Assembly (NCBI RefSeq): GCF_947568905.1 | Contig: NC_079171.1 | Location: forward strand, 74,276,001-74,340,000 | Reading direction: 5' to 3' | DNA from: Ostrea edulis | Taxonomy: Eukaryota | DNA: 64,000 nt | Shown: positions 1 through 64,000 of the stretch, piece after piece | How the letters are laid out: each line of letters begins with the position of its first letter | How positions within the stretch are numbered: the stretch's first letter is position 1 | Made by a program: the position numbers and the translations under genes | Notes under the pieces: model-generated | Told to the model about the DNA's origin: nothing | Databases searched by the model: none | The model's input: the letters and a program-made list of their open reading frames with translations, nothing else

Positions 1-2199
1 CTTCTTTTTTTTCTGTTCTCATTGCTGCAGGGAGTTTCTAAAATGCCATGGTTTTGTCACTCACACCAAATCACAAAAGAGATTGGTAAGAATATAAATG
101 TTAAACACTCAGAACATATAGATATACAACACTGTAGTGATAATGTGTAATATTTCAATTACTTAGAACTGACTATTCAGTCACAGTTTAATTTCCACTG
201 AACCAGTCCCATTTCAGACACATTTCAGGTAACATTCAGGTGCCTTTTGGTAACCATCCCGTCACATTTCAGTGAATATCTAGTTCCGTTTCAGGCATCC
301 ATCAGTTTTATTCATTGACCATTCACTTTCCCTTCTACATTCATGTTGTCATATTTTAATGGTCACCTTGTTATCTCTCCTTCTGAAATACTTATTCAAC
401 AGTTTGATTGACTTCATTCCATGCATAAGACCATTACGTAGCCTGTTTTATCAACGTTTTATATTTTAGAAATAGTTCTAGACGTTTGTGCGACACCCAG
501 CAATTTTTTTTATCGTTTGGTTTTTAGTTACTGTAGTCATTTACACCGTGTTAACATTTTGTAGATTATTGATAAAAATTCAAGCTGTATATAATTGTGT
601 ATAATGCCTCTTTGATATGAATGGTGTCAATAACAAACACATGCCTCCTATAAATAATGTAAAATGAAGAGTTAGGTAAACACGTTATATACCAGGAATG
701 GAACCAAGTCTTTACGACGAATACACACCCCGCTTTGACATGTCAAACCCACCTTGAGTCCTATATGTTGACTAGAAAAAAATGAAGATATTATTCTTAA
801 TTATTGACATCTAAATTACTGATATTCAACTTCTGATGTTTTAGCTAATGCTATCTTATAGCTATATATAGTCCCTGAAACGTCATACTTTATCATTTTC
901 CGTTCGCTCTCCCTTCGTTCACCGTACGCTCTCCGTACGTTCACCGTGCGTTCTCCGTTTACAGTTTTGCGCTCACCGTGCGTTCACCATTCACAAAGCG
1001 TTCATCGTGCGTTCACCGTTCACTGTCATTCGGAACACCAAAGTCAACGCAGACACGATAAGGCAGGTTATGAAAATATTTACTGGGATAAAATCCACGG
1101 AATAACATGGCGTCATAATTGAAATAAGTATATCACTAAGTATATATAAAATTCCGATATTATTTTTATGTAAGTTTTATTTATGCATGAAATAAACCAT
1201 ACAGCTACAAAGATCCAAAGAAATATGGAATGCTATGCTGCTGTCGTGTAATTTGTGTCTGGTCAATATGAAAGTAAACTGATGCCGTCATAACTATACA
1301 TCGAGTGACGTTGACACATATGAAGAATTTATTTAAGTGTGCCGTGTAAATATCAACAAAATGTGGAATATTTGAGATATATGACGTGTGATATATGGGA
1401 TATATATCTGAAACACTGAGAATGTATTGATATTATGAAGGTATGTTGATTCCATTCATTGACAGCCTTGTTTAACGAGGAAAAAATCATTTAGCATGTC
1501 GATCCGATTTTCCTCTGTCACACACTGAAATAAAACTGCAAATGTAGGATACTACTCCGCATACTTTTAGAGACGTTTTATAGACCTTGTGAAAGGTCAT
1601 ACACTAATGTACACGGTACTTACTGATATAATCGTCTGTTAAGAACACTTTTAACGAAAACTGAATAGCATCAGTGCAAAATGTAAAAAATGGCTAGATG
1701 GTTTCGTGATTAATTGTTTAATAATTATTTCTTACTGAAAGTGGTAGGATTATATCAGTCATTCTGATAAAATATGGGTGTTTCACCGCCATTGTCACCA
1801 GTTAGAATAATATTTAAATCCTGGGGTAATGTGTTACTTTTCCATTTTATATTAAGGTACATCCATGATATATTTATAACAGTCATGTAATTACGTCATA
1901 CGAAAGCGCATGTTTGTCATTTTGTTATATTCCAACATCTTCTCATGTAAACAACCAAAATAATTCTTTAAAAGTTAGTAGCTCTCTCTCTCTGTGTAGG
2001 ACAGTTCTTTAAAAACTATGCAGTTCACGTGCATAAATCCAGCATGAGCTGCCTTAACATACCCGCGAAAGGATTGATTTTAATAGCAAGACAGAAAAGG
2101 AAAAATGACTTTGTGTATAAGAGTGAAAGTAAATGTCTTATTATGTCAGAAAATTAATTTATACAGTACAGATATCAGGATTAACAACTGACAAAGAAT

Positions 2200-3195
2200 A
2201 CATCAGTGTTATCATCATTACAAAACACAACTGTGGATCACTCATCAATATCAAAGACTAGAATACATCATTTTTATCATCATTACAAAACACAACTGTG
2301 GATCACTCATCAATATCAAAGACTAGAATACATTATTGTTATCATCATTACAAAACACAACTGTGGATCACTCATCAATATCAAAGAATAGAATACATCA
2401 GTGTTATCATCATTACAAAACACAACTGTGGATCACTCATCAATATCAAAGAATAGAATACATCAGTGTTATCATCATTACAAAACACAACTGTGGATCA
2501 CTCATCAATATCAAAGCATAGAATGAATCAGTGTTATCATCATTACAAAACACAACTGTGGATCACTTATCAATATCAAAGCATAGAATACATCATTGTT
2601 ATCATCATTACAAAACACAACAGTGGATCACTCATCAATATCAAATAATAGAATACATCAGTGTTATCATCATTACAAAACACAACTGTGGATCACTCAT
2701 CAATATCAAAGCATAGAATTACATCATTGTTATCATAATTACAAAACACAACTGTGGATCACTCATCAATATCAAAGACTAGAATACATCATTGTTATCA
2801 TCATTACAAAACACAACTGTGGATCACTCATCAATATCAAAGCATAGAAAGAATCAGTGTTATCATCATTACAAAACACAACTGTGGATCACTCATCAAT
2901 ATCAAAGAATAGAATACATCATTGTTATCATCATTACAAAACACCACTGTGGATCACTCATCAATATCAAAGAATAGAATACATCAGTGTTATCATCATT
3001 ACAAAACACAACTGTGGATCACTCATCAATATCAAAGCATATAATACATCATTGTTATCATCATTACAAAACACAACTGTGGATCACTCATCAATATCAA
3101 AGCATATAATACATCATTGTTATCATCATTACAAAACACAACTGTGGATCACTCATCAATATCAAAGAATAGAATAAATCATTGTTATTATCATT
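2200..3195. repeat. Tandem array, 65-bp unit, about 15 copies
   Basis: Unit catca(g/t)tgttatcatcattacaaaacacaactgtggatcactcatcaatatcaaag(a/c)atagaata repeated head to tail; explains the ORFs 2206-3177. Confidence 0.97.
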
Positions 3196-3546
3196 GTAAA
3201 ACACAAGTAATATTTGGGTAAACAGTGGGAGACGTTCTAAATGAGAGAAAAATGCAAGAGCCTTCATGAATGAATGTAACCCTTATCACTGTGCATATAG
3301 CGAAAAACTAGTAACGAAAACTGTTACGTGTACGGAAATGAGAACGAGTAACGAACGCTGTTACATATACTAAAATGAGAACGAGTAACGAAAGATGTTA
3401 CGTGTACGAAAAGGAGGTAGTTTCACTGAATAAATATCTTGCCCCCACCCGAATTATCGGTTTGATATTTTCAAGTATGGACAGAGGCTCAACTGATTTC
3501 ATTTTATGTTGTCTCACTTGACAATAATTTTATATTAGTTTATCAT

Positions 3547-3548
<2 letters not shown>

Positions 3549-3600
<52 letters not shown>
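3549..3600. repeat. (TC)n microsatellite
   Basis: Pure TC run. Confidence 0.98.
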
Positions 3601-3603
<3 letters not shown>

Positions 3604-4044
3604 AATTAATAAACATATACGTGAAAATTTACGGTAAATGATTGTGATTCCCGAAGAAAGACCCCATTTTGAAAGCGGTATATATATTTTCGATTATATA
3701 ATCCTACTTTAGGTGTGTGTATATTTTTGTCAGCTGTATAATTTAAATTACTCATGCAATACCTGCACTTTCAAACACGTGCACATTTTCAATTGACTCA
3801 TGTTTCTACGTTTCAATTTCATGTGTTTTTTATCTTTTTTATTCAGAATAGAAATAGGGATTTGATAACAACAAAAAAACCCACAATAACACAATGACTG
3901 AAACATATTGTGATGTTTATTCACACATTTGCACATATGTTAAAGTTTTTTAATGTATTTAATTCACGTACAGAAACTTTATAGAAAAGACGGACACTTA
4001 ATTTGTGAATATTGTTTTAACAATACACACTGACACGGACTGCA

Positions 4045-4792
4045 CTACTTTACATCAGTATACTTTATGGGATGCGTTAACAATTGCTACTTTACATAGT
4101 ATACTTTATGAGATGCGTTAGCTATTACTACTTTACATCAGTATACTTTATGGGGTGTGTTAGCTATTACTACTTTACATCAGTATACTTTATGAAATGT
4201 GTTAGTTATTACTACTTTACATCAGTATACTTTATGAGATGCGTTAACTATTACTACTTTACATCAGTATACTTTATGAGATGCGTTAGCTATTACTACT
4301 TTACATCAGTATACTTTATGGGATGCGTTAACAATTGCTACTTTACATAGTATACTTTATGAGATGCGTTAGTTATTACTATTTTACATCAGTATACTTT
4401 ATGGGGTGTGTTAACTATTACTACTTTACATCAGTATACTTTATGGGGTGTGTTAACTATTACTACTTTACATCAGTATACTTTATGAGATGTGTTAGTT
4501 ATTACTACTTTACATCAGTATACTTTATGGGATGCGTTAGCTATTACTACTTTACATCAGTATACTTTATGGAATGTGTTAAATATTACTACTTTACATC
4601 AGTATACTTTATGGGGTGTGTTAGCTATTACTACTTTACATCAGTATACTTTATGAGATATGTTAGTTATTACTACTTTACATCAGTATACTTTATGGGA
4701 TGCGTTAACTATTACTACTTTACATCAGTATACTTTATGAGATGTGTTAGCTATTACTACTTTACATCAGTATACTTTATGGAATGCGTTTA
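4045..4792. repeat. Tandem array, 42-bp unit, about 18 copies
   Basis: Unit ctactttacatcagtatactttatg(a/g)gatg(c/t)gtta(g/a)ctatta. The length is a multiple of 3, so it yields the 14-aa repeat ORFs at 4084 and 4335. Confidence 0.97.
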
Positions 4793-4830
4793 TAATCCGT
4801 GAACAGGTTTGTGTTCAGATCCTCATTAAA

Positions 4831-5022
4831 TGTGAAGGTAACTAACTGTGATCAATCTCATAACTCCTATAAGCAATATACTATAAAACAATATAGGAAA
4901 CACGGATTCCTGGACATACAATAGGCGGACATGATGCCTAGGATGAGTAAGCACCCTCTGTCAACAGGTTACACCCATCGTGAGCCTTGTGTCCTGATTA
5001 GGTACACAGACTAATCCGTAAT
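4831..5022 (-). mobile_element. Diverged 3' end of the Penelope-like element
   Basis: gatcaatctcataactcctataagcaat...cacggattcctgg...gagtaagcaccctctgtcaacaggttacacccatcgtgagcc; a degenerate match to the reverse complement of 45010-45180. Confidence 0.75.
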
Positions 5023-7072
5023 CAGATTTGTTGTGTCACATATCCATAGTATACCCACATTTATTATTTCTTCCAAAGCCACTGAGCGACTTCTTTCTTT
5101 TGATTTCCCTCATAGGTCAGTTCCTGGGCATTAACACTATTTCCTGTTTTCCAAACAGTTATCATAATCTGTAGACAGCACAACTGCACACATATCTCCT
5201 TTCATCACTTTTTTCAGTAAAATAAATTAGTGACAAGAGGTGGACTTCCATCTCCCCATAGTATTTTATTATCTAAAAGGCGATTTCTCACTTTTAGTTT
5301 CAGAAAAGGTGAATTAAAGATGGTCTGTCAAGAACCTTTTCATCATTTCCAACTTTCATCAACACCACCTATGATAAAATGTCATATTTATCTTTTGATG
5401 TCTTGGATTTATGTTGCCTGTTTTATTACACAACCATCTTATTTAGAAACGATCATTGCACGGAATAAAGACGACTCCTTCATCACTTCCATCGTCTTCC
5501 CTTTAAACACACGTACCTCTAAAAGTTGTCACCTGTGTTTCAGATCATTGGATTCAAACAAAATATACAACAACAATAAACTGTGTAACGTATTTTTGTT
5601 TTAACTGCATTATTGACTTTAAGGGACGAAATTCTATTCTGAAATGTAATTACAAATTAGTGATGAAGATCTAGGAACCGTAGCAAAATAATAAGCATGA
5701 TTTAAACTATGTTATAGTTTGTCACGACTAAAATATGTTCTACAACCTTTATTAATACATTTAATCGGGCGATTAGACTGCCATATGACATATATAGCAT
5801 GATGAAGTTCAGCCTAAGGATATGAATATTTTAAGGATATCAGAAAATTAAAGCATAGGTGGGGGAAAACGTCATATCTCAATATGTGTAAAGTTTGAGG
5901 ATTATATCAATTATTTCATCGAAGGAAACATCTACTACATACAAGTGTGCGGATTCCTGCTTTTATAGAACATAACATGGATGACTATGATTAAATAGAT
6001 TAACCAGACAAATCGTATTTGACACATGCGGTATTCATGAAAAAAAGTGCTTTATTTACTTTCCATGTGTGGATCCAGTTGAACGAATCGTTTCACCACT
6101 TGATTTAAAATTGTGAACGCGATCTGAGACTACTTGGACAGAGAGTGGGTATAGTAAGTTACTTTTCAGTGTCATCACAGACCGTACATACTATCTAATA
6201 TAATATGGTGAAACGCTTGACATGGATATTCACATCACGAGTGTCACTGAGTATTCTGGATACAGCATGATGGAAATTGAAATATGCACACGTGAAACGA
6301 AGGAGTGTCGGGTAGCCTGCTGATGTAATCGCTGTGTAATCGACAAATACTAACATATCATGTATCAGCATATCCTAGGATCCTTTAGGAATTACACTAA
6401 TTAGTGGCCTGACGATACAATGAGCCCAGCATTCAAAGATGTGCATGTTGTGATCCCATATATTTATTTCTAGCTCCAAATGCGTAAATCGTGGTCAAAT
6501 CGTGTGTACAATTAATGCAAGCGTAAAATGAAATGTTGACAGATGTTCATCTTTATTATTTCCAGGGTAATGAATTTACATCTACCAGCTAGAGTCCGAG
6601 TGCTGGTGGAACAGAGGGAAAAAAAAAACAGAAGATGCGCAAGAAGATGCTCATTGATACTGCAAGGTAGACTAACGATAATTCTATAAACTTCAAACTT
6701 GATGCCCCATGGTACTGGCGATAGAGACGATGTACTGCTTCTTACTGGAAGGGATGTCATATTGTTTTCAATGTACTTGTAGAAGTAAAGAACTGAAACA
6801 GAAAATAATGCATTCCCTGGAAATGTTTGTGATCTATAGTGAATTTGAATGCAATTTCTAAATCAAGATTTCTAACAATTTGCATTAACTTATGTGGTTA
6901 ACTACTGCGTGTTATCATTACCATAGTGACAAAGACCAACTTTGTACTATTCCAAGATTCAGCATGGCTTTTCTCTCCATTATATTGACATTCTGTCACC
7001 TTCAAAGCAGATTATATCTATATTCAGATTATCTTTTCCTGGGAAATAATGTAACAATAGAAAATACATAGA

Positions 7073-7160
7073 ATGCAAAGTGAAGATAACGAACAATGAT
7101 CAATCTCATAACTCCTACAAGCAATACAAAATAGATAGTTGGGCAAACACGGACCACTGG
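7073..7160 (-). mobile_element. Penelope-like element 3'-end fragment
   Basis: atgcaaagtgaagataacgaacaatgatcaatctcataactcctacaagcaatacaaaatagatagttgggcaaacacggacc. Confidence 0.85.
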
Positions 7161-7169
7161 TATTAAGTA

Positions 7170-7208
7170 CATCTTGTGCATCAAAATTTGTACCGTATAA
7201 GGTTTTAC
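7170..7208 (+). mobile_element. Tail fragment of the hammerhead-bearing repeat (no catalytic core)
   Basis: catcttgtgcatcaaaatttgtaccgtataaggtttt matches the sequence 3' of the ribozyme core in the other copies. Confidence 0.7.
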
Positions 7209-8289
7209 ACTGTGCAGCATACCTCTCGAGAATTCTTCACTCATATCAAGAAGTAACCATTGCCGATGATGAGCTGTAAAATGTAGGCCTAAGCTTTTAG
7301 GAGCTGTATGGGTGATCACTGTTCGTCATCTTCGCCTTTCATGAAACACATCGTAGAGGCTCCGAAATGTTGCCATTACGTATTTACCTACTTTAAATGT
7401 TTAAATAAATACATTTGTCAAAGAGGAAGCTCCCGCAGGAAATATCGCTGATATTAGAGTTATCAATCGAGGCAAGTTTGATTTGTGTCCAGGCTCTAAA
7501 TACAAAACACCACAACCAGCTTTTATAAACTTCTCCAGGATAAAAAAGAATGGTGACAGTTAATGACAATCATTAACTATTCCATTAATCATATTACCAT
7601 TTTATTTTGTCATAAGGAGAATTTAGAAACAATATAAGTTATGACCATGTCTCTTGTATAAATTGATGTTGTTAAGCAGATCTATACACGGCACCCCTGT
7701 ATTTTAATATTGTTTATGACAACACCAGTCGTTTTTTACTTCAATAAACATATTCCATGTATGACTGTACTGCAGACGACAACACCACGGTCGAAACTGA
7801 TCAACTAAAATATGTACTCGTCCAATCTCATAGCGCTCTGGTGATCTTTTCATTTCCTTAAGTGTATAACTTTGTTCGAGACTCCACTGCTATTCACTCC
7901 TGGCATAGTCTTCAGTTCTAACGTTATGTCGTTGGTTTCCAGGTTTTACTTTGGTATGACTTCAAACTAATCAGAAATAATAATACTAATCAGAAATAAT
8001 AATTTCAAACATGAAATAAATGGAAAGATAAAATCATTCAAACGGAATGCAAGCAGCTTATTACCTTTAGGATACATGACGTGAACACTGAAACAAATAA
8101 AATTAAGTTATTTCGAAATGGTTTGCGACTCTTCACCAAGTACGTATACCTTCAAATAAAAATGTAATACATAAGAAAACGGTATATGGGTAAATCATAT
8201 CATAACATGTTGTCTTCATCTATCTGGAATCTCAAAATGAAATATCCAGGCATTTTGATTACTTGATTGATCAGTGTGTAACGTTCCTT

Positions 8290-8515
8290 TCGAGAATATT
8301 AACTCATATGGAGACGTTACCACTATCGGTGAAGGTCTGCAACATTTAGGCCTATGTTCCGCGTTTATCAGGGAGGGATCTTTACCGCATCACACCTGTT
8401 GTGACACGGGACCTCGATTTTTGCAGTCTCATTAAAAAGACCGCGCCAATTTAGTAGCCTTTTACGACAAGCAAGGGGTTCTGATGATGTATTATAACCC
8501 GGGTCACCACGGGAA
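8290..8515. mobile_element. SINE-like interspersed repeat body fragment (abundant bivalve-type family)
   Basis: ctcatatggagacgttaccactatcggtgaagg...gggagggatcttt...cacacctgttgtgacacggg; related to the body of the tRNA-headed element at 18780-18945. Family identity from recall only. Confidence 0.55.
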
Positions 8516-9616
8516 TACACGCATTTTGAAAATGGACCGAACAAAGGAATTTGATTTGCTCTCTACGCTTTTTTAAAAATCTCTGTCCATATGGTGCAAA
8601 GTACAGGACAAATTAATGTGAAGTGTATCATAACGTAAGCTTAAATTTGTTGATGCTACCAACTTGTATGAAAAAGATGATGTAGCGTGTTTATTCGTGA
8701 TAAAGATGTTTTTGTAATTCGTGGGTAATCCGGGTGAATTCAATAGTGAAATATACCCTTTGAAGCATATGTGGAAATTAAGATTTGAGACAATGAGGAA
8801 TAATGCTATTTGAAACAGCAGATCTAGGTGTGAAGAGAGCGAATACTTTTTATTTGCTTGTAAGATAAATGGAAAGCTATATTTTTATTCTCACTTGCAA
8901 TACATTACTATTTTACGTTTTGTTTGCTTCGTCGAAACCTATCAGGCCATATAGACGTTAATAGAGCGTCGGCTAGCCATATGTTTGAATGTCAAAGTTT
9001 ACCAAATTTTGATTGAATACATATGGTCCTCTCTCTTCCTATATTCTCTAAACGTTCGTGTATTTAAATGCAACGTGGGATACCAAAGTACAGTTTTCCA
9101 TTAAGATTTCAGTTGTTACATTTAGTTCTTAAGAATGTTCTATGAGTATTGACCTATCATTTTTGATACAAAATGTAAGTAAAGAAAAGGAAATGCTATT
9201 ACCTAGAAAATATCACAGTAGTGACATTTAGATTTTACAGGTGTTCATGTAAGGCTTCACACTTTTCGAGTTCTTCCTATTCAACCAATTAAGGAATCGA
9301 CACGATAATATGTGGACTGGTTTCGAATATATTCGACCATTTCCGCGTGTTAAAAAATACAGAAAAAATCAATATGACATACCCCTAGAAGACAAATGTT
9401 TACTACGACTGATGTATAAACATGTTCCTAACAGCTGCCTGAAACGTTTTCTTTTGAGAAATTGACAGATGAAATGGCAGCATGTGAAGTTGGAACGCCT
9501 AAACGACTCTATTGTTTGTCAAATATATGTGTTTTATGTTGTTTTTCATTCATTCAGACGGAAATAACTTCGACTGGTGAACGCATGGAAACGAAATTTT
9601 TGAAGAAGAAATTGAA

Positions 9617-9820
9617 GCTAACTGACGAAAGGGATAATTAAATTAAACTTGTACTATACAATGCTCGCTAACTGACGAAAGGGTTAATACTATTAAAATT
9701 GTACTAGACAGTGCTCGCTAACTGACGAAAGGGTAAATAAAATTAAAGTTGTACTAGACAGTGCTCGCTAACTGACGAAATGGTAAATAAAATTAAACTT
9801 GTATTAGACAGTGCTCGCGA
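9617..9820. repeat. Tandem repeat, ~52-bp unit, about 4 copies
   Basis: gctaactgacgaaa.ggg.(a/t)aat..aaattaaa.ttgtactagacagtgctc repeated. Confidence 0.92.
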
Positions 9821-10329
9821 TGAACGAAATGGTATATGCCTTCAGTGTTTCAACAATATTGACATGATTCTCCATTTACAGGAAGAAAGGCGTAAACTGA
9901 AAAAGGAACTGATATAACCACGTTAAAAAACGGAACACGTTTTTTTTAACTTTGCCATCTCCAAATAAGAGATCGTTTTCTCAAAAAAAGGCTGCTTAGA
10001 TCGCTAAGTATTTCTCAGCCACGTAAGCAAGTTAAACCATTTCAAACGACAGTAGTTATGAAGTCCCCAATTCGGATACTTCCTTTACAAAATGCACAAA
10101 TTCAATTACCAGTTTGTCAACCATGTGGACAAGTATTTTTGGTACCAACTGTTACATAATTGTCAGTAATGCAAAGTACGTAACTGATCAGATATAATAG
10201 TATGTAATAGTGTAGTATGCCATAATAAGCAATTGAAAAGTGGGGTAAGGTTACCAACACCTTTGAAAAGGTGTTAGGGGTAGAGGCTCTTATATGTATT
10301 GGCAAAACTTATACGGTGCCAATTTTGAT

Positions 10330-10373
10330 GCACCAGATGCGCATTTCGACAAATAATGTCTCTTCAGTGATGC
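10330..10373 (-). ncRNA. Minimal type I hammerhead ribozyme, canonical core
   Basis: Reverse complement reads GCATCA-CTGAAGA-GACAttattTGTC-GAAA-TGCGCA-TC-TGGTGC: CUGANGA and GAAA boxes, 4-bp stem II closed by G-C, palindromic stem III (ATGCGCAT), AUC cleavage triplet, 6-bp stem I (one G-U). Confidence 0.88.
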
Positions 10374-10944
10374 TCAACCGAAATGTTTGAAATCCGAAAT
10401 AACTATGTAGTTTTAGAGCTAAATATAGCCAAAAACAGCGTGCCCAAAGTGGAGCCAAATTCGTCCAAGGATAAGAGCTATGCATGAGAGAGATAATCCT
10501 TAATTTTGAAATGGATTTCTAAATTTTATAACAGCAATTAAATATACATCCGTATTTTCAAGCTAGTAACGAAGTACTTAGCTACTGGGCTGTAGAGACC
10601 CTCGGGGACTAACAGTCCACCAGCAGAGGCCTCGACCCAGATGATGAATTATGTTTACATGTATCGCATATTTATATTCCTACTTCAGACATAAAAATAA
10701 AACAATCATGCATAGATCTACATATGTTCTTACTTCACGTTTTGTCATTCTGCTTCTATACAGTTGGATGTATATTTAATTGCAATGTAAAAATTTAGAA
10801 ATTGATTTCAAAACTAAGGATGATATATCCCTCATACATAGCTCTAATCCTTGGACGAATGTGGCTCCATTGTTTGGCACTCTAGTTTTCCTTTTAGCTC
10901 TTATAAGTTTGTTGTCATTTCGAATTTCCAAAATGTGGGCTTGA

Positions 10945-10988
10945 GCATCACTGAAGAGACATTGTTTGTCGAAATGTGCATCTTGTGC
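10945..10988 (+). ncRNA. Hammerhead ribozyme variant
   Basis: GCATCA CTGAAGA GACattgtttGTC GAAA TGTGCA TC TTGTGC; core intact, one stem I mismatch, imperfect stem III palindrome. Confidence 0.75.
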
Positions 10989-11799
10989 ATCAAAAGTGGT
11001 ACCGTATAACTTTTACATTAGTAAACATAGCTGATACATTTAATTACCATGGTTACTCAAAGATCGGGTAATATTATTATTAGTATACTGTGTTTATACA
11101 TGTAGCGCCTTATATAATAGAATAATTACCCTAAAATGCTTAACATGTAAAATAAAACAAAAACGAAAATAAATAACTACATAAAAATGGACGTCATGAA
11201 ATAATTCCGTGTTTGCCAATCTTTTTATTTTGTATTGCTTATAGGAGCTATATACTGTTCGTTTTCTTCACCTTACATAATGTTAAACTGAGGTACACAT
11301 AGTAACTTTGTTTTTTGAAAAAGCGACTATTTACATAAAACCAAATTACAATTTAAAAGCAATATTTCCAGTTGCCATCACTATTCAGTTATTATCACTA
11401 ATTATATTACTATTTAGAGTTTTTTTAAGCACACATGGAAGCTCATGCGATTATAAATAGTCTAATCATTTTTGGGGGGTTATTTTTCTGTCTGTCTGTA
11501 CATTTGACAACATTGTTTACTACTCTTAAGTCAATTTCAATCTTATGTGGTCATTATTGTCATTATAAGATGGAAATTTAGGTTTCTTCAGTTGCTTACT
11601 CTGCCCCCCAGGTTTCTGTACTAAGGGTTCCAAAATGGGGGAAATGTATAATTTCTTTGAAAGAAACATCTTCGTCTCAGAAGATAGTAGAGCTAATAAT
11701 TTGATATTGGACCTTTTTGAGACCACAATATTCAAGTCTGTATTATAAGTGAAATTGATTTGTACATCTAGGGGCCCATTATGGGCCGTTCAAAGTTTG

Positions 11800-12185
11800 A
11801 CATACTTGTATCAGAAAATCTGGTCTGCTCTGCTTAAAATATATAGCAGACCGACTTAATATTTTGCATGAAAATTTCTTACAGCAACGGAAATCAAGTT
11901 GTTCAAAGGAAATTGATGTGTCGACTCAAGGGACAATAAAGGAGTGGGTCAAAATTAAACAGGGTAATCAAAATGTTATGTGAAAGTACTAAGCAGGATG
12001 TTGAGCTATTTTGCATGAAACTTTTTACATGTTGCAACCAAAAAAAAAATACTTGGTCAAATTCAAGGGATATAATTAAATTATTTTGAAGCCTGTAAAG
12101 TGGAATGAATGTTTACCATTGTATGTTGTATCAAATTATTCAGCAACCAGGTGATTCAGCTGAGCATTGTGGCCCATGGACCTAT
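11800..12185 (-). mobile_element. Decayed pearl/CvA-like (HINE-type) element fragment
   Basis: Ends ggtgattcagctgagcattgtggcccatggacct, the reverse complement of the family's 5' end seen at 20033; internal atttt(g)catgaaa..ttct..aagttgttcaaa motifs. Confidence 0.55.
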
Positions 12186-12554
12186 ATATATTAATCGAAA
12201 ATGTTGAAATTGAAAGGTATATGTTTTACTGACATGTTTATTTTCCCTTGCAAGATACATTTATTATAAATTGTTTAGAGACACTGTGGGAACTTTGTTC
12301 TGACCCCATTTTCTTCATCTTGTTCATGTGTGTTTTTGAAGAGGTGACAATTTTGTTTCACAAAAAATAAAATATTAAAATGTGCAGAATAGGGTAAGGA
12401 TAGGATGCAGGACACTGGATATAACCCTACACTGCATCAAACATCGTCTGTACTACATCTTGTATTTTGAACTATGTATGTAAATTCAGAACTATTTTAT
12501 ATCTATACGTTTCAGTTTATCGTCGCAGCGAAACACAACTTTATACCAAAGGAT

Positions 12555-14147
12555 GGGTACCTGTAAAGTGCGAAAGGAAATATAAACGAAACGAAACGAA
12601 GTCTACCGAAACGAACTATACCGAAACGAGACGAAACCCACCCAAACGAAACGAAACCCACCGAAACAAAACGAAATATTATGTAAGCGAACTCTTTTAA
12701 TTATAATGATTAGAATTTGTATCTTAGGCCTCTGTGAAAGTTACCACATATAACTAAAATTCACCTCCCCTTGAAACGAAACCTACCGAAACAAAGCGAA
12801 ATATTGTATAAGCGAACTCTTTTAATTATAATGATTAGAACTTGTATCTTGGGCCTCTGTGAAAGTTACCACACATAAATAAAATTCGCCTCCCCATTGA
12901 TTTAGGCTTTCGGCTTGACTGATACAAAGTTTTAAAAGTTGGAAAGGAGGGGAGGGGGTGAGTAAGCACAAAGTACATATCCGAAGTTGATAAAATACCA
13001 TGTGCAATTAGTTTCGGGTCCATGCATTTCAGAATGGAGGGTCACAGTCCCAAAGGTTTTGAGAAATACATTAATTGAGGGGCGGGGTCGCTGGCGTTGG
13101 ATCCGCATTTAGTCATAGATGCATTGCTTGAAGAAGGTGGTGTCTGAGAAATTTGAAAGCAAGAAAAGTTTCAAACCTCTTATATTATAACAACAGGGGA
13201 TGCTTACTCTTCCTAGGCACCTGATCCCACCTCTGGTGTGTCCAGGGGTCCGTGTTTGCCCAACTATCTATTTTGTACTGCTTGTAGGAGTTATGAGATT
13301 GATCACTGTTCGTTATCTTCACCTTGCATCTAACTGCTAAGGTGCGAGTACTTTCAATGATGGAAAACATTGAATAGTATACCATATTATAGGAATGCAA
13401 TTATTCGAAATTAATATTGATATATAGTGAGTCTAAAGATAATTCCATACATTTGGGGTGTTGCTAAGGCGGGAAATTGACAATGGGACGGAAAACGGAT
13501 TAGTTTTATGCAATGCTATCAGGAGGAGGTGACTGAGATCAGCATTTTGTAAAATCAAAAGGTTTATGGACAAGGGAAGCAGCACTTACTAAGAGAACGG
13601 GGGTGGGGGTCATACTCAGAATCAATACTACCTACAAATACACAATATCCACATGTATACATAAATTTGTCTTTAGAGCAAAATATACTGAAACATGTAT
13701 GTATGCCCAAAGGCGGGTTCAACGCCGACGACCCCGCCCCTCCTTTAGTGTGTTTCCCCAGACCTCTGACCTGTGAGATTGTATTTCTCCGTTCTGAAAT
13801 TGATGGATCGGAAACTAATTGCACATGGTATTTAATCAACTTAATATATGTAATTTGAGCTATTTCACCCCCCCCCCTTCCGACTTTTAAAACTTTGTAT
13901 CAGTCAAGCCGAAAGCCTACATCAAAGGGAATGCGAATTTTCGTTATATGTGGCAACTCTCACAAAGGCTTAATATACCATTTTAGATTATAATAATTAA
14001 AATAATTCAGTTATACAATGTTTTCTTTTGTTATGATAGGTTTCGTTTCCTTTAGGTGGGTTTCGTTTCGTTTCGGTATATTTCGTTTTGTTTCGGTATA
14101 TTTCATTTCTTTTTGTTTCGATTTGGTTTCGCACTTTATAGGTACCC
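12555..14147. mobile_element. Foldback/MITE-like element with long imperfect inverted arms
   Basis: Termini gggtacct(g/a)taaagtgcgaaa at 12555 and its reverse complement ending at 14147. aacgaaac/gtttcgtt subterminal repeats; arms 12820-13030 and 13770-14030 are inverted copies. No clear TSD. Confidence 0.8.
13190..13329 (+). mobile_element. Penelope-like element 3'-end fragment nested in the foldback element
   Basis: caacaggggatgcttactcttcctaggcacctgatcccacc...tcgttatcttcaccttgcat. Confidence 0.9.
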
Positions 14148-15460
14148 ACTAAGGGATAGCCATCAGTAGATTTGTAAGATAATCCAAAGGAACAAGAATG
14201 TGGAGAAGTGCATAGTTACTGTCATTTGCAAATCACACCCAGAACGAGCTATATCTGGTGCAACTGATATTGTATCAACGGAATGTAAAGATCTCTGCAA
14301 CATGCTTCTGGTTCTGTTTGACGGGAAAAATCAGATGACGGCATATTTAGTTTCACAAGTTGTATGACGAGGTACACATAAAGCCACCAAATACATAAAA
14401 GATTATATCTTCTACAATCAGTGATTTTACAGTAATATCAGAACAAAAGAAAGCCCTGTATTTCATGCATTCAGTGGCAATCCTTTAACAAAGCAGACAT
14501 GTTGAGATGTCCTCACTACACTGCCAGATCGGGATAATCTTTACACTTGGAGGATGTAAAAGAGGTACATTATATCATATCAGAATTATGATAACACAAA
14601 CTTTTAAAACAAATAACTTTTCGCTTTTAATTTACATTCATGTAGGTACAAGGACAGACAAATACATATCTATTTTAAGGAGTTATATTTATGTTCTTCC
14701 AGAAATCTTGTCATGGGATTAATATGTAACTGAACCCTGCTATCTTAATCTATTTTTAGGATATTAAGATACTTTCAAAAATTGGTCTTTGTACATCTGA
14801 GCGATGCGTTCAGTTTAACCTATCATCCTGGATTGATATCCTTGATTTGGGAACCCTAGATATAAAATGGGATGGATTGAAGACAAGCCTGTGAAATATT
14901 AAATTATAGGTGATGATTAGGACAACAACATTCTTCCATCGTACAGAACGACTCACAATAAGATGATTTCTTTGCATCTCTTTAATGCTATAGTGATGGT
15001 GAATAAAATCACACCACTGATACATCTAGATGACAATTACGTAAATTTAGAATCAGATGACTCCATATCATCAACACAAGAGCAATAATTACATTCATAG
15101 GAACTTGTATTGGTTGTGTAAACATCTTTAATCAGTAACTTGGATGAACTGCAGGAAGTGTTTGAAGCACTATATCCCAAACACTTACAGCACAAGTACA
15201 GTAATTAAGCTGGAGATAAAACAAGGAACCAATAGTTTACTTTTTTGTACTGAATTTGTATGAGCTTAAATGTTATTATATACAGCCAATAGTGCCGCAT
15301 AAAAAAATATTTACAAATTTACACGTTTCTTTACATGGAATTTTTGAACATCATGTGGATATTTCACATTAATTTAACATATCATGTTTTTGGCACTTTA
15401 GTTTTCCTTTAAGCTCTTACAAATTTATTGTCTTTTCAAATTTAGAACATTTCGGCTTGA

Positions 15461-15504
15461 ACATAACTGAAGAAACATTATTTGTCGAAATGCGCATCTG
15501 GTGC
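15461..15504 (+). ncRNA. Hammerhead ribozyme, degenerate stems
   Basis: acataa CTGAAGA aacattatttgtc GAAA tgcgca TC tggtgc; core intact, stem I and the stem II closing pair mutated. Confidence 0.65.
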
Positions 15505-15813
15505 ATCAAAATTGATACGTCATGAGTTTTGCATAACGACCCCTGGATCGAGGCCTCTGCTGGTGGACTGTTAGTCCCCGAGGGTGTCTACAACCAAGTA
15601 GCTAAATATGTCGTTACTTACTTGAAAATACGGATGCATATTTAATTACTGGGGTAACATTTAGAAATTCATTTCAAAATTAAGGATTACATGTGTATAT
15701 TTTATGCATAGCTCTTATCCTTGTACGAATTTGGCTCCAGTTTTTGTCACTTTAGATTTCATTTTAGCTCTTACTTTTTATTTTCATTTCACATTTCGAA
15801 CATGTCGGCTTGA

Positions 15814-15857
15814 GTATCACTGAAGAGACATTTTTTGTCGAAATGCGCATCCCGTGC
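15814..15857 (+). ncRNA. Hammerhead ribozyme, degenerate stem I
   Basis: gtatca CTGAAGA gacattttttgtc GAAA tgcgca TC ccgtgc. Confidence 0.68.
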
Positions 15858-16959
15858 ATCAAAATTGGTACCGTATACGTTTTACATTGATATTTGTTGG
15901 TACCGTCATGTGAATACCAAGCTGTGTTGCCTGTTTCCCATTTTGTACTTGCATTATCATTATCACTGTTTAAATTATGTTGTACATTCTTTCAGTTTAC
16001 TATTGGGATATTTGATTGTAGCAAGACAAAAACTGCAGAAGTCATCAGAATCTTGAAATACCTGCCTGAGAGATGTGTTTCAGTACAGGACGGACAAATG
16101 GTGGAGGAGGTTTTTTTTATTGAGGTATGTGCTTCTGAACCAGTGATTGACCAACGTTGGTGGGATCAAAACCAGTGGCGAATCCAGAGCGGGTTGTTAA
16201 ATCCGTGTGTAAATATACAAGGAGGAACAAACCAAAACATTATATCGGACGAATACCTAGAGCTGCTCAATAGGGAAATTAAAGACATTGCAGAGAGAAA
16301 TCAAACGAAATAACGCATAATGTCCCACTCAAAGCAATATCCACATTTAATTAAGTATGTAAAATATTTTGACATTATCTCAGAGCTGAAAGCAGGAAAG
16401 GGTTTATATAAATTGCCTGAATACAAGGCTGATATTCACAAGGTAGCCAGAGCTCATAGAAATTGAAGCTTTGAGAAAAAATCTAATCGGAAACTGCACA
16501 CAGCTTTCCACAGACAGAAATCCATTTCTGAATTGTTGCCAAGGGTTGTCAACAATGATTCGGAGATATAAACCGATGCTACCATATGGACGTTTATGTA
16601 ATACACGATTCTAGTTATAAATAAATATGAAAGCCACACATGTTTTTTGTTTGTTTGATGCTTTATATGGTATTGGTTTCCCTGTTTTTGGTAACATATA
16701 CCCTGTTTCCAAATGGGTGTGCAACAAAATATTCCTCTTTTAATTAAAAAAGGTATGCAAAATTTTCTCAATAAATATCATAACTTTATGTTCTTAAATG
16801 ATTTTGAAAAGGGTAGTAAGTGCTAATATTTATGTAAGTAAAAGCAAAATAACAATACTTGTGTTGCATAAGGGCATTTATATACAAAATAAAAGTAAAC
16901 TGGTGATTTGTAATAAACGTACAGAAGATTTTAAATTAAATACAAAAATTTATATTGGC

Positions 16960-17665
16960 CAACATATTTCATTTCTATCATCACTAGCTTCCAACATTTC
17001 GTCACAATCACTTGTTAAGGAGTCACTGTTTACGTCACATACTTCTAATTCACTGTGGTTCACTACGTTGCTATCACGTGAGCTCCATTTCTCAAGACGC
17101 TCAATATTTTCCAACATTTTTTGTACTGGCAGTTTTTCACACTTTCGACATAGACATGTATTACCACTAACGTCACAACAAGTATGCAGATTACACTCAT
17201 ATTTGAGTTTAGTTAGTTGTGGTTCTTCTAGAAAATTAAACATAAATACTTGTCTCCTACAAGTATCTGATTTAAACAAGATTTTTATTTCTATGTCCAC
17301 ATTTCTCAAATGATTAGAATTGTAGAGCATGACGACAACTGATGATAAGGATAGTACAGCATGATGACAACTGGTGATACGAATTGTACAGCATCGTGAT
17401 AACTGATGATTGTGTATCACGCCCAACCCTTTCAACTTTCAGAACTAAATCAACAACATTATGTGGTGGACCATATACAACAACACTTTAACATGTTCCT
17501 ATACCAATCCCCTTGCCAGGGAGACTTGTGGAAAACACTATTTTCTTTGTACTGGTATTATCACGCAAAGCATTTAAAATTGTGTCTTGGTATTCCTCAT
17601 TTGTTTCAGAATGAAATATATCCACAAACTCAGCACAGTCAGGTAACTCATCCACGCCATAGGTA
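16960..17665 (-). pseudogene. RecQ-like SF2 helicase C-terminal and Zn-binding domain remnant (AcademH helicase)
   Basis: Minus strand: VDIFHSETNEEYQDTILNALRDNTSTKKIVFSTSLPGKGIGIGTC*SVVVYGPPHNVVDLVLKVERVGRD (helicase motifs IV-VI), then SDTCRRQVFMFNF...CNLHTCCDVSGNTCLCRKC (RecQ Zn-binding CRR..CCD pattern). Confidence 0.8.
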
Positions 17666-18779
17666 TACAGTTAAGCGGCATCGCTTATAGATTTAAAATG
17701 TGATGGTCTGACACGCCAAAGTGCAATGGTGTGACACGTCGAAATCAATTATTTTTAATGACACAGTGGTTTGGTACAGGGGAACCAACTGTGTGTTGTT
17801 TCACTAAGTAATCAGTGCAAAATCCATGCCAAAAATTAAGAACTTATTTCACTACCATCTAGTTGTCGTGTAATAAACACCTAATTTTCCAACTCAAAAT
17901 CGTATATATTGCTTTGTATTATCACAACCCCCCAGGAATTTAATACCTGTACGTCAAATTAATAAATTATCATGAATTAAAGATTGTTCGGGCGATATAG
18001 AAGATTGGACAACAAATGCACTTTGCCGTTCGCCCTATACTCAACACTGTAAACCTTGTCGTTACTGTCGTACGCGTTGCATTCCTTCGGTTTTATTTTG
18101 AAAGAAGTTAAGACTGATGGAACAATGACATTACGTCACACACGTTACTGAACTCAGCACCATATGCCTTTGGTGTAACTATCGCACTTTGGTGTCCGTA
18201 TCGTTAACAAGCCATCGCACTTTGGCACATACCATCAAACATTGTAGCGAACATCGTAATTTGGAGTCTTACACATATAAGCATAGTCAGTTGGGTAGAT
18301 CCAGAATTATTTGGGGTTGGGGTCGAATATATATTTCATAATAAGTGTATGTGGATGTTGAAATAATATTCTTTGTAATATTTATACGGTATGTATAATG
18401 ATATTATGCTGACATATGTTTGTTCATGTTTTGGTTTACATATAAAGCGCTTAATAGAAATATATATTTAAAGAAAATGAGATGTACCAACACTAGAATA
18501 TATTTAACTGTGTTCAGACCTGACATGTAAATTGAATAAAAAGACTGCTCTAAATGGAACTTTTACTAGTATATTTAACCTAGATGTACACAAAAACATA
18601 GTACGAATCTTGTTTACATAACACAGTCAGAATTGTGAGAGCTGTATCTTTCATGTACAACTTATATCCAAAGTGTTGCTGACCATCAGATATACTTTAG
18701 TTAAGCATTCTACATATCAAAAATGAAAAACTAAAATTTGAAAATGTTCGGTTCAAATCGTGCTCATGCCCCTTTAAGG

Positions 18780-18945
18780 CTTTTAGCAGCGGAGGCTCAT
18801 TTACGTGTCAACACCCGCTGCGACACGTAACCTCTTTGTTACCGTCCTAGGTTTGACGCATCCATTGTATGTGCAGGACTCAAACTCACGGCTTCGTTGT
18901 TACGAAGTGAAAGCTCCAACTAGTAACCGCTGAGCTACAGCGATT
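18780..18945 (-). mobile_element. tRNA-derived SINE remnant
   Basis: Minus strand A box TAGCTCAGCGGT (18926-18937) and B-box-like GTTTGAGTCC (18876-18885), followed by a body related to 8290-8515. Too decayed to be a tRNA gene. Confidence 0.65.
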
Positions 18946-20032
18946 ATAATTTAATATTTCAATATGCTAATTTGTAAGGACAGCTTTATATCTCATTATC
19001 GAGAAAATAAATATAATTTGATCAATCTCGTCAACCCCTTAAGTCGTCATGCCTGTGTACATTGTGTGTGGTCACCATTACTCTGAGACTTGCTTGTAGG
19101 GTGATAGTTATGCTAATGCTATCTTTGAAACTATAGATTGTTTTTAAGTCCTGTAATTGCCACATTATAAAGAATAATTTCAAATAAATTTGGAGTGGAA
19201 ATGTAGGCATCGCTGCATGGGATGTAAAGAGACACATTGATCATCGATCTAATTCTTAATGCTTCTTTATTTGGTTTAAAATCCCATAGTCTATGATAAC
19301 ATATAACTACACATTGCTTGAATGTTGTTTATATCAATATCCAAACACCTAGCATTTTTGTAAAAACAAAAATAAAAGTGACGATAACTTGAAAAACACC
19401 GGTAAGCATCTATATATATATATATCTACATGTATCTCTCTATTATATATAATATTATAATTGTCTGACTATTATTCCCCTTGACTCGCGTGTACATATC
19501 ATTAAACACAACACGTAGATTTGGAATAGTATAATTATCTGACTCTTATTCCCCTAGACTCGTGTGTGCATACCATTAAACACAACACGTAGATTTGGAA
19601 TAGCTGAAAGACATACCACTTGGGCTACTTCAGTGATACCAATTGTTTCTGCAGGTCAACTTCAAGTTCACTCGCAAACTTCTTCAGTTCCCAGATATCC
19701 TTCCAAACGTGATCATGAAGTGTTCATTGTTGAATTTAAGTTGTTGATACCGGGACTTAACACTAGCTGATGGTGTGACATAAATATATTGAAGAATAAT
19801 CATGTTCGATGTCAATCTCCCAACAGCTAGTGGTACTTTTTCGCTGAATGTCAGGGTATCGTTTGAACCCCAAGATCTGTTCCGCTTTCTATATATGGGC
19901 GCAGTTTCAACTATTGTGAAATTTCGGATATACGTGTTAGCCTAATTTATTATGGGATTTATGAGATTTCGTTATATTCGCCCTTTATTGATAACTTATT
20001 TATATTTACTTAAGAGCGTTTATAAACATAGA

Positions 20033-20650
20033 AACAAGAGGCTCACGAGCCATATCGCTCACATCCGTCACCCTGGTCCATAGCAAAATATTTTCCATAT
20101 ATATTTGCAAGCAAACGTTTGGTCCCTATTGCGGCCCCAACCTACCCACGGGGTCTATGATTTTCACAGAATCAGCACTATGTCAGGAAAGCTTTCATGT
20201 GAATGTAAACTTCTGATCCTAAATGGTTCTTGAGTAGATTTTGATAGATTTTCTCTATATATTATTATGTAAATTTATACTTTTCTAGTCGGGTGGTTTT
20301 TGAGAAGAATGTTTTACCCCAGGGACATAGTTTTAACGAACATGAATTTGCACAGTGTAATGAAGCTCTCACGCAAACCTCAGACATCCTGGCCCAGTGG
20401 TTTTTGAGAAGATTTAAAATGACCCACCCCTATTTTGCATTTTTGTTATTATCTCCCCTTTGCAGTGGTGAACTTACATTTCAACAAACTTAGAAGCCTT
20501 TCAGCCATGGACACTTTGTGCTAGGTTTGCTTGAAATTGAACCATTGGTTCTAAAGAAGATGAAAATGTGAAGGAAAACAATTACAACGACAACGCTGAC
20601 GACGACACAGACGAGGATGACACAAACGGACACATTTTCATCAGAAAAAA
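20033..20650 (+). mobile_element. Pearl/CvA-like (Helentron-associated HINE-type) non-autonomous element
   Basis: 5' aacaagaggctcacgagccatatcgctcac; internal duplicated modules (ggttcttgagtagatttt / ggtttttgagaagatttt); acaacgacaacgctgacgacgac microsatellite; 3' ggacacattttcatcagaaaa. Family name from recall. Confidence 0.7.
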
Positions 20651-20829
20651 AAAACCCAAGAAAAAATGCATGCCAACTAGATTTATTTGAAAAAAAATTC
20701 GTTTCATTTTAGCATATTTGGTGGTTGTGCATTTCACTTCAAAGCCAACTGATTTCACTGAGGAGAATGATTGATTGGATACATTAAATTAGTATATTAT
20801 ATCTTGAAAAGTAAATTTAAAGGGGGACA

Positions 20830-20928
20830 CCTCTGGTTTGTCCAAGGGTGCCTGTTTCTCTAACAATCTATTTTAAATTGCTTGTAGGAGTTATGAGATT
20901 GATCACTGTTCGTTATCTTCACCTTTCA
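20830..20928 (+). mobile_element. Penelope-like 3'-end fragment, tail-to-tail with the next copy
   Basis: acacctctggtttgtcc...ttcgttatcttcacctttcac. Confidence 0.85.
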
Positions 20929-20956
20929 CAGAGATAAATTTATCTTCACGTACCCT

Positions 20957-21625
20957 ATGCAAGGTGAAGCTAACGAACAGTGATCAATCTCCTAACTCCC
21001 ACAAGCAATACAAAATAGATAGTTGGGCAAACACGGACCCCTGGACACACCAGATATGGGATCAAGTGCCTAGGAGGAGTAAGCATCCCCTGTTGACCGG
21101 TCACACCCGCCGTGAGCCTCATACCCTGATCAGGTAAACGGAGATATCCGCAGTCAAGTCAGTGTGCCAAGAACAATCGGTATGAAACACGTCAGACAGC
21201 ATTTGACCCAATGCGAGGTTGTATTGACGAACTAGATCGTTATAACGACCATAGAATTTGCGAAATGCTGACTTCAATCGAGACTGTTGAAATCCCTGTA
21301 CCATCAACTTGTTTGTCAGTAGCTTACCTCGATTTAAAAACTGACTATACCCAGAACAAGCTCTTGCATATCGAATCAGTTGAGATATGTAAACACCATA
21401 TGCAGATGATAATGGAATATTGCTACATAAATGTGGGAAGTTGACGATGAAGAAGCTGAAATAATCTCGTTTGTCATACAGTTGAGTTGTCAGTTTGCCG
21501 TTAACGTCTACTTTCAATAAAATATCCAAGTATGAAGTAGAAGTGGACGACTCTGTGGTGTCCTTTATTTCGAGCTCACAGGGATATATCAAATTGACAT
21601 ATGAATGAAAACTATCATTGTTGAT
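20957..21625 (-). mobile_element. 5'-truncated Penelope-like retroelement: RT C-terminus and 3' UTR
   Basis: ORF 21119-21685(-): NNDSFHSYVNLIYPCELEIKDTTESSTSTSYLDILL...YDKRDYF..VNFPHL.SNIP....YGVYISQLIRYARACS; closely similar to 44500-45180. Confidence 0.9.
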
Positions 21626-21965
21626 ATACAAAACGTGTAAAATCACTGTTCGTGTTATAGGATGTTTAATATATGTAACAAGCAATGTATCGCTTGTCTA
21701 AAAATTGACATCTAATAAATATCTTCTATCTTGACAGTTTTCGGTATTGTTTAGGTATTGCTTTTACTAATCAGAGCCTCAGAATTGCAGCTGAGCCAGT
21801 TAATTGTAGATTTCCATTGTCTTTTGTATTCGTAATTGTACATATTATGTTGATAATATAGTTCAAATTTAGTATTGTGCAATTAGAATATTGCAGATGC
21901 ACAGTTTATATTATTATACCTCATATACAGAATCACTAGTAAACCAGAATCTGATTGACCGAGAA

Positions 21966-21977
21966 GGTCACGTGACC
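21966..21977. promoter_or_regulatory. Perfect palindrome GGTCACGTGACC (E-box/CLEAR-like) in a CpG-richer patch
   Basis: Directly visible; function not shown. Confidence 0.25.
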
Positions 21978-22256
21978 GTCGTGTTTGCCCTGCAACAAAA
22001 CGTCGTGCCCCATTCCTTCGGATATATCTTTTGTCAATTTTGTGTCCAGTTAAATGAACAAACCCGAGTGTTCCGAATGACGAAGGCAGCAATAAACTCA
22101 CAGCCTCGTGCATTTCCATATATTGCATGCAAACTAAACGATTTTCGTCACAATAGGACTGTTTGGGGTCAGCTAATCTGCATATTTAAAATCAACAGAA
22201 GTGTTTGAGTTTTTGCAAAAAATGCGAAATACATTAGGTTGGCGCAAAATACTCAT

Positions 22257-22335
22257 TATGAAAGGTGAAGATAACGAACAGTGATCAATTTCACAACTCC
22301 TACAAGCAATACATAATTTATAGTTAGGCAAATAC
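22257..22335 (-). mobile_element. Penelope-like 3'-end fragment
   Basis: atgaaaggtgaagataacgaacagtgatcaatttcacaactcctacaagcaatac...gttaggcaaa. Confidence 0.85.
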
Positions 22336-25300
22336 CCCATGCGATAATTTTAACCCTATTTTCCCCAGAAAGACATACCCTTGAAATTCTCTAGCACCCT
22401 TTTTGAAAAAGTGTTATTTGTTGTTCACTTTTATTTGATACTCAAATTCTTTCCACCATTACACAAGGTATACTAATTTCCGAGAAATATGCATACCTTT
22501 CTGCTGGGAATTAGTCATATTTTTTATGGGCGTTCATTAAAATATCAAAAGCATCTGGCAATTCTCCATGCTGTTATATTCCCTGTTCGGATTTTTGACG
22601 GCAGAGATGCACGTATATGAATTCAAATACATTCATTATGACATGTACTGTTGTGATATAAAGTCACTAGTTAGAATAATCTAACTGTGTCTTGGGACAG
22701 GCCCTCGCCACATTTAAACCGGGTCAGTGGGACATTATCACTTTAACGATAGAACATCCTATGTAGTAAAGCGCTAACAACTGTACCTTCCCCTCATCCT
22801 TAGACACCCAAATAGCAGAGCACTTCGTGTTTATGTTAGCAGCAAGAATATCGTCAATTGTATGATAAATATGTATTTCTATGAATTCTTTTTTTCTGTG
22901 ATGAAATACCATCTGTTTCGTCGACAAGAACAATATAGGTATCGTTACTCTCACCAGTGGCCATATCTGTTTACATGGTTTTAAAAAGATGAATTAAAGA
23001 TATTTTGCAAAACAAAAAGTGATTACCAAATACAAATCAATAGGTTTGCATTTCACGATTTTCTACGTAAATTTTGAATGCATTTTATTTTTATTTTCAG
23101 TTTGACATGTTGGGTAGAATCGGCGGAATTAAAAAAAAGTAGAAATGAGCATTTTATTTTTTTTTCGATTCCCCAGAAATTATGGTCCGCGGACCTTTAA
23201 ACCAAGAAATAAAAAAAAACTGTCACTAAAGACTTGTGGGTCTTTTTTTGTATTGCCACCCCCATTGGTCTTGAACAAAAGTTTGGCAATATATTGAGGG
23301 AGCTCTCTATATTGAAAATCAATTATATTAACAATTTGAATATAGATTATGTACATGATACATGTAGTTGATAAAAATCTGACAGTTGATTAATACATGC
23401 CACTGGGGAGGAACTCTGAGTTTTATATTATTATTATTTATTTAGCAAATAATTATCATAAAAGTGGAAACCACTGGTATGTATCTTTGTACCTAAAATT
23501 GTGATTTCTCATATAAATATAAACAGGTTAAGGCAAAATAATATAGATTTATACTTAATAGCTAAAATATATGTATTATCATTATTTAGTTTGTTGACTT
23601 CTAAAAAGCTTAGTGCTTAAACATGTTGAAACATGCCTTTGATCTTTTGATTGGGCACGCAGCTATTTTTATAAAAATAATAAAGCTAAAAAGATACGAA
23701 AATCAAACTCATTTGTGTGTTTATCACTACAGCAAAAATCTGATGGAAAGCATTGACCATGATTGACACTTGGACGCAACAAATACAACTAGTCCAATAG
23801 CTGAAATATGATCATGCCTTGTATAAATTTATAAACTAAGTGATAGTGATAGGTTTCATTAAATTGGTTTCAAAATCCCCCTTTGTTTTAAAAACATATG
23901 AATACAACAATCTCCATTTCTCCATTTATATTTTGATATAACTTTTATCACATCATCTTTGCTAGCCAAGGGTGACTATACTTGGTGTTTCTCGGGGTGA
24001 AAAGATAAATACTGTATATCGTCACTCTTCCCTAGCGAAGATGGTATCACAAGTGGCAGTTAAATTTAATCCAACTAAAAGCAAAACTCTAATTTGGAAA
24101 GTATAAGATTCAATAGAACATTCATAGAGATGAACCAAAATGGGTAAAACATTTTCATAGAAATAAAGATTTAAAAAAGATCGTTTAAAAATCACAACAG
24201 CTGAACAACAATATACCAAGGTGACTCAAGTGAATGATGTGGCCCATGGACCTCTTGCTAGGGTTACTAGCCAGGCATGTTGTTTAAATATGAGGGACAG
24301 GGGTAATTGTACATGGACCTGTGTGCACTTGCGATGAGTTATATGACTGATGTAATTGAAATAGCTTTAACTGTCATGCTTGTTAGTCGCCTCGCATAGC
24401 GAGCTGCTCCTTGGCATGAGGTCTGTCCTGTGGAATCACCGGTTCACTACCACCCTCATACGCAACTGAATATAGTTTGACTGGTAGTGTGTATTAATTG
24501 ATTTATTAAATGAAATTATTGCTGCGCACATACAATTCTTAATGTTGTCAATGGGATTCACACATTGTTTGTGAAAGAATGTGCAAATAGTTTAGAATCA
24601 AGCACCGATAGCAGGTGTGCAACTGAATACAGTTTGGAGATGAGACTGCAGATATGAAAGCAGACACTGCGTGTCATTCATTGAGTTTAAGATTTGTTAA
24701 CATTATTAGTAAAGTTATGCATGAAATATTCAAGTTTTAGCCAAACAATAATTATGAAAGACTTAAGAAGTCTATCGAAATGATTATATTTTCAATTGCA
24801 CTTGAATATAAGGAGTGTTAGGGTTAGATGAATAACAACTTCAACTTGATATATTGCATTTAACTCTCCGTGAAAATAATTGATATGACAATTCTTGAAG
24901 TAATATTCTAACAGAATGTAAATGAATAAAAAAAACGAACCAGCTAACCTCATTTACATACTCACGTGGTACATTTTCACGGAAATACTTCATGTAAACA
25001 AAACGAAGGAAGATGTGATCAAGATATTTGAAGACTTCAAGAGAATAATTTCTATCGGTACCTGTTACACATTGTTTCTGGACTGTAACTGTTTTGTCGT
25101 TGGCGATAGGGTTTTGATATTTGACATGTACCGATAAATGTGGATATCATGGATAGTGACCTTTGATCTTGAATTTTGAGTCTTGCATGTACATGTTTCA
25201 CCATACTAATTAAAGCTCATAATATGGTGCTGTATACACCCTCCCTTGTTGGAAATCGTGGACGAGTCGACTCTGAGGCACTTCAGGCCTTTGATTTATG

Positions 25301-25994
25301 AAATTCTTTGAAACTCAACAAATATTAGTAATCAAGACAAGATAGCATGGTTCTTTTCAGTTGGGGGTACATAACTCTTAATATTTTCCTTGTTTTTTTA
25401 ACAAAATTATTTGAAATATTAAGTTATAGGTATTTATTATGAGGTTATAAAATATGATATATACAGAGATTCTGAAAAAAAAAACATACATACACATGTG
25501 CTGCAATTTGATTGACTGAAGTTTAAATTGGTTTGGGTTTGTTTGGTGGGTTTTTTTTTTTGGGGGGGGGGGTGGGGGGGGGGGCAAGCAAACAAGACAC
25601 GATTTAGAATATATCTTTAGTTATCAGGTAGTATATACTTTAACATAGTTAACTTTGTAATGGTATATTAATTTTGTTTATCTTACCTAAAAAAAAAAAT
25701 TCCAAAGCCAGTAAGTTAAAGGATAGTCCCTTAGAGAGATGCTTAAAAGAGGACAGTTAAGTCAGAGTTTTGCCAATTCACCATAGTCGGTATAACGTTG
25801 TTTTCAATATTTTGATATCTACAACTGACCAGGTGTAAAGGTGCACATTTTCCATTTCTTGAATGGGAAAAGGAGTGGGTTCGATTCCTTCGGTCGGTAT
25901 ATACAATATATTTTGAAATCATAACATATACCGAAAATCCATTTTTGTATTAGTACATGTAGTTGGGTCCTTGAATGAAAGGGGATGGGGTGAT

Positions 25995-27166
25995 ACCATA
26001 TTTAAAAGTGTTTGTTTCTCCTCTCCCGACCCTAAATTTCAGAGGAGAGTTGGTAGGTTGGTAAAAGGTTTTTTTTAGCCAGCAGAATTGTATTTAGTAT
26101 GAAATCCCAATGTCCATTAACAAAGCCCGATACCAAAACGTCATGAAACACATCATTCCACGTTTCATCGTCAAACTCGTAAAGTCGATCCTTGCGTAAG
26201 GTTCCGCTTTGATTGCCACGTTTAGTAGTTAGAGGAAGGTGTTGATACTTCGGACAGTACTCCAGGTAATTGAGAAATATTCATTATCTAACCACTGAAC
26301 ATAGACATATTGTACATGTATAACGGTTGATTCTACGAACACTCAGGTTTCATCGGATTTGTTCTGCTATTTATGCCACATATGAACACTTAAATGAAGT
26401 CAGTTAGAATGGTGTAACTATGGACAATGATGTTATTTCCGACGCATGGTGTTATAACTTCAGACAGTTAGTAAGTTCGGTTGCTGCTTATTTTGTGGTT
26501 CAGTGACATTGTATGCTTTTGTTTTTGCACATTATGTTAATTCAAGTATGGTAGTGATTTCGAATTTGTTTAGAATTGTTTTATAGTAGGCTTATCGGTA
26601 GATCTAACTTTTACCAGAGAACGTTTCAGCAAGACTTGATTTTGCCGATCAAACAAAATTGATGCTGACATATTTTACAAGGTCAGGTATTTAAATCAAA
26701 CAATCAGATCTGGGTTACACATGCGCATATAATTATGTGTTTTCCAGTTTGTAAATGTATCAAGTTCGGAAATAAGTTTGAATTGAGAATACATGGATAT
26801 AATACTTATTGACTGTTGAAAATATCACACCCGTCCAAAATATCAACACTCCCCCTACTGAAAAACACAGCTTGCACACCCGTATACCCCGAAGTCTCTT
26901 GTCTCTTCGTTCATCTTGTAGAGAACAATTTATCGATCTCAATCTAGCAGATCACCTCTATTCCTATTCTTTTTAGATCGAAACAAAGGAAGATATAGAA
27001 AATACTGGTCATTATAAAATATTGATCTGTACCTGAAACAACCCTGAAATCCATGGATAAAAAAAAAACTTCACCAGAATGACGGAATTAAAACGTTTGG
27101 GTCGGTGCGACTTTCTAAGACTCGGTCGGGCAAAGGGAAACAAACACTATTTTTATTTTGGCCCGA
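25995..27166. mobile_element. Possible MITE with imperfect terminal inverted repeats
   Basis: Left agtgtttgtttctcctctcccgacc versus the reverse complement of the right end (ggtcgggcaaagggaaacaaacact), agtgtttgtttccctttgcccgacc. Confidence 0.45.
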
Positions 27167-27988
27167 AATAGAACACTTGCAATTCTAATTGTTTGTGAAC
27201 AGTCAGAGGTATTTCCACTTTGTGTTGGTTTTTGGTGACCTTTTACCTTAATCAATTATTGAATGTAAACAAAACTTATGAATAAAAGAAAAGAGAACAA
27301 TTTAGAGTTAATTTGGGTATGACTAGTCAGTGGATGTTGTATAGTTTCATTTGGCAATATGAATTAGGTTAAAATTACAAGTATCAAATGGCGGATAATG
27401 CAAGCATTAGCTATCATGGAATTCAAATAGATTCAATGCTGTTTATTTCTGTATTGATTTATGATGGTAGTTATTCTTCATTGATAAAGTGCCTTATGTA
27501 GAATTAAAACTGGTGAATATGAAATGTGGGGGAGTTTTGATTTCCTTGCATGCGATTCTACTTTCAATTAAAAAAATAGTACAGGATGCTGCAGATTTGT
27601 TTGTTGGCTTAGTTGAGTCTGTTTATGTATTCGGTGTCATTCATTGAGTTGACTATGATTTTAAAAGAGGATGTGCAAAATCTGACAGGCAGTGTGTTCA
27701 GGATGACAATTGTGTACAATTTGCATACATTGAACATTGGTAAATGGTGTGTCTGTCTGTGTTTCATGTACTGTTGTAGGCAGCTGTTTTAAATCCTGGG
27801 TAAGCTTAACTGTGGTAAATGCATAGAGGAAAAGAACGAACTGTCTAGGAGAATATGAAATGATATCAAGAACTTGTTTCTCAATTCTATACAAGAAAAT
27901 AACAATTTAAGGACTAAACGTTTAGGTTAGTGATGTTAGTAACTTAGACAATATGAAGGGAGAAGTGTATATTTGTTAAGTTCTATAT

Positions 27989-30900
27989 TAGCCCAGCAGA
28001 TTATGTCTATATATGGAAAAATCTTTCAGTTGGTGATGCAAGCGTCAAACTTGGTACATATATTAACCAAACATAGTTGAATAAATAAAGCACGTTAGCC
28101 ACCCGAAAAAAACAATATGGCGGCCATTTTTCAAGATGGCGGCGGCCTACATTAAGATATTGCATATTCCTTCCTCTATTGTTTGTTAAAAGTGACATTG
28201 TGTTTTTTATTTTCGGAATTCGTGCTTTTTTTGTCTTCCAAACATGATGAGAGACATTTGTGAATCGTTACATAATGAAATGCCGGCCATTTTTTTCAAA
28301 ATGGCGCCAAAGCATTATGTAAGTGTTCAGTACCCAATAATTTGTTTTGTGCTATTGTTTTTAATTGAGTAAAACACCGCTTATTCATTATTGAAGGAGT
28401 ATTTTATACGGTTTTAATCTTCAAGAGATATTTATTTAAAAGAGTGACAGTCGAAGCAGAACCAGGGCACTCTGCTGACGTCACTGCTGTGGAACTCAGC
28501 ATGTGGTCCAACATTAGCTTTACTATTAAGTATTCTTTTATAAAGGTAGTAAATAGTATTAGTAAGATAGCCGCACCTGAATAGACAGGATGTGCCAGCG
28601 CAGGGGAGCCGAGCCAAGGGTAATGGAACAATTGTTACCTGAATGGAGTACATATCTTACGGGTCTTAAACAATGCTGGATGAACGATCGGGCTAGATGT
28701 AGGGGTAAATTTACCATGAACCTAGTTGAATCCCATATTTCAATGTGCTTTGGATAATTTAAGGTGGTAAAAGGATATGCCCTCGGCCTTAAACATTGTC
28801 AGTTTCTATATTATAAAACGTCAATATATACGCTGATACATCTATGACCTTTTGTTTGAAAAATGGCAAATGTGAGACCATTGTCATCAAACTTGGAGAC
28901 AGACTGGAGTAAATGTTGTCTCTATCAGATTGATAAAGATGAGGATCTTAAATCTCCTTCAACCCGTTACGAAACGGACAGATAATGATGGGTTCGTTAT
29001 GATTGCAAGACATATTCCTATCTTCCATGCGATTCATCAGATGCCAATCAAACTAAACCCGAATCGGTTAGATCAAGGTGGTGGAATAGAGGAAACACTA
29101 AGGGAAAACAATACTAAATATCATCAAAGCTGTAGACTTTCATTTAGCAATAATAAGCTTGAAAGGACACGCAAACGATCTGCTACAAATATGTCTGATG
29201 ATGCCCATAGTGTACCTACAAAAAGTAGACGGAGCTCTCTTGAAGATAAAGTATGTTTCTTGTGTGAAAAAGATGCTCCAAAATCTTAATTTCGTCATGC
29301 TATGACGATGGTAAATATCATCGATTAAATGAATGTGCCAGAAATTTGAATAACGTTAGATTGATGACCAGATTAAGTGGTGGGGATATAGTTGCTCAAG
29401 AACTAAAATATCATCGCTCTTGTCTCACAACCTTTTACAACAGGGAGATAGCTCGTTTTGCAAGTCAAAGTAGTGCGGAAAAATGGCAACAAGAGAGAAG
29501 GAGGCCCATCCTATCGTCTTTTCAGTGCTTCTTGTCTACATTGTTGAGTCGAAAATAGGTACTGACGGTCCGATGGTTTTTCGCTTGGCTGACCTTGTGA
29601 GCCTCTATAATCAAGGTTTGATACAATCGGGAGTAGAAGCGCCACGTATAAAATCCACGAGACTTAAAGACAAGTTGTAGGAAGAGATCTCTGGACTAGA
29701 AGCTCACAAAAAAGGTAGGGATATGTTATTAGCCTACAAGGAAGACGTCGGCGAAGCATTATCACAGGCGATGTACTATTCGGAGGCACTGATATTAGCG
29801 AACGCAGCAAAGATATTGCGTAAACGTATACTGGAACAGAAAATGCCTTTCAAGGATCTTTCCATGACAGTTGTATTGAAGATTCAATGCCATCTCTTTT
29901 TGTACAGTTTGTTTGCATGATTGAGCATGGTGCTGATATAAAATCTCAGCTAAGATTTGGTGCTTCGAAAACGGACTTAGCAATGGCACAGCTACTTCAG
30001 TACAACTGTTACGCAAAATACAAAGACGAGTCAAAACCTTTCAGGCGTTCTAAAGACCGTGAGACGTCATTTCCTGTATTTATCGGTATGTCAACTTATT
30101 CAAAAACCAGGAAAAGGATATTAGATGAAATGTTTCATGATCGCGGTCTTAGCGTCTCTTATGATAGGGTGCTTGAAATATCTGCTCAACTAAGGGATGC
30201 AGCGGTCTCCCAATTCTATACGGAAGGTGTTGTTTGTCCATCAAATCTTAGAAAGAATATTTTCACTACTGCTGCTATGGATAATATTAACCACAATCCA
30301 TCTTCAACGTCTGCATCAACATAATTTCATGGAATTAGTATATCCATCTTTCAGCATCTAACATCGGATTACAAAGGTGAGGTGCGGGAGAAATTACCAG
30401 TAAATTCGAAATCTAAAATGGTTCCAGAACTACCGGACTCATTTACCAACATACAATCAGTTTTTTTCTCTGACAAACACCCTAAGCCTTCGAGAGTTGA
30501 TAGTCCTGTTTCAGTTCCAAGTTTACAGCTTCAGCCAGAATATGAATGGTTACAAAAGGTCAGTCTCATTGAATCCGTAAACGAGCATGAAATCAATGTA
30601 ACATGGTTATCACATTTTGCATATTAAGGTAGAAGCCCACCTTTTGAAGTTAGTATAACATCTTTGTTACCATTACTCCGGGACCAAGCACACTCAGTTG
30701 CAACAATCAGACATGTAATGGATAAAATTAGTGATATTGTTGCTATTTTGAATCCTGTTCAGGTCCCAGTGATTGCTGCTGATCAGCCTATCTATGCAAC
30801 AGCCAAATAAATTCAATGACACAGGCCAGAACGTTATGGTGAAGACAAGTTTATCATGATGTTTGGAGGGTTGCATATTGAGATGTCAGCTTTTAAATCA

Positions 30901-31538
30901 AGCCATTCACTCTTGCAGGATAGTGGTTGGACTGGTGCTCTTGTAGAGTCTGGGGTAACAACGCCTGGTACAGCTGAATCATTTTTATCTGCTTCCAGTG
31001 TTACTCGAACACGCCAAATATAACAGGTAACATCATGCTGTTTATATAAACTTATAATAAATGAGGCCTATGAAAATTATAGCAGAGGGAAATGAGAGCA
31101 GTCTTTCCAAAGAAGACTGGGTGAAGAAACGTGAAGCGGAAAGTCCACAGTTTCAGTTTTGGAATTTGATCCTTTGTATGGAGTTGGCTATATTTTTGCT
31201 GATTCGTTCTTTTCGAGAGGCAGACTGTTTGCTTTATCTACAGTCTCTGCAAGGAGAGTAAGGTCTAATTGTATATAGTATATTTAGTACTGCCTGTTTG
31301 TAGTTTTGGTGTCCAGTTGTACGCATTTTTACATCAAATGTGCGATTTTCAGTTGCACCTTCAGTATTTCCAATTCACGAATACGGTATGGCCGCCATCT
31401 TGAAAAATTATGGCCGCGATTTCTAGATATTTGGTGGCTAACGTGCTTTTTTGATAAAATAGTGTCAAAGGATGTTTCATACCAAAGTGCATGCTTGCAT
31501 CACCTACTGAAAGATTGTTAGGGTTATCTGCTTAGCTA
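27989..31538 (+). mobile_element. AcademX-type DNA transposon, internally deleted
   Basis: TAG...CTA termini. Imperfect TIRs tagc(cc/ta)agcagat..aatctttcagt.ggtgatgcaagc and ggccgccatcttgaaaaa. 3-bp TSD TAT (27986-27988 and 31539-31541). Confidence 0.88.
28863..31260 (+). pseudogene. Academ transposase, frameshifted and C-terminally truncated
   Basis: MANVRPLSSNLETDWSKCCLYQ..; LSGGDIVAQELKYHRSCL; TAAMDNINHNPSSTSAST*FHGISISIFQH; PVIAADQPIYA; YGEDKFIMMFGGLHIEMS; covers the track ORFs 28930-31261. Confidence 0.87.
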
Positions 31539-32217
31539 TATATATACATAACTTTTCATGCACACCAATAGTTTCTCTTGGACTCAGAACTTCTTTTGTA
31601 TACATTATGAATAAAATCTACCCTCACAATTTGGCCCACATAGTTTCATCAAACCCCTGCAAGAAGACGGGGAAATGAGATATTTGTTATTAGAATGTGC
31701 ATTGTGTAAAAAATGTTGATATACAGATCAAGATATATTACAAATAATTGGGATGCTATTATGAAGGTTACCTATTTGTATGTGTTACTAAAAAATAAAT
31801 CATATATATTTAAGAATATATATGAATTACAGATACATTAATATATCAAACTTAAAGATCTCTCAAAAGTGGTAGAATGAAGTTTTATGAAAATTCACCA
31901 AAATACAATCCATAATACAAGTTTTATGAATATTCAAATAAATGATTATATTAAAACAGAGATTGAAATTTGTCAAAATGAGGAAAATACATAAATCATG
32001 TTGGTTTCAGATATTTTGGTGTACTAACGTATTTTTTTTTTTTACCTTGACTGAGGTTGAGGCTCAACAAAGGCTTAGATTAATATTAATAACGTTTAAT
32101 ATTTGTCTTATTGTCAATTTTTTTTCCAGATTTTATCTTTTTAATTAATTAAAGAATTAGATCTGTAAATTGTGAGGGAAAAGATATTGTCGATATATTT
32201 CGACAAAAAATATCTAT

Positions 32218-32457
32218 TATGTATATAATAACATTTATGGCGAAACTTTTTCCTTATATTATTTATATTAGTTAGTACCGGGTAACCCGTATTGTACCTC
32301 TGAACATTAAACCCCGTCGGGAACCCCTATTCAACATTAGCACAGTTTGTATCTGAACCAATGAAAACTTGTGAATAGATCACGTGTCTACTTCTGTTAG
32401 AAAGTTTTGATTGTTTGGACTTGTAGAAAGCGTGTTGAAATTTGAGAAATCCAGTAA
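32218..32457 (+). repeat. Split direct repeat A1 (240 bp)
   Basis: One substitution versus A2 (cttgtgaatag / cttgtgtatag). Confidence 0.95.
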
Positions 32458-32608
32458 TTTTTATAGTTTGTGCATTGGAGATTTGCACTAAGTGTAAGTG
32501 ACTTGCAGTTTTGTTTTGTTAACTAGTACATGTTAACATCCTCGTGGGTTGAATCATTGGTACAGTAACTTTGTGCACTCGTTCAGCAGACGCGTCGCGT
32601 CAGTGACG

Positions 32609-33205
32609 ATGGCGGATTAAACGTGCAAGGCGATAGTGATAGGACATTCATATGTGCGCCGTTTGGATGTTTATTTGCAACGTCACAACATAATGAACTT
32701 ACGTTTGGACAACGAACAATTCCAAGTTTCATTACGGGGAAAGGGAGGTTTATGTCTTAGACATATTCGTTTCAATGCAAAAATTCTGCACTTTGACACA
32801 ACCCCCGATATATGTTTCATGCAGATCGGTGAAAATGACATATCGCCCCGTAGCGAACCAGGGAAAATCTCAGAGAACATTTTTTCGCAGACTTGTTATC
32901 TGTGCGACGGAGTTGGCGTAAAAAAAGTTATCGTTTGCCAGTTGTTGCGTCGGCTGCCATATGCGTCCTGTCCACGGTTTAACGAGATGGTACAGTCAGT
33001 GAACCACTTGCTGAAAGAAAAGTTATCGGACGTACAAGGGATTGTGTTTTGGCCACACCGTGGATTCTGGGAGTCACTGTCATACATTTGCCCAGATGGA
33101 GTACACCTGCTATGTACTCAAGCCAATGATCAGCCCATGAGGAAGTTTCTGTGGAGTATAAGCAACGCTATAATTATTAACGCCAAAGATCTCAGGTCAA
33201 TATAA
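32609..33205 (+). pseudogene. SGNH/GDSL hydrolase ORF of the YR element (single nonsense codon at codon 4)
   Basis: ATG GCG GAT TAA ACG TGC AAG GCG ATA GTG ATA GGA CAT TCA is in frame with the 189-aa ORF. Blocks GHS (I), GKGG (II), GEND (III) and DGVH (V) are all present. Confidence 0.88.
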
Positions 33206-33344
33206 ACACATCAAAAATTAAATGCAAACTTGAGTTATTTTAGGCCTTGCCTATGTAGGCCATGGTTGTTATTGGTGTTTGAAACACTTTAAAAAAGCAT
33301 TCTTCAATATCTTCAAAGAAACATTGGGTATAATGTTTATTTAA

Positions 33345-33830
33345 ATAATTACAAAGAAGCAGTCGGTATACTGTTTCATTATTATTAGCACCATTCAGTA
33401 TAATGTTTACATATTACCAAGAAGCATTCACTATAATGTTTCATTATTGCAAGAAAACATTCAGTATAATGTTTTCAGAATTACCAAGAAGCATTCAGTA
33501 TAAGGTTTACATAATTATCAGGAAGCATTCAATATAATGTTTCATTATTGCAAGGAAACATTCAGTATAATGTTTACATAATTACCAAGAAGCATTCAGT
33601 ATAATGTTTCATTAGTGCAAGGAAACATTCAGTATAATGTTTACATAATTACCAAGAAGCATTCAGTATAATGTTTGCATAATTACCAGGAAGCATTCAG
33701 TATAATGGTTCATTATTGCAAGGAAACATTCAGTATAATGTTTACATACTTACCCAGACACATTCAGTATAATGTTTACATAATTACCAGGAAGCATTCA
33801 GTATAATGTGTCATTATTGCACGGAAACAT
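33345..33830. repeat. Internal tandem array of ~33-34-bp units (about 14), two alternating variants
   Basis: Core (a/g)cattcagtataatgttt followed by acataattacca(a/g)g or cattattgcaagg. Confidence 0.95.
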
Positions 33831-34424
33831 TTAGAGTGTGGTTGCAGAGTTATATAGATATAAACTATATATCTGTCTATATTTTAAAGTAGCAGCAGGG
33901 CAGAGTGCAAGGCCTGTGCTATAGAGATATATAAAATGCAATGTCTATTACACTGAGAGGCATTTTAGTATGATATTCCATTGTTATCAATCAACATGAG
34001 TATGATTTAAAATTAGGGAAAGGTTAACGGTATGACGCTACTATTACTACATATTTCCCTGACACCTATTTATGGTACTATATTTATATTCTTTGATAAC
34101 TAAAAACAGCCTCCAGATTTGACATTTAGTTTCTTTCTATCAAGTTATATTATATTATCTATATATTATTGTGCCTAGATATGTTTTTTGGGTTATTGAA
34201 TTTCTGTCAAATTCAGTTATCATAGCCCTTGTTGCGATGTACAAGTCCATTTTATTATACATGCGAACTGTTTATATCTATGCTGGATGTCATGTGGTAT
34301 ACTGTTTGGTGTTTACAGTAGTATTAGTTTGCCAACTGTCTCACTCATCAAGTTTGTTGGAAGTTGACATGCCCCTTTTTCCTTGATGCCCAGATTTACT
34401 GTTGTTAATTATGTTTTAGCAAAC

Positions 34425-35439
34425 ATGCCAAAGGGCAAAGCCACTTCAAGGAAGCGACCAGCTTCACCCCGGCCCGCTCCAAAGAAGTCCAGTCGTCACA
34501 GTGTAGCACCACACAACCCGTCTGTGGAACAAGAGCCTGCATAGTTGACCCCCACCATAGATTATGAAAAACTGGCGAGACACATCGTCCAGGAGCAAGC
34601 ACGGGCCCAAAATGCAAACGTTCCCCCAGAACAGACGTCTCCCAATTCACGGCACCAAATGGATGGGACTTGCTAGGACATACCAACCACTTCCAACCAA
34701 GCCATTTCGAGTGACAATGTCACCACCATCCTTGACGCAGTATTTCAGGGTGAGTCGGCACGCAATCCCACACCCATTGCAATCAGTGATAACATACCCT
34801 TAGGGCTACAGTCCCTATGAAAACCAAGTGCAAAATCTGGGCCAATGAATTTATTGACCTCAGAACACTACTGCCCAATTATACAGATGATCCCCTTTCA
34901 ATCACCATACAGGCAGGGAAAATTGATGTAGAGCAGAGCCAAAAACAAAAGTACCCGCTCTCCATCAACCAGTGGATTGATGCTTTTATAACATTTATGT
35001 CGATATACCTTCAGAGATATCCAGCGGAGGCATGCAATATCCTAAAGTACTGTGCATACATCAGGGAGATTAACAGATTGCATGTTGACGAGGCATGGCG
35101 GGGATATGATGAAACTTTTCGCAAGTTAAGAGAATCCTCCTTACTTCCATGGCAGCAGCCAGTACCGGAACTGAGGTTGCGGGTTGCTGCCATGGGACCA
35201 AAATTCTCAGATAAGTCCCATCCCCCATATGCTAAGAAGTCTAATTTTCGTCCCCAAAAGGTGTGTTTCGCCTACAACGGGGGTGATAAATGTTCAGTCT
35301 TCCCATGTAAATATGTCCATGTGTGTCAGAGTGTGGCAATAGACATCCCAGAACAAAGTGTTTTGCTAAACCCAAGCCCCAGCCACACCAACCATCCCGT
35401 ACCTCTTCCAATCCCAGTAAAACCAGCAATACTACGTAA
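34425..35439 (+). pseudogene. gag-like ORF with C-terminal Cys/His fingers
   Basis: MPKGKATSRKRPASPR..(stops)..KIWANEFIDLRTLL..LSINQWIDAFITFMSIY..YDETFRKLR..CFAYNGGDKCSVFPCKYVHVC; after a 1-nt shift, CGNRHPRTKC..SNTT*. The track ORF 34817-35542 fuses gag to the pol N-terminus through this indel. Confidence 0.8.
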
Positions 35440-37910
35440 GGAGCTACTAGGTTATGATTCAAATAAATCACAATACTTAGTTGAGGGATTTTGTAGAGGG
35501 TTTAGGTTAGGTTGTGTAGGCGCACCCTCGCAGTTGTGTTAAGTAGGGTCATATAAATATGTCAGGAAAAAAGCGTCAATAAACAGATCAATTTGTGACA
35601 AATTCTGTAAACACAGCCCTTTTATACAAAAACAATATGTATATATCATTAAGTGCATATTGACCTCTTATACATTTTTCACCAGACCGACAGTCTCTAC
35701 ATCAACTCTGTATCACGTGATCAATCATCAAGATAAAAACGTATCGTGTATGTATAAATCGTTAAATTGGCACGATATCCAGATATCAATACAATTTGAA
35801 GTTAATATAACTTCAAAGCATATTAATTTCTTAATTTGAAAAGTGCTGAGAGCAAGTTTATTGTGACTTGTAACATGTCTAATTTTTGTATTGAATATGC
35901 AAGATGCAGCGATTTTTAGACATACGAAGTTGAATCTAGCCTGAAAAACATATTTTCTGTTGAAGCCAGAACTTGGTCCCCTAACTTTCCTCTGGCACTG
36001 AAGTTCACATGTCACATAAATCAAACATCTTTCACTTAAAAACCTCGGGGTGTCGTGCCAATAATGAAATTGTTATGTACGGAAACCCGGTTTATGCAAA
36101 TGAGTCCATTGTGAAAGTAACTATACGTGTAGATTAGGGGCGATATCAAGATCACAATATAATATGGATATTACTTTAGCATGCATGCTATATAAAGAAG
36201 AAATTGAAACGTTTTCAATATCAAAGAGAATTAATATAACCCATTTGACAGAAACTTTTACGCGATTGCAGTTTACCATTTGACAGAGGTGGTAAATAAC
36301 GAAAGAATATTTTGACATTTCCAACCACAAAAGGACTGTAGATATGTACGTCATGACCTTCGTCGTGACGTATTTTTCATTGTGACGTCGTGCAATATGC
36401 CAGTGCGGTAAAGTATATTTATGTACAGCACTGGTATTAAACAATTTATGGGGAAAGCCTTAACTCAACCGCGCTTGGGATCTTCACCACAGAATCATAA
36501 GTCAACTAGGGACCATGTGGAGGCCATTAATGAGTACATATTGAAAGAAATACAAGCACAACGAATAGCAGGCCCCTTTGATGATCCGCCTTTAACAAAT
36601 TTTGCTACATCACCATTAGGCATTGTTCCCAAATCAGAAGTAGGTAAATATAGAGTAATTCATGACTTATCATTCCCCGAAGGTCAGTCAGTTAATACAT
36701 ACATTCCTCGTGAAAATTCCAAAGTTCAATATGATACAATAGACAAAGTTATTTCACTAGTACAATATTTTGGGCGGGGGGCTTTTATGGCAAAATCTGA
36801 CATTAAGGATGCTTTCCGCATAGTGCCCATACATCCATCAGACTATCATCTTCTTGGGTTTACCTGGAAAAGTAAATATTATTATGACCGCTGCCTCCCT
36901 ATGGGAGCCAGTAGCTCATGCAAAATATTTGAGGAGTTTAGTCAGGCTCTGGTTTGGATCATGCTCAACAAATATCATGCATCGGGGATATCCCATATCC
37001 TTGATGATTTCTTTTTCATTTCATCCAGTGTCGAAAAATGTCGGGAGGACTTATCACGGTTCCTTTTTTGTGTAACCAGGTTAATATACCTATCAATATG
37101 GCCAAAACTTTTGCCCCTACAACACAGTTAATTATATATGGCATCGAAGTTGATTCTCTCGTCATGGAATGTAGGTTGCCCAGGAGAAAATTATAAAAAT
37201 TAGCAGCAAGCTCAGTGATTTCTGTCATCGGAAGAATGCACACCTATGTGAATTACAATCCCTTATAGGCTTGTTAAATTTTGCTTGTACCTGGCACAGG
37301 TAGAGCTTTCTTGCGACGCCTTATCGATTTAACTTGCAATATCTCAAAACCCTTCCATTTTGTTTATCTCACCAAAGAGGCACGTGCTGACCTAAGTATG
37401 TGGTTCCAGTTCATCTCGCACTTCAACGGAAAATCAGTTTCCCTCCCTTAACAATGGGACTCCTCTGATTACAAAAGTATGTACACGGATGCGTCAGGGT
37501 CAATTGGATTTGCGGCAGTGTTGGGATCACACTGGTTTGCGCAGTCTTGGTCGAAAGAACTTGATCATTTCCAGATTGCAATTAAGGAACTCTTTCCCAT
37601 TGTCTTGGCTTTAGAAATATGGGGAGGACAACTACAAAATAGAAGGATTCTTTTTCTAACCGACAACATGTCAATAGTACAAATCATTAACAAACAATCT
37701 AGTAAAGACAAAACTATCATGATACTTATCAAGAGGCTTGTGCTTGCTGGCCTTTACAACAATATTCACTTCAAAGCCAAACATATTAGGGGAAAATTGA
37801 ATGTAATTGCAGACAAGCTATTTCGTTTTCAATTCCAGGCAGCTCGGCAGCTAGCACCGGATCTGGAGGAATGTCAGATACTCATCCCACACTCTCTTCT
37901 ACACATTTAG
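35390..37910 (+). pseudogene. Reverse transcriptase-RNase H (DIRS/Ngaro type), interrupted by an insertion and frameshifts
   Basis: LPIPVK..LVEGFCRGFRLG | NHKS..RIAGPF..SPLGIVPKSEVGKYRVIHDLSFP..KSDIKDAFR..LPMGASSSC..HILDDF; RNase H YTDASG..IAIKELFPI..TDN..NVIADKL. Confidence 0.93.
35531..36471. mobile_element. 941-bp TIR element inserted in pol
   Basis: Left cagttgtgttaag..ataaat versus right-end reverse complement cggttgagttaag..ataaat (same offset). Possible CG TSD (35529-35530 and 36472-36473). The RT sequence resumes on the far side. Confidence 0.72.
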
Positions 37911-38814
37911 CACATGGGGCACGGACACTTTTATCAGCATCCTTGGCATTATCAACTCAATTAGCGTACCGGCGATCATGGCAACTCTTGCAAACATTTC
38001 AAGGTCAGAGAGCTTTACCCTTGCGTGTGGTTGACATATCCAACTTTATACCCCACTTGCATGCATCCCATTTTAGTGCAAGTACAGTTTCTTCCCATTT
38101 TTCTGCCATAGGCTATGTACATAAGATACTTGCATTACCGGACCCTACACAGCTGTTTATTGTGAAAAAGATACTAAGGGGTTATCACAGGTTGTCTCCC
38201 ACAGTGGATTCACGCCTGCCAATTGCCAGAGATATCTTGCTTCAGATTATCAAGGCTATACCCCACACCATTTCTGTTTTGGATTATCGTATTATGTTAG
38301 AAGCCCCTTTCTCTATTTGTTTTCATTCTTTCCTTAGATTGGTGAGGTCACAGTAAAACAAGGCATTACATCAGATAAAGTCATTCACCTTCAAGATGTA
38401 GAGTTTCAATACAATGACTCCATTCCCTCCAGAGTGCAATTAGTATTGCGCTATTTCAAAACCCAAAAAATGAATAAGCCTGTCACAATTTGTGTAGAGG
38501 GCTCCCCCACACTGGACCATTGCCCCGTCAAATCATTACACCGTTATCTGTCGCATTCAGGTCATACATCTGGTCCACTTTTTCAATATAGAGATGGTTC
38601 TCCGATTACGTACAATTATGTTTCCAAAGAACTTTCAAACATCATTAAGTATGTTAGTCTCAATCCTGCACTATACAAAGGTCACAGTTTTCGCATTGGG
38701 GCAGCAACATATGCAGCACAAAAAGGGTACTCGGAGAATTATATCCAACAATTAGGTCGCTGGAACTCTAATGCCTTGAAACGCTATATTCGCATACCTA
38801 CACTTTCTCTTTGA
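37871..38814 (+). pseudogene. Tyrosine recombinase, one frameshift near 38340
   Basis: SLALSTQLAYRRSW..DSRLPI..FHSFLR-(I)GEVT..YFKTQK..CPVKSL..GPLF..YKGHSFRIGAAT..LGRWNSNALKRYIR; catalytic R, H-x-x-R, W and Y visible. Confidence 0.93.
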
Positions 38815-38984
38815 TCACTTCACCTCTCCTGAATCAGCCCATTCGTTGGTGAAGTTCAAATATTTTATGCAGGTCCGTGTTTAACTGCTGCATCAAGTTG
38901 TTGGCTCATTTCACTCATTGGCTGTACCCGGTTTCTTTCTATACAGGCCCATTTTCCACCATATATAACTTTTACCAAAAATGC

Positions 38985-39245
38985 CAGTGTCCTACTACCC
39001 AAAAAATGGGGTTTACCATGCACGTCAGTGTTTAAGTGTCGCAATTATGAGGTCATTATGCAGGTCAGTGTTTAACCGCTGCAACAACGGGGGTTACCAT
39101 GCAGGTCAGTGTTTAACTGCTGCAACAATGGGGTCACAATGCAGGTCAGTGTTTAACTGCTGCAACAATGGGGTCACCATGCAGGTCAATGTTTAACTGC
39201 TGTAACAACGGGGACTACCATGCAGGTCAGTGTTTAACTGCTGTG
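38985..39245. repeat. Internal tandem array, ~38-bp unit, about 6 copies, downstream of YR
   Basis: ccatgcaggtcagtgtttaactgctgcaacaa(t/c)gggg(t/g)(c/t)a repeated. Confidence 0.93.
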
Positions 39246-39477
39246 GAAAAAACCCCAATCCATTTCCCTTCCCACTTTAAAGTACCTGTTTTAGGCATAT
39301 TTGCGTGCTGACTCACCAACAGGGTCCAACCGAAATATCCATTAATTACCTCCGTTATGGTTGAATTGTAGTTAAGTTTTTCACAACTTATGTATATAAA
39401 TGTTTGAATTTGTTACACAATTTACAAGACAGCTCACCTTGGATGGCTCTGAATATGATTTGTTAATCATATCTTTG

Positions 39478-39918
39478 GCCCTTTTTGTTCGCCATCTTTT
39501 TGCTTGTTGTACACTTTGGAACAAGTTTCCAAGGTCTGTATTTTAACTAGTCATTGTTTGTTATTTGTGATAATCATGTATGGGGAAAATCAGGACAGAT
39601 GTGTTGAAATCCTATGTAATTACATTGTATGTATCTACTGATTTTCCCCTGGTTGAACTGGTCAGTACCATATTTATCTGTGAAATTATCTATATGGGAG
39701 AAATCAGAAATGATGGGTTTATATATTGTGCAAGATTATGACAGTGTTTGTGGATCGCTGATGTCCCCCCTTCTTTGTATTAACCTTTATCTTCGTCATT
39801 TGTTGTCTAAAATAAATGACATATTTCATTCTCATACAGTTTTACAGTGTTGATTTTTAAAGCAAAAACAAGCTTTGGTGAGCTGTCCTCTTGAAAAGGA
39901 AATAGTATGAGACATAAA
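39478..39918 (+). repeat. Split direct repeat B1 (441 bp)
   Basis: Matches B2 apart from 10 substitutions and a 44-bp inversion. Confidence 0.95.
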
Positions 39919-39926
39919 ATATATAG

Positions 39927-40166
39927 TATGTATATAATAACATTTATGGCGAAACTTTTTCCTTATATTATTTATATTAGTTAGTACCGGGTAACCCGTA
40001 TTGTACCTCTGAACATTAAACCCCGTCGGGAACCCCTATTCAACATTAGCACAGTTTGTATCTGAACCAATGAAAACTTGTGTATAGATCACGTGTCTAC
40101 TTCTGTTAGAAAGTTTTGATTGTTTGGACTTGTAGAAAGCGTGTTGAAATTTGAGAAATCCAGTAA
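39927..40166 (+). repeat. Split direct repeat A2
   Basis: Near-identical to A1. Confidence 0.95.
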
Positions 40167-40239
40167 CCCACCACCTCCCCATCTTAAATCCCACCTATAT
40201 ATATAAAAATGTAGCTTAATTATTCGTCATCTTATTGTA

Positions 40240-40680
40240 GCCCTTTTTGTTCGCCATCTGTTTGCTTGTTGTACACTTTGGAACAAGTTTCCAAGGTCTG
40301 TATTTTAACTAGTCATTGTTTGTTATTTGTGATAATCATGTATGGGGAAAATCAGTAGATACATACAATGTAATTACATAGGATTTCAACACATCTGTCC
40401 TGATTTTCCCCTGGTTGAACTGGTCTGTACCATATTTATTTGTGAAATTATCTATATGGGGGGAATCAGAAATGATGGGTTGATATATTGTGCAAGATTA
40501 TGACAGTGTTCGTGGATCGCTGATGTCCCCCCTTCTTTGTATAAACCTTTATCTTCGTCATTTGTTGTCTAAAATAAATGACATATTTCATTCTCATACA
40601 GTTTTACAGTGTTGATTTTTAAAGCAAAAACAAGCTTAGGTGAGCTATCCTCTTGAAAAGGAAATAGTATGAGACATAAA
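40240..40680 (+). repeat. Split direct repeat B2
   Basis: Matches B1; separated from A2 by a 73-bp spacer with a C-rich tract. Confidence 0.95.
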
Positions 40681-42664
40681 TAGATATCATGATATATTGG
40701 GTTTTAACGTTTGCTGGTTTCTTTATAATTTATTTTGTTTTATTTTGAGGAAAGAAAATGTAGATTTCATTTTTTTTTAAACGTAAGATTAAAGCAAAAT
40801 TAAAGATTTTGACTTTTTTTCTTTATAATTGCTAGAAAAAGAAAATTGACTTTTCTTTTGAATGTTTGATGAATCCTATCATATACTTTTTTTGCAAATA
40901 CCTTAATTTCTGAACATTATATGCTTCCAGAAAGTGTTAAAAAAAATCGATACTTTAGTAAATGTACATGTGCATTGATGTATCAAATTGAACCCCTCTG
41001 CATCACAAAATATCAACGTATTGTTACACCCTCATTGAGAACCACTGAGCCAATTTCAATCAAACTTGGAACAGTAAAGGTGGTCCTATGAAAGAGACTT
41101 TTTAACAGGATGGGTGTCCTACAAAATCTATCAGAACTACAATTTGTGATATTACTATACAAGCATCCTGAAATGTATAGGGGTACAGTAGGAAACTTGT
41201 CAAGTTTTTTAAAAGGAAAAATTAAAGCAAAACATGTGCATGTGTGAAGTAATGTCTTTCAGTAACAATACAGAGGTTTTGAAATGGACAGAAAGCCTAC
41301 AATGATGCTGAAATGTTTTGGAATCCAAGTAATATAGATACACACTGATATCATCCAGAATGAATCAAGCATCCATCAGTTTTTGAGGATTAGTTGCAAA
41401 GACATGTAAATGATTAAGCATTTTCAACATAATATAGAAAATATACTCAGAATAGATTTCTTATACATATCTATTGTTGGATATTTCCATATGCCAAATC
41501 CATTCTCAATATTCTATCTACATGGGAATGTAATTTGTTCTTTGCTTCAAGCCTCTTCTTTATATACCCTTAACATGTGGATAGTTAATGTTTAATGTTT
41601 GAGATTTTTTGTTACTTAACTTTAGCATGAATGTGTCAAGTTTCCGTAAAAGGAATTAAATAATTTGAATTATAAAAAGAGAACTCTCTATGCGTCTTAA
41701 GGAAGTTTTAAACTCGACAGTTTCAGTCCATTCTAGCTAAAATGTAACTTTTAAAAGACCAATATTGAATGAAAAATTAAATCAGTAACTAAGGTGTAAT
41801 CTTCTCACGATTCGGCGTCTCAACATATCTCGTATCAAGACTATTTGAATATGTATCGGGCCACCATTTTTCCTCTCCTGATCCTATGGAGATGACAAAC
41901 AGAAAATACAATTACTTCACCCTAATTATCGTACTGTGTTGAAATCGTGTAAGGAGTACGTTTATGTTTGAGGGTCTCGTGCATTTTCGAGATACAAATA
42001 TCTGATATGTCCTAGAATTGTGCGGAAACGGATGGAACCATAGCGTACTTTTTTGCATACCAATCAATGAAACTATTGGGAGCTGTTTCTTACAAGTCTC
42101 CTGAAACAGCTAGACAGACTTAGTAGTACAGATAGATACACAGACAGTTTGACAGATATATATTTTATTTTAGTATTTCATATAATTAATTCATAACCTA
42201 ATAAACATCAAATTCATAACGTAATAGATAATAAATTGTTTGAAAAGAGTTTTGGAAGGAATATATCTGTTTTTAAAGAAGTCCCTATACTATCACCACA
42301 AATATACATTCTTGTTGCAGATGACGCAATGCAATGATCACCAGGTTTCTGTTCGTCGTTTTGCACCCACCGCATTTGCCCCTCAAGGTGGAAAAAAAAA
42401 TTGAAAACTAATTGCTCATCTAAAGGGCACCACCACTCATCTCCCAAAAGATGATTTGGCTTTTCATAAAATGAAAACCCCAATTGATCCCAGGGTGAAA
42501 ACGAAAATTTTGAAACTTTATTGCACATTTATAAGACACCGCCAATTATCTTCCAAAAGATTAGTTGGCTAGTAGGTAAAACAGGGAACCAAATGTATGA
42601 AATCTGGGAACTAGGTTTTTTTTTTTTTATAGAAAAACAATTTTTGAACACCATTTTGTTCCCA

Positions 42665-42865
42665 TTAGTACCTCGTTCGCACGACATAATATCTCGTCTG
42701 CACGACTTTTAAATTACCTCGTTCGCACGAGTTAATTATCTCGTTCGCACGACTTATTTTCTCGTTAGAACGACATATTTTCTCGTTCGCACGACATATT
42801 TTCTCGTTCACACGACATATTATGTCGTTTGCACGACATAATATCTCAGGCGAACGACATAATTT
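42665..42865. repeat. Degenerate ~21-22-bp tandem repeat (ctcgttcgcacgacata..), about 9 copies
   Basis: Directly visible. Confidence 0.88.
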
Positions 42866-43587
42866 CCTTATTTTATTTAAAACTTCTATATTTGTGCAGT
42901 CATTTTTATCACTAATCGGAACTGTACATTTCTTTAATATGAAATATCACTTGGACATGTTTTGTTAATCATGAAAAGTCAAATTGAAATAATAATAAAT
43001 ATCGGTATAAATACAAATCAATACTTAAAATATGATGATCGTATGTGCCTCAGCTCTTTGTCTTTCAAGAATGTTGTTTTTCCAACACTGACCCACATAA
43101 GATATCAAATCACTTGGAAATTGTATAACTAGGATGGACTGCTCTAACTTAGCCATAACATCCCGCTGTGTCATTCCATTAATACATTGAAAGTCCAGAT
43201 ATTGCAGCTCTGGGGTGCATTTATTTGTAATGAATGCACGCAACAATTAATATTGTTGAACATGTTTTTTTTGGGAGGGGGGGGGGGTGGACACGTTCAT
43301 ATGCTTTTGGATTTTGTTTGTAACGTTTGGAATTTTTTTTTAATCATTTAATTATTATTTTAAAAAATCATCCTCACTTCTGATTAAAATAATACTGTAA
43401 TTTAATTGACATCATTTAAAAAAGTTTTATGTACAACAAGGAAATTGCTTTTCTTTTTTAGTTTCAAAGAAAATGTTTAACCATTTATTTACAAAAGTAA
43501 CTTAGAGAAAAACGTATTATTTCACATGTTTTAAAAGCATCACGAAACCGTTTTTAAATAATGTTTGAAAGGAAGCTAGATAATCAT

Positions 43588-45180
43588 GGTTACATGAGGA
43601 ACATGCTTTGGTTCCAGCTGACAAAGCTAGTAACAACATTGTCTTTGTTTCTAAGGCTCATTATTACAACTGTATTTTAAACGAACTTGGCATTAATTCC
43701 ACTTTTAGTAATCATACTTATACCCCAACTGCCCTTTCAAAAGATGAAAATCTTCAAAACCATGCTTCAGTTTTAGACACATTCAATATCCCAGTCAATG
43801 GGTCGAATGAATATGAGTTACCGTACCTATACTGGATTCCTAAACTACACAAAAACCCTTAAAAACAAAGATACATTGCTGGATCCAGTAAGTGCTCTAC
43901 CAAGCCCCTATCTTTGCTCCTCACAAAAATATTAACAGTTGTGAAGGAGAAACTTCAAACTTATTGGGCGAATACATATACCAGAAGTGGTGCTATTCAA
44001 ATGTGGATTCTAAAAACATAAGAACTTTTGGTAAACTTGAAATCGCAGAATTTCTCCCAAATCAATAACATTAAAATATATGACTTTTCAACATTACACA
44101 CGACCATTCCTCACGATAAATTAAAGACTAGACTTTTTGACATCATAGACAGTTGCTTCTTCAACAAAAATGGAAAACGGAAATATTCATATGTAGTGAT
44201 TAGTCATTGAAAAACTTACTTTATTAAACAACACTCTGATTCCACGCACAAGTACTCTGAAGTTGAAATAAAAAATATGCTAGAGTTCTTCATTGACAAT
44301 ATCTTCGTGGTCTTTGGTTATCAGGTCTTCCAACAATATGTTGGAATTCCCATGGGCACGAATTGTGTTCCTTTGTTAGGTGACCTGTTTCTATATTCAT
44401 ACGAAGCAGAATTTATTCAAAAACTTCTACGCGAGAAGAAAAAAAAATATATCGCTGTGGCCTTCAATTCGACATTTAGATATATCGATGCTGTTTTGTC
44501 TTTTAACAATAATAGCTTTCATTCATACGTCGATTTGATATATCCCTGCGAGCTCGGAAGAAAGATCACCACAGAGTCGTCCACTTCTGCTTCATACTTA
44601 GATATTTTATTGAAAGTAGACATTAACAGCAAACTGACAACTCTAGTGTATGACAAACGGGATGATTTTAGCTAGTCGATCGTCAACTTTCCATATTTAT
44701 GTAGCAATATTCCATTATCACTTGCATATGGTGTTTATATATCTCAACTGATTCGATATGCAAGAGCTTGTTCTGGGTATAGTCAGTTTTTAAATCGAGG
44801 TAAGCTACTGACAAACAAGTTGATGGTACAGGGGTTTCAACATTCTCGATTGAAGACAGCATTTCGGAAATTTTATGGTCGTTATAACGACCTAGTTCGT
44901 CAATACAACCTCGCATTGGGTCAAATGCTGTATGATGTATTTCATACCGATTGTTCAGCCGTTCTTGGCACACTGATTGTGACTGCGGATAACTCCATTT
45001 ACCTGATCAGGATATAGGGCTCACGGCGGGTGTGACTGGTCAACAGGGGATGTTTACTCCTCCTAGGCACCTGATCCCACCTCTGGTATGTCCAGGGGTC
45101 CGTGTTTGTCCAACTATATATTTTGTATTGCTTTGTAGGAGTTATGAGATTGATCATTGTTCGTTATCTTCAGCTTGCAT
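43588..45180 (+). mobile_element. Penelope-like retroelement (probably Naiad-type), 5'-truncated, RT pseudogene plus 3' UTR
   Basis: VPADKASNNIVFV..LPYLYWIPKLHKNP..YDFSTLHTTIPH..GIPMGTNCVPLLGDLFLYSYEAEFIQ..FRYIDA(D>A)..thumb ending DVFHTDC, with no C-terminal GIY-YIG. Several stops and frameshifts. Confidence 0.88.
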
Positions 45181-45231
45181 CTTGAAGACGAATTTTTAAA
45201 AAAAAATAATGATGTTATATATTTACATTTA

Positions 45232-45640
45232 TGAGAACTGAATCCGTACTGATGTATGCAGATGATATGACAGTTTTTGCTGAGAAAATACACGAGCTTC
45301 TAAATATGTTACATGCGTTACATATGAATATACGAATACATGGAATCTTTTTATTAATGTATAGAAAACAAAAGTAGTTATTTGTAGGACTGGAGCTAAA
45401 ATTAAGCCTACAGAAAATGGAATCTGAATGGTCAGCCACTCGAGATTGTTGACATATTTGTATATCTTTGTATTTTACTTAACTTTAATGGTAACTTCAA
45501 TTGTACTCTAAAACAATTAGCCTGTCAAAGCAGAAAAGCCAAGTTTTTTATTGACATTTCAGGTTAGAAATATGTGTTTGAACACAGAAACACTGCTTTC
45601 ACTTTTTGATTCATATGTAGCAAGTATTCTGAACTATGGT
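45232..45640 (+). pseudogene. CR1/L2-like LINE RT C-terminal fragment
   Basis: LMYADDMTVFAEKIHELLNML..WNLFINV*KTKVVI..LEIVDIFVYL..NGNF..SLFDSYVASILNYG across frameshifts. Confidence 0.78.
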
Positions 45641-46269
45641 TAAGTTTAAGGTGGTCACGGTGTATTTTGAAACTGGGAGGCTACCTATGAAAATTATTCG
45701 CTTTTTTAGGGTGTTCAAATTTTGGTTTAAAGTGTTAGGTAGTGAAAACTGTATAATAATAAATTGTTATGATGAATTATATGTTAAATGTGATAAAACG
45801 AAAAACTGTAAAAAAAAAAAAAAAAAATTGGCTTATTGTATTAAACAAAAATCGTATGTTACGGGTCTAGGATATATCTGGTGTGAACAAGACGGTGGTA
45901 GTTGTAATGCTTTTTCCAGTTATAAAACAGAGATTAGTTTAGTAGAGCAAACTACCTGTTCCTCGAAATATATTGTTTATAAGCATGTTATTGATCACCT
46001 TTCCTGTGTATATTACCTTTGTAAGCCTATACCTATTATGTACAAAAAGCAAATTAGTCGTATTTGACTATTTTCTCACAATCTTGAAATCGAGAGAGGA
46101 CGTTACAACAATGCACTTAGGGAAAATATAGAGTATGTGAATTTTGCAAAAATAAATTGGAGGACGAATACCACTTTGTTTAATATGTCCTCACTTTGAA
46201 GAACTTGTGTAAAAAAAAATCAACAAAAAGCATCTATATTCATTCTATGCAAACCATTATTGGTTTCAA

Positions 46270-47130
46270 AGTTTTTAAATTGAAACTCGGTACTATTCAT
46301 TGCCTCACATGTGTGGGGGACCAAACGCTTCTCATTTTCCCCATATTTTATTTTCTCTCTTAAAGCTGGCTTGTTTCTAAAGCGATACGTTTTGGACATT
46401 TTGTGATTATTGATAGAACAAAGGACCGAAATACATTTTTGTGCAAATCATTTGTTTGTTAATTTTCTAAAAGTTGAAACAGAATTTTTTCAGAGTCCCG
46501 CGAGTATGAGGGACCAAACATTTCTTGCGTATCCAGTGCTTTTTTCCCCTCTGTCTTCAAGCTGGTTTGTTTAATTGATAAGTGTATTATATTTTGATAA
46601 ATCAATAGAATAAACGAACGAATTACAGTAAAGTGACAGCCGTTTTTGGTAAGTTAAGTTTTTAAAGTTGAAACACAATACATTGTTATAGTCCTGCGAG
46701 TATGAAGGACCAAACGTTTCTCGCGTCCCTCATATGGTTTTCTCCCTTCAAGTTGATTTGTAGAAGTGATTGGTTTGGCAATTTAATGTTAAATCATAAG
46801 GACAAAAATGGAGTACATTGTTAATCAAACCCTTTTTGTTTGGTTTCTAAAACATTCTTTCACAGTTCAAACAAAGTTCTTTTTCAGATTCCCGCGATTA
46901 TGGAGGACCAAAAGTTTCCTACGTCCCCCATAAATTTCTCTCTCTTCCGACTGATTTTCTAACAGTGATGTTTGTACAATTTAGGATGATTCAATAGCTC
47001 AGAAGAAGGGTATTAACATGTATGTGTAAGCAATTTTTGTTTTGTTGAGTTTTTAAAGTAGAAGGACAGTACTTTATTATAGTCCCGCAAATGTGGGGGA
47101 CCAATATTTTATCGCATCCCCCTTGTTTTC
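46270..47130. repeat. Diverged ~195-bp tandem array (5 units)
   Basis: Anchor ggaccaaa..tt(t)c..gc.tcccc at 46318, 46511, 46707, 46905 and 47098. Confidence 0.78.
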
Positions 47131-47334
47131 TTCTCTCTTCGTGCACACTTTTAAAAGTGTATTTTTTTATTATCACAATGTTTTATTATTTTTGTAAAAG
47201 ACGGCGATGGCTGTGTATATAATTTTTAAAAGTAGTTTTGTTTCATTTAGTTGTTTAGAGCAGACTTTACTGATATCTCCATTGTCAAGTGTTTACTTTA
47301 TGTGGCTAAGTACCCCAAACTTCACCTCAACCAG

Positions 47335-47336
<2 letters not shown>

Positions 47337-47390
<54 letters not shown>
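47337..47390. repeat. (AG)n microsatellite
   Basis: Pure AG run. Confidence 0.98.
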
Positions 47391-47392
<2 letters not shown>

Positions 47393-47689
47393 AAATGACT
47401 ACATCACCTTACGGTTACCCCGGTTCTCCTAATAATGGAGGGAGCGTATACGTCAATACTAATGCAAACTTTTAGTAACAATCTTCACGACACCTATATT
47501 ATATAATTTTATCAGATTGGTAAGAGTTGGAGTGACATTAGGCTAGTCAAGTTTTTCCCCTAGCAATGAAATGGTCGACATCTGCCCCCCCCCCCAAAAA
47601 AAAATGGAGGGGCAACCCCTCCTTGAAACCACAGTGTCTGAATATTTATATCGATACATGTATATATACACCCTGCCCAATTCAGTTTG

Positions 47690-47690
<1 letters not shown>

Positions 47691-47746
<56 letters not shown>
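47691..47746. repeat. (TA)n microsatellite
   Basis: Pure TA run. Confidence 0.98.
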
Positions 47747-47750
<4 letters not shown>

Positions 47751-48014
47751 CCTGTAAATGTGCATCTAATACATATGTGATATAGAAAAACATCTGCCAC
47801 AACAATGGTCGAAATGTCGAATCGATCACAGACACAGATGTTCGACGTTTTAAAGAAACCATATCTCACTGGAAGACATAAATAATTATTTCCTGTTATT
47901 TATTTTTAATAAAATATTTTTAAAAAGACCCGTTGTAATCAATATCTAATTACTAATGTAGTGATATTTCATTTCAACATGCATCATATACATACCTGTA
48001 TGTACGTTAAAATT

Positions 48015-48310
48015 GACAGCCCAGTAGCTAAGTACTTCGTTACTAGCTTGAAAATACGGATGTATATTTAATTGCTGTTATAAAATTTAGAAATTCATTT
48101 CAAAATTAAGGATTATCTCCCTCATGCCTAGCTCTTATCCTTAAACGAATTTGGCTCCAGTTTTTTGGCACGCTGCTTTTGGCTATATTTAGCTCTAAAA
48201 CTGCATAGTTATTTCGGATTTCAAGCATTTCGGTTGAGCATCACTGAAGATACATTATTTGTCGAAATGAGCATCTGCTGCATCAAAATTGGTACCGTAT
48301 AAGTTTTACA
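48015..48310 (+). mobile_element. Hammerhead-bearing repeat monomer (5'-truncated)
   Basis: Direct match to the reverse complement of 10305-10590; ends gtaccgtataagtttt. Confidence 0.85.
48238..48281 (+). ncRNA. Hammerhead ribozyme, degenerate
   Basis: gcatca CTGAAGA tacattatttgtc GAAA tgagca TC tgctgc; core intact, stem II closing pair mutated. Confidence 0.62.
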
Positions 48311-48361
48311 TGTAAGAGAACTGAATTTAAAAAAAACCGTACAAATACGTTAATATTGTTA

Positions 48362-48635
48362 GCAAGGTGAAGATAATGAACAGTGATCAATCTCATAACT
48401 CCTACAAGCAATACAAAATATATAGTTGGGCAAACACAGACCCCTGGACACACCATAGGTGGGATCAGGTGCCTAGGAGGAGTAAGCATCCCCTGTTGAC
48501 CGGTCACACCCGCCGTGAGCCCCATATCCTGGTCAGGTATACGGAGTTATCCGCTGTCAAAATCAGTGTGCCAAGAACGGCTTAACAATCGGTATGAAAC
48601 ACGTCAGACAACATTTGACCCAATGCAAGGTTGTA
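48362..48635 (-). mobile_element. Penelope-like 3'-end fragment
   Basis: Full 3' UTR plus the last RT codons (reverse complement). Confidence 0.9.
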
Positions 48636-51600
48636 TTAGCAATAAGTTTAATGCATTATATTTGATATAGGTACTTGTATTAAAGATAGTTGGAAATTTA
48701 GCGAAAAAAGTAAGATATATCCCAACTATCTAGCTCTTGAGATTTAACATATCAGTACCCATTTTGGCGAAAATGAACGAATTTTGGTCCGGATTTTGTA
48801 AAAAGAAAATGAATTCGAGTTATTAAAGGTCTATGCGTGTCTTTGATTTGATCTTTTAAATTCAATTTATCCATAAATAGTTTTATTTTGGAAAGACACA
48901 ACGTCCAAACATATCCCTGTGACTTTTAAAAACGAAAGTATAATTATTTCAATTTACCATGCGGTGGATTTTTGATCCCTCTCCATGACTCGAAAGGCAG
49001 ACACCTTCTGCATTTATTATGTGCAGATTTTTATGGCAAAGTAGGTAAAGCATTAATTGTTTGACTGGACATACTTATTAAATCGCAAAGTAAGTACCGG
49101 TTTATGAGGTTAAATGGTGGAACAGTTTGCTTCAGTTCTATACATGCGACATATTGACTTTGCGTATCGAAAACAGCCGATTTCCGCACTCATTCTTTTC
49201 AAAAATGCATATTGTTTGCAGCTAACACCCGACACCATATTGATAATGAAAGAAGATTATCAATGGATAACTGAACATGCAAAATATAAATCTGGTTGTT
49301 GCATGCAAAAGTATTTGTTTTTGCTAAAGTTTATTCATAATTTATTTAAAATCAACATATTCTGCTAAACAACTCATCTTTAGCGTATATTCATGACGTC
49401 ATAATAACACATGTTCTTTTCATTTAAGTGGGATTAGAAGAACATCCTAGGTGTGTAAATAAATAGAATAATTAAGCATAGTATGAAAGTTGAAAAAATG
49501 AGGAGAAAAATCGGCGGTATATAGCCAATAACGTCCCTTGTTCTTTCATTATTTACCACAACTGTTAAATTGTCTGCGTGCTGTATACTCTGTATTTCAG
49601 AATTATTTATCACAACACCGTTAATGCTGTTATTTGGTGTTTTTTTTAATCGCTAAGCTTTTTGCTACTAAAAGAAAAAGGAGGGCTGATAGGGGACATT
49701 TTTGTCTAATCCCCTTGTCATCGAGCATAATTTAGAAAACCATCCATTATTTTTTCATTTTAAAGATTGGTTTTGTAAATAAAATTTTAGTTCATTTGAT
49801 AAGATTATTTCCTAAATTGACTTTATTCAACACTTTAAAAAACAATTGCATTCCACAGAATCGAATGTTTTTTCAAAATCTAATAATTGTAATATTCCTT
49901 TCAAATTTTCAGTTTCACAATATGCAAAGATATATATTAGTGGTCTTGCATTTCCCCCGATATAGCGTTCTTTTTAAAAGCAGTATGGTTTTCATTAATT
50001 ATATTTGAAAAATTTCATATGGATTTTAACCAGAAAACTTTATCGAGATGATAAAGTGATTGAAATAATTTCTTTGGAATGAAAGGAGGAAATGCACTAT
50101 ATCCACACAGGGAAAAATATCCTGATCATGTTTACATGAGACGAACTACAAGGAATTCACCAAACCTGTAAACAGCATAAACAATGAGATCATATTTCTT
50201 GGACGTTGAAATAAATATATGGTCCATGAACAGCCGACGTGTCCATTTTGAAAATCAAACATATGCATTATTCCTGAGTTCTTGTATGCTAAATGCATAA
50301 TGTTAAATGTTACAGTGACTAATTGACATACAGGGCACTTGGTATATATGACATTATTGCATTGGTGTATATTGTATACATCATTTATTTGGGAAAACAT
50401 GACTTTCACTCCGTATTTGCAGTCATGTGTAGCCTTCTTCTAGTTTAAAAGAAGTTATTAATAATTTTGTACAACAGTAGACAAGTAGGCTTATATGAAT
50501 AGCTAAAATAGTGATTGTATTTAACTTTTACACAGCTTAGGGCTCTAAAACAATTAATCCAACTAATTTGCTTAAGTCCACCATATTAGTAGAATAGAAA
50601 CCTTCAATCATTGGCGAAACTAACTTAAAATTGTAAAACATGGTGTTCAGTGGTGTATCTTAAAGTCAGTCTACCCTTATTTTGCCTACTTCAGGATTCA
50701 CTCATATGTAGACTCAACACGCTCAAGAATTTATATTATACAAATGGGTTGTGGCTTATTACAGTTGTGTTCATGTGAGGCACCAGGGAAAATATCAACC
50801 TAACAGCTGAACTTTGTTCTGTGAACTGTGTTGTATAGCATTTTGTTATGTACGTGGCAATACTAAAAAGATGTGTGCAACGATATTTTCAAATCGAAAA
50901 CGTTTAAATTCACTTTTATTTAGTCAAAAATGCAGTTTTAGTAAAAATTGATCTACAAAAAATCAAGCCTCCTGCCAGATTCTAAACCGTACTGTACAGA
51001 TCAACGGTCGACGTGCTAACCTGCTGAGGTACTCGTCTAATCTAAAAAGAAAAAAAAAAGAAACAAATGTTAAATTGCTGATATTTATATGTCCATCCAT
51101 GGGTCAAAAGGAAGTTAACCATTGTGATGCTGTAGAGTACATATGTACCCCCTAATCCCGAATTCATGTTGTATTATGTATGACTGTTTGATCTGTATTA
51201 TTGATATACCAAGTATCCTGACTTACTGGATTTATCCCTTTTAAATTGCTATCTTTGGTGACGTATTCTTCAGAATACTTCGATTGCCCATTCTGATATT
51301 TTGCGAAAAAGAAAATAGAAGACTGTAATTATTTACTTGAAATTTTGAATAGGTGTACACATGTTTTCACAGCATTAACCCCAAAATTTATCAATCTATG
51401 ATACTTAAAATGAAATAGAGTAACTTCATCATTGCTTCGCTTATTACTACATCATTAACAAACAAAGGGAATCAGCTTATTTTTAGTGCAAACCATATCA
51501 AAATGCAGACACTTATTTAATATATATAGAGAGAGAGCCATATGCTCTGTACTCCACATATTGGATAGATATTCACTTGCATCATCTACTCATACATGTA

Positions 51601-52204
51601 TGTATTTACAAATGGTGAACAGGTAAAATATTTAATTACCATCTATACAGAATCTGCATATCCAGTATACAATATTGTACTTGAATACTGTACAAGCCAT
51701 TCTCAAGTTGGATGTTGTCAGTTATGAATACAGACATAATAATGAAAATCAGAATCCTGATGTTTTACCGTCATTTAAGACAATGTAGGGTATTACCTTG
51801 TGTATATGGTCGATGTAGTGAGCAGACTATTTTTTGCTGAAGGACTCTTTGAAACGTGTGATGCCTTGGACATGCTGATCCTTTGTTCTAGGTTTTGTTA
51901 CAGTCTATAGATAAATCGTCATTAAAGCCCACACATTTTCAATTGACTTTAGAGGCAAGGATTTCCGTTATTATGTCGGTCATACCATTGTCTGCCATCC
52001 ACTCTCTGGTAGATTTACATGCATGTTTGTTGTCCTTATCCTATAAAATGAATTACAAGAAAGCTAGGATCTCAAACTAGCTATTGAAACTGTAACGTTC
52101 AGGACTCCTACAACTGAGTGCCCTTAGGGACAAGTGAAAACTACCAGAATTTGAGCGATTCTCTCTACAACCGCATACATGCAAGGAATTCTAAATTAAT
52201 ATCC

Positions 52205-52350
52205 ATGCAAGGTGAAGATAACGAACAGTGATCAATCTCATAACTCCTACAAGCAATACAAAATAGATAGTTGGGCAAACACGGACCTCTGGACAGACCA
52301 GAGGTTGGATCAGGTGCCTAGGAGGAGTAAGCATCCCCTGTTGACCGGTT
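52205..52350 (-). mobile_element. Penelope-like 3'-end fragment within the transposase intron
   Basis: atgcaaggtgaagataacgaacagtgatc...cccctgttgaccgg. Confidence 0.9.
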
Positions 52351-52612
52351 GGAAGGCCTCTACCACAATTTTAATTTCATAATTCCTAGAGCAGATATTT
52401 TGACTCCTGGGGACTGCCTAAATTGACATATAGCGTTAATATGAAAAAAAAATCCAATAAAATACCTTAAATGCTATTGAAATTAAGTTGATATTTAATA
52501 GGAATAGGTTACCTGTTCTGGTATTCTAAACATCCATAAATGATTTAGTCCTTACTGCTATTGATACGCTTCACTGATATCCATGTGACAGATACGATCT
52601 GCTTAAATTTAA

Positions 52613-53060
52613 GGAGTTGTGGTGCACCAGAGGAATATTTGAAATGAACGTCAAGGGGATGACACGTATAACAAGATTTTGAAATTGAAAGCATTCAAAT
52701 TTACTTAATTTAGTCCAGAAATTCAGTTTGAGTAGAATGCAAGCTGAGAAAAATGTTAAACCCCTGCTGGACTTAAACATGCAGATATAGTTCAGTAGCA
52801 GACGTGTTAACCTACTGGACTACTCAGTCAGGCGAAATTATTTTAAATGAATAGACAATTATAGCTGGTATTTATATTTCCATCCATGTTTTAAGAGGAA
52901 GTTAGCCATTATGACAGTACTTGTAAAATTTCACTATATTACACTTGGGTACTCAGCTAGGCGAAACTGTTTTAAATGAATAGACAGATATAGCTGATAT
53001 TTATATTTCCATACATGTTTTAAGAGAACGTCAGCCATTATGATGATGTAGAATACCTCC
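52613..53060. mobile_element. Possible TTAA-targeting (Kolobok/piggyBac-like) MITE with a tRNA-like internal segment
   Basis: Flanked by TTAA (52609-52612 and 53061-53064); short GGAG(T/G)T termini; internal ~120-bp tandem duplication; decayed relative at ~50770-51140. Confidence 0.5.
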
Positions 53061-54598
53061 TTAAGTGTACATGCAGTAGCTGACAAACAAAACATTTCTA
53101 AGAATTATATTAATACCTAGTATAGCAGATATCCATTGAGGAATATCCTTCCAACAAAAGATAGACAGTTTTATTTCAGGATTCCTAGGTAGATAAATGA
53201 GTCCATCACTCCATTAAAATACATATGTTTGTTCGTCCTATATATGAAATGCCAGCCCAAACATGCACCTGCTATTTGAAAAGTGTGTTATTCTTTCCCA
53301 GTAATAAAAAAAAACAACATCCAACCAATAGCTGTTCATACTGTTGGTACTTTAGTTACCATGCATAATAAAAATTCTGAAACGATATTGTAAAATAGCT
53401 AAAACGTCTCATTTTATCCATCATTTGTATGAATGTTTTGGCTACCTAACACACTTCTTTTGGATCTTTAATGTATCCTGGTGAACGAAAAGTATGTCGT
53501 TTTCTGATGTTCCAACCGTGGTCTCGTTCACAAACACAACATTTCTAAAATTTATCCCCGTCCTTCAGAGCTTTGAGACACAACTGGATCCGCACATGAT
53601 ATAGATGAATGTATAAAATTAGTAATTCTACATTATAAAGAATTCAAAAAAGTTAAAAAGAACAATATAATGGGTTAAATATAGAAAGTGTCAGGTTCAT
53701 TTTTGTGTCTGATGAGCTGACAAGTCTTGGAAACAACGGCCTTCCAACGAAGTTCTTTCCGCCGCTTTCGAATTTGGCTGCGGGAAACGCATACACCAAT
53801 CTCTTCAAAGAGTTTTATCTGCAATACTTGTAAACTGTCACTATATTACACGTGTGTAGTCATTCCATTGTTTATGGACAATCAACTGTTCATAAACTTT
53901 AGATGCAGGGGTTTCATTGAAAACTATATCATTATGATAACCATAGAGCTTCCGAAATGTTTATTTCATATAAAACTGTTGAAACCCCTGTACAGTCCCG
54001 GAAACGTTCTACTTTACCATTAGTTTTATTCGCTCACCACAAGCTCCGGCCAGCTCAGTATATTCCGTTACGCTAGAGCTCCAATATCATCGCTGCCACA
54101 GGCTTTCAGATATGAAGCGTTGACGACATGACGTCACAGTTGCAAAAGCGCGGTAAATTATAAAGCTGATGTTTGGGGAAAAAATTATGACATTCACAGC
54201 AAAACGTACGTTTACGCGATCATTCTGTACGTAGTGGTTCCATAATATCGATATCAGTTTCCTTGCATCTAAGAGATTATCAAGTCTTAGATTATCATTT
54301 TCTTTCAAATTTCTTCAAATAAATATCCATAGACCGTTTTTAATAACGTACTATATAAATCAATGAAAGAGAAGGTAAGTAAACTAAAATACGTAAAAAT
54401 GTAGAGTCAAATTATTTGATTCAGATAAATGCAATTTCGCTAGAATCAGATAAGAGAACGTCCATTCGTATTCATTTTAAAAGAATTTGCAGGCCTATTC
54501 CTAGTAGCTGTACACGATGCCCGGTGGATTTTTAAAATCATAGTTTACGCGTTCATCTTTTGACGTCATGGATCCATATATAATTATGTGAGCGGAGC

Positions 54599-55217
54599 GT
54601 CATCGACGTAGTATATGTGAGGCGCTGTTGATAAACTTACATTTAGAAATTTGTGCACAGCAATATAAAGAAATTTAAGTATATATCCGGTGCACATTTA
54701 TGAAAATGGGCATATAGAAGGAGGGGGGGGGGGGGGTAAATTTACTCAACATCATTTAATGAACAAAAATTGCAGTCACCATTATCTATATTCTAAAACA
54801 ATTCAGCGTTTCTTCGCAGGTTGCATTTGAGATTTGAGACATATAATATAAGTACAGGTTCATACATATAGCTTTGCTTCTTAAAAAAAAGGGGGGGGGG
54901 TCGACAAGCAAAAAATGAAGAAGAGGGAGAAAAAAAAACCCACACACACTGTTACTCTTGTTGGCATGAAGCAACTTAGTGTATTGATTTTATGATATTT
55001 TTAAATTATATTGTCCATTGTATTATTTTACATGGAAGGCATATTTGTCATAAAAAGTGGAAAATATGGATACCCCAAACCCCCCCCCCCCCCTCCTCCT
55101 ATATGCCCATTTTCATAAATGTGCACCGGCTATATACGTAAATTTCTTTATATTGCTGTGCACAAATTTCTAAATGTAAGTTTATCAACGGCGCCTCACA
55201 TATACTACGTCGATGAC
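54599..55217. mobile_element. MITE/foldback element with ~140-bp near-perfect inverted arms
   Basis: gtcatcgacgtagtatatgtgaggcgc..gggcatatag..poly-G at the left and its reverse complement at 55078-55217. No TSD seen. Confidence 0.88.
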
Positions 55218-58195
55218 AATTTCATAAGAAAAAATTATTTATGTTTATATAAGAAAGAAAAGTATATTATGATTCATATGAATTTGATATCGAATTATTT
55301 TTAAGTCCCCTGTAAACTATCACCCAACACCAAAATACCCCACTGTTTGAACAAATCAAAATTTACACCCTTACAGTACATGCATAATTTGTTATATTGT
55401 AATCAATTTGTTCGTGTATATTACATATGTATTTTGTGTCCTTCAGTAAAATTCATAAAATTTAATAAAATTAGCCCTTAAATGGTCCCATCATGTCATC
55501 AAGAACCATGTTTTAAAACCCTATACAACAATATTCACACAGTTTTGTCATTTCTGTTCCTGGTGATCTATAGCAGATTTGAAATTCAAAATGACCCATT
55601 CTATTTTACATTTCTTTCTCCTTGGAAGGGGTCCAAGATCCCCTTTATACATAAAAATGTATGTGAAAAGCTTACTTTGAACATGTGTCCCTACTACAGG
55701 TATACCAAGAAAGTCAATACATATTCTATATGTATTCTATATGCATCTATGTATATCCTCTTCATTAAATTTGCCCCCATGAGGCTTTCTTCAATATGTA
55801 CTGTATGAGAAATACAGGTATCTATCAAACATATCTAATGACACTTTCAGAAAAATTATCATGTTTTATTAGCAAACACTTCACATCTTCATCATCATTA
55901 CACTATTGATAGCCTCACTGTCATATAATATGTAACAATGGAAAGGAATTTTTGTCTCTTTCTCAGCTTTCAATCCCTGTATACTCCTTACACATATTTG
56001 GAAACAGGCAAAAAATGGCAATTTTTTTCATATGTCAGGAACTGAAATGAAGAAAATTATTTGTTATGTTCAGATGTTTCAGAAATTCAGACAACTCAAA
56101 ATTCAATAAACATGTATATAGAAGTGATAACAGTGCAAAGCGATGACCAATGATACACAAATTTTAAGTTACCTTGCTGCAATAATAAATTCTAAAACTT
56201 AAGTATATATTGCTACTCTCACTATTAATGCTGTAAATGTTGGCATGCATAGACATTCCTCAGAATTAAAGATTTACCTTCAAAAATCAACAATCATGAT
56301 TTTTTACTGTTCTCAATTTAAATTAAACATTTCTATGTATTAAAGACAAGTACTAGTAGCTCATTCCAATTCGTTTCATTCAAACTGGTGGAAATCCTTC
56401 ACATCTTGTAATTCCTCGTCGGTTACCCATGAATGCTTCCCATAAATTCTCTCCTCTGTAAGATTGTGGAAGCTGGTGTGAACTCAAAATCATGGTTTGC
56501 AATTGCGATGATGTAATTTCTAAAAAAAAATATATAAACCATGTCTTATTTATATGCTCATAGTTTAGACATTTCTGATCGAATTTAAATTAAAATGTGT
56601 GGTTCAATGTTTTAAAACTGCATTAATACAAATTTAATCCGAAAACAATCTGTAACACATTACATGATGATGTATACAAATATGATGTTTACATCTGAAA
56701 GAGGAAAAATTTCTTAGCTGAATTTCCATTGGTTGACTTTAATTGCATAAATATGTAATGATTCATATTTATTACATCATGGATTTTCAGTGACAAACAT
56801 TTATCATAATGTATGAACACTTAGTGAATAATTTGTACATATATATGTACATCCTGTCCAACTGTCTCATCATAGAAATTTCACATGTTTAGTGATGCAA
56901 TTTCAGTGGTGAGAGTATATGTTTATCCCTTTCTCTGTATGTTAACATTGGGTCCTGTCATAATATAAATTCCAACTTTTATCTATCATTGAAATTATTT
57001 CATTACTACATTAGTCATATACTTTATATTTCACTTACAATTTATCTTAATTAATACTGGATTGTTAATTTCATTAAAAAACTGGCAGGTATTAAACTGA
57101 TATCTATATCAGACAGGTGTTTTAATTGATTTACACTGCATATGAATTTGTTTTCTTTGTATTTTCTTTCTTGAGACACTAACTGTGTGTATTAGTGTGT
57201 AAACACAAGGTGTGGATGTAGTAAGGTGTACAAAGTTATATATGTATGATTTAATCTAGACCATATCATGGTCATTGATACACTCATATGACTTTAAAAT
57301 CCTGTATCAGATCTACATGTTCACCGTGTTCAACAGCATGACACTGGAATAAGCATGACACACGTAATATTTATTTGAAAAATAAGTTTTGAAAGTGCAT
57401 ATCCACAATGTTAATTTGGGGGAGAGGGTGGGAGAGGAGACACTTCTCATAAAAAACTTTGCTTGCATAGATCAAGAGATTTATTGATATACATTTGAAT
57501 TACCTATAACCAAAGTAATGCGATATAGATCTAGTGATTTATATTAGCGATTCTTCAAGCACTCTCATTTTTGGAAACAATTTCAAGATTTTTTTAAAAA
57601 CGAAATTAGGTTTTTAAAAATATATTCGATAGTCAATCTTTAATATGTGCCTGTAGTATTTCACTGAAGATGTACGTACACTTAAACGTAATCAACATGT
57701 ATCACTCTCTATGTCACTACGGACAGCTGACGGACTTCCACGATATATCTGAGAAAATTCGAGTCGCTAACCTGGTTGTTTGAATGTTCTCGCTTTTTCT
57801 GGACAACGTATCCATTTGTGAAGAAGTTCCTGGTGCATCTGTCTTTCCTGGGTGGATTCCCTCTCAAATATGACAACAATACACAGAAGTGTGGCCCTGA
57901 TGCGATAAAATATCCCTCCTGTTTCCACAGACCCCTCGGCATCATCATCACTACGTCGATGACGCTCCGTTCAAAATTATAGTCCAATGTCAAGGCCAGT
58001 AGTGTCAAATTTTAATCAATCTAAACGTTACACAGAGTGTAGAAGAATTTATTTCTACTAATTCTGGAATAAATAAACCCTACGAGACCACCCTCTCTGG
58101 TATTTTAGAAAACCGAATCATACGCGTATAGTAACTTGCGTTTTTCTGCAGACGTTTGTAAAGCCTGTAACAGTGTCATTATTCGTAGGGGAAAG

Positions 58196-59920
58196 TAGTC
58201 CCGGAGAAGTTGACGCTGTACGGAGTTTGCGCTCACCCGACCTTCACCGAGTGTTCTCCGTGTGTTCACTATACGCTCTACGTGCGTTCACCGTGCGTTA
58301 TCTCTTTACAGTTTTGAACTCACCGTGCGTTCAACGTTCATAACGCATTCACTGTTTACTGATATTTGAAATTTAAAAGTGCAATGATTTATTTTCGTAG
58401 CAAAGCGAACATGAAAAAGGAACGTATGGGTAAGAGTGAAACTAAGCGTTCTTATTATATCAGAAATTTAATATATAAAGTATATATATATCGGATTATA
58501 AGCTGCGAAAAGTGAAGGAAAACTACAACTTACTCATCAATATCAAAGAATATAATAATTCATTGTTATTATCATTAAACAAACACCAGTATTGTTTGAT
58601 TAGAAAGCAATTCTAAATAATACAAAAATGTCAGAGCCTGTAGTAATGAATACAACCCTTATTCAAGTACAGGTAACGAAAAACGAGCAGCGAACACTGA
58701 TATGTGAAACAGAATGAAACAGTTTCATTAATATATACCACAAATTATCATTTTAACGTTTTCAAGTTTGGGCAAAGACACAATTTACTATATATTTGTT
58801 GGTCTCACTTCACAAGAATTGTATGTAAGTCGATTGATTCCCTTAAGATCCACTCCCATTTCTCTATTACTTAAAAAAACAATGCTATACCCCAATACAT
58901 ATTCGTGTCCGAATGTCAAATTGATTTGACAAGTATTTCTGATTATTGTGGGCCTATATTCATGACAAGCATTGCCAATGAATATATTTATTAATATCCC
59001 CAAATTTTATACTTTTGTATCGTTTGTCTCTAATATAAAGATGACATTTGTCTCGTACATTCCTGCCCTATATTTGATACACGTACATGTATAGTTCATT
59101 ACAACACATAGTTTATTCTCCGCATCAAGAATATATAGTGCACAGTCTAAATATAAATTTATGGTTACACCATTTTGATCGTACGTACATTGATTCCGAA
59201 ATTATTTCGTTGGGTCGATATCTGATACATATGTTTCCAATAAAGTGAATTACGAAAATTCTACATAGGAAAAACATTCCATACTATTTAAAAGCGTTCA
59301 TATGTCACCACGAGGCACTTGTTCTACCGTGTTGATTGTTTACTACATTTATCTTGAATCCTTTCTGGGATGATTTTCTTTAATTGCGTGTAATCCAAAC
59401 GACAACAATCATAAATTTTGAAGTCATGTTTGTGCACCTGTAAATTCCTGGCGCTAATTACTAGACTATCTTTATTGTACATGCGTTATTTATACTCATG
59501 TAATAAGAAATTATATACTATGTATCTTAAGTCAAAATATGAAATGTATGCAGTATAACGAGATGACGCACCAATATTCATGCTTTATGAAAAATTAAAG
59601 AATTCTAAATAGTATGGTATGCAACATATATGTACTTACACAAACATTAACAAACATAAGCATTTATGTATATATATATTATCTACCTGGTTATAAAGTA
59701 AGTACAATCCACGGATAAATCCGAAACATACCAACTGGATATACCACTCTGCGTTTACCGTGTGCTCACCGTTCACATTGCGTTAACTGTGCGCTCACTG
59801 GTCACCAAATTGTGCTCACATTTCGCTCTGCGTGCGTTCATCGTTCGCTCTGCGTGTGTTCATCATTTGATCTGTGTGCGTTAACCGTTCAAGCAGGACC
59901 GTGGATCATTTCAGGGACTA
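58196..59920. mobile_element. Non-autonomous TAG..CTA-terminated element (possibly Academ-derived), diverged paralog of 869-3700
   Basis: Left TAGTCCCgga (58196), right TTTCAGGGACTA (59909-59920), cgttcacc subterminal repeats at both ends, flanks aag/cag. Holds a single copy of the 65-bp unit. Confidence 0.6.
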
Positions 59921-61001
59921 CAGCATTAACTTTTATGTCGTTAGCCTGTCTCGATTTACAAAAAAAAAAATAATAATAACGTAGAATATGGTGCATATGG
60001 TATCAGCTGGTAGATAGAAGCACTATATCAAAGGTTAATGGGAAATTGATTAACATTAAACTGCATTCCATGAAGATGAATTTGTTGGGTTATTGTTTAG
60101 ACTAATGAGACATAGCATAACGTTTTTGTTAAAGCTCTAAAGCTGTTGATGTGGGGAAAACGTGAGTACTTGGGAGAAACTCATGAATAACAAATGATCG
60201 ATCAAAATACCCTATGACATACAACCACTGTCGATACTGATTATCAAACTAGTGTTCCAGTGGTGAGAAACGAGTGCATTAACCACTACGATATCCGGAC
60301 ACCCGGCCTCTATCACTTTACTCATGCAGATATTATCATTCGGCAAATTTGCAAATTAGTTACATTTAACATGATATGTTTATATTTTTAAAAATGTACC
60401 TCTCCATTGCTTGTTAGACACATACGTTTCAATTTTAAACACTTCATAAGTGATTACTGATATGTTTCATAGTTTGTAATATTTATCATTATACAATGTG
60501 GGGACCAACACGCTTCTTCGATTTCTGTAGCTATGGCGTATCCAGGTATTTGTCCGACTAGGAGATATGTTAGTCCAACTATCTATTTTGATCTTTATTA
60601 AACGCATTTGAAGTTACTATGTGTTTATTTACATATATGTTACCATTCAGAAAATTTATAAATTGGTTACATTCAACATGATATGTTTATAATTTAAAAA
60701 AGTAGATCTCCTTTGCTTGTTAGGCACATACATGCTTTTATCTTAAAGACTTCCTAAGGAATTACTTATATTTATCCAGTCATGGACCATGACGATGTGA
60801 GGCAACAAACGAGCTCTACCCTCTTCACTGTGAACTGATTTATCACCAGTCTAACATCGTCAACAAGCATTGGAGGAATCTAAATGTGTGTCACCCAGTG
60901 CTTTATGTTTCATGATCTGTAATATGTATCGATATATATTGCAGGGACCAACAAGCTTCTTCAAATATATAATTTTAGTAGCATGCTATGCGATATGATT
61001 G

Positions 61002-61070
61002 CCAACTATCTATTTTATATTGCTTATAGGAGTTATGCAATTGATCACTGTTCGTTATCTTCACCTTTCA
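61002..61070 (+). mobile_element. Penelope-like 3'-end fragment
   Basis: ccaactatctattttatattgcttataggagttatgcaattgatcactgttcgttatcttcacctttcat. Confidence 0.85.
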
Positions 61071-61794
61071 TGTATGTCCAGTGACAAAACACAGAGACTC
61101 GGTTTATGTAAACATGGTATTTTTTATGATAGTGAGCATACATGTGCTTACTAAACATATCATTCCTTTCTCTGAGCAAAAACTAAATCCCCGGATAAAG
61201 CCCACCCTGAATTTGCTACATATTCTCTTGATAATGCATTTAATTGGGTCAACTGTTTCTTAACTCACTTGTACATGCTTAGAAATGATCATCTTCTGAT
61301 GATGACGGTGGATATAAGCATTCCTTTTTCACGGGGAGAATAACATTTTGTATACAAGGCAAGCATCCGCGCTGATTTCTCTAAAATGAATATCCTGAAA
61401 CTGAACCTCCGTGGAAAATATTCTGCCCTGCCTTGTTTACTTGGTGCTTCATATCAAGTTCAATCGGTTATGCCATTCTTGATACCCCATACGTCCTTAA
61501 TGACATCATGATGATTTCACAAAAAAATTGCAAACGTTGATAGGTGAGTGACTGATACTTATCGTCTGTACACTATTGGTGCAAATAATTCGTTATTTGC
61601 AATAGGGACTTCGATTTCAATATAATTGTGTTTAGAAATAATTTTAACCAATCGGCATGATTATGTATGATATCTGTTTTGAGACAACAAATTAAGACAG
61701 TTTGACATAATCGTGAATTGATGATGTAAAGTTGATTAGATAATGTATAAATATATTAAATGTATGTACATTTGAAAAATAACAAACCCTGATG

Positions 61795-62400
61795 AATAAA
61801 ATGTGAAGATAGCAAAAATCAGTCATTTTCATAACTCCTATAAACAATTCAAGAAAGAAAGATGAGGAAACATGAACAACTTGGTATACCAGATATGAAA
61901 CCAGTTGCCTCTGAGGGGTAAGCATCCACTGTCGTGAGTATTAAAAGTATGTGTTGACCATATAAGCAGAGCTATCCGTAGTCAAAATTAGTGTGCCAAG
62001 AACGGTCAAACAATTGTTATGAAACACGTCAGACAGGATTTGACCCAATTGTATGGTGTTTTGACAAAGTAGATCGTTATAACGACCAACCAATTTGCGG
62101 AATGCTGACTTTAAGAGATATTGTTAAAATTACCGCACCATCAATTTGTTATCAGTAGCCTGCCTCGGTGTAGAAACCGACCACGAGCAGAACAAGCTCT
62201 TGCTCATCAGATCACTGGAGATATATAAACACTGAATACATATGAAGGTACAACAATATCGGAAGCTGCAATCATCACGTTTGAGTCGTCAGTTTGCCGT
62301 TAACCTTTTTGTTCAATAAAATATCCAAATATGAAGCAGAGGAGGACAACTCCGTGTTGTATTTTATAGCGAGTTTGCAGCTATATATATTGAATCAACA
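61795..62400 (-). mobile_element. Older, diverged Penelope-like RT C-terminus plus 3' UTR
   Basis: Degenerate match to 20957-21625 (gaaacacgtcagacagg..tttgaccca..agatcgttataacgacc..gaacaagctcttgc..gtcagtttgccgttaac). Confidence 0.8.
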
Positions 62401-62471
62401 CATCAATGGCAGTTATTTTTTTAATAGATAAAAGTTCGTCAATGGAAATTGAAGATATCATATGGTAATAC

Positions 62472-62758
62472 ATGAAAGGTGAAGATAACGAACAGTGATC
62501 AATCTTGCAACTCATATCAGTAATTCAAAATAGATAGTTGGGCAAACACGGACCCCTGGACACACAAGAGGTGGGGTCAGGTGCCCAGGAGGAGTAAGTA
62601 CCCCCTGTTGACCGGTCACACCCGCGGTGAGCCCTATATCCTCATCAGGTAAACGGAGTTATACGCAGTCAAAATCAACTTGTCAAGAACGGCTTAACAA
62701 TCGGTATGAAACACGTCAGACAACATTTGACCCAATGCTAGGTTGTATTGACGAACTA
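62472..62758 (-). mobile_element. Penelope-like 3'-end fragment
   Basis: atgaaaggtgaagataacgaac...gacccaatgctaggttgtattgacgaact. Confidence 0.9.
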
Positions 62759-63351
62759 TATATCTAAATGTTGAATTGAAGGCCACATCAGCACATGTTT
62801 CCTCTCACGTAGAAGTGTTTGAGTAAATTCAGCTTCACATGAATATAAAAACAGGTCGGCTAACAGAGGAAAGCAATTCATGTCCTTGGGGATTTCAACA
62901 TATTGTTGGACGATCTGATCAACAAAGCCACTAATATATTAAATGTCTATAAAACTGAACCATGGTTTTGAAGAATGTTATCCTTTGAACGGGGAGATGA
63001 AGTAGACGTACGATAACCAAAAGTAGAAATTGATCCCATGCCCCCTATCAAAAATGCAAAACTCAGAGTAACAGCAACATTTGGGTCGGATACCATGGAA
63101 TAGTAAGCAACCCCTGTCAATAGACAAAAGTATTTTCCTTCATATTCAATTTTAAGTTATAACTTGTGTATTGTTTTTATTAGTTTAGTAGCACGTCTCA
63201 GTAGAGTTGCATCAAATGGGGAAGAAAGTGTTAGATGATAAATAATATCCCATATTATGTCAATATCGTTTAATAGAAAAGGTGTCAAATGATAAATAAT
63301 GCCCCATATTGTCTTAATGTAGTGTATTAGAAAAGGTGTCAGATGATAAAT

Positions 63352-63482
63352 GCAAGATGAAGATAACGAACAGTAATCGATCTCATAACTCCTACAAGCA
63401 ATACAAAATAGATAGTTGGGCAAACACGGACCCCTGGGCACACCAGAGGTGGGATCAGGTGCCTAGGAGGAGTAAGCATCCC
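63352..63482 (-). mobile_element. Penelope-like 3'-end fragment
   Basis: atgcaagatgaagataacgaac...ggagtaagcatccc. Confidence 0.9.
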
Positions 63483-64000
63483 TCATAATACCTCATATTA
63501 TGTTTATATCGTGTAATAGAAAAACGTTGACAAGATCCAGGACAATCCCTGGTCTGATCAATCTTCAATTACAATGCCATTGCCTTAGGGATTTACGGGG
63601 TGATGATCACGTGATGATTGCGAATGTATTATACATTTATAACCGGACGCAGCGTAGTTAAAGCCTCCTGAGAAAAATCACAATATTCTACAGACACACT
63701 GCATGACGTCACAATAAAAAAGTTCGTCACGACGTTGTTACCGCTGCCAAGTGTCATGTGTATATAAGTTAATTTAATTTTTGTCAAATGATAATTTTTG
63801 TTTCTATTTCATATTGATTACAAGTCCCCCTTTTCATGTGCAATGTATATATATATATATTATGTATACAGTATGCGTCACAGCAATTTTGATAGTATAG
63901 CCTATTAGTCACCGAAATTGCTCCTACATATACATGCAATTTGAATCTAGACATTTACAGAAAGAAAGTCAATCGTACGTAAACAATGACTCGGTGTAAT

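What the first reader, a model, noticed from the sequence alone, without database searches (positions are those of the whole stretch)
39582..40411. Exact 44-bp inversion between 12-bp inverted repeats distinguishes the two B repeats of a recombinase-encoding retrotransposon
Seen: B1 reads GGGGAAAATCAG (39582-39593), a 44-bp core gacagatg..gtatcta (39594-39637), then CTGATTTTCCCC (39638-39649). B2 has the same arms (40344-40355, 40400-40411), but its core (40356-40399) is the exact reverse complement with zero mismatches. The core contains a 12-bp palindrome, ATGTAATTACAT, and a third degenerate direct copy of the arm (tatgggagaaatcag) lies ~50 bp downstream. Established: split-repeat YR elements are thought to regenerate their repeats through reverse transcription and a circular intermediate, so B1 and B2 should be colinear at insertion. 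Inference: this could be a flip-flop (inverton-like) switch in the element's terminal repeat, driven by its own YR in trans. It could equally be a one-off hairpin-mediated microinversion or RT template switch, which is common at stem-loops. A 12-bp arm with a 44-bp spacer is not a canonical YR core site.
Basis: partly seen in the sequence, partly recalled or inferred. Interest (0 to 1): 0.8.

Follow-up and report, generated by a model that had tools for sequence, protein, structure and literature searches.

The report
One-off hairpin-loop inversion in a retrotransposon repeat
The 44-bp inversion is real, but it happened once in an old, broken Ngaro-type retrotransposon and was copied along with a duplicated chromosome segment, so it is an ordinary inverted-repeat microinversion and not a recombinase-driven switch.

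Summary
B1 (39478-39918) and B2 (40240-40680) are direct repeats. Their 44-bp cores, each between perfect 12-bp inverted arms, are exact reverse complements.

The element (about 32202-40680) is a degenerate Ngaro-type tyrosine-recombinase (YR) retrotransposon. It has the order A1, RT, RNase H, YR, B1, A2, B2, and its YR reading frame is broken.

- **Census.** A whole-genome count finds 63-69 B repeats in the B1 orientation on all ten chromosomes, including about 11 B1/B2 pairs. Only 3 B repeats are inverted.
- **One origin.** The three inverted repeats are the B2 of three paralogous copies of one insertion. These copies sit in a 98-99% identical duplicated segment of at least 36 kb on one chromosome, so they record a single event.
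- **No flipping since.** None of the three paralogs has changed orientation since they diverged.
- **Fourth paralog.** It carries a single B1/B2 chimeric B in the common orientation.
- **Cassette location.** The core sequence occurs nowhere outside B repeats.

The best explanation is a one-off inversion of the spacer between inverted repeats by polymerase template switching, a known mutation class. This scan had not reported the inversion elsewhere. Interest is low.

The parts
32202..40680 (+). Whole Ngaro-type YR retrotransposon copy. The left end is ambiguous within 32202-32208 because target and element share an A-rich core.
   Evidence: A1/A2 and B1/B2 repeats. Empty paralogous sites join 32201 to 40681. 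The right end ...ACATAAA is shared by independent insertions.
32202..32457 (+). A1 repeat
   Evidence: 98% identical to 39911-40166 (D9)
36421..37128 (+). Reverse transcriptase ORF fragment
   Evidence: Pfam RVT_1, E 1.3e-05, 25.5 bits, below the gathering score
37479..37907 (+). RNase H ORF fragment
   Evidence: Pfam RT_RNaseH, E 6e-04
37871..38353 (+). YR N-terminal SAM-like domain fragment, in a different frame from the catalytic part
   Evidence: Pfam Phage_int_SAM_1, E 0.005. The same domain order lies in one ORF in a sister copy.
38434..38811 (+). YR catalytic domain fragment. The open frame is only 158 aa, so the gene is broken between 38354 and 38433.
   Evidence: Pfam Phage_integrase, 27.1 bits, at the gathering score. 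98% identical to a sister copy's 290-aa ORF that scores 28.2 bits.
39478..39918 (+). B1 repeat, cassette in the family's common (F) orientation
39582..39593 (+). B1 left 12-bp arm
39594..39637 (+). B1 44-bp core (ancestral orientation), containing the palindrome at 39615-39626
39638..39649 (-). B1 right 12-bp arm (inverted copy)
39693..39707 (+). Third, degenerate direct copy of the arm motif in B1
39911..40166 (+). A2 repeat. Its first bases overlap the end of B1; this is the B|A junction.
40167..40239 (+). 73-bp segment between A2 and B2, conserved in the family and absent after A1
40240..40680 (+). B2 repeat, cassette core inverted (R orientation)
40344..40355 (+). B2 left 12-bp arm
40356..40399 (-). 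B2 44-bp core, exact reverse complement of 39594-39637 (derived state)
40400..40411 (-). B2 right 12-bp arm
40455..40469 (+). Third, degenerate direct copy of the arm motif in B2

Best explanation
A Ngaro-type YR retrotransposon inserted once into another repeat on chromosome-scale contig C8, with B1 and B2 alike and both in the family's usual orientation. While it sat in the chromosome and decayed, the 44-bp spacer between the perfect 12-bp inverted arms of B2 was inverted in one step. The most likely route is a DNA polymerase that switched to the complementary template at one arm and back at the other. That route leaves the arms untouched and replaces the loop with its exact reverse complement. 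Later a segment of at least 36 kb that carries the element was duplicated several times on C8, so three paralogs now show B1 forward and B2 inverted. A fourth paralog lost A2 and half of each B by B1 x B2 recombination and kept the forward cassette. Shown here: the inversion is exact, it is a single event, it was inherited by DNA-level duplication, and it has been stable since. Inferred: the polymerase template-switch step and its timing after insertion.
For: Exact inversion bounded by the arms, 0 mismatches, no indel. Left-junction census: R 3, F 63. Right-junction census: R 3, F 69. Core census: 68 copies, all inside B repeats, with strand discordant only at the same three places. About 11 elements carry both B1 and B2 in F. 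The three R copies lie at C8 68.62, 73.49 and 74.32 Mb and share upstream and downstream flanks at about 98.3-98.4% identity over a 14.6-kb alignment; the same paralogs match window 7001-16196 at 99%. B2 of the paralogs form one clade (98/91) and B1 form another (100/99). B1 and B2 share a lineage-specific G after the right arm. They carry 4-6 and 3-4 private substitutions that all paralogs share, so the element sat in the chromosome for a long time before the duplication. The 12-bp stem is the dominant predicted fold of either version. Inversion of the spacer or loop between perfect arms of 9 bp or more by template switching is documented (PMC8604942, PMC8794818, PMC5453318).
Against: Documented template-switch spacer inversions are mostly a few bases long, and 44 nt is long for the class (PMC8604942, PMC8794818). 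Nothing in the sequence separates a host-replication event from one made during reverse transcription at insertion, or from reciprocal exchange between the arms. No sequencing reads were available, so rare somatic or population-level flipping is not excluded. Some of the 98-99% paralogs could be uncollapsed haplotypes rather than true duplicates. That would change the bookkeeping but not the single-origin inference.
Confidence: 0.65

Rival explanations
1. Still a single event, but made during the original retrotransposition. The reverse transcriptase or second-strand polymerase switched strands at the hairpin while B2 was copied, so the element landed with B2 already inverted.
For: Reverse transcriptases switch templates readily (established knowledge). 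The cassette folds as a 12-bp stem. The end product would be identical, and all three R copies trace to one insertion.
Against: None of the other 65 or more B repeats, each a product of reverse transcription, is inverted. B1 and B2 each gained several substitutions before the duplication, so a chromosomal event had ample time. Neither point is decisive.
Confidence: 0.25
2. The cassette is an invertible switch. A family YR, acting in trans, flips the core between the 12-bp arms, and this locus was caught with B1 and B2 in opposite states.
For: Perfect inverted arms and a third arm-like motif 44 bp downstream. The cassette is identical in most copies. At least two family copies keep a long open frame across the YR.
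Against: One event among about 68-72 cassettes. It is never seen in B1 or in an independent insertion. Three paralogs about 1.6% diverged all keep the same state. On a B-copy tree with a total length of about 0.44 substitutions per site (my sum of the branch lengths) there is one flip, so the cassette flips about as rarely as a single base mutates. The local YR is broken. The element's recombination site is the B|A junction about 280 bp away, not the cassette. From established knowledge of YR sites: a 12-bp arm cannot hold a full core site, and 44-56 bp is too short for synapsis by looping.
Confidence: 0.03
3. Assembly or polishing artefact at a hairpin.
For: Inverted repeats can trouble some sequencing chemistries (general knowledge).
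Against: The same state is assembled at three loci 0.8-5.7 Mb apart. Each locus has private variants inside or next to the cassette, and the junctions are exact on both sides.
Confidence: 0.02

Closest known systems
Template-switch inversion of an inverted-repeat spacer or hairpin loop (short template-switch mutations; minute hairpin inversions)
   Same: Perfect arms of at least 9-11 bp. The spacer is replaced by its exact reverse complement. The arms and total length are unchanged. It is a single-step event seen as a cluster of differences between close relatives (PMC8604942, PMC8794818, PMC5453318).
   Different: The spacer is 44 nt, longer than the 2-8 nt typical of the published nuclear and rRNA cases. 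It lies in a terminal repeat of a retrotransposon, so the other repeat (B1) preserves the ancestral state beside it.
Ngaro group of tyrosine-recombinase retrotransposons (order DIRS)
   Same: RT, RNase H and YR in that order, with no room for a methyltransferase domain. Split direct repeats A1...B1-A2-B2 with the internal repeats downstream of the YR. Insertion without a conventional target duplication at a site resembling the element's B|A junction (PMC4157794, PMC7192593).
   Different: This copy is degenerate: the domains sit in different frames. A conserved 73-bp segment separates A2 from B2. No hydrolase domain was detected by Pfam in the 5' ORFs tested.
Bacterial invertons and Flp/FRT-type or Cre/lox-type YR inversion switches
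   Same: Inverted repeats flank an invertible segment, and a YR gene belongs to the same element family.
   Different: There is no recurrent flipping. The arms are too short and too close to be full recombination sites. The recombinase gene beside the cassette is broken. The element's real crossover site lies elsewhere.

Membership tests
Ngaro-type YR retrotransposon | Encodes RT, RNase H and a tyrosine recombinase on one strand in that order | tested here: met
   Four colinear Pfam hits on the + strand. Three are below the gathering score in this broken copy. The YR of a 98%-identical sister copy passes it.
Ngaro-type YR retrotransposon | No methyltransferase domain (this separates Ngaro from DIRS1 and PAT) | tested here: met
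   The RNase H fragment ends at 37907 and the YR SAM-like fragment starts at 37871, so no room remains. No such Pfam hit appears in the ten ORFs scanned.
Ngaro-type YR retrotransposon | Split direct repeats A1 ... B1-A2-B2, with the internal repeats downstream of the YR | tested here: met
   A1 32202-32457 matches A2 39911-40166. B1 39478-39918 matches B2 40240-40680. The YR ends at 38811.
Ngaro-type YR retrotransposon | Integration by site-specific recombination at the repeat junction, leaving no staggered-cut target duplication | tested here: inconclusive
   Five empty paralogous sites show the flanks adjacent. The target has an A-rich stretch resembling the B|A junction, and a short A run is shared at both ends. 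Only one insertion could be compared with its empty site.
Recombinase-driven invertible switch (inverton-like) | Both orientations recur among copies or lineages | tested here: not met
   3 R against 63-69 F. All R copies are identical by descent.
Recombinase-driven invertible switch (inverton-like) | Both orientations coexist at one locus in a population of molecules | not testable with these tools
   No reads or other individuals were available. As a proxy, three paralogs all keep B1 forward and B2 inverted.
Recombinase-driven invertible switch (inverton-like) | An intact cognate recombinase | tested here: not met
   The YR of this copy and of its paralogs has an open frame of only 158 aa. 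Supply in trans from other copies is not excluded.
Template-switch spacer inversion | Perfect inverted arms, with the spacer exactly reverse-complemented and arms and length unchanged | tested here: met
   12-bp arms, 44/44 core positions, no indel.
Template-switch spacer inversion | A single mutational event on one branch, with the ancestral state known from relatives | tested here: met
   F is the state of every other family copy. R is confined to one clade of paralogs.

The most novel reading that the evidence does not exclude
The 68-bp cassette, identical in most copies of the family, could be a functional hairpin of this Ngaro lineage. It might act in priming or packaging, or hold protein-binding motifs together with the third arm-like copy. 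Its loop might be flipped at a very low rate by a family YR acting in trans, and this locus would be the only fixed example.
Probability: 0.03. Interest if true: 0.6.

Novelty: already known. Interest (0 to 1): 0.12.

Why it matters
It matters little beyond annotation. The locus is a clean, dated example of a long (44-nt) spacer inversion between short inverted repeats in an animal nuclear genome. The ancestral state is preserved 762 bp away in the sister repeat, and the derived state is replicated in three paralogs. It also cautions that opposite orientations in two repeats of a recombinase-bearing element need not involve the recombinase. The side observations may help people who annotate YR retrotransposons and segmental duplications in this genome. 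These are the empty sites that define the element's ends, a target resembling the B|A junction, and a B1 x B2 recombinant paralog.

Tried and rejected
1. **Gapped census pattern.** Four fixed 31-mers replaced it, plus a core 31-mer.
2. **Mapping the full duplication.** The extent therefore rests on two 20-kb searches. Its downstream limit beyond window 43761 is unknown.
3. **Compensatory changes in the arms.** Decayed copies were checked as a sign of selection on the stem. Five copies with a left-arm A>G were paired with their right arm. Four have an unchanged right arm and one has the matching T>C, so the test is uninformative.
4. **Position-specific B1 and B2 variants.** These would mean the two repeats are inherited separately. 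The tree hinted at this, but the column table shows none outside the C8 paralogs. Rejected.
5. **Independent foldback or MITE.** The cassette could have been a small mobile element inserted into B. Rejected, because all 68 core copies lie inside B repeats.
6. **Organism.** It was not identified.

Full report
**Observation**

B1 and B2 are direct repeats 762 bp apart. Their left parts (39478-39593 and 40240-40355) are 99% identical and their right parts (39638-39918 and 40400-40680) are 97% identical (D6 and D1). Between them, the 68-nt stretches 39582-39649 and 40344-40411 are 100% reverse-complementary (I1).

The outer 12 nt on each side are themselves an inverted repeat, so the arms read the same in both copies. 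Only the 44-nt core is turned, with no mismatch and no length change. The four arm copies are the only exact matches to the 12-mer in the window; 0.24 matches within one mismatch are expected by chance. The palindrome at 39615-39626 and the degenerate third arm-like motif (39693-39707 and 40455-40469) are also present. As single-stranded DNA, either version folds with the 12-bp stem as its dominant feature.

**What the element is**

A1 (32202-32457) matches A2 (39911-40166) at 98% (D9). This gives the layout A1, internal region, B1, A2, a 73-bp segment, B2.

The internal region has four colinear Pfam hits on the + strand:
- reverse transcriptase, 36421-37128
- RNase H, 37479-37907
- the SAM-like N-terminal domain of tyrosine recombinases, 37871-38353
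- the catalytic integrase domain, 38434-38811

These lie in different reading frames, so this copy is degenerate. A sister copy that is 98% identical carries both YR domains in one 290-aa ORF and passes Pfam's gathering score. No space remains for a methyltransferase domain between RNase H and the YR.

**Ends of the element**

The element sits inside another repeat, and other copies of that repeat lack it. In five such empty sites, the sequences that flank the element here (up to 32201 and from 40681) lie next to each other. The target carries an A-rich stretch that resembles the element's own B|A junction. Independent insertions all end in ...ACATAAA followed by unrelated flank. This fits recombinase-mediated insertion of a circle at the B|A junction. 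That junction lies about 280 bp from the cassette.

**Census of orientation**

The window is C8:74276001-74340000 of an 895-Mb assembly. Orientation can only be scored against sequence outside the arms, so I used 31-mers that span outer flank, arm and the start or end of the core, with up to 3 mismatches.

| Probe | Inverted (R) | Common (F) |
|---|---|---|
| Left junction | 3 | 63 |
| Right junction | the same 3 | 69 |

- F hits lie on contigs C1-C10.
- A core-only 31-mer gives 68 hits. All lie at B-repeat positions, and the strand disagrees with the flanks only at those three places. The cassette is therefore not a separate small mobile element.
- About 11 elements have both B1 and B2 present, and both are forward.

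**One event**

The three inverted cassettes are the B2 of elements at C8 68.62, 73.49 and 74.32 Mb. The last is this window. The three elements have the same flanks. Window 27000-41586 aligns end to end with the 68.6-Mb copy at 98.4%, and the 73.5-Mb copy aligns at about 98% in two overlapping pieces. Alignment resumes after a 2.4-kb indel. Window 7001-16196 also matches the same paralogs at 99%, along with a fifth, partial paralog at 75.23 Mb.

They are therefore DNA-level duplicates of one insertion in a segment of at least 36 kb, not separate transpositions. Some may be uncollapsed haplotypes, but the common descent stands either way.

A fourth paralog at 66.42 Mb has a single B. At the sites that differ between B1 and B2 it reads as B1 up to column 304 and as B2 from column 362. 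This is the product of unequal B1 x B2 recombination to the right of the cassette, and it explains why that B is forward.

**Timing**

- In other elements, B1 and B2 are identical at all informative columns.
- In this element both repeats share a lineage-specific G just after the right arm. They were therefore alike at insertion, and the forward state is ancestral.
- Before the duplication, B1 gained 4-6 substitutions and B2 gained 3-4 plus the inversion.
- Since the duplication the paralogs have diverged by about 1.6%, and none has changed orientation.
- On a tree of 38 B copies with a total length of about 0.44 substitutions per site (my sum of the branch lengths printed) there is one inversion. 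The cassette therefore flips about as rarely as any single base mutates. That is many orders of magnitude below a switch.

**Mechanism**

Inversion of the spacer between perfect inverted arms by polymerase template switching is a documented mutation class. The polymerase switches to the complementary template at one arm and back at the other. The arms stay intact and the loop is exactly reverse-complemented (PMC8604942; PMC8794818; PMC5453318). The product here has exactly that form.

At 44 nt, this spacer is longer than most published cases. I cannot tell whether the switch happened during chromosomal replication (my preference, given the long residence before duplication) or during cDNA synthesis at insertion.

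The YR reading is disfavoured for four reasons:
- The inversion is a single event.
- The local YR is broken: the open frame is 158 aa in all four paralogs, against 332-341 aa in two other family copies.
- The crossover site lies elsewhere, at the B|A junction.
- From established knowledge of YR sites, a 12-bp arm cannot hold a full core site, and arms 44 bp apart are too close to synapse.

**Verdict**

Both the element type and the mutation type are already known.

**Not done**

- No reads were available to test heterogeneity at the locus.
- No other species could be searched for this family.
- The organism was not identified.

Noticed in passing
window 7001-43761 and G000:C8 at 66.38-66.42, 68.58-68.62, 73.45-73.49 Mb, partial at 75.23-75.26 Mb: A segment of at least 36 kb is present in four copies, plus one partial copy, at 98-99% identity. 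All lie in the last 11 Mb of the 77-Mb contig C8. Sequence downstream of about window 43800 matches other C8 places at only 91-94%. Some copies could be uncollapsed haplotypes.
   Followed up: partly
G000:C8:66419030-66419470 (L004, L068/L069): The fourth paralog has one chimeric B (B1-like on the left, B2-like on the right) and lacks A2. This is unequal recombination between the two B repeats of the same element.
   Followed up: yes
window 32190-32210 and 40670-40700; L070-L074: Five empty paralogous sites of the host repeat define the insertion point. The target has an A-rich stretch that resembles the element's B|A junction. This suggests recombination at a short shared core rather than a staggered cut.
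   Followed up: partly
window 41586-41591: The other three paralogs carry about 2.4 kb here that the window lacks. This is an insertion in them or a deletion in the window.
   Followed up: no
window 33413-33849 and 38865-39249: There are two tandem arrays inside the element: a 33-34-bp unit repeated about 13 times, and a 40-41-bp unit repeated about 7 times just upstream of B1.
   Followed up: no
window 42667-42866: A 21-bp tandem array outside the element also forms imperfect inverted repeats.
   Followed up: no
Pfam at E<=0.01 gave no hit for this 189-aa ORF or for the other 5' ORFs tested. Only ORF pieces were scanned, so the reading stays open.
   Followed up: partly
G000:C5:56948596, 57024047, 57099494: Three copies of the same family lie exactly 75.45 kb apart and share the same private mismatch in the left flank. 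A tandem duplication on another chromosome therefore also carries this family.
   Followed up: no
window 39811-39816 and 40573-40578; window 39931-39940: Each B repeat holds an AATAAA motif, and each A repeat begins with a TATATAA-like motif. This fits A acting as promoter and B as terminator of the element's transcript. It is inference only.
   Followed up: no
whole genome: More than 150 places encode YR catalytic domains 38-61% identical to this one, many with open frames of 320-366 aa. The genome therefore holds many distinct YR-element families.
   Followed up: no
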